64,000 nucleotides of DNA from Lepidodermella squamata (lineage: Eukaryota; Animalia; Gastrotricha). Where the stretch lies: positions 62,001-126,000 of the forward strand of contig JBLDXI010000032.1 of NCBI GenBank assembly GCA_047495785.1, in the 5' to 3' direction. Under the pieces are notes generated by a model, which had not been told where the DNA came from, made no database searches, and worked only from the letters and a program-made list of their open reading frames with translations. This document shows positions 1 to 64,000 of the stretch, piece after piece (the first letter of the stretch is position 1; each line of letters starts with the position of its first letter). Both the position numbers and the translations under genes were made by a program.

Positions 1-378
1 TGATTGTCTCTCATCAGCCGGTTGTGAGAAAATCTTCAGTGGTTTGATGTCATCCAGACCAACCTTATTGTTGACACTTGGTTGCACAGGAAGATGGGCA
101 AGCAACTTTCGTACATGCTGGTCGTATGTTTTCAACGGCTCAACGACACTTAGACCGGTTAAAAATGGATTAACAACACGGAAAATGTAGTTGTTGTCAA
201 TGAAAGCATAGCAACGGTCAAATGCGAACTCGACGTAGCCACATAGTGGCAGCCCATTCCTTTGCCCCATGATTGTCATTTCTGTCAGACCCAAGGCATC
301 CAAGACAGGTGGGTGAAGCTTAATCATTTTCTTCGGCATTAGATGAGCCGCATGAACATAAGACTTCACATAGCTATG
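1..378 (-). CDS. HNH endonuclease-like ORF fragment (HNH_2-type), runs off the window edge; possibly a pseudogene
   Basis: Hand translation of the minus strand gives YVKSYVHAAHLMPKK...GQRNGLPLCGYVEFAFDRCYAFID..., open to base 1. This matches the AAH(I/L)xP...NGL(L/P)LC...AFD pattern of HNH_2 nucleases. An in-frame TAG lies immediately upstream (possible acceptor or lesion). Confidence 0.55.
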
Positions 379-559
379 CTAGTTTCGAAATATAATATCT
401 TAGATTCAGCGTCGTCGGATAACAATCGCGTCATAGCTTCCACTCCTAGCATGTTAGACATGAATGGCGGCTTGTCCGTCAAAAAGAATGGATTGGATTG
501 GAACAACTTCAATTTTCTATGATGGAAAAGCTCTTAGCGCTGTTTGGTGATGGGTGATG

Positions 560-1110
560 GGGCCCTATCCCAAGTCCGATTTCGGCCAGTTCGCTTTTTA
601 GCCGGCCTGTGTGCGGTTGGATAACGGCGCTTTGCCACTCCGCGCTCGGGTTTCCCTAGAACATGCCTGTATGCGACACTGTAAATTCAACGAATTTTAC
701 CAAATCTCGGCTCGCACACGTGCCAGCCGAGGTGTCGGCTCGAGTGCGGCAGAAAACGTTGGGTTCTCGCTTCTCGCCGTACTTGGGCTGTCCTAGTGTG
801 GAACCCCTGAATCTGGCCATAGTGTGGAACTGATCATCGCTCTTTTCGCTCGAGTATCATGCCGATGCCCGAGCTCGGCGGAGCTAGAAGTGCACATAAA
901 TACACTTTTACCTACCTATTGTTCACTCCGCCGCACTCGGGTTGACATCTGCCCTTGCCTGTATCCCCTCTGTCCACTATTGCGGTATTTGTTTGAATTC
1001 ATTCCATTAAGCGCAATCCGAGATCCAGGCAGACCCGCTTCCCAGTCGGGCTCGATACCGGAGCGCGAACGGCCAGGACTTCGTCGCGCTGCGTTTGAAA
1101 GGGGCCATCC
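560..1110. repeat. GC-rich dispersed repeat / degenerate foldback element, related to 6905-7340
   Basis: Shares CCACTCCGCGCTCGGG, TGCC(T/C)GTATGCGAC and CCGGAGCGCG with 6905-7340. Boundaries are approximate. Confidence 0.45.
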
Positions 1111-1119
1111 GTTCAATAA

Positions 1120-2800
1120 AAATGGCGGTTTATTTGCTGATTTTGATGCAAAAATAGAATTTTTGGTAATAGAGAAGCCGCAAACAACTTGTCACTAACG
1201 AATTTTCGTATAAACTTTAGTTGAAAATGTAGATCGTAATAAAATATGCGAATTTACCGGAGGAATTTTGTTTTCACCGTGTAAAACTCATACTGTAACT
1301 GAAAATGTGCCTGAAACAACGCGAATTTTGTTGCTGCTACCGCATGGCTTTCTCTCGGAGAAATGCGTATAATTTGCGGTGACCGTGCGGTTTTGGTACA
1401 TTTTTGTAGAAAAAAATGCGCTCGCAAAAAAAATCGATAACGCGCAGCAGCAGTACATTTTTATCAGACTTGGGGAAACTCCCGGGTGGGGCGATTCAAA
1501 ATTCTTCGATTCTGATTCCGTTTTTTAGAAGTAGATTCTTGACTCCTGAGTCTAAAACTCGATTCCGACTCTAGCCTATACGATTCTGACTCCCGATTCT
1601 GAAAAAATTCTCGGTTTTATCGTAACGCGCGCCTGAATATTGAAAACTAAACCCAACACATCTTTACATGCTATTTAGCAAAATTTTGAACTCATTTATA
1701 ATTGATTATGCAAATAATTAATTATAAAGTTCAAAATGTTGCTACGGAGATTGCTACGGGGATGCATCGATAAAGTATTCCTATTTTCAATTTGGCCTTC
1801 AATTAGGCAACGAAGTTATTGAGCCTTGAGCCTATATTTTCATCTTGAAAATAATTAACTCTTCAAAAAATGAAAAAACATAAAAGCACTGTCCAGCTGG
1901 TGTCTTGTGTCTTGTGTCCCACCCTGGATTGTAAGGAGGGAGAAACTGCCAATGTACACACAGCTGTAGTCAGTGGACTTTATTATCGACATTGAAAATT
2001 GAATTGAGGTGTATTCAGAAAACTTAAAGCAAATTAAATTTGTCGGTAGTAATTCAAAGAGTCGTTCTATCCTGAGAAGAGACTGGCCAGCCGAATTACT
2101 TAGCATATTCAGAATCCCACTGGAGCTGTTGTTACCTTCATTACATGGGAATAAGAAAATGCGAGCCAGGGGCCAGCTTAGCACCACGTGAACACTTGCT
2201 TGTGTAATCAACGCGCTCACTGCTGACTTGCGCGCGCTAATAACTGTAAGCTAATATTGGATACGGAACCAAACGGCGCGCGTATGTTATTGTAGCTGCA
2301 ACGTGATTGGTTGAAAATCACGTGAACACTGCTTAAAAATTATAACTGAGACGCTATTGGCTGGAACTTGAATGTTAACTAGTTTACCTGGTCAAATTGT
2401 GCACCTAAAATTGTAGTCGTCACGCTATTGGTCTGCGCTGACTTGACGCACGCATTTAAAATTGAGATCGCAATGTTATTGGCTGAACGTTTCACGGTTG
2501 CACGGCGATACGAACAGTCACGTGTGTCAATAACGTTTAGCGTAACGCTATTGGTTGAAAATCTGATAGGCGAAGTCGAACACAGCGCGCGTTAATGCCA
2601 GTTTTAGGAATCGCGATTCTTTGTGTCGGCTCGATTCTCGACGATGCCGATTCCGGTTCTGACTCTTAAAAAACGATTCACGAAAATGTCGATTCAAAAC
2701 TCCCTAAAGAATCGGAGTCAGAACCGGGAATCGCAATTCTCTAGAGTCGAATCCCCAAGTCTGATTTTTATAGGAGTTCGGTTTTTTATGAAACACCCTG
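1120..2800. mobile_element. Truncated Tc1/mariner-like element (one end visible) hosting a nested hAT element
   Basis: Right end TTTTTATGAAACACCCTG|TA (to 2800) is a CAGGGTG-type terminus next to TA. No matching left end was found, so the left boundary is a guess. Confidence 0.4.
1465..2763. mobile_element. Non-autonomous hAT-type DNA transposon
   Basis: 12-bp TIRs CAGACTTGGGGA (1465) / TCCCCAAGTCTG (2763). Perfect 8-bp TSD ATTTTTAT (1457-1464 and 2764-2771). GATTC/GACTC-rich subterminal repeats at both ends. Confidence 0.9.
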
Positions 2801-3110
2801 TATAGCGGCTTTCAGCAGGGAGTTGATTTTAGCATGATGACGGTCCGATGCATCTTTCACGTACTCAGCCAGGCCGCCAGGAACGCGCGAGATGCCGTTG
2901 ACCAATGCAGTGCTCGCACCCTCACCGATTCCGATGGCGAAAACGCGTGAAGTTGCCGTGTTTTTCTGCGTTAGATCAATGACTTCTTGCGTGTTTCAAA
3001 CCTCGCCATCTGTCAAAACAATGATGAATTGCCGAGCGCCCGGAGCCGTCGGCTTTGGTTTGCCGTAAATGTATTCGAGGGTTCAAGAATTTCTGTACCA
3101 CCAAAAGCTT
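2801..3110 (-). pseudogene. VWA5A/BCSC-1-like von Willebrand A domain fragment
   Basis: Hand translation: AFGGTEILEP/(frameshift)LEYIYG...FIIVLTDGEV*NTQEVIDL...RVFAIGIGEGASTALVNGISRVPGGLAEYV. These are typical VWA5A motifs, with one frameshift and one stop. Confidence 0.8.
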
Positions 3111-3230
3111 TCAGTTCATTGGAATGTCTTGCAAACCGAAGAGCAAATTCAACGGCCAGTATCCAACGATGCTTGGCAAGGCCACTTTATTTAAGGCGAA
3201 TTGAACGCCAAAATCCTGCCAAAAATTTTC
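3111..3230 (-). pseudogene. 5' fragment of a LamG-EGF family gene
   Basis: QDFGVQFALNKVALPSIVGYWPLNLLFGLQDI is paralogous to QDYGTQFALNQLNFSNIIGYWPLNSLFGLKDI (21.8 kb). Confidence 0.8.
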
Positions 3231-3649
3231 TGGTTGCCTCGAGCGCATTCCAATTCGATATTCAGTTCGAAGTTTTTTCCAGCGGCGTATATTTTTTCGC
3301 TCCACTGTGCCGTTCGGTGGAAAGTTGACATTTGTGCGTTTTTATTGTAGTTTCTATTTCATGCGGCGAAATATTATCCAGAGCTGGAAAACCCGCAGGG
3401 TTTCCTATATACGCACCGATTTTGTAATTTCCTACAAAACTACCATTTCCTCCAATTGTTGACTGCGTTCTTAGCCAAAATTGCCAACTTTTCTCAAAAT
3501 TTCCTACGCACCTACGCACTCATTTCTGGATGTTTTCCAGCTCTGATATTATCAGCAAGAATTATTTTTTCTCACCGAGCAACATCATCAATATTTTCAC
3601 CGCTATATTATAGGTGTGATTTAGAGAAAAATGCAAACGATTAAATGTT

Positions 3650-4831
3650 TCAGTTACTACTTTTGGCCGAGACATACATAGCATATGTTTGAAGACCTAG
3701 CATCCACACTAGGAACACGAAAAAAGCTCCCGTATCGATAAATCGGCAAAAACTAATGTACTTGGGCTGACCATGACGTTTGTAAACCAGAATTTTCCGA
3801 CGAGCCTCATCGCCAAAGAAATCAATAACGCCAGCCATAATAACAGAGTAAATCGAAACAAAAAGCGCCAATACGATCTCATTCATAATGTAATTCGTCA
3901 TGAAGACACTTTGCGACGTATGTGGGGTTATTTCCAGAACTTGGTCGTGTTGCATAACGAACGCTAGTAGTATAGTCACGGCATATTGCGCTCGTTTTGT
4001 AGAATCCGGCGGGATGAGTGAGGCTATACTGATCAGCGATGACAGTATCGCGTTCATTAACATAATGCTAGAGATGTAGTACCAAGGCAATCTCTTCATT
4101 TTAATGTGAAAGGTGACTTCATCATAGCTGTAAGGCCCGAAAAAGTCGCGTTTCGTTTTTGTCTCGAAGCCTTTGAAATCCCAACTCGACGACGTTGGAA
4201 AAACTGCGCCTCCCAGTTGCATAATCTGACTTTCGTTGCTGATTTCGAGAAATTTCGATAGAACGAATGAAGTAATCGTGATCGGGCATGACTGCGAATC
4301 GAACGGGAATTCGGATAGGTCGAGTTCGCAGCTTGTTAGCAGATCACCGACTATCATATATTCAAACAGTCCAGTCTCAGGTTGAAGCATCATGATCCTT
4401 GTAGTCTTCTCAGTCATTCCCATGCTTAGAAGTGAGTTGCGATTGACGAGTTGCGGCTTCCAATGCTGCGTTTCATTAAGCATTATCGTTACACCGTTTG
4501 TGCTATAGTTCAATTCCCGAGCGATTTGACGCACGCAGGGCACAAAGTAATGCATTGACACAGCTGCTGTGATGCTCATAGCTCCTTTCACATCGTCAAT
4601 ATTTTGAAATCGGTCGACTGTGACGTAGACCTTGACTTGGGTCGCAACTTGCTCGTCCTCTTGCGGGCTCATGGCCTCGGTTGACAAGAGACACCTGGCG
4701 CGAATTTCGCGGCGAAATATTGTTGAAATTGGTGGGTTGATTTCCTGATCATCCGGGCTGTTACACTCACATTCTTGCCCGAAGCAAGATCCGAGAATAG
4801 CGGTCAAAAACGGAATAGATAAAATTCGCAT
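3650..4831 (-). CDS. Divergent Cys-loop ligand-gated ion channel subunit (nAChR-like superfamily), intronless
   Basis: 393 aa with signal peptide, WKP, Cys-loop CELDLSEFPFDSQSC, pre-M1 KRLPWYY and four hydrophobic segments (M2 RAQYAVTILLAF). Confidence 0.92.
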   Translation of the reverse strand: MRILSIPFLTAILGSCFGQECECNSPDDQEINPPISTIFRREIRARCLLSTEAMSPQEDEQVATQVKVYVTVDRFQNIDDVKGAMSITAAVSMHYFVPCVRQIARELNYSTNGVTIMLNETQHWKPQLVNRNSLLSMGMTEKTTRIMMLQPETGLFEYMIVGDLLTSCELDLSEFPFDSQSCPITITSFVLSKFLEISNESQIMQLGGAVFPTSSSWDFKGFETKTKRDFFGPYSYDEVTFHIKMKRLPWYYISSIMLMNAILSSLISIASLIPPDSTKRAQYAVTILLAFVMQHDQVLEITPHTSQSVFMTNYIMNEIVLALFVSIYSVIMAGVIDFFGDEARRKILVYKRHGQPKYISFCRFIDTGAFFVFLVWMLGLQTYAMYVSAKSSN

Positions 4832-5249
4832 TGAAAATTGAAAGTAAAATAGTAACGTCGCTGAAATAATCTGTAATAACGCATGCGTTACGATCGATGA
4901 AAGCCGGAGTGGGCTTTATTTGAAAAATGTTAAATTATTTATTTCAATTGCAATTCGGCTCTCAGGTTATGCTAAAGCCGCGATTTTTCAAATGATTCAC
5001 TATTTGTGCACCCGTAATTTCATGACATGTGTACTGCTCGAGTTGGCCTCTATTGTACAGCAATCGATAACGCAATCGGCCTCACATTCAGACAAAAGTA
5101 ATCGGCTTAACGTGAAAGGTTTTCATTAGGGCGTTGCAACAAGGAGACAAAAGCACAGCAATCGACCATTGAAAAACAGAATTATAGACCCTAGAACTTG
5201 ATTAGAGAAAACATTGCAATAAGTAGTTTGATAGTGCGTGATCGGAAAT

Positions 5250-8200
5250 TCAGATGGCGCAACCCGGGTCGCTGCAAGCTGAAAAATTCAAGGTGATAAT
5301 CTGCAAGCGTAGAAAAAAGCCTGATGTATTCTAACTTACTCTGGGTTCCTGAAGCAAGAAAACGATTAGAGAAAGTTCTGAAGAATAAAACCAGATAAAT
5401 TACTTGTCAAACAGTCAGCTCCAGTCCAGCCAGCATTGCAGACACATTGGTTTGGCGCAACACATGTACCTCGAAGGTAGCAACCCGCCGAACAGGCCGC
5501 TAATAACGAAAGTTGCTATCAAAATCCACACTGATCAAAGAAGTAAACGTACGAGTAGCACAATCCGGAGCCATCCAAGATGCTGTGCAGGAACAGCGGT
5601 TAGGTCTGATGCACGTTCCAACATTTGGGCAACCAGATGGACAGATAGCTACAAAGTGGAAAGTGTTAACTGTGGGCTGTAAATGGGCTGAGCATCGCTT
5701 ACGGGTATCGCACAACACCCCTGTCCAGCCTGGAGAACAGGTGCAGTTCGGTGCAGTCGGCGCCAAGCATCTACCTCCAGTGCCGCATCCTGGGTTGCAT
5801 ACAGCTGTAAAATACGATTGCTGCGAAAAGTTTCTCAATCCTTAATTCTTTACGGATAGTACAATCCCAGCCTCCCCAACCAGTCTGACACGTGCAGCGA
5901 AACCCTCCAACGTTGGTCAGATCTCCGACGCAAGTGCCAGCCTGGCAGTTGGCTGGGCACGTTATCTCTATCGTGATGCTTATTTGAAGGAATACAGATA
6001 TGTTTAAAGTATTGCTTATTACGGTTAATCAATTTGCACTGATCCTTGAGAGTTGAAATCTGGCTCGGGGTTAGGACAGCGGTGTGAATTGACAAACAGG
6101 CGTATTTATTGTTATAAATTCCACTTAATGCATTTGCGGACTTGTTCCTTTAGATGTACAAAAATGATAAGTAGGTCAGTAGGAAGCTTAGGTTGACAAG
6201 TTTGACTCGCCTCATTCCGAGAAATAGATTGCGACAAGTGGGCACATATTGGGTCGTCAAAGGAATACTGTATTGATCATCGCATATTGTTACCAATTGT
6301 GAAGCACTTGGATTGCGGATCATTGCGTAGAATCGCCAGCCCGTGAGATTAGTAGTGATTTGTGTTACGGGGCCATTGTAATTAGAGATGCCTATCGATT
6401 CGTTAATTTGCAAGTTGTATGGATCAGCTCGGCTTACACGCCATATCGAAGCTAATACGTTCGTCTCGTTAGCGTACTCGAAAACAGGTCCTCTCTGGGG
6501 CAAATTCGCGAACACTGAAATGGTAAAAGGAGTCGACGGAGATAGATCGAGAGCGTCCGCAGTTATGCTTATGAAATTGCTAGCATTGCCGGTCTCCACC
6601 GCAGTGTCCGGCTGACCAAATGGCCCAACTGCATTGGGGCAGGGAGTAGGCTGATAGGCTGCGTCAATCCTATTGCCAGATATGTCTCTATTTCGAAACA
6701 AACCATTTAACGGCCAGTACCCAAGTAGATTAGGAAGGCTCGCTTGGTTATTGATGAACGCATACAAATGATCTCGGCCAGTGGATTGCTCTGAAAAGTT
6801 ATTGAACCAAGGTCAGAAAGCATAAATGAATACCAATATAATATTATTTTCTTCACGTTTTTTCTCGCGGTGGTTTTCCAAATGGTGTTTTGAGACATGC
6901 TGTTGATGCCCGAGCCCAATTACGACCCCTATGCCATCAGGTAACAGCACTTCACCACTCCGCGCTCGGGCCGGTCTAAACGTGCCCGTATGCGACGTTA
7001 ACCACAAGTTTAACCACGAATTTCAACGAATTTCAACAAGGGGAACCAGGAGTGTTTGCCGTACTCGGACTGCCGGCTGGGGCCGGTGCTTGATATAGTC
7101 ATCGGGTAGGGCGTTAGTTGCAGGATGCCCCCAGCCCGGCGACCCGATTCCAGCGACCTCAATTCGGCTCTGAATAATAGCACTGGTACCCATTCGGTAG
7201 TCCGTTTGCGATTATTCTTTCGAATTTGTTAAATTTACAGTAAACGTCGCATACGGGCATGTTTTAAAGCAGCGAATAAATGTTACCCGTCTGCGTACGG
7301 GCCGGCCGGAGCGCGTACGGATAGAATTCAAACTCGGGCCACAACAAATACTAAGAGAAAATGTGCGAGATTTTATCCGCCTGCGCTTTCATTTCATATC
7401 ATTTTCAGAAAAAGTTATATCCTTCAAGTGTATTCCTACGTTGAACGCGGAAAATGCTTCAAGATTAACTCACAATTGACTGAATAATTATCGTTCTCGA
7501 GACAATGACAACTAACATTTGAGAGATGCCCCGAACCTCATCCCAAACTTGACACTTCATTAAATGTTCGACGACGAGAATCTACATAAAATATATCTCA
7601 CGTGTATTGCATGAAGCACCAGTCCAACTGTTAAAACAAGTGCAGGTGTTAGGAGCTGTGCATCGACCACCAACGCCGCAATCAGGGTCACACGTAGCTA
7701 GTTGAGGATGGAAAGGTAATCATACTCGTCAGGAGTTGAAAGGGAACCTACGAATGCTGCAGTCCCAATTTGTCCAGCCGGATTGGCAAGTGCAACGGTA
7801 ACCCCCCGTTGTGGTAATATCGCCAACGCATGTTCCATATTGACAATTAGACGCACATGTAATTTCTGCAATTAATAATTATTCATCATCCAAGGGATTG
7901 ATGTTTGATTCCGTAATTTACGATTTATCATTTGGCACTGACTGCGAAGGAGAGCGAGTTGCGCTGCATTGAACGCTGTTTTATGAATTGAAAAGCAGGC
8001 GTATTTGTTGTTGTAAGGCCCAGACAACGCGTTATTGGGACTCGGAAGATTCCTGATAATGGAAAGGTTGGGGTATCATGGAACTCGTCTAATAGCCGGA
8101 TGAACCGACCTTGCTCCCAGGTAAAGGTATTTATAGGTATCGAAAGACGAAACGGTAAGAGGCGAACTGATTTGGTCGTCGCATGCTGTTGTCATTTTCG

Positions 8201-8477
8201 AAGTGCTAGCGTCGAAAATTTGGGCAACAAAGCGCCAGCCGGACATGTCGCAGTTCTGAATGATTTGTGCACCTTGTCCTGGGCCGGCGTAGATCGCATT
8301 TGGTTGCATGATTTTAGTGTCGGCTACAAGCCTCCAGAGAAGAGCGTAATTGTTCGTCGCGTTTTGGAATTCGAAGATCGGGCCTCTTTTCGAGGTGTAG
8401 ACATAGACGGCTAAGGTGACCGATGACGAGCCGATACTTAGAGCATCCGACGTTATGTTCAGGTAGTTTCCAGCAAA
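5250..8477 (-). pseudogene. LamG-EGF2-LamG-EGF4 gene copy 1, 5'-deleted (no start codon or signal peptide)
   Basis: Exons parallel copies 2 and 3 and end ...TCSDPGCAI*. At ~8477 the LamG1 exon joins directly to sequence homologous to ~17635 onward, about 400 bp upstream in copy 2. Confidence 0.75.
6905..7340. mobile_element. Degenerate foldback/MITE in an intron of LamG-EGF copy 1
   Basis: Inverted 17-mer TGCCCGTATGCGACGTT (6983-6999) / AACGTCGCATACGGGCA (7243-7259) plus shorter inverted blocks. Related to 560-1110. Confidence 0.55.
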
Positions 8478-9024
8478 TTTTCGTCTAAACCTATATTGCA
8501 AATATCGCACCAACAGGCGAGCGTGACTGCAGCTGCAACAGCGAATGCGCAAAGAATGGTTTTCACGGAACTAGCTCATCTATTAATTAATGAGCCGCGG
8601 TCTGCAACAAAATGACGCTGCAAATTTATTTATCAATCATTCTCACGAAACGTGTTCGAACCAGGGTAATCGGTAGTAAAGCCAGGGCCATGCACCAGCC
8701 AATAGTGTTTCAAACTGAACTACCCAGTTCGATGTACTCGTTCCGCCACAAGCCTAGAGAAGAAGAGCCTTGCAGAGTGAAAATGGCAGCCGATGATCGG
8801 CAACCCGAAATCGTCAATTGTGCCCGTCTCAAGCTTCTTCCGGAGCTGTCTTACTGCCTGCGATGCCTCCAACCGTCTGCAGTCTGCACCGTCTTTTGTT
8901 CCTATCGTCTACCCGCCTTCCGTCGTAGGCCCGGCTGTCTCGTTTGCCACCCCTTACTTGTTATTTTCTGCATACCATAGCTGTCGAAGCAGAATAAATC
9001 GCCATCACTGTTTCGTAGTCATTA

Positions 9025-9184
9025 GCGTCGTTGAATAACTTGGGCTTGTTTACGTCAGCTACAATGTGACGGGTGACAAGTAAAGAGTCATTTTTTCCGC
9101 TATTCATTCACGCAAACTCTGGTCTTACTTTTCACATTGTAGCAGATGCAAACAAGCGCAAATCCGAGTTATTCAACACGAAGC
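9025..9184. mobile_element. MITE (Harbinger-like), same family as 53523-53703
   Basis: Inverted ends GCGTCGTTGAATAACT...AGTTATTCAACACGAAGC flanked by TTA/TAA. Internal GGTGACAAGTAAA is shared with the second copy. Confidence 0.7.
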
Positions 9185-9819
9185 TAACGCTCCCATTTCT
9201 GTGGCTTGGTAATTTAATTACCGTACTGCTCGAGTATTTTCTTGTACAGTGAAAATCAAAAGTTACGCACGGTCAGGGATTTGTTGAGTTGAAACTAAAA
9301 ATATCTCACACGCGCCCCAACTATTTTTAGCTCCAAGCTTAGGTTAAACTCAGCTAAAAACAAAAAGTGTAACTCGGACACACCAAGAGGTTTTTAATAG
9401 TTTTAAAAATATGAATATTTATAAGGTGCTAATTAATATTCCGGAGCCCTCAAAGTTGATAATTATATCAGAAAAATTATGGAACAATTATTTTTGATTT
9501 GTTATAACCTTACTCTAAGTGCTCAAATTTTTCTGCAATTTTTGGCTCTTAACTAAGAATGTTCTAGTTTCATGACATCTCATGAATATATTCATACTAT
9601 TGAAACTATCCCCATTTCCTTGGAGCTATTTTTGGAGATCGTGAAAAAGGCGTCATTTTGGTCCGTATTGCTGGGAATAAAGAGCCTCATTTCGCATGTG
9701 CGAAAAATTTCAACTAGCATCGCCTCAATTCCACCGTGCGGATCTTTTGACTGTCACTGTATTTTCCCAATGCTGGCTGACACCTAGTATTTATTTACCC
9801 AAAATGGAAAATCACAGTT

Positions 9820-10135
9820 TGGGGTTGATTTCCCCACTAAACTCACTCACATGTATGCCCGAATCAAGTTCCGAGAATAGCGGTCGAATGCGAAATAGGT
9901 AGAAGTCGCATCAAAATTAACAGAAAAATGTCAAAGAAATAATCTGCATTAACGCGCAAGCGCTCCGATTCGATAAAAACCAGTGGGTTATTTGAACAAC
10001 GTTGAATTTGTTCATTTCAATTGCGGCTTCAAGGTTCAATGTCAGCGATTTTTCAAATTTTTTACTATTTGTGCACCGAAATTTGATGTGCACTGCTCGA
10101 GTCGTCCTTCAATGTAAGGCAATCGATAACGCACT
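9820..10135 (-). pseudogene. Decayed duplicate of the 5' end and upstream region of the Cys-loop channel gene
   Basis: MRLLPISHSTAILGT*FGHTCE* (ATG at ~9911) aligns with MRILSIPFLTAILGSCFGQECEC. 9930-10135 is similar to 4860-5075. Confidence 0.75.
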
Positions 10136-10649
10136 GAACATTTATTACGGTGAACGGTCATTTTATGCCAGCCATTCAGATGGTAGCCATTCTACATTCC
10201 ATCGGCGTGGAATGGACGACTCGGACTTCAGCTCGTTTACGTTGAACACGATGGGCCAGCCGCGTTTCATCGGTGTCAAACGGCCGACTTCTTCTGGGTT
10301 TTCCTGGAGCTCAGCCAATAAAGAGTCATACGCCAAGAGAACGCCCAAATAAGGCCGATAAGAGAAAATTGGCCCGTGCGCTCCTTGCGCTCTTGCAACT
10401 CCTTAAGTTCCTGAAATCGCACCTATTTCAAGTTTCAAGATGAATTATGCCAAGAAAACGTAATTTGCTTTCGCTCCTCCCCCATTCACGTAACACCAAT
10501 ATTTTTTTTGTCTCCCATCACCTCAGCCGACGTGAAACGTAAATCAATGACGACAGATTAAATGTTATCTAATAATTATTTTATTTCGAAATTACTTAGG
10601 ATTACAAGGGCAGGCCAATAACATTACGCCGATTAAACCAATAGTTTAG

Positions 10650-13600
10650 CACATTGACTGTTATATACACACATGTGTGTATAAGTTTACTATATAGTGC
10701 CCCATATACACACATGTGTGTATAGATCGCTATCTCCATTACCATGAGGGTGGGATGAGTCAAATTGACAGGTTTACCTAATTATTGGGCCTAGATCAAT
10801 AATCTGCCATCAGATTCGGACCATCACTCACAGAAATAGGTGATTTTAAAAATCGATAATTATCGATATCGATTTCGATACCAAAACAATTTTTCCGAAT
10901 TTTTTAATTATCACCACTGGAAAGAGCATATTTGATTTTACTTAAAACAGGTGAATGATCAACAATTAAACAAAATTCCATTTAGAGAAAAAATCGTCAT
11001 TTTTCAAGCTGATGTTTTATCCAGCATTTTTTACAGACGGCTATTAGGCATGTCTGACAAAATTCCGATGTCGCTTTTCTGAGGCCGAGTCTTTTACAAA
11101 GCTGACAATCTGTTCGTTTTCTTCGGCCATCAGGTCCTCGTTCTTCTTTCACCTTCCTTATATGGCGCTTCCCTTCTCTCAAATTATTGACATTTTCATT
11201 GGCTTCAACAAAACGAACGCGCTTCCTTCGAGGAAATTCGTTCTCGTTCTCGATATCACTGTCGCTCCCATTTCCTAAATCTTGCTGTTGCTGTTGACGA
11301 TCTGGCGAATGAAGGCGAGACGATTCCTCATTTCGCTTGTTATCGTCAGAGTGTACTCGGCTTTCGATAGTGGCAGGCTGAATTTCTCGGAATGGTTGAC
11401 GTTCGGGTCTGTTACTTAGGCGGGTGCTATCGAGATGGTGGCGACTTTCAAAGTTCTCACCCTCGTCCATCAGAGCTTCTAAAAAATAAAAAAATCGACG
11501 TGAAGCGTATTTTTGCAAATTTTTAATCGTACCTAGCTCTTCAGTTATGATTATAAAACAGTTAGGAGACTGGGGAATATTGAGCGTTTGATTCTGTCCG
11601 GTCAGCCAAATTGAATAGCAGTTGCATGCACCGTTGCAGTTGCAGCTCCAAGGCGGCTCTTGTCGAAGCGGTGCCTGCGGTGCTGTATTTGGAGGCGCAG
11701 AGTCTGTCGGGGTAGCGAAAGGCTCGTTTTGCCTTCGAAATGCCGACAGCGGAATTTCGTCCACAGCGGAAATATTCGGTTGTAGATTCAGCTGTGATCT
11801 TCTATCGTTCGCAGCTTCTCTTTCAAACACGAAACTGTCGTAAGTTCGCAACTGTAGCATTTCGCGGACTAAAATTTCACGGAATTGCCTGATTTGCATA
11901 TTTCTCCCAGTTATCTAAAGAAAGAAGGAATAAAATTGCGAATTAAAAATCACAAATAAATTGCAGATACCGAATTAAATAATAGCCACGAGTTAGATAC
12001 GGCTGATCCCAAAAGAAGCTCCACAACCAGCCTGACTTGCCAACGGGACGTACGCCGTAAATTGTGATGATAGGAATTTAACTGGTCGGATTTATCAATA
12101 CCGATTTTTGCTAAACTGTACTCGGTAACGGCATGAGGCTTCGACTTGCCCTTTCCATCGGTAACCAGATCAGGTTGACAAGCAGTGGTTATCATGTGGA
12201 CTTCGCGTTTGTCTTTAAACTTCATATAAGTGACTCCATGAGAACTTAACATTGCACTCGAGACGCAGCCTTTTTTTAAATTGGCACCGCTTACAGAGGT
12301 AGGCAAACCTCGTCGGTTGCTTCGAATCGTACCAGTACAATGCGTATTAACAGCCACCAGTGACTTCGCTAGAGTAACAGATGAATACCAGTTGTCCACG
12401 AAAAGATGCCGGCCTTGATTCAAAAGATTGCTGTTCCTCAGGAGTCGGCGAACCACATTTTCAGCGGCATTGCGGTCTTTCCGATCTGATTTCCCGGTAT
12501 ACGTTTCCACGTCGTAAACATACCCTTAAAAAAAATGTAAAAATTTAAAAAAAAATAAAAAAAAACTGAATTATTTTACCTGTTACGTTGCAGAGCTTGA
12601 AGAGTTTTATGCCGAACTTGTGTCGCTTGCCTTTGATGTACTGCTTCCAAAATAAACGACCGCGCCAGGGAACCATAGTTTCATCAATCACGATTCTCTC
12701 TTGAGGGATGTAGGACTCTCGAAATCGGCTGACTAGTTCTTCGATCACTGGACGAACTCGCCATAATCGATCGGTGTAAGGTTCCAAGTCGTTTTCATTA
12801 ATAGCCGTTAGATCTCGAAAGTCCCAGTTGGCGAGCAGCTCGAAAAACCGTGCCCGAGTAAAAAATCTCGGAACGACCTATTACGACATTATCATATGAA
12901 TCATAATTTTTTGCGATTTATATTCTTACCTGATTATGAAAAAGAGCGTCGTTCGACCAGTATTCATCTATTGTGGGATATTGAACAAGACCCATGTAGA
13001 GTAGCACGCCGAGGAAAAGTATTATTTCAAGCCTGCTCGTATTCTTCCAACCCGGCGATTTTCTTTCACCAGAAGCATTGGTGTTGGTGACAAAGATGTC
13101 GAGCAAATTTTCAGTCAGAAATTGGCGAAATACTGTAAAAGGGGTAACTTTTTCCGGAATATTGGTTGGCCCCGGCTCGGGAAAATTCTTATCGAATTTT
13201 TTCTGTTTCCCAGGGTCATGGTCGCCCCAAACTTCATTTCCAGATTCACGGATAATCCTGCTCAAAGGTTCTTCGTCGGATTCTTGATGCGCCCCCATTA
13301 GATTAATTAAGGGCTCATCATCGGAAATTCCACTGGGATTTTCGGAACTTTTGGACGTGGAACTCTCAGAATCTTCTGAATCTGACGAGAATTTCGTCAT
13401 ATCTATACTCGGCATTGAAGGGGTAACTGACGAAAGTCTAGTTTCAGCCCTGCTAACGGCGCCCCTGCCCCGTCCGCGACCTCGTCCGCGGCGGCCACTG
13501 CCTCTTGGGCGACCTCTAGGACGCTTAACCTGGGAGATGTTTGGTTCAAGACCTAACTCATCGTCATCTAAAACTTCCTCTTCAACCACTACGCTTGTCT

Positions 13601-14200
13601 TTCTTTTTCTGCCACTACCCTTTGGCCGGCCTCTTTGACGATTCAACTGCGTTTTCACCCGAGATGAATCGCTACCGTTGGATTCCAAATCAGAATCACA
13701 GTCCGGATTATATTCCGAATCTGTATCAGTGTCGGAAGATGAAGAAGGGGGCGGCGAGAAATCCCGCGCACGCTTTGTTTGTTTAGCTCTTGACATTGAT
13801 TGGTTGACAACAATGATACAAATTTCAAATCAAAATTTGAAAATGAACTCAACAAAACCAAATTCACACTTGTGTGAATAATATTCTAGAAAACGTTCAT
13901 TGCAACATATGTCGGCTCACCACATACACACATGTGTGTAATTCACACAAACATCCATGTACACCATACACACACATGTGTGTATCGTCTAGCACAAACA
14001 TACGCCATATACACACATGTGTGTATTTACAAAAATCGTTATTACGTAATAACCGTGACGATCCGGATTTTTTGATATGTGCCAAAACTTTTGTATTGAT
14101 GTCCTCTATCGATTAAGAAAAAAAAATGGGGGGGTGTCTGAAAAGTGCATTTTTGCAAAACCCCCAGGAGCCAGTGAGCCTTCGATCAACTGCCCCTTTC
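10650..14200 (-). mobile_element. piggyBac-family transposon (one terminus not found)
   Basis: Encodes a PGBD transposase. Palindromes of the TATACACACATGTGTGTATA type at 10664, 10705, ~13924, ~13966 and ~14008. Candidate left end TTAG|CACATTGACTG; right boundary approximate. Confidence 0.8.
10997..13796 (-). CDS. piggyBac transposase (PGBD4-like), spliced
   Basis: Catalytic motifs IVIDETMV, LFVDNWYSS and GIDKSDQ; KGKRHKFGIK; C-terminal CQLC...CQTC...CKKCW..H domain; N-terminal RGRP AT-hooks. Introns include 11479-11532 and 11915-11970. Confidence 0.92.
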
Positions 14201-14431
14201 ACTTTATATAGGATTTCAGATTGGAGATAAAAGATAGAACTATAGCAGTTAGACATTTTATGAACCAGAAAATGAGCCCTCCTATAAAGCTTGGAAATAT
14301 TTCAGGCCATTGCAAAAACAGGGAAAAGCACAACCCTCGGTCTTTAAGAAATCGAATTATCAACGCGTGAAATCAAATATTAGAATCGAGAAAATGAGTG
14401 AAATCGGTGGCTGGGTCAAGAGATCCGAACA

Positions 14432-17400
14432 TCAGATAGTACAATCAGGAGCCACGCAAGCTGAAAATGTAAAGTGGCATCCTGCAAGCGTGAAAGACTT
14501 ATCGCTTCCAACTTACTTTAGGTTCCTGATGCAAGAAGAATATGAAAGGAAATTTCGGAATCAATGAAAACAGATAATTTACTTGTAGAGCAATCAGCTC
14601 CCGTCCAGCCAGCAATGCAGACGCATTGATTTGGCGCAACACATGTACCTCGAAGATAACAACCCGCGGGGCAGGTAGCTATTATGGAGATAGAAGGTTA
14701 CCTCTGATTACACAGTGATCAGTGATAACTGAGAAGAAAACGTACGCGCAGTACAATCTGGAGCCATCCAAGATGCTGTGCAGGAACAGCGGTTAGGTCT
14801 GATGCACGTTCCTCCATTTGGGCAACCAGATGGGCAGGCAGCTATAGATTTGAAAGCTTTAAATGTGGCTTATAGACGAATGTTATTGTTACGAGTATCG
14901 CACAACACCCCTGTCCAGCCTGGAGAACAGGTGCAGTTCGGTGCAGTCGGCGCCAAGCATCTTCCTCCAATGCCGCATCCTGGGTTGCATACAGCTGTAA
15001 AGGACGAAAAGCTGCGAAAAGGTGTTAGAGATTGAAAATCGAAAATGGTATACGGGTGGTGCAATCCAAGCCGCCCCAACCCGTCTGACACGTGCAGCGA
15101 GAACCTCCCGAACTGTTCATATCTCCAACGCAAGTTTCAGATTGGCAGTTGGCAGCACAGGTTATATCTGGCGAGAAAATAATGTGAAGACATACAGGTA
15201 GGTAAACAGTAATTACGGTTTATCAGCTTGCACTGATCTTTAAGCTTTGAAAGCTGGCTCAAGGTCAGGGCTGCTTTGTGAATTGAGAAACAAGCGTACT
15301 TGTTGTTGTACGCTGTATTCAATGAACCGCCATTGGGAATTCGTCTGAGATTCATAAATTTTTCGATTCAAAAATACGTAAAATATACAATTTATGAGAT
15401 TTGACAAAGCAAGTTCAAGTTGTTTTAAGTTGTCAACTTGAATTGGGGATTGAGATGGATCCCCACTGTATCCTACTTAAGAACTTGCCTGGCTCCTAGA
15501 AATAGCGTGCGATGAGTGATCACTGATGTTGGAGCCACAGGAAGGCTGAATTGATCATCACAGACGATCGTGAACTGCGAACTACTAGCGTTCCAGATCA
15601 TGGCATAGAACCGCCACCCAGTTAGGTTTGTCGAAAAAGAAGCAGCCGGGCCAGAAGGAGAAGAGTATCCGAACAAGTCATTTGTTTGTAAATCGTTCCC
15701 ATTAGTTCCGCTATAGCGCCACATAGCCGCGAATCCAGTCGTTCCATCGCCGAACTCAAAAACAGGTCCTCGCACCGGCAGATTTGCGAACACTGAAATT
15801 GTGAAAGAAGATGTAGTAACATTCAGAGCGTCCGCTGTTATGTTTATCCAATTGCTAGCAGTGCCGGTCTCAACAGCAGTGTCCGCGATTCCAAATGGTC
15901 CGACTGCATTTGGGCAAGAAGTTGGCTGATAGGTTGCGTCCATGTCATTGCCAGATATGTCTCGATTCCGAAACAGACTGTTTAACGGCCAATATCCGAG
16001 GAGGCTGGGTAAGCTTGCTTGGTTGCTGATAAATTGATACAAATGATCTCGGCCTGTGGGTTGCCCTGAAACGTTATACGACAATGCAAAGCAGGTAATG
16101 TTTTGAATTTTGAAATATATCCGGGGTTAAAAAAAGACAATTTTCACGGAGGATAGGTTTAGCCTTTGGGTCACGCAATCGTCAAAGATTTCTCACTTGA
16201 ACTCTGCAAGATTTAATCGAAACCGAATGAGCTATCTTTATCTGAAAATGACACATAATGTTCAAGAGATTCTCCGAACTTCTACCCAACTAGACACTTA
16301 ATTAACTGTTCGCTGGCAAGAGTCAATGAATCTCACGTGAATTGCATGAAGCACCAGTCCAGCTGTTGAAACACGTGCAGGTGTTAGGGCCTGTGCATCG
16401 ACCGCCAACGCCGCAATCAGGGTCACACATGGCTAGTGAATAGTGTACGATGGACTCTGACCCTTCAATATTGGAGAAGAATGGGAACATACGAATGCTG
16501 CAGTCCAAATTTGTCCAGCCAGTTTGGCAGGTACAACGGTAACCTCCAGGGGTGGTAATATCGCCAACACACGTTCCAGATTGGCAATTCGACGAACACG
16601 TAATCTCTGCAATAATAAACAGGCAATAATAAACTGCAAAAATAATCATCCAAGGGTTTGATATATTTATTTACGATTTATCATTTGACACTGACTGCGA
16701 AGGAGAGCCAGTTGCGCTGTATTGAATGCTGTTTTATGAATCGAAAAGCACGCGTATTTGTTGTTATACGGCCCAGACAACGCGTTATTGGGACTCGGAA
16801 GATTCCTGATAATGGAAAGGTTGGGGTATCATGGAACTCGTCTAATAGCCGGATGAACCGACCTTGCTCCCAGGTAAAGGTATTTATAAGTATCGAAAGA
16901 CGAAACGGTAAGAGGCGAACTGATTTGGTCGTCGCATGCTGTTGTCATTTTCGAAGTGCTAGCGTCGAAAACTTGGGCAACAAAGCGCCAGCCGGACATG
17001 TCGCAGTTCTGAATTATTTGTGCACCTTGTCCTGGGCCGGCGTAGATCGCATTTGGCTGCATGATTGTAGTGTCGGCTACAAGCCTCCAGAGAAGAGCGT
17101 AATTGTTTGTCGCGTTTTGGAATTCGAAGATCGGACCTCTTTTCGAGGTGTAGACATAGACGGCTAAGGTAACCGATGACGAGCCAATAATTAGAGCGTC
17201 GGAGGTTATGTTTAGGAAGTTTCCGGCGTTGTTAGCATGCGTTTCGATAGCTGAACCTGGTTGTCCAAAGGGGCCCTGTGTAACCGGAGAGGAGGTCGGC
17301 TGTGAGACAGCATCAATTCGGTTGCTTGAAATATCTCGCAGACCGAATAGCGAATTAAGCGGCCAATAGCCTAGGATGTTTGTCAAATTCAACTGATTCA

Positions 17401-17482
17401 CCGCATACTGGGAACCATAGTCCTGCCCATTCAACTCATGCGCTACAAGCACGGTGATGAGGAATAGAAATAGGTTTTCCAT
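14432..17482 (-). CDS. Secreted LamG/ConA-like-EGF protein copy 2 (SP-LamG-2xEGF-LamG-4xEGF-short Cys tail)
   Basis: Signal peptide MENLFLFLITVLVAHELNG; two GYWPLN...GPFG...WRF domains; six EGF exons. A phase-1 splice TCA C|GTGAG to CAG|GG CAA joins the two halves. Ends TCVAPDCTI*. Confidence 0.85.
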
Positions 17483-19028
17483 ATTCTTCGAAGTTATTCT
17501 TCAGCAAGTAAAATCAAATGAGGTTGTTTGACAATATAAAAAATGCCTGCTCATCTAAATCATTTAGTCATTGTCATCTTATCGAACAGTTTTGCGTGGC
17601 TAATTAATTTATAGGTGAATAAATTCTCGAAGTTCGTCTCCTCTAATATTGAAAATATCGCACCAACAGACGAGCGTAATTGCCGCTGCAGTTAATGTTG
17701 ATAGTTGGATGGTTTTTGGTGGATATTCTTCAAAAGCGAAGGTGCAAAGAATGGTTTTCACGGAACTAGCTCATCTATAAATTAATGAGCCGCCGTCGGC
17801 AACAAAATGACGCTGCAAATTAATAAGTGATGATTCTTACGTGATTTGCCTAGATCATTAAAATACCAAGTCATCAGTCGGTCACCGCACCGAAAAGATG
17901 CAGTGCAGGAACAGCGGTTAGGTCTGGTGCAAGTTCATTGCAGATGAATAAGAAGTAAGACAGTAACTAGTCTCAAGCCTTCCTTGCAGCAAATTCAGTG
18001 TCGATCAGAATTACTTCGTTCTAAATAGACATTGTTGACGTTTCCGTGCTATTCTTCACTAACGCCCTATAATAGTTCCTGTCAACATTAGCCAGTACAA
18101 CATTAGTTACAGTTCCAACACTTTTCTCTACAAAATCCTTTGCGGAAAGACGTGAATTATTGTGACTTCATTCGATTGACTGCAAGCCAGATGAGTCTGA
18201 TATTTCCTGCATTTCAGCGTCTAGTCCTTACAGATCACGTGGTCTTGTTTATTATTTATTATTCGTCCAGGGTGAACGATTTAAAGTTGTTATCGATTTC
18301 AGAAATGATTGTTCGCCTCAGTCCTTGGTGAGATTGTAGAATAATTTCGAGCGCTTTATAGCGATTAGGGCTTGGGATAGCATGATGGATTTAACAATGA
18401 TTTAATTAATACAGCGTGGTTTGCCTCTTCATCGGAAACGCTATTGTGGAAACGCTATTCCTGTTCACTTTACACTCTCCTGAATCCAGAGTCCGAATGA
18501 GATTCTGGCGTCGCATCATCCGTTTGAGTCAGAGACGCATTCAACGTTGATAAAAACCAGTTAGATGGAATTTCATATTTGATGGTACCCAAAGTTGTAC
18601 CTAGCTGGTAGTTCTATCAAATTTGTACTTTTTAGGTACCCCTGCCGATTGCTTAACTCACAAATTTCGGAAAGATATATAGGACGTTTTGGAAGTTAGC
18701 CCAAGTCGAATTTCGTCAAGAACCCAACTATAAAATCAGACAGCATAAGTAAGTGTAGATGGACGCTTTGTTGTTCAAGCTTGTAACGGATTACGGGATC
18801 GTTTCTGGATCGCTTCAACTTCCGTTCTGTTCACAATGAATAAAATAAATATCACGGCAAGCTCATTTATATTCCCGCACATCGAATTGATTTATTCAAC
18901 GGAATACTGCATTATAAATTCGTTTAGAAAATTGTAGAACTATTGACGTTTAACACAACAATTTTTGTAAGAAAGGAATAGAGGGGCTTAGTGATCAGCT
19001 GATTCAGCGTTGGCGCTGTGCGTGAAAA

Positions 19029-21907
19029 TCAAAGGGCGCAACCTGGAGCGATGCAAGCTAATAAATAAAACACGATCAACTGCAAGCAAGAAAAAGAAAA
19101 TTTGAATTCGAACTTACCCTGAGTTCCTAGGACAAAAGAAACAGCAAAAAAAGAATTACTAATTGATAGATAAATTAAAAATTACTAGTTGAGCAATCAG
19201 CGCCCGTCCAGCCAGCATTGCAGACGCATTGATTGGGGGCGGCACAAGTACCCCGAAGGAAACAACTTGCCGGACAGATGGCTATTGATGAGATTGAAGT
19301 TCAGTATCATAGATAGATGTAAGAAAATTCAAATTAAATTTTAGAGCTGCGAGGAAAAATTTACGAGTAGTACAATCGGGGGCCATCCAAGATGCTGCGC
19401 AGGAACAGCGGTTAGGTCTGATGCACGTTCCTCCATTCGGACATCCGGATGGGCAAACAGCTGGGAAATAGAAGGCTTTGCAACTGTATGGATTATTAAA
19501 GTATCGCTTACGGGTATCACACAACACCCCAGCCCAGCCTGGAGTACAAGTGCAAGAGTTCGGCGCCAAGCATCTGCCTCCAATGCCGCATGCTGGGTTG
19601 CATACAGCTGTAAAGGACGAAAAGCTGCGAAAAGGTGTTAGAGATTAATAATCGGCAATATAATACGGGTAGTACAATCCCAGCCTCCCCAGCCAGTCTG
19701 ACACGTGCAGCGAAACCCTCCTAAACTATTCAGATCTCCAACGCAAGATTCAGCCAGACAGTTAGTAGGACAAGCTATTTCTGGCGAAGAAATTGTTGAT
19801 GTATAAATGTTAGGCAGAAAGAAATTCACGGTTTATCAGCTTGCATTGTTCCTTGAGCTTTGAAAGCTCGTTCGATGTCAGAACGGTTTTGTGGATCGAC
19901 GTACAGGCGTATGTATTGTTAAACGCCCCATTGAAACTAGTTGAAGGTATTCGCCTGAAAATGGACCAAATTAGTCGAATATCTCAAATCTCAAATCTGT
20001 GACTCTATTCTTGGTATGGTTTACATTAAAAAGCTTATTAACTCGCCTTGCTCCCAGGTAAAGAGTGGATGCCGTATATATAGCCGATATCTTCAGGGGA
20101 ACACTGAATTGATCGTCGCAGAGAATTGTCATTTGAGAGCTGTTTGCGTTCCAAATCATAGCGTAGAATCGCCACCCCGTCATATTGGCTTGCAAATATT
20201 TCCAAGGGCCATTGTAAGAAGAGTAGCCGACCAAGTCGGTTGGTTGTAAGTCGTTTCCATTAGTTGTGCTGTAACGCCACAATGACGCAAATCCACTGGT
20301 CCCATCGCCGTACTCGAAAACTGGGCCTCGCCGTGGCAAGTTTGCAAAGACAGTAATTGTGAAAGAAGTCGTTAGGACGCCTGATGGGATATTTATCCAA
20401 TTTCCAGCGGTTCCAGTCTGTAGCGAAGTGTTCAGTTGCTCGTAGGGTCCAATGGCCGCGGGGCAAGGGGTTGGCTCAAATGTCGCGTCAATTCCATTGC
20501 CAGATATGTCTCGATTCCGAAACAGAGCGTTCAGCGGCCAATATCCGAGAAGGCTAGGCAAACTTGCCTGGTTCGTGATAAATTGTTGGACATTATCTCG
20601 GCCGGACGTCAATTCTGAAAACACCAGCGGAGCTTTAAAACTATAATTGCTAGCACTTATGCTCGAAGATAGGCTAATATTGAAGGATTGGGCTATGGTT
20701 GGGAAAGAAGACTTTTCTTCCCAGAAAGGAAACTTTATTTGCCTAGTCTAACTATCTATCAAGGGTAAAAATTAAAAATTAGTTAATTCTCACGAGTTGT
20801 GCAGAGAGAACCAGTCCAGCCATTATAACAAGAACAGGTATTAGGAGCAGTACATCGGCCGCCAACACCGCAGGTAGGATCACAAACGGCTGATCGGAAC
20901 GGTTAAATACTACAATTCGAACGTAATTATCGTTTTGAATGGGACATACGAATGCTGCAATCCCAGTTTGTCCAACCGAATTGGCAAGTGCATCGATAGC
21001 CTCCTGGAATTAAAAGATCCCCAACGCATGTCCCAGCCTGACATTTGGTCGAACAGGTGATTTCTATAGTGGTATTATAACGGATTGAACATAACATTGC
21101 AATACTTGAAAGCGTCTTACGATTGATAATTTGGCATTGATTTCGAAGAAGAGCCAACTGCGCTGCGTTGAGCGCTGTTTTATGTATTGATAAGCAAGCG
21201 TATTTGTTGTTGTACGGCCCAGACAACGCGTCACCTGGAAGTTTCCTGTCAAGGCAGAGAATTTATGATTATGAGGTGATATGTAATACTAACCTCGTTC
21301 CAAGGTAAAGGGTCCTATAAGTACTAATCAACGAGGTGGTAAGAGGTGAACTTATTTGATCGTCGCAAACTGCTGTCATTTTCGTAGTGGTAGAGTCGAA
21401 AACTTGCGCAACAAAGCGCCAACCAGACATGTCGCAGTTCTGAATTATTTCGGACCCTGGGCCGGGTGAGACGTAAATAGAATTTGGCTGCATAATATTG
21501 GTGTCGGACACAAGCCTCCAAAAATGAGCGTAATTGATCGTTGCGTCCTCGAATTCGTAGATCGGACCTCTTATTGAGGTAAGCACGAAGCCGGCTATGG
21601 TTACTGATGATGCGCCAACATTCAGAAGGTCCGAAGTTATGTATAGGTAATTTCCGGTGCTGTTTGCGTGAGTTTCGATCGCGGTGCCAGGCTGCCCAAA
21701 GGGACCAACGGTCACCGGCGAAGAAGATGGCGCAGAAGTCGCATGGATTAGATTTGCCGAAATGTCTTTTAGTCCGAACAGTGAATTCAGTGGCCAATAC
21801 CCAATGATATTAGAAAAATTCAACTGGTTAAGGGCGAACTGAGTGCCGTAATCTTGTCCCCGTACTTCATGCGTGGTGATTAATAGAAGGATAATGTGTT
21901 GAAGCAT
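19029..21907 (-). CDS. Secreted LamG/ConA-like-EGF protein copy 3
   Basis: Signal peptide MLQHIILLLITTHEVRG; same exon structure and phases as copy 2; ends ACIAPGCAL*. Confidence 0.85.
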
Positions 21908-22546
21908 TTTTAGCGTATTTCAATCCTAACTAAAAAAGAGCGAAGGTAAAAGAGAAAAGACTGTCGTTTTATTTTGAGGTAGCAGTTATACGATCAGCAA
22001 GTCATTAATTCATTGATGAAGCCTTGTCTGCGGCGGTAAAATGTGAATGTAAATTCTAACGATCATGTCAAAAAATAAGCTGCCAATCATCTCCATCGAT
22101 CTAAACATCGATCTAAATATTTCTATCCACATCACGAAAGCGTTTTCTTCATTCCTAAATAACACTGTGTACTTTTATTGGTAATCTTTGTTTGCGTCAT
22201 CGGATGAAGGTAGGTGCGCAAACGAACAGTGACAAAGGCAACTCGTGAGTCTCGTGTAGTTCGATCGAGCATGCCAGCCAAACCGAGCTATTCACTGCCT
22301 GCTAATCATTTTCAGCACCAGTCACTCAAACGGCACCTAATAATCAATCACGAGTAGGAATCCCAGCAATGCCGTAACATCATGAATGAAAAAAACACAT
22401 GTTCATTATAGGGCGACTTTGCAGTCATGTGATCTGAAAGATTTGAAAGATTTTGGGACAAGGGACAATGCAAAAAATACCTAATCAACAAAAAAGACCG
22501 GAAGCGTTTCCAGCCGCATATGAATGAAACACAGCCCATGATATTA

Positions 22547-22906
22547 CAGTGTGTCCAAGAAATTGAGGTCAAAGCTGTTTACCTGCTTTTTCATCAATTC
22601 AAGGATTTTTTTTTCCATAAAGTCTATGAGGTTGGGCAGATCCGTACGAAAGAGGATTCTCGCCTGTTAGACATTGCTCATTGCCGCGCGATCAACAGTT
22701 GGCAACAGGGCTACAACCCCAATTTGTAAGACAGCTGAAAACAACGATTTTCACGTATCATTTATGATTTTCGCACACATCAAAAACCGTTCGAAATGAC
22801 AGATTTCAGATGTCATTTCAATGTCAGATGTAGCCTCATGGATAAGCTCCTCGAAGTGATGAAAAATCAGGTGAATAACTTTGACCTCAATTTCTTGGGC
22901 ACTCTG
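22547..22906. mobile_element. Tc1/mariner-like MITE
   Basis: TA|CAGTGTGTCCAAGAAATTGAGGTCAAAG... is inverted as ...CTTTGACCTCAATTTCTTGGGCACTCTG; imperfect TIRs of about 55 bp. Confidence 0.7.
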
Positions 22907-23019
22907 AATAACATGAGAACATAACAGATTCAGCGATGTTTTTATTGAGAAGGGTCAGCACAAATCAAATCGGGAAAATGAAAGATCACAGTGAGATAGT
23001 ATCAGTAAAATATAATGTA

Positions 23020-24745
23020 TTAGTTCTGAATCGATTTGGATCGCAGCGAAGCCAATACGGACGAATGGCCCATTTTCAAAGCCAAAGAGAACGCAGTTTC
23101 ACCATTCAACTGCTTCAAATTGGCATCTGCCCCACTTCGAAGCAGCAATTCAACCACATCAGCGAATCCCCGCTCAGCCGCGCAAATCATAGCGGAATGG
23201 CCCATTCGGTTACGAATATTCACGTCAGCGCCATTGGTGATAAGTAGGGCTACAATATCCCGATAACCTTGATCGGCAGCCAGAATAATCGCAGCGCCAG
23301 AATTCACATCAGCCCCTGTTTTGATCAAACGTTCTGCAATTTCGAATTGACCCCGATACGCTGCGTAAGCAATCGCAGACCATTCGCTTGAGTTCGAAGC
23401 TGTGATGGCTGCTCCGTGGTTCAGAAGAAGTTCAACAACTGAGAGATTCCCAGATCCAACTGCTCGAAGCAAAGGCGTCATTGCGTTAGCGTCCCTAGCG
23501 TTTATATCGGCGCCATTTTCTAATAATATAGATGCGATTTCCCGATGACCAGACTTCGCGACGAAATGTAAAGGCGTCCATTGACATGAATTGCTTTGAT
23601 TCACCAAAGCGCCGTGTTGTAGCAGGAGACTCGTTAAGGTTCGGTTGCCGTTCCTAGCTGAAAACATCAGACTCGATACTCCAGCAGTGTCAACATCGTT
23701 AACATTTGCCCCTTGAGTCAGAAGTTCCAAAACTACCTGACCTGTAAACGGAAAAGCTTTTTTGAAATGGATAGTCCATTAAAAAATTTCAGCAAGACTA
23801 ATGATATTAGGTTAACAAAGCTTTCTTAGGCTTAACAGAGAACAGCATTTATTCATCGATTTTAGGGACTTCTAGAAACTGGGAAACCTTACCGCGATTT
23901 TGGCATGTAGCCAGTAGCATTGCAGATTGACCGTGATTATTCTTGACATGAACGTTCGACCCCGATATGAGCAGCTGCCTCACAACATCTAGATGTCCAT
24001 TTTCACTCGCCAACATCAGCGGCGTGTTGCCATCATGATTTCTCGCATCAACATCAATCCTGTACTTCAGAAGCAACTGTATCACTTTGGAATGCCCATT
24101 TTTCGCGGAGAGATGGAGCACGGAGCCGAAACTGCTAAGCTTCGTAGGATCCGCGCCATTCTTTAGAAAAAGCTCGACAAGTTCCGAATTTCCTTTCTCC
24201 GCCACTATCGCCAGAGGACTAAAGCCGTCGAAATCTGCTTGGTTCACTAGGGAGTAATCGCTTCTCACCAGAATCTCAGCCACCTCGAAGAAAGAATTTT
24301 CGGCGGCAAAATGGAGAGCGTTTCTCCCACAGTTGTTCTCAGAGCTGAGATTAGCTCGGCTTTTGATAAGCAATCTTATAAGATCTGAATGGCCATTAGA
24401 TGCAGCGAGAATCAAAGCTGTGGAACCGAAATCATTCGCCGCGTTCACATCTACCCCGCGATCGATTAAAAGCTTGGCGACATTCAACCGACCATTCTCC
24501 GCCGCGAACATCAGCGCCGTCCAGCCGTATTTGCTGGTCGCATTTATATTCGCTCCCTTCTGAAGTAGCAAATCAACAGCATCTCGATGACCATTAGCCG
24601 CTGCCCACATAAGAGCTGTTTTGCCGTAGGATTCCTCATCACCAATATCAACTTGACCGGCAGCTTTTTCTAGGCACAACCGTAACGCTGGTAAATCGCC
24701 GTTTTTTGCAGCTGTCATAAAATAAGCCGCAGTCTGGCGTAGCAT
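23020..24745 (-). CDS. Ankyrin-repeat-only protein (~524 aa, ~15-16 repeats), two exons
   Basis: Two ankyrin ORFs join in frame through the phase-1 intron 23742-23892 (CGC G|GTAAG ... TTTACAG|GT CAG), giving ...QNRGQVVLELL... Confidence 0.88.
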
Positions 24746-26527
24746 ATCGGTGTGAACAATTCAATTTTATTAGGTAGGTACATACAAGTTAGGTACACAA
24801 AATTCGTGGGTGTTAGCGTATTACTCATAGAGATAAGAAAAAATTAGATATCGCAAATTCTTCGGTACAGCTGTGTCTACTGACTCGTATGGCTGAGAAA
24901 AAACTAAGCGGCGGTAGTAAATTATAAAGATAAATAATTAATAAGGTGGACGTGGTGGGGCATCTAGATTTTTTGTAATCTCTCACCATGGCCGCTGGCC
25001 AATTTGTATTACAACTTTTCGCACCTAATGCCCTGCTCGCGCGCGCGGTTTTGTAGTCGTAGATGTTTTTTTAATATGTTCCGGCACGCTGTCAACACGA
25101 GGCTTGAGATGGCGTATGATACCGCTGGCACCGGTGATGATGGTATATGAATGGCCGAAGCTATTGATTCATCACGCGCGTAAAATACGCGGCGCGGCGC
25201 ATTTTTTTCAAGAGCGTGGGCCATAAAAAGAGCGGGTGGTACGCAACTAGCCAAGTATTTAGGATGGTATTGATATGGATGTTAAATAGTATTATATTAT
25301 CAAGGTGGCAGCTAGTCATTGCTGAAATATGCACGTGCGTCTGAGCACAAATTACGTGGCTGGGTTCAACGGATGACTTGATAACGAAAATCTTTGTCGC
25401 CCATAACAATTAGGATTGAATTCGCCAATTTCCTGGTTTTTAAGTTTTCTCACGAATTGTTGCACGAAAATGATTTAACGCAGGAATATATGAAAAACGG
25501 TCACTTCCTGCCTTGTACTGATTATTAGAATATTAAAGGGTGTGAATATTTTAAAAATAAAAAATATGAACTCAGGGTTTTTACTGAATGATGCACTGAA
25601 TATTCAACCTCAATTTCGCACTACCAAGTGCCTAATTATTATACAGTTCATACACTTTTCTGCTGCAAATGCCAAGAGTTTGTTTGTAGAGCAATTTCCT
25701 CACGAAACACCGTTGAAGCTATGATACAAAATCGGCAACTTGGCATAACGTCGTACGTCCTCGACAGATAAATTATTTGTTGGTTATGATTCAGCGGATG
25801 CTTGCATGCTATTAAGGCATTCTTTGAAACCGATAAGCAAACCTTTGAATCCTGACGTTTCAACTTATTTGTTGCTGATTAATAGAGCGGAAAACCGATG
25901 GGCTCATATTTCATATGACACGGATGAGTCCTCTACCATGTTTCCGACTTTGTACAGCGTGTTCTATAAGTAACGCGAACATAGAAAATGCGGGGAAAAG
26001 TGACCAGGAACTCTTGAATGAGAGGCATAGTCATATCTCATGACCAGAAAAATCGTCGAATAATCTAAAATGCCTTTAGAATAGCACTCAATTCTCTTGC
26101 CGCTTGCCGGGTTTTAAAATCCGAAGAAATGTGATCCAACCAGGTAAAAACCGAAAATAACCGAACCAGGTACCAGTGCTAATCAGGGTTTTCTCCAGTA
26201 AATTTTTTCGGTAAAATCATGGATAAAGAATGGAAGATTCTATCAGTTGGCTCAATTTCAAAGAATAAGATTAATTTCCGTTAAAAAATGGTGGCGAACC
26301 TTATAGTTGAAAATCAATTGCTGCAAATTTTAACCTGATTATTTGTCATCTTTCCCAATTTCATTGTTCAAGAAATTAATACCACTTCATTACTCACTCG
26401 AGATGTCATTACTCATGGCAACATATTACTGCTGATAATAGTGAAATTTCATGTGTATAGAAAAAATTAATATTTTCCCATTCGTTTGGAATCAATCAAC
26501 CATGAAATTTTGGATAAATGCTGATTA

Positions 26528-28520
26528 ATGAAAACATTGCTGCATTTGACAATCGGTCATCTTTTTGTTCTTGTTTGTTGCTGGAATGTGAATCCACTCA
26601 TTGATATACTCGTGAAAGCGTGAGGGCGGGGGTCGGCTCGTAAACAATAGCAATGTTAAAGAATTCATCATGTTTTTTGATAATGCCATGTCAATCTAGG
26701 TGCGCTTTCATTATTCAACAAATCTACGAGATCTCAATAGCAACTACTCATGAAAACATCAAAATTCAAGATAATTTTATGAAAAAATGATGAACCGTTT
26801 TATTTTCCTAACGTTAATTTTGCAATCGATCACTGCGCAGACAAATGTAAGCCAATTTCCGCTCGTGAAGATTTCCCATCGAGCTTTGAGTGAAGATTGA
26901 TGCACGATGATGTGTTAGATAGCACGGGTTTGTAACACGCCTGTTGTGGCCACGGGTGAGATTCGGCTGATTAGCGGCGGTGACACCATATCGGCGCCTA
27001 GTCAGATAGCTGTTAATGGCCAAATCATCCTGACTTGTCCTCGTGGCTATGCCGTGGCTAACGGCCCTAGGGCTGCAATATGCAACCCGCCTGGTGCTTG
27101 GTCAAACACCTTAGGCACCTGTATGGCACCTGGCGGGGCCCCTAGTGTTGCACAAACGACAACGGTAAATCATCAAAGCTGGAAAACACAGAATACTAAC
27201 ACCTTAACAAGCTTCCTAACCTCACGAATTATCAGGACTTAATTTTGATCCGTCTGTAAACAGGCTGCTACAGGAGTTAGGTCTTGCAATGTACCAGCGA
27301 TTACGAATGGCCGTGTCTCGACATACGGGGTGGCACCTGGAGCTCAGGAGATTTCAGTAGTCCCCCAAGGAGCCATGGTAGCTCTGATTTGTGACTCGGG
27401 TTATCGCTTGGCTGGTGGAACGCGGACAAGCGTTTGCACATCGAGTGGGCAATGGTCAACAATTCTCGGTCGCTGTGTTTCCAGCACGGAATCCGCTCAG
27501 ACACAACCACCGCCACCAAGCAGAGCCCCAGGTACATTTGAATACCGATTTCATTATCGCATCATTTTGAATATACTCATAGCTACTCCTGCTCCAAGCA
27601 GAACTACGACACAGTCTGATGTCAGTTATGAGTGTGGCCAACGTGAACTTGCAAACGGAAATGGCCAGCGGCAGGGTGTCCGCTACAAAATATACGGCGG
27701 CTCCCCGGCAAGTTACCCTTGGATGGCCCGTTTCGAGGTAATCTACGCCGACGATGTTACCCGAACTGCAATGTTCGGCGGAACATTAATCGCCCCGAAG
27801 TGGGTTTTGACCACCGCGAATCGTCTTGTCGGAAGAAATATCCTCAAAGCAGCGATTCATTTCGGTTCGAATTACCGCCGCAATCCAAACCCTGGTACGA
27901 GATCGACTGGTTTCAAGCCATTTGAAACTACGTACAAGTCGATTGTTGTTCATCCACGATACGACGAATCGCAACCGTTTCGTTACAATTTCGCACTAGT
28001 TGAACTGAACAGCTCAGTACCGCTAAGTCGGGAAATTCAACCAGTTTGTTTGCCAGATAACCCAAGCCGAATTTGTGATGATCTGCAGTACTCTGCCAGC
28101 GCCAAGTTGATCGATGGTTGCGACCAAGTCATCGCTGCAGGTTGGGGCATCACTGAAATGTCGAATCTGTTCCCGAACGAGCTTCGTCATGTGAATTTGA
28201 CGGTTTGGTCTTTTGACCAGTGCAAAAAGGTGGCGTCGGATTTGACCGAGTTTGAGTTCTGTGCTGGTGGGGAACCGGGAAAAGACACATGTGTTGGCGA
28301 CTCAGGTGGACCGGCAATGTGCTTGAAGGACGATCGGTATTACCTAACTGGGGTTACTTCCTCAAGTCCAAGCCAAGCATGTGGAGTGGAGAATATCCCC
28401 AGTATCTATGGGTAAGCTTACACCTAGCTTGTCACCTTACTAGAATGTACGCTTATTCTCTTCTCCTATAGGCGAGTCTGCAGCGTTATACCATGGATTC
28501 GTGGAATGATTGAGCTATAA
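26528..28520 (+). CDS. Sushi(CCP)x2 - trypsin-like serine protease homologue, predicted catalytically inactive
   Basis: Two CCP domains (C..P...C..GY....G.....C...G.WS....C), a Thr/Pro linker, RYK|IYGG and GDSGGP; last exon GRVCSVIPWIRGMIEL*. The 5' signal-peptide exon at 26528 is tentative because the phase to the next exon is unresolved. Confidence 0.85.
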
Positions 28521-29189
28521 ATGAAAATAAATCGCTGAACTTCCTAGGGAAGTTGCCCTTGGTTTATTAGCTCCCACTTTCAAAACCTCTTTACAAATAT
28601 TTGAAGAAAATAAACTGCACATTAAATTGTGAAGAGATAAGAAAGATGTTTTCCTTTTCTGAACTTTTAACTGGCAAATATCCTTCATATCGCTGAGTGT
28701 TAAGTCGGCGAACAGTGACGCCCCTGCACTCGATAGTTCGCTATTCAGCCTGGCGTAGAACTTCTATTAAAAAAGCAACCAGTCGGATCTTTATATCTTC
28801 GCGAAAAATGCATCGTAGTGGAATAATGAGATGCGGGTTTTCCACTTTCTTTCAATTCTGTCGCAGAAAAATTTGATAAACAATTAATCATTATAAAGCC
28901 TTGACCCCAGTCGATGTTTTTTGTAGTCTCTTGGGAAGGAAAAACGAACTTTGACTAATGTAGATATGGATTCGTTGTTTTATAGCTCTAACCCCTCGAT
29001 TTTTGCCGATGGAATTGTTCTCCGAAAGTATCTATGGCATTTGCATTGCATTGCACTGTGATATGTATTCCGATTGGGGACATAGCATAATGGCATTGCA
29101 ATCAGTGCAGAATAAGTTATCTCACCATGATGGAATCGTCCGAGGGTATCGATTTTTCCTTCAACAACAACTCTTTACGCCCACCTGAT

Positions 29190-29461
29190 CAGTCTCACTT
29201 TTATCGTTAATTTCACTTTGTTTACTGCACCCACTTCAGTGTTTCCTGCGGAGATTCTACTGCCCACATTAAGTATTATAGTCACATAAAAGTGACATGT
29301 GTGTGATTTTTCGCGCTGTGATTTTTTATGCTCAGTGCGAGTGGTCAATAAAAAATAAAGTTTGCGCTCACTTCAAATTGTGAGCCATATGTTTTTCGGA
29401 GTGGGCACGCGAAGTGGTCGAATCAGTGCAAAACAATAGGCTGATGATCAAATTGAGACTG
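29190..29461. repeat. Possible degenerate MITE
   Basis: Short inverted ends CAGTCTCA...TGAGACTG with further imperfect inverted blocks; no TSD seen. Confidence 0.35.
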
Positions 29462-30442
29462 CCACTCAATAATACCCCGGAACTTTCCTAGTTTACAGGG
29501 TAGATACCCTGAGCTCAGAGCCTGCTCTACTTTCTACTCTCATGTTCATGTCCTAAAATTCTTGCATCCAATATTCTAGGTTCATCCTCACTCTTTAATC
29601 TATAATAATCTCACTCTTTAATCTCGATGAATCCGATGCCTACTTCTGCCGCTTTGTCCCAAGTACCTACCAAGGTTTCACGTTTAATGAACAACATCAC
29701 TGATGAAACGTACCAAAGTAAAGATGGACCGCTGATCTATCCGTCATCTAATCCCTAGATGTGATGCGTCTTGGCGATCGATTTATGGATGTTAATCAAG
29801 CTCTTATGATTATTGTCTTCGTTATAGTAAAATGGTTGAATGACCTACATCGTAGCCTTTCGATTTTGTACAATTATTCCTAAGGGGATGACAAGAGGTT
29901 TTATTTCAAAAAGTACGTGTCGTATTTTGAGAATCCCCCTCAACTTGCTTTCATTCTTTCATTAACATGGAATAGATCATGCATAAGTCACATTCCTTAT
30001 TATAGCTTTTAGACAGTAATGGAATTCGCAATTCTAGGAATCGCAGGCTCGTGATCGCATTAGGCCAAATTGAATATCGGCTTTCTCGCTGACTCATTCA
30101 ACCTTACTCCGCAAACACTTCGAGAAACGTAGTAGTGAGACGGCAATTTTTGACAAAATATTTAATTTTCCGACATGAAGCAACAGACATCAGTGCAGCA
30201 TGTTGTAATCTGATATTGCGTTACCACTTTCTGCGCTAATAGCCGCCTCTCATCTTGAGCCATCTCCATCCGTTGTCACTGCTTTTCAGTTGTTTTCAAA
30301 CACTTAATCCGGAAGTGTATGTTGTTATCGAACATCGCTTTGTTTTGATTCATCACCTCCCTCACTCTCTTCAAAATTCAGGAACAAGTTAAACATTTTA
30401 AAAAAACGCTTGACTTTTTGCTTCAGATTTTTAACACTTAAA

Positions 30443-30742
30443 ATGAGCTGTTTCACAAGCAACATCTGCGCGCTCTTCCTTGGAGCTATTTTCATATTAA
30501 GCTGTCTCTTGCAACTTTGCAGCTCTCACCCAGCCGCTGAGGTATGATGAGTTGTCAGATGAGCCGAATAAATTATTTTTTAATAAAATTTCCAGAGGGT
30601 TGTAAGGTCTGCGTCGGATTATTACAACGACGATTACTTTGCCGGCTACCCCCAACGGCAGCAGAACTCTGGCGGACAGGATGGAGGCCAGTTCAGCGAC
30701 CGAATGATGGACATGCTTATCATGAACATGGGCCGGCGATAA
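30443..30742 (+). CDS. Secreted amidated peptide (neuropeptide/hormone-like) precursor, 81 aa, two exons
   Basis: Exon 30443-30541, 54-bp GT-AG intron, exon 30596-30742. Translation: MSCFTSNICALFLGAIFILSCLLQLCSSHPAAE/RVVR-SASDYYNDDYFAGYPQRQQNSGGQDGGQFSDRMMDMLIMNM-GRR*. Confidence 0.85.
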
Positions 30743-31194
30743 GTGACAACCGCATATTACTTATAATCTGCAATAGTCAACAAATTTTCTGATTATTTTA
30801 GTCTTTTCCGCTTCATTGCTTTGCATGTAAGCAGTTGTGCGTGGCAAAAAGCCCCATTTTTATTTGTCAATATTGCAAGTTGTGTTAGTGTGCGTAGCTA
30901 AATTATTGTGTTAGTGTCAAATGATAATAGGTCATTATTTTATTTTGAGCGCTGGCGAGCGTAATTAAACGGTATAAACACGAAATAAAATGCAATGTCC
31001 AGATCCTGTTCTTCATGTTCAAGTGTTTATTACATCCGAGAGAAGAAGAGGAACTTGCCTTGACGCTCGCTTAGCTGATCGTCGGAAGTTGAAGTTCGAA
31101 AAAGCCTTTCTAATGCACGTCCGGCTCAACTGATGATAAAAAATCATAGCGCACAAAAAACCAAACAAGGGGCTGAAGGGTTAGCGAAACACTA

Positions 31195-33735
31195 ATGCAT
31201 TTAAAATTGATAACAATAACAATATTGGCCTGCATACCAGGTCATCATTTCACAGATGTGGAATCAGAGATTGCTCCGAAGCCCTATGTTTTATCTACCC
31301 TCGTATTGCTACCATTCACGGGCACGGAGCCGAGAAATTCCCGGATATGTCAAGCTGTCATGCAAGACGTGGCCAATGTGATAAATTTGCGTCAGGACAT
31401 CTTACCCGATTATTTGATCTCCCTCGAATTCCGCGACGAAACCAGCCAAGGTGCTAAATCAGTGCAAAATACGGTCGAATTTCTTCGAGGCTTTCCGAAA
31501 TCTCCAATCGATAATACGACAATCTACCGATCTCCAGTGATAGCCGGGACATTGCTATCGAGTGGTTGCGAGAAATTAGGCCAATTGGCCTATCATCTGG
31601 ATTCGGTGATGGTCGCTCTGGGATGTGCAGCTCCGATTTTTACCGCTAACCGAGGGCAGTTCCCGAATTTATACCGCGGCCAAGTTCCCGGTGAAAATAT
31701 CGTCTATCCGAGAATTCAGTTCATCCGAATTTTCGGGAAATGGTCCAATGTTGCGTTGATTGCCAATGTTAACAATTTGTACGACAGAATGACCTCAATT
31801 CTGACTTTGAACCTGCTGCAATCCAATGGTATTACAGTTACCTGGTTCAACATGGTTAGCGACGTTACTCGAGATGTCGTCGATTCGTTGAAGTCCAGTG
31901 ACTCGAGGGTCATCATTATCGACATTTCCCAAGTTCGAATGCTGCACATGTCTCTATGCCTGGCCTACGACTTGGGGCTGACAGGACCTAGGTACACCTT
32001 CATCACCCAGCTTAACGCATTCACGGAGCCGCAGAGTGACCAAGAACCATGCAGCCGCGAGAAGCTGGCCAAACAGTATGATTCAACTATTTGGATCGGC
32101 TTTACAAATTCAGCGATTGAAGACAACGGAGCAACCTCGCTAGGTTATGATTTGGACCAATTTGAAGCCAGATTTAACAGGTCGGTCAAATCGGACCCTG
32201 ACTACTCAATGCGGCATCTATGCCACGATAACATGCTCCAAGCCGCGTTGGTTCTCGACAGGGCTGAAGCTATACTCGCTGAGAACGATTTGAGTCTAAG
32301 GTATGTATCTACTGATAACGTAACCGAAGTCATCGACGCTGTGAAGCAAAGCGCTTCAACCATCAAATTTACTGGTCTAAGAATCGGTCGGAATCGATAC
32401 TCTTACTGGAGACTTGAAATGGATAACGAACCTATGTACGTCGCTCAATGGTCGTCGGCAAAACAAAAACTAGAGCCGTTATTCAAAGCTGTTCTACAAG
32501 ATGGAAGATCAGTGTCAGATCTCGAGAGTTACGCAATGAAAGCGATTAGCGATTCTGTTTACAGCTTGATCAATCGCCTACCCAGGGACAAACCGTTGTA
32601 CAAAACCGGGTTGAGAATGATACCGAAAAGTGCTGGAACGTCGTTGGTCGCTCTAGGCGTTACTGGAATGATTCTTCAAGTGATTTTCGCTCTTTTAGTC
32701 CTGATCAAGTTTCACATCGAAAAGCACGCCTGGCAACGGGAGATCGTGTTATTACTCGGGTGTTTTTTCGGTAATTTTGCTGGAACAACTCTTGGGCTGA
32801 CAGCTTTCCCTGGTCTTGCGATGAATACGCTATGTGCTATGACTACTTTCATAGGAGTGTTAGGGCTGCTATTCATCACTGGGGCTCTTTTTGCCTACAT
32901 TTCCTGGCCTTTACCTGAAGGTGGCCGGTTTCGTAGGGTGAACTCAAGTAATCTAGTTGGTAGTCTGAGGTTTATCCCGGAGGTTCCAACACAGCCAACT
33001 GAAGCTTACCTAAGGGATCGTAGGAGGAGTTCGTTAGCTCATCGACCTCTCGCCCCAGCGACTAGCCCCCTCAATTTGGTCGGGAGTATATTTTTTATAA
33101 CCGCCAACGTTGCTGTAGCGATTGCTTGGATGATTCATGATAGGCCGAAGTTTCAATTGGTCACGCAGACCTTGTCACATTATGACCTAGATTCGGACAC
33201 GTGGCATGACACGAAAACTTGGTCATGTTCCGGGCGGTATTTACTCCATTGGTTGCTAACATTTGGTTTCCTTCAAGTCGCTCAGCTATTAGCCACCCTA
33301 CTCATGGCTGTTAAGTGGCGGACGATGCAAGTTTTTGTCTTTATGACAATCGAGCAATTCGTCAAAACTTCAGCGATTCAAAATTTAGCTGTTATCGTTG
33401 TTGGATCGTTGATTTCACTGGCAGTTCAGGATATTGTTGTCTGTGGGATTATTTTATCTGCTGGTCTGTTGTTGATTTCAACACTGACTAGTGTTGTATT
33501 CGCTCGGTTTCATTTGACGCTGAATCGGCTGACATCGCGGCGAACTCGCGCGACGGAAGCCAGGCGGCGCAGCAGACGCAGTTCGCATGCGCCGACGGTG
33601 ACGATCACTTATGCGAATGGCGCTGATTCGCGAAGATCGCGAGCCTCTAAAGCTTCTCGAATGTCAAAGGCTGAAGTTGAAAACGAAGCTCATGTTTCTG
33701 ATGACAGGCTTTCTATCGAGATAGCAGACAAATGA
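31195..33735 (+). CDS. Class C GPCR, GABA-B-like (Venus flytrap + 7TM, no Cys-rich domain), intronless
   Basis: 846 aa with signal peptide, INLRQDILPDYLISLEFRDE, FPNLYR, LKSSDSRVIII and CLAYDLGLTGPRYTFI, followed by seven hydrophobic segments. Confidence 0.88.
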   Translation: MHLKLITITILACIPGHHFTDVESEIAPKPYVLSTLVLLPFTGTEPRNSRICQAVMQDVANVINLRQDILPDYLISLEFRDETSQGAKSVQNTVEFLRGFPKSPIDNTTIYRSPVIAGTLLSSGCEKLGQLAYHLDSVMVALGCAAPIFTANRGQFPNLYRGQVPGENIVYPRIQFIRIFGKWSNVALIANVNNLYDRMTSILTLNLLQSNGITVTWFNMVSDVTRDVVDSLKSSDSRVIIIDISQVRMLHMSLCLAYDLGLTGPRYTFITQLNAFTEPQSDQEPCSREKLAKQYDSTIWIGFTNSAIEDNGATSLGYDLDQFEARFNRSVKSDPDYSMRHLCHDNMLQAALVLDRAEAILAENDLSLRYVSTDNVTEVIDAVKQSASTIKFTGLRIGRNRYSYWRLEMDNEPMYVAQWSSAKQKLEPLFKAVLQDGRSVSDLESYAMKAISDSVYSLINRLPRDKPLYKTGLRMIPKSAGTSLVALGVTGMILQVIFALLVLIKFHIEKHAWQREIVLLLGCFFGNFAGTTLGLTAFPGLAMNTLCAMTTFIGVLGLLFITGALFAYISWPLPEGGRFRRVNSSNLVGSLRFIPEVPTQPTEAYLRDRRRSSLAHRPLAPATSPLNLVGSIFFITANVAVAIAWMIHDRPKFQLVTQTLSHYDLDSDTWHDTKTWSCSGRYLLHWLLTFGFLQVAQLLATLLMAVKWRTMQVFVFMTIEQFVKTSAIQNLAVIVVGSLISLAVQDIVVCGIILSAGLLLISTLTSVVFARFHLTLNRLTSRRTRATEARRRSRRSSHAPTVTITYANGADSRRSRASKASRMSKAEVENEAHVSDDRLSIEIADK

Positions 33736-34705
33736 ATGCTGATTGATGAATTATGTACGGAAAAAACGCAATAAATTACTAATTAAATTACCTATGCTCC
33801 AAATTGAATTTGAGTGAGACATAAATATATGATTACCTCTTACAGGAAATTCTTGGAAAAACAAAAAGACCGAGCCGACGATTAAAATTTAATTTTGCTT
33901 TTTATTTAGAAGTCCTTTTTATTTTAATTAAATCCCAAAAAACTCGCTTTCAGGTTTTTCGGAATTTAGGTTTGATTAAATGAAAATCTCAAAAATCGAA
34001 GCAAAAAAATATTGGTCGTAATTCGAATTTAGGGTGTGCGACTTCAGCGCAGGATTTCACTAAAATGTGGTTTTTCCATCATCTTCTCCCTCTTTAGATG
34101 TTCGCTACTATCGATGTTCAGTTTACGCGCTGTACTTCTGCAGAGTAAATATCGATTGGATTCGATCGGAAGTATCGATTTTACAAATCACTGATTTCCA
34201 CGATGTTTCAGAAGTCTTCGAAGCCAACGATAAAGGCGTTGATGCTAAAATTTAAAAAAATTTTTAAAAATTTCATAGCTATAATCCGCTTTATGCCTCA
34301 GTTATTTGGTCCATCGATTGTAAAAGTGAAGGTGGAAAAATGCACTCTCACTGATTTTTTCGCACGGAGCTTACAGGTGACAATTGACAATGATAAAGTA
34401 AATAGCCATCATCACTAAGACAATAATCACCGCAATAAGCACTCTCCGCTTTGTTTATTGTACCTGCGATTATTATGCGATAAATGATGACTTCGCAAGA
34501 GCACAATGATTAGAAAAAAAACAAAACCGGCAAATAATAAAAAATTCAAAATAAAATCGCTTGGATTGCCGTATAATTTTGGCGCTATTTCAGTACACAA
34601 CACTTTAGTTCTGCCAGAGAGAATTTGAGCGAAAAATCCGCCTAATAGCAGAGATAGCATGCTTGTTGTTTTGGTCATCGATGATCAAATTTCGCGAGAT
34701 AGCTG

Positions 34706-37187
34706 ATGATTACTGTATATTGGCCAATTCTTGCGCTTTTCTTTGTTAGCCCATCATCCCAACAAGGTAAAACTATGAAAAATCTTGAAAATTGAATTAA
34801 GAAAAAATTTCGTATGCAAATTAAAGTTTCCGATTTGAAATTAATTAAAATCAAGTTATTTCATTGTTTATTAATTCTGAAAAAATCTCAAGATATAATC
34901 TGAATTTTCGATTCTCAACAGATAACACGGATTCAAGCTGGGTGGTTGTGACAAGCGAAAATGATCTTCTTAACCCAGCCAGCGAAATTGTACCCCTAAC
35001 AGAAGATTCCCGACCCAAGAACTTGATCGGCCCACAGCCGTTCTACCTGGTCGGATTCTGGCCGCTAGATTCGACAAATGGCCTGACTAATTTCCTCACC
35101 GGACCAAAGTACAACGGCTTCGGAATCGATCACACCCAGCCGAGCTCGGTGGCGAATATGAAACTTGCCGCTGAATATAAAGACCCTTTCGGCCGATTCA
35201 ATTCATCCTACACGGCTTCTAGTCATTACGGCCATATCGACTACGTTCTAGCTGTGACAAATTCTGAGCTAGAACCGCTGCAAAATTTCCCCGTGGCGAT
35301 CAACGATTTCACATTTTCGCTTTATTTCAATAGAAATGACAACGAGGGAGATATTTTCAGCCTGGTTATTGGAGATCGAATCATTTTCCAAGTAACTTAC
35401 TCTGGCTGGGAAATTCGAATTTGGACTTATCCAAGGTATGATTTTTCCCCAGTGAACTTTTTAAATTGCCATACATTATTTTTCGAATTTTAATATTTTA
35501 AACTTTCAAAATTTTAATATTTCAAATTTTAATTTTTAATTAATTAATTATTATTTATAGGGAATTAATTTTATTTTCAGAGAAATTGCACGAATTTAAT
35601 TTTTATTTTTATTTTAGGGTGACTCATAAAGCAGTTGCATCACATCCGGCCAATAATGTCACCCTGGTAAGTGACACCCTACCCGGTGAATGGTCCTTCC
35701 TCGCCTTTAACTACCAGCACAACGAGAGTCTGCTCAGCATTCACCGCTCAACTGGCGATTTAATGGCCGAATTTCACCACTTCACAATTTTCGAACACAA
35801 CAGCGGTAAAATAATTGCAGCTGGTCGCCCGCTGCCTAAATTAGCCCTACGCATCGGCCAATTGAGCCCGTTGGATAGGATAGCGTGTTTGACGTTCTAC
35901 CGAAAGGCGCTCACCACCTTGGAGGTTTCTCAGCTGCCCTGTCTATGCAAAACTAAGGGTAATAGCCTGAGGGCGAAATGCGACCATGGTCACGTGATGC
36001 CGTATTCGCAGCTGCCTAAAAGGCGCCAGCTCGAATTATTCGTCCCAATGGATCGGCAAAGTGGGCTTTGGGATGTCACAAATTCTGTTAAGCCGTCGAA
36101 AATCAGCCGAGCGACACGGGTTTTCTTCGGCTTGGGACCCTTCAATCGACCTGGAACGTCATTCGGAGTTGTCGGAAAAAATGTGAAGATTTCAATTTTA
36201 TTCCGAATTTTTCAAATTTTTTACACATTTTTCAAATCTTTAATTTTTTTAATTTTTTTCCAATTTTTATACAAATTTATCGATTTTTCCAGTTTCAAAT
36301 TTTTAATCCCAAACTTTATATCCCGTTTTATTTAGAATGAACCCATGGCCGAGTATTTGATAGCGAATTTCAGCCGAACTTTTACACTAAGTTTCCTATT
36401 CTCAACACCACTCATCGATCCTTACCTACAACAGTATGGTGAATTTCTTTCCCTGACGCAATATCAAACCTCGAGAAATCCTCGCAATGGGAAACTCATG
36501 GTCCTACCCGAGGAGTCACCCTACCTAACAATCAGCTATAAACCATTGAATAAAATCCTCATTTCAACCCATGGCCAGCCAATCGCGCAATTCACAGCGC
36601 GACCGTTAAATTATAGGATGGATGGGAAAATGTGGCATTTTTTCGCGCTGAGCTATAGCGCGAAAGAAATGCACCTAACCGGCTTTGATCAACACGGCGA
36701 TGAGCTGGCAACTTTCATCTGGGTCCAGCTTAATAGAACCCTGTCATCGTTACCGTCTGAAAATGGCGAATCTGGAGATTACGTCAAATTATCGATAGGG
36801 AATTTACTCCGCGGCCAAGACCATGCGATGAGTTGTTTATTAATTTGGCGAAAAACTGTCCTAGCTCAGGATAGTTTGGCCCGCATCGCTGATACCTGTA
36901 AATTGCAGCTGAACTCTGATAATAAAAAGCTGCATAACCAACAGCACGAGTTGGCCCTAGGACGGCACCACGCGGCTGCGGCGAAAACAGCGCCAGTTCG
37001 GCCGCCGATGAATAAGCCAGGGTCGAATAGCGTCTATGTGCAGTTTCAGCACGATGATTGGTTGTCGCATTCTAGCAGCGACATACCGTCTTTCTACGCG
37101 AAAACTGCAACAACGCGGCTAGTTATTGTCTATTATTTAGGTTTCATTTTTATCATCGTCATCCTACATCTTTATTTCGCGTTCTGA
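34706..37187 (+). CDS. Membrane-anchored protein with two LamG/ConA-like domains
   Basis: Signal exon MITVYWPILALFFVSPSSQQ (34706-34766); LVGFWPLD...DPFG and LFVPMD...GPFNRPG domains; WSFLAF/WHFFAL strands; hydrophobic C-terminus (TM or GPI signal). Confidence 0.75.
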
Positions 37188-37541
37188 TTTTCAATTATCA
37201 GTAAAATAATTTTGGTAATTTCACCTATACCCAATCAATCGATTTTATGTTGCGTGCCTATTTCTCTAAAATCATAACGGAAATTCGCGAAATCGAATGA
37301 TTTTCCTTACAGTCAAAAAGAGTTGACAGTTTTCATCCTCGAATAACGGCCAAATAGCAACTGGTGATCAGCTCCAGGCTTTCTCATAAGCATTTGGAAA
37401 TTCAGTTCTATGTCGCAAATAGAGAGGAATATATGGGTGATACGTATCACAGTTTTTCGACTGCAAAACACGACATTATTACGGCGAAATGACAAGTCAC
37501 AATGAAAAACCTTTACTTTATTTTGCGAAATAGACGCAAAG

Positions 37542-37596
37542 TTACAAAATCGCACCGGCTGCTATGAGAATGTCTACAGTTTTTTGTTTGTCTTCA
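37542..37596 (-). other. Orphaned original 3' end of the kinase-ankyrin gene
   Basis: Removing the EnSpm and one CA copy gives ...DVSD-EDKQKTVDILIAAGAIL* in frame. Confidence 0.9.
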
Positions 37597-37890
37597 CCCA
37601 GTCAAAAGCCGCTAGGCCTGTGGTAGGCCTAGAGGGTAATTTCCCGCTTTAGGCCTATGGTAGGCCTACGTTTGTCCCTTTTTTTAGGCCTAGGCTAGGC
37701 TAGGCCAGGCCTGTAGTAGGCCTAGGCTATTATAAGCTAGGCCTGTACTAGGCCCAGGAATTAAAAAGTCGCCAGAATTGCTGCCGTTCGTCTGTTTTTA
37801 TTTGTACTATTGGTAATTTCTCATATTGTAAGCGTCGTGAAAATCACTAAGACGAACAAGATAGTATATATATGTATATGCACTAGTAAG

Positions 37891-38070
37891 TAAGTAGGTA
37901 AGAGCATCATCATAAAAATTACTGAGTAGGAAGTTAACAAATGTCACCGAGACGAACAACATAGTATCTATGCACCGAGATAAGTAGGTAAGAGCATCAT
38001 CATAAAAATCACTGAGTTGGAAGTTAACAAACGTCACCGAGACGAACAACATATACAGTATATATGCACC
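37891..38070. repeat. 90-bp tandem duplication inside the EnSpm
   Basis: TAAGTAGGTAAGAGCATCATCATAAAAAT...GACGAACAACATA starts at both 37891 and 37981. Confidence 0.85.
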
Positions 38071-38127
38071 GAGATAGTCAAGATCGCCAAGATAGAGTAT
38101 ATATTTGCACAAGTTTTTAGATAATCT

Positions 38128-40020
38128 TCAATTCCATGGTTCTTCGGCTACATCACTGCCACTAACGACGCTGTGCAAACTTGCATCATCGGCACCGAAG
38201 ATGTCGTTTGCGGCATCGTTCTCCTGACCTTCGTCATCGGAGGCCAATGTGAATCTCTTCTTCTTCTTCTCCCGCGTGAAGACAACGTCATCGTCATCAT
38301 TGAGCGTCGGCGTAGTCTTCAGCATTGTCGGCACTTTCTTCGGTCTCAATTCATCTCCGTCCTCCTTGGGACGCATTTTTCGCATCATATCCGCAACGGC
38401 TTTTCGCAGAGGAGCGCTGTCTTCAAGTCCCAAATCTGCCATGACTTGTCCTGCAAAACAAAATATAAGCATATAAGCACATTTTATTAAAATTTATAAA
38501 ATTATTTTGTTTTATATTTTATAAAACTTATGCACCTATTCATCTACGTGTTTAAATGATGAATGATGAAGTAAGAAATATAAACTTTGCTCACCAAAGA
38601 TAGAATTTTGCAGTTTTTTATCCAGCAACCATTCCGGTCTCGTCGCCGTACCGCCGTCGCGAGACCCGGGCTCGCGCCCACTCAGAGTTGTACTAGCCAG
38701 TTCGTCTGGCGTACATAAAAGGCGAAAAAGACCGCAAGCATAGACGGTGCCATTCTTTGTGGACCGGCATTCAGAAACTAGATGATCCAGTTTTTCTTTG
38801 GAGACTATGCGTCCGAAGAGAACCATCTTAAAAATATTAAAAGGAACCAAATGAAAGAAAATCTCAAATAATTATTTATTACTTCGTCATCGAGGCACAG
38901 TCGGCGATTAAGCAAGTTCAGCAGCTTTGACGTGAAGGCCTTGAGGCAATTTGGCCATGTAGCTTCCGTCAACATTTCCATTAGTTCCAAATAACTGTGA
39001 AGAACGTAAGATAAATAGGGAAAGACATGTTAAAAATTTGCCACAAGGTAACTAACTCTTTCTTGCAGTCTGAGGCATTCATAGGCGATCTGCATTAAAA
39101 AATGAACAATCTTCAGCTTAAATTGAATCTTAGATTATTCAACTCACTGATCATCAGTTAATGAGCGACTAGGAATAGGAAGGCTGTAGTTTGGAAACGG
39201 CCAATTAAGGTTACATGAAAAAACGCAGCAGCACGTGACCAACCTTTCACTCGGCTTGACTGAGTCTTTGGCAGATCTTAAAGAAAAAAATAAAATAAAT
39301 AAAATAAAATGCAGGTTACAATGCATACATACTGATTAATAACTTGGGCGTTTTTTGGCGTAACAGTAGTTCTGTAAAACAAAAAGCATGCAAACAAATT
39401 CAAGCTAAGAAGATTAGTTCTTTACCGCGGAGTGTTGGAAGGCCCGGCTACCTGCTGAATCGGAGTTGAGCCAGGTCTGTTGGCATAAAAATAAATAGAC
39501 GTTCAGTGTTTTTAGCATGCAGAGCTAACTGAACAGCTGGAGCAGAAGCGGCAGACTTCTTGGAACTGAAAGAATGAAAAAGTTCAAGACACGTCTGGCT
39601 GATATTAATTGGATTATTACTTTGTCACGTTCAATAGCGGAGTCGTTTCAACCTTCATCATCCTGGGAGGCGGTGTTTTGAGCGTATCCGTTTTCTTCTG
39701 TGACTCAGGTTTCACAGCCGCCTGATAGCGCTTCATAGCCGCCGTTCCTTCAACCATTGATTTTGCTGATTGAAATTGAAATTGAAATTGAAATTAGAAC
39801 AAAGAATGAAGTGGTGGAATCTAAAATGTGCCTAACTTTGTTCCAGAGCAAGGCTGAAATAGAGCTTTCCTTGATATTCGACCCAGTAGTTTGTGTCTTT
39901 GCTGATAACTCCAGCTAAAGTTTTGCCATTCTTCGTTTTAAAATCGCATCTGTTAACAACGCCAAATGTGCCGGATTCCACGAATTTGACTACATATAAA
40001 AACTTTGGTTTTTCAGCCAT
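38128..40020 (-). CDS. EnSpm accessory protein with BEN-like domain, multi-exon, divergent from the transposase
   Basis: Exon 38536-38850: GTVYACGLFRLLCTPDELASTTLSG...RPEWLLDKKLQNSI, then ...LRKAVADMMR. This fits the BEN consensus. First exon MAEKPKFLYVVKFVESG; internal small exons not fully resolved. Confidence 0.6.
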
Positions 40021-40612
40021 GTCTTCGAGGTTCTAAAAAAAGTAGAATTGTCCAATAAATAAATAGGCAAATAATGAAAAGAATGGGGCGACTTCAAGCA
40101 GAGATGTTACATGATCCGCCAGCAGCTGACACGAAGAACGAAGAGTAACGCTATTTCAAAAATTCAAATTCAAAGTCAAGTCAAAGGAAATCGCGGCTGC
40201 GAGAGGATCGCGTGCAAAATTCAAATTTGTTTATGACATTAATTTTATTTTACACTAATAATTTAAAATAAAACCACTGTTTATTGAAAATTGATAAATT
40301 ATTAAAAGGAAATTTTCGCGCGTAAAATGTTTGCACGCCGCGCGTCGTTGGCTTCTGCTTTGACTTGGACTTAACAGCTGTTCGAGGTTTCTGTCAAAGT
40401 GATCGCGTCTTCATTGTTCCTGTTGCCTTTTTTTAGCTTGGTTAAGCTTATTTAACTATTATGTATTATGACTTGTAACTGTCATTTCCTGGCCAAAAAC
40501 TCTATGAAATGTTCCATTTTCGTAAAATTTAAGGTGGAATTTTTAATTGAAACCTGCGTTTTGCGTTTTTTTAGATTTCCTGTTAACCTGTTTTTAATTT
40601 ACACCCGTATTC

Positions 40613-43315
40613 ATGTCCAAAACGTCTGAACGCATAATGAAAGGAGATGAATTCGATGTTAAAACTAAGCGTCGCAGGCAGGCAAAGTCAGGGAAAAAGG
40701 AAGACAAGGCAGAGTTAGCTGTGAAGGACGCCGCGTCACTCCCATCGACATCAACCGCGCCCATTTCCTTGCTTGCAGCGCCTAGCAGTTTACTAACGGA
40801 TTCTCATTTCGGCGGTGTTGATCCCAGTCTGTTACCTGAACCGCATGATCTTGATGAGTAAGCTTTCAAAATCCATTTTTTACAGTAAATTTGTATTGTC
40901 AGTGTAGGCCTGATGACGAGTTCGTTGACTGCCCTACGAGTGCCCCTGGTGATGATGATCCTCCTGATTACACTTTTATGAATTACGTTGACGAGTGGGT
41001 TTTTTTAATTATTTTTAGTATAAAGCAAAACTTGAGATCTTTGTATTTTTCAAGGGAAGATGGTGATGCTCCTGAGATGCCAGTTGAGGAACCCGAAGAA
41101 GGAGATGAAAACGTTGGAAGCGGTGAACCGGAGTGGCTGAAGAACCTCAACAACACTCCGTTCTACAATGGGTGTCAAACGTCCGCTGGCGCCGTGTTTC
41201 TAATGGTACTGGCATTCTGGGTGAGGTACAATTTGCCATGGAAAGCTTTCGTCGACCTGCTCTCGATATTCGACTCAATCGCCCCTGTTCGCTATTTCGC
41301 GCTTGTGTTGGGATCGATTCCGACTCTGCAAAAGCGGCTGTTTGGCAACACTTCGGAGTCAAGTTTCGTCAAGTTCGCGACCTGCAAGTGTCAAACTGAC
41401 AGTGGAACCTGGGATGCTGCACAGGTTCCTTGGTTTGAAAAATGTGAAACTTGCAAAAAAGGCGGCATTGGCGTTTACTTGTACTTGGAAAACTTCGTCC
41501 GAAGAGTCGCTGAGCTCAAGAACATCACGACCGACACAACGCTGAAGGTGAAATGGTTTTTCGACGGATTCACGCCGTATGGCCGGAACACTTGGCTTTT
41601 GATATGCCGATTTCCTGGTGTTTCCATCAAGTTTCTCGCAATGGCTTGGGTTGGTCTGACTCATCCGCCTTCATGGGTTTTACGACCATTCGTCCATGAA
41701 ATGCAGCGACTGTTTCACACCGGGGTTCGATTGGCAAACGGCGCGGTCGTCAAAGTTGCTCATGGTGTTGGCATTCTGGACAGCCCGGCGCGAGCATTGG
41801 TGCTTGAGCAGAAAGGTCATGGCGGCTATTGTGCCTGTCCTTTCTGTCTAATTTATGGTCAGCGTGATAGTACGAATTCGAAAACCGTATATCCTAATGG
41901 TAAATATCTACCGCGAACGAACGAAAATTGGCGACAATCCGCCCAGAACGCTACCGTTACGGGCCAGATTGATGATGGTATAAAGACATGGGCTTGCATT
42001 TTGGACATTCCAAATATGGATCCTTCGAAAGATGCTCCTGTCGAACCGATGCATAATATCTACCTTGGTATTGTGAGGTACATGCTGCTGTCATTCTGGC
42101 TAAATTCAGCTTCCGAATTTTACATAACCAACTGGCGCGAGATGGACCTTCATGTCGACTTCGAGTACTCTAAGGGCCCGGCTTCATTCTTTCCGCACAT
42201 CAAGAATGGAAACGAATGCAATGTTGGTAATTGGAATGCGCAGCATTTAATGACGTTTCTGCTCTGTCACGGTGTTTTAATTTTGAACACCTTCCTTCAA
42301 ACTCGACCGCGCGAAGCTCAACTGTTTCAGAAGCTCAGCAATATAGCCTGGCTTTGCCTACATTCGAAGCCGAACACCGCCGTCATTACGCGAGAAAGCA
42401 AAAAATGGGTCATCGACTACGAGAAAATTTTCGGGGTCGATGCAATGACCTACAACGTGCACATTTTCTCGCATATTGGCGAGTGCATCGAACGTCACGG
42501 CCCTCCATGCGAATTTTCCGCCTTTACATACGAAAGTTTCATCGGGGTGACAAACCGGTAATGAAGTATTATTGTTATTGAAATTAAAAGTCGTTTGATT
42601 AATGCAAAAAAGTTTCATTTCTCATAAAAAATATAAGAAATTAGAATTTAGAATTCTAGCTTAGAAATTCTCATAAATAAGCATGTAAAATTTAATTTTC
42701 CTTTTCAGATCCCTTCAAAGTGCTTCTAACCTGGCAGTTCAAATAGCGAACCGAGCGATGGCAGTTAATTTTTTACATTGCGTTGCCAAAGGTCAACATC
42801 ACCTGCAACTGTTACAGCACCTGCTAAGATCTGACCCCAGTTCAAAGTCAACTTCTTACTCGTTCGCCAATGGCTCGAATAGTGGCGTGTTGTTTGGTCG
42901 GGCTAAGTCGAGGCCGGTGCCTATCAACCCAGGCGAATTCGACGACGTATTTCCAAGTGATGGCAGTCATACTACCTGGTCAAAATTCAGCAAAAGAATT
43001 AATGATGACCTGAGCGCCATTTACTTTGCTGATACTGTTGTCTTCATCCCGACGCTGCAAGACCAGTTTTTCAAGATCAACTATTTCTGCCTCGGAGATG
43101 ATGGATCGTCCGTCTACGCCTCACTTACTGAGATCAAGACTAAAGTCGCTTTCGGCCAGCACATCCGCAAAGTACTCGAGCCGAAGCGACATCCTGGCGA
43201 ATCGTTTTTGAACGTGTTCTCCGTTGAAGTTTTCAGGTGCTACGAATTCGGCTCGAATGCCGACAAATTCGTAGTAAACATTCCGAATTTAGTCGACCTT
43301 CGTGATATTAATTAA
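40613..43315 (+). CDS. EnSpm/CACTA transposase (Tnp2-like), spliced
   Basis: FFDGF, ILDSPARA, KGHGGYCACPFC, PVEPMHNIYLG, TYNVHIFSH...HGP and SAFTYESF. Intron 42558-42708 joins in frame to the 3' exon (RSLQSASNLAVQIANR). Confidence 0.93.
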
Positions 43316-44399
43316 GTGTAAGTTGTAATTACTACTTCTTTGCTAAGTCGAAAGTACTACTTTTTTAAGTTTGGAAATGTTACAGTAGTCCTTTCATTTT
43401 AGATTTTTCCTCGCCGACCTTGTCACGAGCCTCGCCACGCTATCCTCTTCATTCTTCACTATGCTGCTCAATACATACTCCTTTTGGTGCTCAATTCATA
43501 CCAGCTTCCAAGTCGGACTCATCTAAATTTCACTAATCAACATGACATCAATTAGGTAAGCTGAAAAATATTTCATTATTTTTCTTAACTTCCTAAAAAT
43601 AAATGCCCCCAAATCCTATTTGGGTTCATTTCACCCTTTATAAATTTTTAATTGGCTTTCTGACATGCTGGAATCCTACTCTACCCTGGTATAAGCTTGG
43701 CTAAATACAATTAGAGTTTTTACTAGAGTATGATTCGATTTTTTACATATTATAAAGTCCGCTGGGACATCAAGTTTCAGTTGTAGCCTCAGTTGTGATT
43801 TTCCGCATTTTTCCGAGTCCAAACGGTTTCAGAATTTACGGAAAAATTTCGCCGTGAATATATCAGATTACTCAATGGCCCACGTTATTTGGCGCTGAAA
43901 AATAGTTTTGGGCATCATGGAAAATTTACTGAATCCGTAATTACTCCATCTCGCTTAACGAATTCTGAGTCTTCTGTTGACTTGAGCCCCTCAATTAGCT
44001 TGATGAGAGCTCGGTAAAATCCTCCGTTAGCTATATAAGACAGCTCGGCTAAAGGCTTTCTTTTAATCCGAATTTAATTTAATGATGGCTCTCAGCCGAC
44101 TATAAGGAAAGGTCTGCGATGAATAAAAATCGGTAGACCGAGGATGAAATTTTGATCATCTAAAAGCTGAAATAGAGCATATTAGATATTAGATGGATGA
44201 TTGGAATATATTTAGACAGAACTTCAAGAACTTCATCTATTTGGGCCCAGCACGCTAATTGTTGGCGTAGTTTTTTCGTTTCAACAGCACATATCGATTT
44301 TTTGAGCGATTGGCCCTACTTCGACTGCCGAGTTATCAAGGCCTTTTCTACGAGCTAAATCGACCTGTTTCGTTACACAGTTTTTCCTCAATTTTGCCA

Positions 44400-44930
44400 A
44401 CTTGAGTCTGTATTCATGAAGATATTTGACGACTTCCAAATCGCCTTACTTAGCAGCGATATAAAGGGCTCTGCCAAGAAAGACATTTACTGCAAAAACC
44501 GATATCGGCCTGTCTGACTTCTAGTAAGACACTAAGAGTCGATCTAGGTGAATTTCTGAGGCAAACAGCGTTCGGGATTGATTCATTCTGCTCACCATCG
44601 TTCGCGACCATAAGTGTTATAGCGGCAGGGTGCCAAGTAGGAATACAGTCTAAAAATGCGATCAATGAACAATCGGTTGAGCTTGTAGCAGTAGGGAATT
44701 TTGAAACGTCGAAAGCTAGCTTTGAGATATTTTTGGCTGCTAAATGATAGGCCGGAAGGGAGTAATCGAGCTTAGGAAGCATTAACCGGAAGATGTTTGC
44801 TTCTAATTATAAGATTAAAAAGCAAGTTGACTTCAAGTTGAAAGGAAGCCGCAAACCGAGAAAGGGAAAGCTGATACACTGGGACAATTTCTGGAAAGAG
44901 GAACCAAAATTCAGGATCGCGGTTTCGCCA
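44400..44930 (-). pseudogene. Decayed passenger fragments: LINE RT C-terminal-like piece and an ankyrin-like piece
   Basis: ETAILNFG...FPFLGLRL...MLPKLDYSLP (RT thumb-like); ALYIAAK*GDLEVVKYLHE at ~44415-44470. Confidence 0.4.
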
Positions 44931-45269
44931 AATCAATGAATATATTCATGGGTCATAATATTAGTTAGGGAAAATATACTATGAGGAAAAATTTGTTTAA
45001 AATCTGTGATGAATATTCACTTATCATGTTCCCGACAAAATTAATAATTCGCTTGTTTTAATTTTAGACAGTATCGAGAAGAGTTTCGCTGGAAAATAGA
45101 CTGGCTCGATTTTCGACAACAAATATCCGATATTAGCCTGAATAGTAATTTTTTCGACGAACAAGTTTGATTATTTATTGTTTACTTTTTTCCCAGAATT
45201 ACGTGGCGGACTGAACACGGCGGCAGCTAGTTTTTGAATTTTTTGAATTTTTTTAGAAATTTTAGCGAA

Positions 45270-45875
45270 ATGTCATCAGAGAACAGCTTATCCGGTGAGC
45301 CAGAGGTGAGCGGTATTATATTTTTTGATGGAACTGCTCGACAATATCTTGTTTCTCCCAATCAGGCCAAGCGTCAACGAAAACTGCCGCGAACTCTAAC
45401 CGAGCCGCCTCGTCCCGTAACCCCGCCGATGCCGATCTGCGATCACGGGCAAGCTGTCGTGGAGCGAATTCGAGCCGATGTCGATGAGATTGTTTATGAC
45501 GTAAGGCAAATCCTCATTCATTTTTTTTCATTAATAATCGTGCCGCTTTTACAGGCTGAGGACCAAATCGCGGCGACTATTGAACACCACCTAGAAGATG
45601 CCCGGCTAACAATCGACGAAGCCACGGAAAATTGCGTCGATTTGCTGCTGGATTCGCAGCATTGGCCAACACTCCGCGACGCTGTCATCGCCGAAGTGAA
45701 GGGTGACCTCATCTCAGCCGTGGCTTCGGAGCTCAAGGACGAAATATCACATCAGCTCAGGGTTTCGATTATACCCAGCCTTCGAGAAGACCTATACGAA
45801 GAGCTAAAGAGCCGAATGCGTGGCTGGCTGCAACAGCTTATCGATGGCCACCAAACGCGCCGCTACATGCATTAG
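45270..45875 (+). CDS. Third EnSpm-borne gene: acidic helical protein with predicted NLS
   Basis: In-frame GT-AG introns 45306-45365 and 45501-45554. Splicing yields MSSENSLSGEPE/AKRQRKLP... Confidence 0.65.
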   Translation: MSSENSLSGEPEVSGIIFFDGTARQYLVSPNQAKRQRKLPRTLTEPPRPVTPPMPICDHGQAVVERIRADVDEIVYDVRQILIHFFSLIIVPLLQAEDQIAATIEHHLEDARLTIDEATENCVDLLLDSQHWPTLRDAVIAEVKGDLISAVASELKDEISHQLRVSIIPSLREDLYEELKSRMRGWLQQLIDGHQTRRYMH

Positions 45876-46984
45876 CCGTTGTTGCTGAAGGATTTCAATT
45901 ATGTTTGTATCAAATTTCGATTTGAGGATCAGTATTTGATTGTATTTCTCGCCAATATTCTGAAACGTGAGTGAACTGCTTTGTTGTCGGAGATTGAGAC
46001 TGAGAAGCTGAATCAAACTAGAGATTTTTCGCTGAAAAATTTCCTTATTCGTGAGAATCTCCTTTTCAATATATTTGTCCTGAGATTTTCAGCGTAATAT
46101 TTCTGAGTGAAATTATAGTTCAATTTGGAAAAAGTCGAATTCACATGTAATACGTGTTGTTGGTATATATTTAATTCGTCTCAAAACGCTCATCATCGCT
46201 TCTCGATTTGTTATATAATACTTTGCTACACCATAAACATTGCTCAATATTAACTCGAATGAAAGGATGGTAATTTGTTCCGACTTTTCACGCTAAAAAA
46301 TGTCAAGGCATCGTTTTTGTTTCATTTTTGTAACCTCTCTTATTGAAATATTGGTATTATACCATATTATTGCCATGAAACGTATATGTGCCTTTTCATC
46401 GGAATGGAAAATTGTTTTAACCAAAATATATCACCGACTATCTCTGTTTGTAATTTCAAACATGGTTTTTACGTCAACGTTCTCGCCATTATATTATAAA
46501 GTCATTATAATAAAGTGCCACATTGCTGATCAAACTAACGCCTGTTGTTTTCTAAAGTTAAATCGAATAATTCTATTGGAAAATCATAACTTTTTATTCA
46601 TGTAAGCGGCTAAACTTTTCCATCACTGCTATTTTCCAGGTTTAGACGCCTGCTTCAGAGTACCTTTGCGGTCCTGGGTTCTGTCTTACGATGACTATTC
46701 GATGTGTTCGATTAACAGCAGTATTCTACAAGTGACAACGATTATGCAATGACCGACCATCTTGCTTGGCGAATCGTCTGGAACCTGTTGCGAAATAATA
46801 GGTAGGAAAATGTCTTTGTTATCTTAGATAGCCATTTATTTGATGACAGTTTGCCACCTTAATTCACAGGCCTAGCTTAGGCCCAGAAGTTTAGCTAGGC
46901 CTATTCTAGGCCTACTTATATTACATAGGCCTGTGCTAGGCCTAGACCGGGTCTAGGCTCGGTTCAATTAGGCCTATGCTAGGC

Positions 46985-49900
46985 CTACGAGCCTAGCCTA
47001 GGCCTAGCGGCTTTTGACTGGGCATCCGACACATCGTCATCGCAATTCTGGGCTGCGAACAAGGCTGTCCAGCCAGTCGACGGAACTCTGTAATTGACAT
47101 CGGCCCCGAGCACACGTGTGAGCAAGTCAACAACATCATAGCGACCTTTAAAGGATGCCCCCATGAGAACTGAACACCATTTTTCAGATGGAGGATCAAA
47201 CGAATTTCCCAGTTTCATTGCTATTTCAGTTTCATAGTCCAAAGCATTGATATCTGCTTTAAATTGAGAAGTTAGGAGTTTCACAATATCGGCGTGGCCC
47301 CAATAAGCGGCAACGTGTAACGGCATAGTTCCATCTTCATCTTCTACATTAACGTGGCAGTTTAACTCCCCTGCAAGCATTCTGACGACTTCCGCGGAGC
47401 CATTCTGAGCAGCGATATGCAACGGCGTCCAGCCCTCCTTATCTGAAGCATTGACGTCACACTTGAACTCCCCTGCAAGCATTCTGACGATTTCTGCAAG
47501 GCCGTTCTGAGCAGCTAAGTGTATCGGCGCCCAGCCCCTGATATCTCGGAAATCAACGCCGCAGTCGAACTCTCCTGCAAGCAGTCTGACGACTTCCGTG
47601 TGTCCATTCTGAGCAGCGATGTGCAACGGTGACAAGCCATCCTTCTCAAAGACGTTAACGTCGCAGTTGAACTCCCCCGCTAGCAATCTGACAATTTCCA
47701 GGTGTCCATTCTGAGCAGCGATGTGCAGTGGCGTCAAGCCATCCTCAGTAGGAGCATCAACGTCGCATTTGAACTCCCCTGCCAGAATTCTGACGACCTC
47801 CCTGTGACCATGATGAACAGCGATGTGCAACGGCGTCCAGCCATCGAAATCAGAAGCATTGACGTTGCATTTGAACTCTCCCCCAAGAATTCTGACGATT
47901 TCTGCAAGGCCATTCCCGGCAGCAATATGCAACGGCGAACAGCCATCCCTCGCAAAAGCGTTAACGTCGGAGTTGAACTCCCCCGCTAGCATTCTAACGA
48001 TTTCCAGGTGTTCATTCTGAGCAGCAATGTGCAACGGTGTCCAGCCTCTGTTATCCAAGGCAATAACGTTGCATCTGAACTCCCCAGCTAGCATTCTGAC
48101 GACTGCCGTGTTTCCATTCTGAGCAGCGATGTGCAACGGCGTCAAGCCGTTCTCCTCAGGAGCATTAACGTCACATCTGAACTCCCCTGCTAGCAGTCTG
48201 ACGACTTCCGTGTGTCCATTCTGAGCAGCGATGTGTATCGGCGTCCAGCCATCTTGCCTTGAGGTATTAATGTTGCAGTTGAACTCCTCTGCAAGCATTC
48301 TGACGACTTCTGCATGTCCCTCCTGCGCAGCGAAGTGTATCGGCGTCCAGCCTTCCTTCACAGAAGCATTTACGTCGCATTTGAACTCCCCTGCCAGTAG
48401 TCTGATAACTTCCGCGTGTCCCGCCTGAGCAGCGATGTGCAACGGCGTCGAGCCGTCTAACCCAGGCGCATTAACGTTGCAGTTGAACACCCTTGCTAGC
48501 ATCCTAACCACTTCCACTTGTCCCTTCAGGACAGCGAGGTGCAACGGTGGCGTCGAGCCATCTTTCTCAAAGGCATTAACGTTGCAGCTGAACTCCTCTG
48601 CAAGCATTCTGACGACTTCTGCATGTCCATTCTGAGCAGCGATGTGTATCGGCGTCCACCCTTTCTTCACAGAAGCGTTAACGTTGCATTTGAACTCCCC
48701 TGCAAGCATTCTAACGACTGCCAAGTTACCATTCTGAGCTGCTATGTGCAACGGCGTCCAGCCATCCTCGTCAGGGGCATCAACGCTGCAGTTGAACTTC
48801 CCTGCAAGCATTCTGATGACTTCGGTGTGTCCATTTTGAGAAGCGATGTGTAGTGGTGTCCAGCCATCCTCCGCAGAGGCATTAACGTCGCTGTTGAAAT
48901 CGTTTGCTAGCATTCTCACAACATCAACGGAGCCATTCAGTGCTGCGAGATGCAAAGGGGTAAATCCCATCACCATTGCACTGTTCACTGTGATGTATTC
49001 GTTTGCGAGAAGTCGAACCACTTCGGCCTGACCCTCCCCAGCTGCGATATGCAATAAATTCATTTTGCGCCCATCCTGCTTTTGCACGTTTGCCTTCATC
49101 GCACCTGCTAATAATTTAAAAACCTTAGCGTGGCCATTCTTGACTGCTGCCCAAATTGGAGTTTCGTCGTTGTTTGTTGCAGCATCGATGCTTTCGTTCG
49201 AAGCCGTTCCAAGGATATTAACCGTACGTAAATTGCCGCTATTCGCAGCAATGTAAATGGGAGTTCTTCCCAATAGGTCCTTAGACAGCGGATTAGCATT
49301 GAACCTATTTACCAATAGTTTTGCTATCTCATCATGTCCTTCTTGTGCAGCTAGAAACAATGGGGTCACGCCTTCGCTGTTCTCGCAGTTAACGTTTATG
49401 TTCAAAGCCGTGGTTGATAAAAGCGATTCGATTTCTTCGACTTTGTTCAGTCTGATAAGGCGAAAAAGCAACTACATAAAATGATAGCAATTCATTGATG
49501 ATCAAGGAAAATTGTGGATTACTTTTTCTCCCGCGCTCAGGTCCGAGATTGCAAGATTTCCATCGGAAGCTGTTTTCATGAGCTGATTGGCGATTTGGTC
49601 CTCTGTTAACGAATTATCCGTTGCGTTAAGCAAAGCTAGCGGCGAGTCGCGCCTCGAGCTGGTTTTTTCACGAATCATCCCCATGATCGCGTTTCGGAAT
49701 TTAATCGAATAACCACGGGAATCATCAAAGTTTTTCGGATGATTGCTGTAATAGTGGATTGCTATAAGTAATTGGGTGAATTGCGCGAAGGCTTATCGAT
49801 TGAAACTTACAAAAGGATAGCCAATGTAGAATCAAACTGAAATTATTTTGTATTAACAAACATTATTTCCACCCAGAGAATTAGCTTACAGGCATGTAGA

Positions 49901-52330
49901 AATTTGCCAACTCGAACAAAGTGACTCCCAAAGACCACCAGTCGCTCGCGTGCGAGTGATCTACCTTTGCAAATAGTTCAGGAGCCTTGTAAAGCTGTTT
50001 ACCGTGTCCCAAGTTTTTAACTGGTAGCTGCTTGCTTCTTTGCGATCATTGTTACATGCGGATATTGCATCAAAATCGATCCTACCTCTCGTAAACCTTC
50101 GCGAACCCGAACCCTCCAACCTTGACAGAAGTGCCGTTGTTGAGAAAAATATTCTTGGGTTCTATTGCGCGATGGAGGATTCCGCTTTCGTGCAGCTTGG
50201 CCACCGCAGAAGCAAGCTGTCGTGACCAATCCATCAACAAACTTTCGGGAATAGGCCCAGCTGAATTGTTCTTGTAATCATTCAAATTTCCTTCCGAACA
50301 ATATTCCATCACCAAATAGTAAATTGCACCTGCAGAGCCATGTTCTTCAAACAATTAAAAGAGAAGGAATTATGCGGCTATATAGCAAATGGCATTTGAC
50401 CATTTTTGAGTCATCTCGATTAGGGTGGCAGATGATTATTTGAATTGGGATTCCCCCGATTGTGGAACGGGATACAGTGACATGACTTACGCACTCGATG
50501 CGCGGTAGTACGATATAAGTGCCTCTGACTCACCCTCGAATGATCCGTAAATCGAAATGATGTTTGCGTGTGATAAATCCACGAGTTTAAGATTCTAGAC
50601 GTTAAAACATCTCTGCTTATATGCATTACTTTTCATAAACTACGAAGCTTTACCTCGTCTCGGCTTATATTGATTAGTCGCTCTGCAAAATCAAGATCTT
50701 TGTCATAAATCCGGTGAATCAGACTTAGGTTGTAAGCCTTGACAACATAACGGGCAACGTTTTTGTATCGCCTGCATAGCATTGTCGAGCCAAAGGTGCC
50801 TCTTCCGAGCTCCTTTTCACGCTTGAACTCGTGGATTGAGGAAAATAATTCCAACTTCCGAACTTTAGCTGCGGGCTCTTCGGTCATTTCCATTTGTCTA
50901 ATGAAAGGACAGCTTAGGAGAGCACCAGCGTCAGCTCGATTGGAAGGGTCTTTAACGAGCATCGAGAAAACAAAGCAATGATACTCATTTGAATAAGGCC
51001 GGTCTTTGGCAAAGGATTTTGGTTCTTCCCTGAAAATAAAAAAATCAACATAGTGTGAGCGAAGCGCCAAAGCAACCACTTTGATGACTCATTCGATAGT
51101 ACTTGAAGTAGCCTAACATTATGATGTAGTACGCGTTCAGCTTATTCCAGCACTGATCCTACTGATCGTAATTTGCATTTACGTTAAAGGGTCGAACGTA
51201 GTTCACTTTACGCTCACTTGTCTGCAAATAAGCAATTTCAAGACACTCTCCGCTAATTCGACTTGTCTTGCTTGGCTATTCAAATAAAGCGATTCATAGC
51301 TAAATCTAATCCATAACTAGAATTAACCTGCTTTCATGCTTCAAACTTACTTGATGATATCAGCTTGATTATCAAACTGAAAAAGAACTACATCTATTTA
51401 TTGGGCTCGCGGGACTGATTTGCTTACCGGCAAGTAGAAATTAGCCAGCTCGAATAAAGTCACGCCAAGCGACCACCAGTCGCTCTCCTTTGAATTCTTG
51501 CTACTGAACGTTTCAGGCGCCATGTACAATTTCGTGCCAAAAGCAACTAACATGCTCGCCGAACTTGGCCGAAGGCAAATAGTTTCTTTTCTCATATGCT
51601 TCCTGGAAACTAAAAAGACTCACCCGCCATCTATGTCAGGGGATTTAGCTAAGCCGAAATCGCCAAGTTTCACAGTCCTATCGTCCATGCACAAAAATAT
51701 GTTAGCAGGCTTGATGTCCCGATGCATCGCGCCATGACTGTGAATCTTATTGACAGCGGACACCAACTGGCAAGACCATTCGTGCAAGAGACACTCTGGT
51801 ATTATCGCTTGGAATTCTTTTTTCCGTTTGATGTAATTTTCCAAATCGCCATTTGAACAATGCTCCATCACCAAGTAGTAAATTTCATCCTCCAGCAGTT
51901 TCCAGTGTTCTAGCCCTTCAACCGTTTGTTGCCAAAACTCTATCATAGAAAAAATGTTGTGAGCGATTGGGTGTGTCGCGTAATAATACCTGTAAAAGCG
52001 CCTCGGATAGCGACGATGTTATCATGTTTCAAGCTCTCAATTAATTTGTGCTGAAGAAAAATATCAGATACCAATGCAATTGGAAAGTATATGCCTTACC
52101 TCTTTGCAGCTCAGATCTATTAGTTTCAATGCGAGAGCCACTTCGCCATCTTTATTTCGGTATTTCCTTAGAATCTCGTTGAGATTAACAGCTTTAACCA
52201 CATAGTTAGCTAAATCGCCATCTTTCCGTCGACATAGCCATGCACTACCAAAGCCACCTTTTCCTAACGTTTCAATAATTTTGAATTCGCTTATTGAGGT
52301 GAAAGCTGGCGCCATTTCGGCTGAATTCAT
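46985..52330 (-). CDS. Tandem kinase-pseudokinase-ankyrin repeat protein (NEK-like kinase domains, ~23 ANK)
   Basis: Kinase 1: [33 protein letters not shown]. Kinase 2: [34 protein letters not shown] phase-0 intron 49472-49522 links to the 828-aa ankyrin exon. Confidence 0.85.
47280..48960 (-). repeat. Coding tandem repeat, ~102-bp (34-aa) ankyrin units, ~17 highly similar copies
   Basis: Consensus [30 protein letters not shown] is visible at both DNA and protein level. Confidence 0.92.
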
Positions 52331-53522
52331 GTTCGTATTAGTAGCACGTGCCTTTAAAGGCAAACACATGTTGCATTGTTTCAAAATAATAAAGCACCGG
52401 CCACGGTTAGGCTTTGGGCACAACAAACGAAATACACAGTTTGAACATCGTCCGGTAAGCATATATAGATAGTAAATACAGTAGATCTGACACGCTAGTA
52501 CATTCATGTGTGCCGAGATGACTCATCATGGAATCACGGATGACTCATCTTTTTGCTTTTTGGGTCGGGTGCTGGAAGAAATCACTTGATGAGGGTAATA
52601 ATCTGCGTACTGCAAAAAGTGAGCAGCAACCTAACCTCGCGGACTACCACGTTAGAATTCAAATTCAGTCTCTTAGGCACTGCCACTCGAGTAAGGAAGA
52701 TTTGATGTCAAAGAGACAGTTGTTCAAGTATAGCAATTCAAATGGAGATTCCGTTCGTTTAAAACTTTAAAACGATGCAAGTTGAGAATACCACCAGTCA
52801 CAAAGGAAACAATAGCTGAGCGCAAAAATACAATGAGTAGAAGTTTCATCCGAATGTGCTGCCGAATCTTTGAAAATAGTTGACCGCCAAATGTTGACTA
52901 CAGACTACAGGATGAGTTGTAAATACTCGAGTCGTATATCAACGGATAGAGCGTAAAAGAGTAACATTTTGAATGAGAATTTCTTCGAGAATTATGCCAT
53001 TTGATCACCCAAATTTGATTGTTGATACAATAGTAATCGTTCTGCCCTCCTATTATGAGCAGGCTGTATTTCATTCAAAATCCTACCCCACCTGCCCCGG
53101 TCGCTACGGAGCTCAATGCGCATCATCAGCCTGCATTAAGCATTCTATGTTGTTATTCAGTGTTCAATAGAACTATTGCATATGGCCAATTCATATTATC
53201 CCTATTGACAGTGTTTAGCATAACCTTTAACAGGACACAGTTACGATCGACGCAAACTTAGTAAATTATTACATATTCTGCGTCAATTTTTATAGAGCAT
53301 TTTAAATGTTGGCACAGCATAAATTTCGCCGTTTTTCCCCAGTGGCAAGAAGAAACTTAGTTGATGCTGCAGTAGCGCCGGGGGAACCTATGACAATTAC
53401 AACAACTGATATGTAGCAAGTTCCTTTCGAGGATCACTTGGATTACACGAATCAGACCACCGATGTGACCAATCAGACCAATCAGACCCGGTGTAAACAA
53501 CCTGCCGGGCAGGAAGTCGTTA

Positions 53523-53703
53523 GCTTCGTTGAATAACTCGGATTTAAGCTTGTTTACATCCATTTCGGGGTGATAGGTGACAAGTAAAAAGTCTTTTGTT
53601 TTTTTGTCTCTTCATTCACCTTAAAAAGCCGCTTTTCACTTGTCACGCGTTATCTTGAAACGGATGTGAACAATAAGCCTAAATCGGAGTTATTCAACGG
53701 CGC
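53523..53703. mobile_element. MITE, same family as 9025-9184
   Basis: GCTTCGTTGAATAACTC...GAGTTATTCAACGGCGC inverted ends. Confidence 0.7.
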
Positions 53704-54340
53704 TACCGATGTGTACACCGGGATCAATTTATTCCTGAGCACGCCGGTCTTTTTTACTGTTTCTCCCTTTGACTATTTTAACTTCATTTGCGCTTACTAA
53801 TGAATAACATGTAATGCAAGGCAGTGGCCGTTATTATTTTAAAAAAAATGGGCTGCTAACTTCTGTCACGTTTTTATTTTTTCGATCATTTACTGGATAT
53901 TGTAAGAATTTTATTCTCCTGGCAAGTCATCAATTATTTTTTATGAATAGAGGTATAAGGCATAATTACCATCTACGTGCGCATTTTTTATGATTTTTTC
54001 ATGCTGAATTATAGCGTAATGGTGTGTGAATATGCAAATTAATCAGTGGTTTTTTCTGCTTTTCTCAAGAAAAAGCCTCTCGCTCTGTGTTAAAATGAAT
54101 GTAACACACTGTTACAAAATTTGTACCCCGGTAGCTTGTCTGCCCGAAAGGGACTGAAGGCGAGCTACAAAAATACACGAACAAATCATCACGTCTCGTA
54201 CTGTGAAATCATTTTATTGATCACCCTAATCTTGCTTCACAAAATCTTATCCGCTTAAATTCTCGAAAATAAAATCATTAAAATCAGCTAGCTTAAAAAA
54301 ATCGAACTCGAATCTTAGAGAAGGCAGGCATTGGTGGGCT

Positions 54341-57225
54341 TTAATTCGCCTCGCAATCAGCGGTTTTGCATGACCGTTTGTTGGCGTAGAAATCCTTGGT
54401 TTCAGCCGAGTCTTCGCGCTCTTCGATGTATTCACGCTTTGAAGTCTTGAAATCTGCAAACATTAAATTAATTTATTTCAAATTCGAATTTTAACCCAAT
54501 TTACTTGGCATTTTAGCTTCGCAGATGACAGGAGCACGGTCGAGGCAGGAAACGTCGCTCCAGCGGCCGACGGCGTTGTTATCAACACCGGGGCCTGGCA
54601 GATTGATTTGAACACACTGCTCCTCATAGCCATTGCTCGGCTCATTAGGCGACCAACGGGTGTAGTTGACAATGGTTGGCGGCTGGGTGACAGCGTAAGG
54701 GACTGGTGGGATGGTCCACTGCCAGTAGTCGGAAGAATTTTCGTTACGGTACAGACCGAGCCAGATTTTAGTCCACGCCCTAGGGATCATGAGTGGGCCG
54801 AAGTTGCGAGACAAAAAGTCCCACTCATCAGGGGTCTCGAAGGCGGCAATGTCGGAAATGAGGGGGAACAAGTGCTGGCAGAGTTTGCGAGACGTGGCCT
54901 GGTTGAAGGCGAGCGTGTTGTTGATGTTGAAGTTGTACAGAGAATAGTAGCAAATGCGCTGGTTGTTGCGGTTGTAGTACTCAATACCGGGGCAAGGCGC
55001 TAAAACAATTTCATTATTTGAAATTTTGAATATTCATAAAAACAATTTCATTTTTTGAAAATTTTTGAAATTTTTGAATATTTGAATATTCATAAAAATA
55101 ATTTGAATTTTTTTCAATTTTGATTAATTTTTTTATCTTTCAACTTTTCAACTTTTTTAACTAAGCTAAAAAATTAATAAAAATTGAAAAAAATTCGGTT
55201 CTACGACTAAACCGCAGCGTCTATACAGATCACGACAACTCCGCACGGACAGCACCGCAAAATGAATTTAAAATTAATTAATTGATTATTTTGGCAACGA
55301 CAACTCCGCAAAAGTCAAATTCAATCGAATTTAAAATTTTTATTTAATTAATTGAAATAATTTTTAACACGTCTACTCCGCAAATCATCATTTCAGATAA
55401 CGACAAGCCCGCAAAATATTTATTTTTGCGTATTTAATTAATCTTTCGACTCCACCAGGCTACTTTGATTTGTTAAATCTAAAACCATTCAGAGCAAAAG
55501 TAAGATGGTGGTTAGAGTTGCCATTAGGTATATGGTTTGGAATGGTTCGTTTTCGATAGGTGAATAATTAATTTTGCGGAGTTATCGTTATCTGTGTTAA
55601 TCATTTGCGGAGTTGACGTGATAAAAATTATTTCAATTAATTGAATAAAAATTTTAAATTCGATTTAATTTGACTTTTGCGGAGTTGCCGTTGCCAAAAT
55701 AATTAATTAATTAATTTTAAATTCATTTTGCGGTGCTGTCCGTGCGGAGTTGTCGTGACTGGAGTGTCAAGGGCGGTTTAGTCGTAAGGCGAAAAATTCA
55801 AATTATTTTTATGAATATTCAAATTTTCATGTTTTCAAATTATTAAAAAAATACAAACTATTATTGATTTTATGAATAAATTAAATCAAATAAATTAAAA
55901 AATTACGTTGCTTTTTGCGGTAGTAAGTTTCGTGTTTCCACGACGTGCAGACGACATCGCTGTCCTTGCAGGTGCACTTTTTCAACCAGCACTTCTTCTG
56001 GTTCTCGTCGAAGACCATGCCTTGGCACTCGGCCGTGTTGTCGCATTCAGCCTTGCAGCTCAACAGGGTGGCACTCTCGAACGATTTGATATTGCCGTAG
56101 TTGCGAATCGCGTTGTACCACTCACCCTGGCAGCCGCAAGCACCCGGAAGACGGTCGTAGTCATCAAAAACGTCCCAGGCTGAATCAAATAATTTTTTTA
56201 AAATATTTCAAAAAATTAAAAAAAAAATTACCGTCGCAATAAGTGACATCGCAGTAGCCCCAGCTAGGTGAAGCCTTGGCATCGTTGATGTAGCACCAGG
56301 GCCCAATATCTTCCTTAGGATCAGGGTTGCGGCAATAGTTCGACGCATCCTTAATGCGGTTGTACTCGGGGAAGATCTCAGACTGGTTGATCGATTGCTT
56401 GACAATGGTCGATGGGATTTGAGGTCCAGGAGCTTCCCAGGCCTGGCACGCCTGACCGCAACGAGTTTTCGCGACTTGACCTTTGTAGTCATGCGCCGAT
56501 GCGAGACGACGGCAGCTGTAGGTGTAGATCTGGCAGACAGGGAGAGGGCCCCATTGACCGCTGGGCAGGCACGTGACACTGAGCGAAGATCCTTCGCCTA
56601 AACGGGTCGAGTTGATGCACCTGTAGGTGACGACATCACCTGCGTTGTAGGTGCCCTTGTCGGCGCTCGCTGAGAACAATAAATAAGAATTTTAGCCACA
56701 TTGAAAAAACCTTCGACATATTGAAATTTTCCGGAGGTTTCAAATATTTTTTCAAATTTAATAACAATTGAAAAATTGAAAACATATTGAAAATTTGAAA
56801 AATATTGTAAATTTTTTAAAAAATAAAAAATTGAAATCGAAAAATGAAAAAATTGACAATTGACAATTTTTACATTTTTTGAAAAAATATGAAAAGTGAA
56901 TCAAACGATATATAAAATTTAAGTAACCGGCATTTTTAAATGAAAACATTGTCAAATTTAAATTAAGGTGAAAATCGAATTTACTCAGGGTGGCGTTGAA
57001 TGGCTTTGGAGCACGGCCGCATGAAACTCGGCTAGCTTGGCGCTTGTCGACGAATTGCTGCTCGCCCTCCTCCTCGGCGAGCATATCAATGCGGCGGTAG
57101 TACTCCTGCTCCTCGGCCAGTTTGTTGTCAGCATTATGGTGGCTGTGGCTGATGCGCTTGATCTTCATCGCCTCGGCGGTCGCGAAAACCGCCACAGCGA
57201 TGAGGATAACAATTTTACAACGCAT
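54341..57225 (-). CDS. Secreted Sushi-Kringle-PAN/Apple-C-type lectin protein, copy 1
   Basis: Signal peptide MRCKIVILIAV; DKR; CCP; kringle (NYCRNPD...GPWCY); PAN (CKAECDNTAECQG...CWLK); CTL (WLGL...EPS...WSD..C); tail NFKTSKREYIEE...CEAN*. Confidence 0.88.
55197..55790. mobile_element. Foldback / Mutator-like MITE in an intron
   Basis: Inverted arms of about 215 bp (TACGACTAAACCGC...GCGGTTTAGTCGTA) with repeated ACAACTCCGCA. 9-bp flanks AAAAAATTC / GAAAAATTC (8 of 9 match). Confidence 0.8.
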
Positions 57226-57414
57226 AATGCTTCCTAAAATTAAGGGAAAAACAAACATTTCGTAACTTTATTCCTCCTTAAAACCCTCGAAATTTTTGTT
57301 TTGCCGAAAAAATAATTTTTTCCATGGTCCAATCTACATGTTGAGAACTTAAAAGCCTAATTTAACGGGCAGTTGGTGAGAAAAGCTAAATTCGGGGATT
57401 TTCGTTGATTTCCA

Positions 57415-59563
57415 TCACTGGTTGCTATCTTCGGCGACAACTTCCTCGATGTATTCGCGCTTCTTGCTTCTGAAATCTGTGGAGATAAATAGATGGATTT
57501 TCGATAAAAATCAGGTTTTATGAATCATACTTGGCATATTGGCGCGGCAAATGACAGGAGCGCGGTCAAGGCAATTAACATCGTCCCACTTTCCAACAGC
57601 TCGAGCGTCAACACCGGCGCCAGGGAGGACAACCTTAAATTCGTCAAAATTAAAAAAATTGAAATTTTTCAAAAATGTGTTACCTGAACGCATCGTTCCT
57701 CGAATCCGCCGCTTGGCTGGTTAGGCGCCCAGTTGTTGTAGGTGACAGAAGTAGGCGGCTGGGTGATCCTGTAAGGCGTCGGCGGGGTCGTCCACTGCCA
57801 ATTATCGACATCAATATCGTCGCGGTACATACCGATGAACACTTTCTTGTACTGCGTTGGAATGCGCAGTGGACCGATGTTGCGCGCCAAATCCGTCCAC
57901 TCGTCGGTGGTGTTGAAAATGGCAATATCGGAGATGAGTGGGAACAAATCTTGGCAAAGCTTGCGCGACGTTTCCCAATCGAAAACAACCGTTGATGTCA
58001 TGTTAAAGTTGAAAAGTGTGTAGTAGCAAATGCGCTGGTTGTTGCGGCTATACAACTCAACGCCAGGGCAAGGAGCTAAAAATTGAAATTTAAAAAAATT
58101 AATTTCAAATTTCAAATTTAATTTTTGAAAATTCAATTTAAATTTTCAATTTTTTAAAACTGAAATTTAAATTTGATTTTTAAAGTTAATTATGTAAATA
58201 ACTTCAAACTATTTAGGTTGTTAACAATTTCAAATTTCAATTTCAATTTGAAAATTAAATTAAATTAAAAATTGAATTTTTTAAATTTCAACTTCAATTT
58301 ACGTGTCTTCTTGCGGTAGTAGGTCTCAGGTGTCTTCTCGTCGCATTTGACCTCAGCCGGGGCGCATGAGCACTTCTTCAGCCAGCATTTCTTGATCTGA
58401 TCGTCGAAGACCAAGCCCTGGCACTCGGCCAAGTTGTCGCACTGCGCCTTGCACGTGAACAAATCAGCGTTTTCAATGTTCTTGATGTTGCCATAGCTCT
58501 GGAAAATGTTGTTCTGACAGAAGCAACCGCCGACAAAACGCTCGTAATCGTCCAGGGTGTCGTTTCCGGAGCAATATGGGACATCGCAAATGCCCCAAGT
58601 TGGCGAGGTCGAGTTGGAGGTGTAACACCAAGGGCCAATCTAATTAGATTCAATTTAATGTCGATTTTTTCGTAAAAAAGTTTCTCACATTAGTGGTCGG
58701 GTCTGGGTTGCGGCAGAAGTTCGATGCATCGTAATTGTTGCTATATTCCGGGAAATATTGAGGATCCGACATGCTGGCCTTGATCGTAGTATCAGGGCGT
58801 GCAAGGCTGGTCCAGGCTACGCATGGCTTGCCGCAGCGTGTCGTATTCGTGCGGCCCTTGAACTCGCGGCTAACGGTGGTTCGGCGGCACGAGTACGTGT
58901 ACGACTGGCAAACGGGCAGGCGAGACCACGAGCCGTTGGTGAGGCACGTGACGTCGAGTGTGCCTTCGATGAGGCGCATGAACGACGGGGTGCAACGGAA
59001 GGTGACCACATCGCCGGCGTAATAGGCTGGGCTAGCCGTGCTGACTGGTTATGAAAAAAAAATAAAAAATTCGACGTGTAAGCTAATAAATATTTACTAC
59101 TATTCATCATTAAATTCTTATTTTTTTCTTTTGAATTTTAAATTTTTTGAAAAAGGATTGAAATTTTTAAAATTCATCATTTCAGAATTTAAATTTAAAT
59201 TTTTTTTTAAATTGCAATCCTTTTTCAAAAATTTTTAAAATTTTTAATACATTTCTATCTAATTTTTAAATAATTCAACTTTTGAAAACTAAATTTATGA
59301 TTACCTTGGACAGCGTTCAATGGAGTGGGTGCTTTGCCGCAGCTAGCTCCTCGGCGCGTTGTAGTCGTGGTCCTGGCTGTGGTGGTAGTTGTAGTCACCC
59401 CACGTTTCTCCTTTTGCTCGCTGTGATCAAACGGTGACTCTTCACTGTCTTCCTCGCTTGAATCAAGGTCGATGCTGGTGTAGACATTTTCGTCCGCCTT
59501 GTTCGCCTCAACGGCTGCCAACAGGGCTCCGAGGGCTAATAGCAGCACTATTTCACAACGCAT
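57415..59563 (-). CDS. Secreted Sushi-Kringle-PAN-C-type lectin protein, copy 2
   Basis: Signal peptide MRCEIVLLLALG; acidic propeptide, EKR, Thr-rich linker; same four domains; CTL QPS/WDD; tail NFRSKKREYIEEVVAEDSNQ*. Confidence 0.88.
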
Positions 59564-59692
59564 AATGCTACCCTAAACATTTGAACAAATGTTTTTAAAA
59601 AATTGAGAAATTTTAATAACAATTCGAGGCATATTCAAATATCGAAGCTCAATCACTGGTATCTCGAGAAAATCCATTAATCCCCTCATCAT

Positions 59693-61573
59693 TTACGGTT
59701 GAAATCTGAAATCAAAAATTTTGTTTAGGGAGAAATGATTTTAGGAACAAAATTATACCTGTCATCATTGCCTCGCAAATCACTGGCGCCTTGGTGCCGC
59801 AACTTTCGTCGGTCCATCGTCCGGCCGCAGTGCTGTTCTGACCCGGGCCAGGGGTCAAAATGACCTGGGAACATTGCTCCTCGAATCCTAACGTCGGCTC
59901 GCCATTCAACCAGCGTTTGTAACCCGTGGTCACCTGTTGATCGGAGCCGATCCATTCAGGCGGGGCTGACCAGTTCCAAGCGTCGGAATCATTGGATGAT
60001 CGAACAAGGCCGAGCCATAGACGGGAATACGTCGTCGGTATTCTCAATGGAGCTGGTAAAAAATCATTTAAAATTCCCAAAAAATTCGATTTTATTTACT
60101 ATACCGATATTTCGGGCGATGAAATTCCATTCTTCTTCGGTTTCGAATGATGCGATATCGGATACTAATGGGAACATGTCCTGGCAGAGTTTTCGCGATG
60201 TTGGCCAGTCGAAGATGACGGTGCTAGTCAGGTTGAAGTTGAACAGAGAGAAATAGCAATGGCGCTGGCCCCATCGGTCGTACCACTCGGCACCAGGGCA
60301 TGGAACTACAAAAAATTGAATTTAAAAATCAGTATCAAGGCGAATTTAATTTAGAATTTGGCTTTAGAAAATTAATACGCATAATAAAATAAAAAATAAA
60401 ATAATTTTGTAAATAATTGAAATTTAATTTTTTGAAGTTTGAAATTGTGAAATTATTTCAAAAAAATTTGAATTCAATTTTTTGAAATTTTCTTTTTGAA
60501 GAAATTTTATGAAAAATAAATTAAAAAAATAAAAATTAAAATGTATGAGATCCTCGGCAATGCTTTTTCGGAAAATATATTTTAGCAAGTTCATACATTG
60601 CTTCTTTCTGAAGTAAGTCTCATGCTTGTCCTCGGTACAGACAATCTCACTATCAGTACAGCTGCACTTTTTGAGCCAACATTTCGCGAGATTTTCATCG
60701 AAAATAATGCCCTGGCATTGGCTGCTGAAATCGCACTCGGACTTGCACTGTTCCAGCGTGGTATCCTCCATAATTTTGACATTTCCGAAATTTCTAAACG
60801 CATTGTACCACTGATTCTGACAACCACAAGCGCCAGGAATCCTGTCGTAGTCGACAAATAAATCTGTACCTGAACAATTCAAATTTTAAGTAAAAAAATG
60901 GAATTTTCAGGTAAGTTTACCGTTGCAGTAGGTTACATCGCAATAGCCCCAGGCTTTGCCAGCCGACGAGTAGCACCACGGTCCTAATTTTTCGTCCTTA
61001 TCAGGATTTCGGCAGAAATTCGACGCTTCAGCCGCGTTCAAATAGTTCGGAAACATCTGCGGGTTAGTCAGGCCATTTTTCACATCTTGCGATCTTGAAT
61101 TCGGCGAATCGGTTGTCCAAGCCTGGCAGGGTGACCCACACCTGGTTCGGTTCGCAAGGCCGTTGTACTCGCGCCCGGCTGCTGTCCTCCGGCAACTGAA
61201 CGAATAGCTCTGACAAACTGGCAGTTTGCTCCATTGACCGCTAGGCTGACAAACTACGGTCAGGTTTCCCTCGACTAGGCGCATGAAGCTTGGCGTGCAT
61301 CGGTATTGAATCACCTCGCCGGCATTGTACTGCGCCTTGGCTGATCCAACTTGGAAATTCGAAAAATCCGCCTTAAAAAATCGTGTGATTTTTCCAGATT
61401 TTTTACTCACCCTGAACTGCGTTTATAGGCGCTGGGTTCGGCGCTGGGCCGCAGCCTGACGGCGCCCTTTTATCGACCTGGACCATGCCATCGATATCGC
61501 TGAATTGAGCGATCGAACTAGCTGCAAGATTTGAAAGTATAAAAGTTAAAAAACTAGCCGGCAAGCTCAACAT
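59693..61573 (-). CDS. Secreted Sushi-Kringle-PAN-C-type lectin protein, copy 3
   Basis: First exon MLSLPASFLTFILSNLAASSIAQ...VDKRAPSGCG (absent from the ORF track); same domains; CTL EPT/WTD; ends DFKP*. Confidence 0.85.
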
Positions 61574-62783
61574 GTTGAATTGTGAGCGAAAAAATGAAGA
61601 AGTGAGATTTATTTGAGAAGATAAGGAGATAGAAGCGAAGAATTATCTCGGCGTGCAATTGAGTGGAGGTGGCGAAAATCAACCGCCTTAATTGCGGGCA
61701 GTTCGACACGTCGAGCCGTTGATTTTATTGCCGCTCATGCTCGCAGCAATATTACAAGGTGTTATATGATGAGGTGTTCGCGCGTGCGCAGGTAATAAGC
61801 TTGTTTTCGGTCCACAAATTCTAAACAGTCTGTAAGGAGCGTGACCGCCGGCTTCGGTCAACATGCTTTATTACTGTAACGAAGATCACGCTCAGATTGC
61901 AATAAAATTGAACTTGAAACGAGATAAATTCACCTAGGAATGCGGGCGACTTCAATATTTTTATTGGAAAAAAACTAGATTGTAAATATTTTATTTTACC
62001 ATCCATTATCATCGGAAATCGTCTGAAATGGGCAAACATCGGCTCCTTTAAACTATGTTTTATTTACATAAAATACATATCAGGCACTAAGGAAGAGATC
62101 TAAATGGAAAATTTTGAACGAATCGAACAGTTTATTCAGCTTTCAGCTTTTATATTAGCTTCCGGGGCTTTAGGAGGTTCGATTTATTTGCATAATTTTA
62201 AGTGAAATTCCTGCACTAAATTTCCACGATCATTTGTGATTTTTTTTGTCATTCTTTACTGAAAATGAAAGGTATTTCAAAGTCTAGTTTCGCCAGCAAA
62301 ATGTTTCCTCTTTGCTCGGATACCAACACCGTTCTTGCGGTTTTTTCGAATGATTTCGAGTTGAACAATTTCATAGAGCTGGAGATAGCATTTCAGCATT
62401 GTTCCAAAAACGAACTTGGTCTCATATTTGATTTCCTAAAATATAAAAATTGCTAAAGCGGTGGTTTTCCGATACTATTATCGAAAAATCACTGATTTGT
62501 GAAATCGATAATTGAAATCGATAATCGACACTAGTTCTGTATAACTTCTAAAAGACCGCTGCTGATTCCGCAACATCTGTACTTGAGATCTATCTCAATT
62601 AGAATTGCAAATGAATAAATTTAAATTCTAAAATTCAAAATTTCGAAAAATTTCATGCTGGAAAATTTAATTTAAAATAGGCATCTGTTCGGAAGCTTCC
62701 ATCGTTTATTCAACTTATTGTAATTTTTGAACCGTTGTGAAAAAGTTTAATAAAAGCTTTATGTTATCCAGCAAAAGGCACTA

Positions 62784-64000
62784 TTAGTTATTAGTCATTA
62801 AGCTGAAGAAAACAGCATGCACGACAATGAGAGTTATCAAAGTGATAATGAAGAAGATTAAATCGATGAATCGAACATTCGACATTTGGAACCCTCGCTT
62901 GTGGCTCATCGTTGTCATGCCGAATGGCAACGGAACGCTTATCTTCTTGTAATGCCCGTTTTCATCGAGCAGCCAATCCGCCAGGCCAACGCTCAACACC
63001 GAGTAGACAGTGCATATTGAACCTATGATAATGTTCGTATTCACGTAGACTACAAGGTAAATTGTCTCAGCGGTATGAGGAATCTCCTCCTGAACTAAGC
63101 TGTGAATCACAGCGAAAGCTAGAAGGATCGTTATTGAATAGACAGCCCTCTCCGCAATATGAGGCGCCATGGCAAATGGGCTGATTTGTAGGACAACCAG
63201 AGAAATCGATGGTATGAAGATGGCGTAAATGTATGGCTCAACCTTTCGTTGCAGCGTGAAGTAGTAATGAGCCTCCCCGGAGCAATGAATTATCGGCGGG
63301 TTCCCCATTGGGTAACAAGTTTTAGATACCTCACTGCTGTAGTTCAACAAATGCCAAACGGCCATAGGGCTAGTGAATCCCTCAGGGTTCTCAACATCGA
63401 TCTGAATCCTAGCTTCACTGATACTTGTATAGAACTGAGTGTCCCATAGTTCGAAGGCGAACATGCAGGTTTGCCTATCAAACGGGAAATGCTTCAGTTG
63501 AAGTGGGCATGATGTTGTCCAAGTTCCAGTTGGCGACCATTCGATCCAGCCGTTGCGAAAAATGTTCGTGTAAAGACCCTTCCCATTGTCGACAATTGCC
63601 TGAACTTTGTGGGGGCTGTTCCTATGGATTATCGACGGTTTCCAGAATAGTTCAGTTGGCAGCGCGACATGCGTGATGTTTCTGATTTGGTCGGCAATCG
63701 GTTTTGACTTGGCGGCGATTGCGTCGATGTCTCTATCCCACCGAACGCAATCGTCTGACCAGCAAAGGTTCAACGTCGCGAATATTGACATTGTTTCGCC
63801 GACTTCGTCGAATTCAACGAGGTTGAAGAAGTAAAAAAGGAGTTCCAGGTTGATCCTGTGGTCGTAGAAACCAAGGTCGGCATGACATTCGTTGAAAAAG
63901 CGATTCCTTAGGAAGTTTTCCGCTTCGAAACTCAGGGGAGACGGCTGGGAGAATTCGACCAGGGAAAATGAGAGTATAGCTGCGACAATAATGATGAAGT
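62784..64000 (-). CDS. Divergent Cys-loop ligand-gated ion channel subunit, no intron in the visible part, start just beyond the window
   Basis: Frame stays open upstream of the listed ORF to the edge (FIIIVAAILSFSLVEFS signal-like). WKPS, Cys-loop CPLQLKHFPFDRQTC, M2 ERAVYSITILLAF. Confidence 0.92.
   Translation of the reverse strand, partial: FIIIVAAILSFSLVEFSQPSPLSFEAENFLRNRFFNECHADLGFYDHRINLELLFYFFNLVEFDEVGETMSIFATLNLCWSDDCVRWDRDIDAIAAKSKPIADQIRNITHVALPTELFWKPSIIHRNSPHKVQAIVDNGKGLYTNIFRNGWIEWSPTGTWTTSCPLQLKHFPFDRQTCMFAFELWDTQFYTSISEARIQIDVENPEGFTSPMAVWHLLNYSSEVSKTCYPMGNPPIIHCSGEAHYYFTLQRKVEPYIYAIFIPSISLVVLQISPFAMAPHIAERAVYSITILLAFAVIHSLVQEEIPHTAETIYLVVYVNTNIIIGSICTVYSVLSVGLADWLLDENGHYKKISVPLPFGMTTMSHKRGFQMSNVRFIDLIFFIITLITLIVVHAVFFSLMTNN

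Follow-up and report, generated by a model that had tools for sequence, protein, structure and literature searches.

A probable two-exon gene for a secretory prepropeptide with one predicted amidated 41-residue peptide in the gastrotrich Lepidodermella squamata

The window, the whole 64,000-nucleotide stretch of DNA that was analysed, holds at 30443-30742 a gene model of two exons that encodes a prepropeptide of 81 residues. A preliminary description had set out a signal peptide, an RVVR site, a 41-residue peptide and a terminal G-R-R-stop, interrupted by a 54-bp intron. Each of these elements was reproduced exactly from the sequence, and the exon boundaries that it had placed at 30541 and 30596 match a GT..AG intron at 30542-30595. 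The features are as follows, with all coordinates of the gene given as window positions:

30443-30541, + strand: exon 1 (33 codons), comprising the ATG, the predicted signal peptide (residues 1 to about 28) and the first part of a short propeptide (HPAAE)
30542-30595, + strand: intron, 54 bp, phase 0, GTATGA...TTTCCAG, 72% A+T
30596-30742, + strand: exon 2, comprising RVVR, 41 residues, G-R-R and TAA
30596-30607, + strand: RVVR, predicted proprotein-convertase site with Arg at P4 and P1
30608-30730, + strand: predicted 41-residue peptide, acidic and Tyr-rich at the N-terminus, Gly/Gln-rich in the middle and hydrophobic and Met-rich at the C-terminus
30731-30742, + strand: G-R-R then TAA, the predicted amidation donor Gly and basic residues for carboxypeptidase trimming
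30984-30989, + strand: candidate polyadenylation signal AATAAA, which would imply a 3'UTR of ~250 nt

The start codon at 30443 lies in the context AAAATGA, with A at -3. The signal peptide was judged from Kyte-Doolittle hydrophobicity together with small residues at -3/-1; its core spans residues 8-25 (18 aa, mean 2.54), and C-S-S|H provides small residues at a plausible signal-peptidase site. Two details count against the model, namely an n-region that carries no positive charge and an RVVR site that has no basic residue at P2. Going upstream from 30596, the exon-2 frame stays open over just three codons, in which a single AG occurs, so the acceptor is forced if this frame is coding. Heuristics for intron length based on pairs of ORFs within the window were too noisy, and were replaced by the spacing of adjoining myosin-head exons genome-wide; the gaps are mostly about 50-58 bp, and an intron of 54 bp is therefore of the usual length in this genome. 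A pyrimidine-rich, CAG-ending stretch at 30413-30442 (ctttttgcttcag), 17 bp upstream of the ATG, resembles a 3' splice acceptor and, from its sequence, may point to an intron in the 5'UTR or to trans-splicing.

The 41-residue peptide has a pI of 4.05 and contains 5 Met, 4 Tyr and 6 Asp, with the Tyr and Asp residues mostly toward the N-terminus and the Met residues toward the C-terminus. It lacks both cysteines and cationic amphipathic character. The Tyr residues occupy positions 5-14, and the peptide ends in ...LIMNM followed by the Gly. When exon 2 was modeled by single-sequence AlphaFold2, residues 29-45 of the exon (the last ~17 of the peptide) came out helical with a pLDDT of about 77, and the N-terminal two-thirds were mostly without regular structure at low confidence. 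The C-terminal part is thus probably helical, on the weak evidence of a prediction of moderate confidence.

The neighboring genes include an intronless ORF of 846 residues at 31195-33735 on the same strand, 452 bp downstream. This ORF has its own ATG, its own signal-like N-terminus and several hydrophobic spans in the C-terminal half, and it contains an ANF_receptor ligand-binding domain (E = 4e-14); by sequence it has the look of a class-C-like receptor that has diverged strongly. No relative of it was found at E ≤ 1e-5 in the word-index protein search, and none in metagenome contigs. Upstream, the ORF at 27330-28415 encodes a trypsin/Sushi protein, for which no relative was found at E ≤ 1e-20, and the remaining neighbors are ankyrin-repeat ORFs or ORFs without a Pfam domain. 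The neighbors have no close relatives on record, and no second species was found for a comparison of gene order. Rfam returned no RNA family in the window, including the interval 29815-30317.

A second copy of the gene is present in the same genome. Exon 2 has one other genomic match, on contig C7, with 100% protein identity, and this near-identical copy is the only one; the genome contains no diverged paralogue. The 3.1 kb around the gene are 97.9% identical between C7 and the contig of the window (C32), within a block, colinear over 12 kb or more, that is 96-98% identical (window 20000-32239 against C7:2306578-2320399, inverted on C7) and shows a net length difference of about 1.6 kb. The two contigs are each several Mb long, and the blocks may represent either uncollapsed haplotypes or a segment that was duplicated recently. 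Both blocks also contain a ~1.1-kb segment (window 20788-21860) that recurs many times at 71-76% identity, with paralogues at C32:20818, 57327, 69596 and 78331 and at C7:2323696, 2329942 and 2336975; these repeats point to a local tandem gene family.

The copy on C7 is intact, with the ATG, both splice sites, the frame, the stop, RVVR and G-R-R all kept. Exon 1 and the intron are identical in the two copies, and exon 2 differs at four positions: 30652, 30676 and 30679, which fall in the 41-residue peptide, and 30736, a CGG/CGA difference within the G-R-R codons. Each of the four is a third-position change that is synonymous in the proposed frame, and each would alter a residue in both of the other frames. 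Only 20% of the possible single-base changes in exon 2 are synonymous, or 30% of the transitions, so that four of four would be expected with p of about 0.002-0.008 if no selection acted on the proposed frame. The reading frame thus appears to carry the mark of purifying selection between the two genomic copies, as judged from four substitutions, which are few events. In the downstream receptor ORF the copies show 22 synonymous versus 5 non-synonymous differences, a sign of purifying selection across the two copies more generally. The copies diverge by about 1.6% over the CDS, rising to about 3.6% for the presumed 3'UTR and about 9% across the intergenic interval 30991-31194; since exon 1, the intron and ~500 bp upstream are nearly invariant too, the low local divergence need not be driven by coding. 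That upstream interval, 29815-30317, shows no differences at all between the copies, which may reflect constraint on a promoter or 5' region, or else local gene conversion.

The genome encodes enzymes for cleavage, amidation and Tyr sulfation of such a precursor. We found at least eight P_proprotein domains, which belong to proprotein convertases, and 39 matches to the Cu2_monooxygen (PHM/DBH-type) domain, with one strong match on C12. About 25 of these 39 lie in a single 370-kb stretch (C13, ~1.99-2.36 Mb), a large local expansion. A multi-exon orthologue of tyrosylprotein sulfotransferase (TPST) is located at C21:1457473-1458229 on the - strand, its first exon matching solved TPST1/2 chains with E = 1e-21. 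A Sulfotransfer_3 gene on C42, also considered for this role, was rejected as not TPST-like. Given convertases, PHM-type monooxygenases and a TPST, we predict that cleavage, amidation and Tyr sulfation are feasible.

We infer transcription of the gene, each of the processing steps and a role in signaling. The signal peptide of ~28 residues would be cut off on entry to the ER, and a furin/PC-type convertase would then cleave after RVVR, freeing a propeptide of 9 residues. A carboxypeptidase would take off both C-terminal Arg residues, and PHM and PAL would use the exposed Gly to leave the new C-terminal Met amidated. What would result is a single acidic peptide amide of 41 residues. Its N-terminal part, disordered and rich in Tyr and Asp, might be sulfated by TPST, and its C-terminus is hydrophobic, rich in Met and probably helical. 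The peptide would most likely act as a neuropeptide or peptide hormone through a receptor. The preliminary description had also raised a cleavage at R|QQ that would yield a pyroglutamyl peptide. Such a cleavage, like shorter products in general, is possible but is not predicted: the 41-mer contains two single Arg residues (PQR, SDR), with no basic residue at P4, P6 or P8 of either, and we therefore regard the pyroglutamyl product as speculative.

Taken together, 30443-30742 is in all likelihood a coding gene. We also consider it probable that the full explanation holds, namely a two-exon gene for a secretory prepropeptide that yields one amidated 41-mer, most likely a neuropeptide or peptide hormone. 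The earlier proposal of a neuropeptide or hormone precursor thus stands as far as the anatomy, the selection on the frame and the enzyme genes are concerned, but no relative in a second species was found that would show the conservation it had looked to. The searches for relatives used exon 2 alone as the query (48 aa). No match was obtained in the word-index protein search (an index of 5.8 billion), in a HMMER search of 1.84 billion cluster representatives, or in the ESM Atlas, JGI metagenome contigs and prokaryote genome contigs, and neither a Pfam family nor a PDB chain matched at E ≤ 10. Across the collections searched there was accordingly no homologue in another species, and the word-index and HMMER protein collections contained no RNA-derived protein matching exon 2, which argues mildly against a strongly expressed gene. 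A query of 48 residues cannot reach distant relatives in libraries so large, so these blanks show only that no close relative is on record. In the literature, none of the top-ranked papers listed contains MNMamide, NMamide or MNM-NH2, the only matches being to the unrelated string IMNM. Among the gastrotrich papers listed there was no published catalogue or neuropeptidome of gastrotrich neuropeptides, and the Lepidodermella genome paper (PMC11660948) does not mention neuropeptides.

We compared the predicted precursor with known families of amidated peptides. The resemblance to CRF/DH44/ELH-type prohormones is one of layout: a signal peptide, a convertase site, one peptide of ~40 residues and Gly with basic residues at or near the end. 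The 41-mer falls within the about 36-46 residues of this family, its amidation signal is at the precursor end, and its C-terminal part is likewise predicted to be helical. It differs in having no sequence similarity to these peptides, and typical CRF-type precursors are much longer than 81 residues. Membership was rejected on the absence of any Pfam match or PDB chain and on the CRF profile (PF00473), which has no match anywhere in the genome at E ≤ 1, this locus included. The earlier view that the peptide belongs to no known family, and is CRF-like in length only, is borne out by these blanks.

The second comparison is with CCK, gastrin and the sulfakinins. The 41-mer shares with them Tyr beside Asp, a good context for TPST, in a predicted amidated secretory peptide, and the genome encodes the TPST orthologue. 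In those families, however, the sulfated Tyr is found no more than about 7 residues away from a conserved (W/H)M(D/R)F-amide end, whereas the Tyr cluster of the 41-mer lies 27-36 residues from the ...MNM-amide end. With the C-terminal motif absent (...LIMNM-Gly) and no Pfam match, membership was rejected. The same holds for Met-amides of the tachykinin/bombesin type, since LIMNM is neither FxGLM-amide nor GHxM-amide and there is again no Pfam match. The likeness that does hold is to amidated precursors in general, with a signal peptide, a convertase site and a Gly-basic end, and processing enzymes in the same genome. The gene is probably a lineage-restricted neuropeptide or hormone precursor without detectable relatives. 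It is of an ordinary and familiar kind, that of the orphan amidated peptide precursor, and has no bearing on a wider open question; it gives a concrete predicted product, a 41-residue Met-amide that may be Tyr-sulfated, and each credible precursor adds to the map of peptide signaling in Gastrotricha, a little-studied spiralian phylum.

The same evidence for a coding gene would equally fit a real secreted small protein or peptide that is not neuro-endocrine, such as a gland, adhesive or cuticle secretion, an antimicrobial or defensive peptide, or a pheromone. Nothing links the gene to neurons, a lineage-restricted product without relatives is often seen among fast-evolving secretory products, and a composition that is acidic and rich in Tyr, Gly/Gln and Met is unusual for a neuropeptide. 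We nevertheless consider a non-neuroendocrine product unlikely. Prohormones classically have this layout, a single peptide flanked by a convertase site and a terminal G-R-R, and the sequence of the peptide is constant between the two copies. The absence of cysteines, the low pI and the lack of cationic amphipathic character also set it apart from most antimicrobial and toxin-like peptides.

Whether the arrangement could arise by chance in non-coding DNA, mimicking a precursor where no protein is made, was addressed by a scan for the architecture on both strands of the window under loose criteria (an ATG, a hydrophobic stretch of 12 residues, any GT..AG of 40-80 bp, an internal basic site that was either dibasic or R-x-x-R, and G-[KR]-[KR]-stop). 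The scan returned exactly one model, the gene at 30443-30742. Simulated windows generated from Markov chains of order 1, 2 and 5 gave 0.02-0.04 chance models per 64 kb, few for a single window but, at these loose criteria, about 40-75 across the 121-Mb genome. With so many expected genome-wide, the precursor pattern alone proves little, and the case for the gene therefore rests on divergence that is synonymous only, on the length of the intron and on the processing enzymes. A codon-usage log-odds score trained on the long ORFs of the window gave the model 9.9 bits, compared with 5.8 ± 7.7 for stop-free non-coding stretches and 12.7 ± 6.4 for true coding windows; because the model is not separable from the non-coding stretches, the score is uninformative. 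The number of chance models expected genome-wide, the uninformative score, the blank in transcript-derived proteins and the good conservation of the flanks between the copies speak for a chance arrangement. Against it stand the four differences that are all synonymous in the proposed frame, with none synonymous in the other frames, and the structure that is intact in both copies. The good donor and acceptor motifs, the usual intron length and the A at -3 of the ATG argue in the same direction. We accordingly judge a chance origin to be quite improbable.

For the neuropeptide or hormone precursor that we favor, a receptor partner can be considered from the gene content. The genome contains five receptor genes with the hormone-receptor domain (class B), so a ligand of class B that has diverged is possible, though nothing positively supports it. 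It is a distinctly doubtful proposition that the 41-mer is the ligand of one of these five receptors, as a class-B hormone, of CRF/DH44/ELH type or another, whose sequence has changed past recognition, or that it is paired with the adjoining class-C-like receptor. If true, pairing with the receptor encoded 452 bp downstream would make an unusual combination of a peptide and a class-C receptor.

It is very improbable that the two exons are part of another gene model, for example upstream exons or a uORF of the receptor-like gene at 31195-33735, with G-R-R-stop no relevant protein end: that gene is close by in the same orientation, and the collections gave no RNA-derived protein that would fix the gene boundaries, but it has its own ATG and signal-peptide-like N-terminus, no other stretch differs more between the copies than the interval 30991-31194 that separates the two genes, the AATAAA at 30984-30989 is the same in both copies, and the G-R-R codons include the synonymous difference at 30736. 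A second hexamer of this kind, the ATTAAA at 30964-30969, has changed between the copies at 30965 and 30969, two of its six bases.

Follow-up and report, generated by a model that had tools for sequence, protein, structure and literature searches.

A tandem kinase-pseudokinase-ankyrin gene of Lepidodermella squamata, candidate for a docked kinase of a lineage-specific family

On the minus strand of the window, the whole 64,000-nt (64-kb) stretch of Lepidodermella squamata DNA analysed here, lies what is probably an intact gene for a soluble, cytoplasmic, docked kinase of ~1448 residues that is regulated by its own pseudokinase domain and belongs to a multi-copy, lineage-specific family. Pairs of a kinase with a pseudokinase are well known, as are fusions of kinases to ankyrin repeats; the two are combined here in a single chain through duplication within the gene, and no description of this combination of kinase, dead kinase and ankyrin repeats was found in animals.

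Gene structure and splicing

Between 52330 and 46985 on the minus strand, 12 exons with GT-AG borders (11/11 introns) form one open frame of 4347 nt (1448 codons, no internal stops), which begins at an ATG at 52330 and ends in a stop codon at 46985-46987, both on the minus strand. The limits given in the first-pass annotation (46985-52330) are therefore correct, and its view that scattered ORFs splice into one gene is supported. The exons and associated elements are:

52100..52330, minus strand: exon 1 (231 nt, phase 0-0; from sequence and ORF), with the start codon and the Gly-rich loop GKGGFG, beta3 Lys (VVKA) and alphaC Glu of kinase 1
51990..52050, minus strand: exon 2, a 61-nt micro-exon with GT-AG borders, encoding the beta4 strand of kinase 1
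51624..51939, minus strand: exon 3, hinge, HRD and GDFG of kinase 1 (Pfam Pkinase, E 1.3e-20)
51428..51563, minus strand: exon 4 (start revised), end of the activation loop, APE and alphaF of kinase 1 (Pfam Pkinase)
51351..51376, minus strand: exon 5, 26-nt micro-exon FDNQADII (near-identical insert in an X1 contig)
50654..51029, minus strand: exon 6, end of the kinase 1 C-lobe, a linker of ~25 residues and the start of kinase 2 (Gly-rich loop, beta3 Lys, alphaC Glu) in one frame, based on ORF 50633-51079, a Pfam Pkinase N-terminal match at residues 85-122 and alignments to exons 1 and 11
50534..50594, minus strand: exon 7, 61-nt micro-exon of kinase 2, equal to exon 2 in length and phase
50086..50344, minus strand: exon 8, hinge, HRA and GGFG of kinase 2 (Pfam Pkinase, E 2.3e-16)
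49890..50034, minus strand: exon 9, APE and alphaF of kinase 2 (Pfam Pkinase), with the acceptor at 50034 or 50037, a one-codon uncertainty
49811..49836, minus strand: exon 10, 26-nt micro-exon FDSTLAIL
49523..49745, minus strand: exon 11, diverged end of the kinase 2 C-lobe and linker to the repeats (ORF; GT donor at 49522)
46985..49471, minus strand: exon 12, ankyrin repeats followed by the stop codon (828 codons, ~2.5 kb; Pfam Ank_2, E 2.5e-177)
46896..47030, unstranded: short repeated element rich in the palindrome TAGGCCTA
46835..46840, minus strand: AATAAA, a likely polyadenylation signal read directly ~150 nt past the stop

Each exon was used as a separate query in Pfam and database searches; Pkinase was matched by exons 3, 4, 8 and 9 (above the cut-off for exons 3 and 4), and exon 11 gave no Pfam match. 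The GC content of the window is ~42-43%, in line with the 43% given in the L. squamata genome paper. A scan for bacterial promoters and terminators upstream of the gene, irrelevant to an animal gene, returned nothing.

RNA-like contigs at least 99% identical map onto the locus, and contigs of run X1 have introns 3, 4 and 5 spliced out; that X1 is an RNA run is a guess, and the spliced contigs show mismatches and so possibly derive from a paralogue. Intron 3 is a 60-nt GT-AG intron (51564-51623), an X1 contig joining 51563 to 51625 at the cost of a single mismatch. Use of the closest in-frame acceptor downstream of exon 3 would leave a 21-nt intron, which is too short and was rejected, the RNA-like contig giving 60 nt. 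An X1 contig also runs from exon 4 through a near-identical 26-nt insert into exon 6, which supports exon 5. Among the RNA-like contigs no read spanned introns 1, 2 and 6-10 or the intron between kinase 2 and the ankyrin exon.

The tandem arrangement of kinases 1 and 2 does not depend on any splicing inference, since exon 6 (51029-50654) spans both. Only one in-frame GT-AG junction, the intron 49472-49522 of the first-pass annotation, would link the ankyrin exon to exon 11, and this 51-nt gap is of the size usual for introns of the gene. The frame of the ankyrin exon becomes open precisely at the AG acceptor; its first 124 codons lack Met, yet they already encode Pfam ankyrin repeats, so that the frame must join an upstream exon; that of exon 11, in turn, reaches a stop six codons beyond its GT donor.

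At the 3′ end, the last ~13 codons and the stop codon derive from the repeated element, as does part of the 3′ UTR. The 8-mer TAGGCCTA occurs in 11 copies in two clusters, against 0.33 expected, and the second cluster (37590-37760) aligns with the element.

The paired kinase domains and the ankyrin array

Kinase 1 is complete, its Gly-rich loop, beta3 Lys, alphaC Glu, HRD Asp, catalytic-loop Asn, DFG Asp and APE all being present in exons 1, 3 and 4, and it looks active by the motifs that define an active eukaryotic protein kinase; the HRD and DFG on which it had been called intact are read as claimed. Kinase 2, in the same way, has the HRA and GFG previously ascribed to it and an open frame. 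It retains the Gly-rich loop, beta3 Lys, alphaC Glu and APE but has lost the catalytic Asp of HRD and the metal-binding Asp of DFG, and by the loss of these residues from a kinase fold it classes as a pseudokinase.

The two domains are 48% identical overall (exon 1 and the C-terminal part of exon 6, 49%; exons 8 and 3, 52-54%; exons 9 and 4, 63%) and have five intron positions in common, each in the same phase, rather than the three originally noticed. These lie after the alphaC Glu, after the 61-nt exon, ~8-10 residues past DFG/GFG, after F-Y-x-P and after the 26-nt FD exon. Shared positions and phases that include both the 61-nt and the 26-nt micro-exons, together with the level of identity, support the proposed origin of the pair by internal duplication. 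The duplication is old, as synonymous sites between the domains are saturated (pS 0.79; pN 0.36). In the alphaF segment 18 of 20 residues are identical despite eight synonymous changes, so that selection, and not recent gene conversion, has preserved kinase 2. Variants of the kinase 2 exons in allelic or paralogous contigs differ by ~10 synonymous and seven non-synonymous changes.

Exon 12 encodes tandem TPLH-type ankyrin repeats with a 34-residue period, of which 21 are clear and anchored, plus two or three degenerate ones; the earlier count of ~23 is refined to 21 clear repeats with degenerate caps at both ends. Pfam Ank, Ank_2 and related models match up to 18 separate stretches of the exon, and at the DNA level the tandem period is 102 nt (15.4 copies, 74% match). 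The repeat consensus is G-W-T-P-L-H-I-A-A with a conserved Phe and Cys, and the TALM motif is absent. Residues that vary among the repeats occupy the usual binding-surface positions. Their dN/dS is 1.03, at positions picked for their variability, as against 0.24 in the framework, and a value of ~1 at such positions does not amount to positive selection. Apparent skips in repeat number in DNA contigs of run X2 proved to be whole 102-nt repeats once inserted letters were allowed; they were discounted and are not used as evidence, because short-read contigs collapse repeats.

Relatives, kinase class and proposed function

With single-exon queries, no close relative was found among 1.84 billion proteins, in a word-indexed protein search or in metagenome contigs, in agreement with the first-pass annotation, which had recognized no named animal family. 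An exhaustive HMMER search with exon 6, which holds the kinase 1-kinase 2 junction, gave two matches with E no higher than 0.001. These were rejected as relatives: each is an unrelated protein with several kinase domains and lacks ankyrin repeats. The ankyrin exon retrieved only generic ankyrin proteins in the word-indexed search (identity at most 44%); two kinase-bearing matches among those listed were set aside, having the order ankyrin-then-kinase with a single C-terminal kinase. The ankyrin ORF itself gave no record in an exact look-up. The word-indexed search with exon 3 detected one family-like fragment (P0123 / L001; 55% identity), in which exons 1-3 are fused and the position of intron 3 is the same. 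Two metagenome scans yielded nothing closer than 49% over most of the query, and one match of 61% over a 44-residue segment. In the window, tblastn with all exon pieces detected no second kinase copy and only an unrelated ankyrin gene at 23020-24745, and the words kinase and ankyrin are absent from the L. squamata genome paper. Many contigs 90-99% identical to the gene are present in a DNA run of the same organism, which points to a multi-copy gene family, probably restricted to its lineage.

Kinase 1 appears to be of the Ser/Thr type, from the NEK/eIF2-alpha-kinase neighbourhood of the 'Other' group. The best solved relative of exon 3 is NEK7 (59 bits, versus 53 bits for PKR/GCN2), that of exon 1 is GCN2 and that of exon 4 is STK32A/PKA, while exon 8 is closest to GCN2, TYK2 and NEK1; since different exons point to different kinase families, a 'NEK-like' assignment is weakly supported. 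The 60 best solved relatives of the core exons include no RIPK, nor do IRAK, Pelle or RLK chains figure in the top 60, and the kinase type, as far as sequence can tell, differs from the RLK/Pelle or RIPK type of the analogues cited in the first-pass annotation.

With the kinase beginning near residue 15 and little sequence following the repeats, no signal peptide or membrane segment is apparent. By analogy with other kinase-pseudokinase pairs, the dead kinase 2 may be an allosteric partner of the live kinase 1 or present it with a docking face; the ankyrin solenoid would dock the protein to partner proteins or a cell structure, and phosphorylation by domain 1 would depend on the binding partners of the repeats and of domain 2. 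Partnerships in trans between NEK kinases and ankyrin-repeat proteins are known, namely NEK8 with ANKS6 and INVS, and NEK7 with ANKS3 (PMC10166553). The gene is most economically read as coding for a docked, pseudokinase-regulated kinase.

A rival reading, in which the gene encodes a NEK-type kinase targeted to the cytoskeleton or cilium, with ankyrin arrays, as in Giardia, placing many active and dead NEK paralogues on particular structures of a heavily ciliated animal, is possible but unlikely. Among solved structures NEK7 is the nearest to the catalytic-core exon, conserved modules pair NEK kinases with ankyrin proteins, and the Giardia Neks have an N-terminal kinase, often dead, and 1-26 ankyrin repeats that affect localization (PMC3218828), but exons 1, 4 and 8 have GCN2, STK32A/PKA and GCN2/TYK2 as their best solved relatives, and the repeats lack the Giardia TALM motif.

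A sensor/switch or immune-receptor role, drawn from JAKs and plant tandem kinases, would be a guess. It has been considered, as a decidedly doubtful alternative, that the gene encodes a diversified intracellular receptor for immunity or recognition that has converged on the plant tandem kinases, in which the ankyrin array or the dead kinase would bind, or imitate, the target of some microbial molecule and binding would free the active kinase. The order of kinase then pseudokinase and the duplication origin are those described for many plant tandem kinases (PMC8761531), the family has multiple copies and is confined to its lineage, and the variable repeat residues lie where binding surfaces usually do. 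Against this, dN/dS at these positions is only 1.03 although they were chosen as variable, leaving positive selection unsupported, the kinase is of another type than RLK/Pelle, IRAK or RIPK, Pfam detects no death, TIR, NACHT or other immune signalling domain, and multi-copy kinase-ankyrin families exist in Giardia without an immune role (PMC3218828). The broader proposal that a small spiralian lineage independently evolved animal intracellular receptors built like plant tandem kinases, the dead kinase acting as bait or switch and the variable ankyrin solenoid as recognition surface, rests on the same analogy and is a little more doubtful still.

It is very improbable that this copy, from a family with rapid turnover, has recently been disabled or lacks a function. 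Its last codons and stop codon do come from a repeated element, but 12/12 exons have open frames and canonical splice sites, the frame of kinase 2 has survived even as synonymous sites became saturated since the duplication, and RNA-like contigs at least 99% identical lie on the locus. Least probable of all is the wrongful joining of a tandem-kinase gene to a separate ankyrin gene, for although no read was seen over intron 49472-49522 and a random junction would be in frame one third of the time, the ankyrin frame starts at an AG acceptor with no ATG in 124 repeat-coding codons, the exon 11 frame closes six codons past its GT donor and the 51-nt gap fits the gene's usual intron size.

The family could offer a natural system in which to study the effect of a dead kinase on the live one to which it is linked in cis. 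The locus is a clean, intact exemplar, its splicing partly confirmed, for annotating further copies in the genome, and if the family is large and variable it would represent a second, independent NEK-like/ankyrin expansion, after that of Giardia.

Comparison with known systems

In JAK and GCN2 a dead kinase domain lies beside a live one in the same chain and regulates it. There the pseudokinase comes first, whereas here the kinase does, and the other domains of those proteins (FERM-SH2 and HisRS-like, respectively) include no ankyrin repeats, in contrast to the array found here. RIPK4 and ANKK1 resemble the present protein in placing ankyrin repeats behind an N-terminal Ser/Thr kinase within one cytoplasmic chain, but they combine a single RIPK (TKL) kinase with ~10-11 repeats, as against two kinase domains, neither with a RIPK among its best solved relatives, and ~23 repeats.

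Plant tandem kinases such as Rpg1 and WTK1/Yr15 are likewise soluble, with a kinase followed by a pseudokinase that often arose by duplication of one domain, and sometimes add an integrated domain (PMC8761531). The present gene shares their architecture, with two tandem kinase-like domains and no NLR or receptor domains, but they are RLK/Pelle-derived and defined by immune function, whereas the gastrotrich protein has another kinase type (no RLK/Pelle among the best 60 solved relatives) and a long ankyrin array. Plant tandem kinase proteins are an analogue and not a homologue.

The Nek-ankyrin expansion of Giardia, a large, fast-evolving and organism-specific family, has the same order of kinase then ankyrin repeats (Manning et al., 2011; PMC3218828). 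Its members carry TALM repeats after a single Nek domain, whereas here an active-dead pair precedes 34-residue repeats with a conserved Phe and Cys and no TALM, and as Giardia is an intron-poor protist any resemblance is convergent. In the NEK8-ANKS6-INVS and NEK7-ANKS3 modules (NEKL-MLT in C. elegans; PMC10166553), ankyrin-repeat proteins localize and activate NEK-type kinases; these are separate polypeptides conserved across animals, whereas the present gene, likened to them without a claim of orthology, joins the corresponding parts in a lineage-specific cis fusion.

Gene organization and transcripts

The gene occupies the minus strand from an ATG at 52330 to a stop codon that ends at 46985, as placed by ORF positions, reading of the sequence and a script check of borders and phases. 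After correction of intron 3, 12 exons with GT-AG borders (numbered in the reading direction) join into a single frame of 4347 nt, or 1448 codons plus stop, with introns of, in order, 49, 50, 60, 51, 321, 59, 189, 51, 53, 65, and 51 nt. The Pkinase model scores above the Pfam cut-off on exons 3, 4, 8, and 9, and Pfam ankyrin models match in up to 18 stretches of the last exon, which has 828 codons. Exon 6 (51029-50654) is one ORF that runs from the end of the C-lobe of the N-terminal domain (kinase 1) through a short linker into the second domain (kinase 2), of which it encodes the Gly-rich loop, beta3 Lys and alphaC Glu; since both domains are spanned in one open frame, the tandem-kinase arrangement is independent of splicing inference. 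The gene outlined in the first-pass annotation is thus recovered as 12 GT-AG exons in one frame, with small corrections to intron 3 and the repeat count.

Two sequencing runs provided contigs for comparison. Run X1 (2015, putative RNA) yielded 148 contigs, with 50 reaching ≥99% identity, and run X2, which accounts for 87% of sampled words, was taken to be DNA from the same organism because its contigs continue through introns. In one X1 contig 51563 is joined to 51625 with one mismatched base, removing a 60-nt GT-AG intron (51564-51623) and leaving a DFG-to-APE stretch of ∼30 residues, an ordinary activation-loop length; a 21-nt intron after exon 3 was rejected as impossibly short, the X1 contig having the 60-nt intron instead. 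Another X1 contig passes from the end of exon 4 through a 26-nt insert, differing from exon 5 by a few bases, into exon 6, so that the 26-nt micro-exon is used in the gene itself or in a very close paralogue. Among the X1 joints listed, none crosses the remaining introns, including the one between kinase 2 and the ankyrin repeats. An inverted join within exon 6 (50826-50949, opposite strands) in one X1 contig probably arose as an artefact of library preparation or assembly. Summed X2 contig depth reaches ∼90x single-copy at 52471-52650, immediately 5′ of the start codon, and ∼27x at 51078-51276 in intron 5, which suggests that high-copy repeats, probably transposon fragments, flank the gene and sit inside it.

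The kinase pair

Kinase 1 carries GKGGFG, VVK, the alphaC Glu, HRD, DFG and the subdomain XI Arg. Kinase 2 retains GRGTFG, VVK, the alphaC Glu, the catalytic-loop Asn and APE, and has lost both catalytic aspartates (HRA, GGFG), so that this motif reading bears out the original description of an intact domain followed by a dead one. An exon-by-exon alignment of the two domains spans 278 columns at 48% identity, and their core exons (3 and 8, encoding the hinge, catalytic loop and DFG/GFG region) score 84 bits against each other, whereas the core exon scores 59 bits against the best solved kinase. Each of the five kinase 1 introns has a same-phase counterpart in kinase 2, and exons of exactly 61 and 26 nt are common to both; these shared features show an internal duplication rather than fusion of two different kinases, as had been proposed from three intron positions where phases and exon lengths now give five. 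Alignment extends even to the initiator region of the first kinase unit, which the start of the second unit matches, a hint that a whole coding 5′ end was duplicated.

Between kinase 1 and kinase 2, pS is 0.79 (synonymous sites are saturated) and pN 0.36; the alphaF segment has accumulated 8 synonymous differences yet matches at 18 of its 20 residues. Because silent sites are saturated while alphaF is conserved, the similarity has been maintained by protein-level selection and not by recent gene conversion; the kinase 2 frame has remained open for as long as it took silent sites to become random. Over the kinase 2 exons, the best-supported differences, taken from allelic or paralogous contigs with codons read at variant sites via the exon map, comprise ∼10 synonymous and 7 non-synonymous changes, a crude sign of purifying selection on this domain.

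Homology searches were run exon by exon. Among solved structures, NEK7 is closest to the kinase 1 core exon, with PKR, GCN2, and NEK1 close behind; exon 1 is nearest GCN2, exon 4 nearest STK32A and PKA, and the kinase 2 core nearest GCN2, TYK2, and NEK1. As the nearest kinase varies by exon, the assignment goes no further than a divergent Ser/Thr kinase in the neighbourhood of the NEK and eIF2-alpha-kinase families.

Ankyrin repeats and proposed function

Twenty-one repeats can be anchored on the motif P-L-H-I-A-A, with a degenerate cap at each end, in agreement with the earlier estimate of about 23. Their period is 34 residues rather than 33, with a conserved loop, G-E-F-x-C-x-V-N-A, after helix 2 (46988-49471, minus strand), and at the DNA level 102 nt (15.4 copies, 74% match). 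The loop Cys is present in 14 of 16 core repeats; its conservation would give ∼20 cysteines lined up along the solenoid. Variable repeat positions are 33, 34, 1, 2, 4, 15, 16, 27, and 29, which constitute the usual ankyrin binding surface. Diversifying selection among the repeats was not detected, dN/dS being 1.03 at the variable positions, even though these were chosen for variability, and 0.24 in the framework. A separate ankyrin gene at 23020-24745 (minus strand) has two ORFs (298 and 236 codons) encoding ordinary 33-residue repeats that are only ∼30% identical to those described here, and no kinase nearby.

The predicted product is a soluble protein in which an active-looking kinase is paired with a conserved dead copy of itself and joined to a long ankyrin solenoid. 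In the favoured reading, the solenoid would dock it to partner proteins or cell structures, and kinase 2 would regulate kinase 1 or present substrates to it. The first-pass annotation suggested that the gene may encode an immune receptor, and the kinase-pseudokinase order and duplication origin, both common to plant tandem kinase proteins, would speak for this role. The plant proteins are polyphyletic, their definition combining architecture with immune function (PMC8761531). As the kinase type differs from theirs and the variable repeat positions have a dN/dS near 1, we consider the role unlikely. Of that interpretation, the single kinase-pseudokinase-ankyrin gene formed by internal duplication stands, but the kinase type does not match the plant analogues cited.

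That the kinase exons and the ankyrin exon are two separate genes, as the lack of a listed X1 joint between them would allow, is very improbable, given that the GT donor of exon 11, at 49522, is followed six codons later by a stop, the open ankyrin frame starts precisely with the AG acceptor 49472-49473, the 51-nt gap is an intron size typical for the gene, splicing here keeps the reading frame (phase 0 on both sides), and the first 124 codons of the ankyrin frame lack an ATG yet match Pfam Ank_2 (E 2.6e-21), which would leave a standalone ankyrin gene without a start codon for its first four repeats.

Genomic surroundings, relatives and known systems

Window GC is like the 43% of the published Lepidodermella squamata genome. 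The window contains 11 occurrences of the palindromic 8-mer TAGGCCTA (0.33 expected), every one of them in one of two clusters, 46896-47030 and 37590-37760, which can be aligned and have the lead-in CCCAGTCAAAAGCCGCTAGGCCT in common. One cluster provides the last ∼13 codons, stop codon and 3′ UTR of the kinase-ankyrin gene; the clusters look like a small repeated or mobile element at gene 3′ ends. Other features include the following.

Other coding features in the window
6150-6767, 8076-8552, 15473-16084, 16829-17482, 19971-20624, 21269-21907, minus strand: at least six paralogous ORFs of ∼200 codons, common motif L-L-G-Y-W-P-L-N-x-L-F-x-x-R-D-I-S-x-N
11950-13796, minus strand: long transposase-like ORF resembling piggyBac type, with an acidic/Ser-rich N-terminal ORF
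40891-42561, plus strand: long ORF, transposase-derived in sequence appearance

The first group is probably a tandem family of secreted lectin- or pentraxin-like proteins, and the two long ORFs look like transposase-derived genes.

When exon 6 was searched exhaustively with HMMER against 1.84 billion representative proteins, two matches at E up to 0.001 were returned, both rejected as unrelated multi-kinase proteins without ankyrin repeats. The ankyrin exon retrieved only generic ankyrin proteins (≤44% identity); the only two kinase-bearing proteins among the matches listed have a single, C-terminal kinase. Metagenome scans gave nothing close, a second copy is absent within the window, and the L. 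squamata genome paper mentions neither kinases nor ankyrin repeats. With the core exon as query, one family-like relative was found outside the window, in a Logan contig of SRR21279729 (L001, 1-1205), whose kinase ORF has 55% identity over the core; exons 1-3 are fused there, without introns 1 and 2, and the ORF ends at a GT at the post-DFG position of intron 3. Of 320 X2 contigs, 267 have 90-99% identity, as would fit close paralogues in the genome, although this number is inflated by the repeats.

Among known systems, RIPK4/ANKK1, JAK, and GCN2 each have only one feature in common with the gene. NEK kinases are placed and activated in trans by ankyrin-repeat partners, NEK8 by ANKS6 and INVS and NEK7 by ANKS3 (PMC10166553), which makes a cis fusion of kinase and ankyrin functions plausible. 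The nearest described parallel is the fast-evolving Nek expansion of Giardia, in which an N-terminal and often dead Nek domain precedes 1-26 ankyrin repeats that form a subtype of their own, although the present gene differs in its live-dead kinase pair and its repeat subtype.
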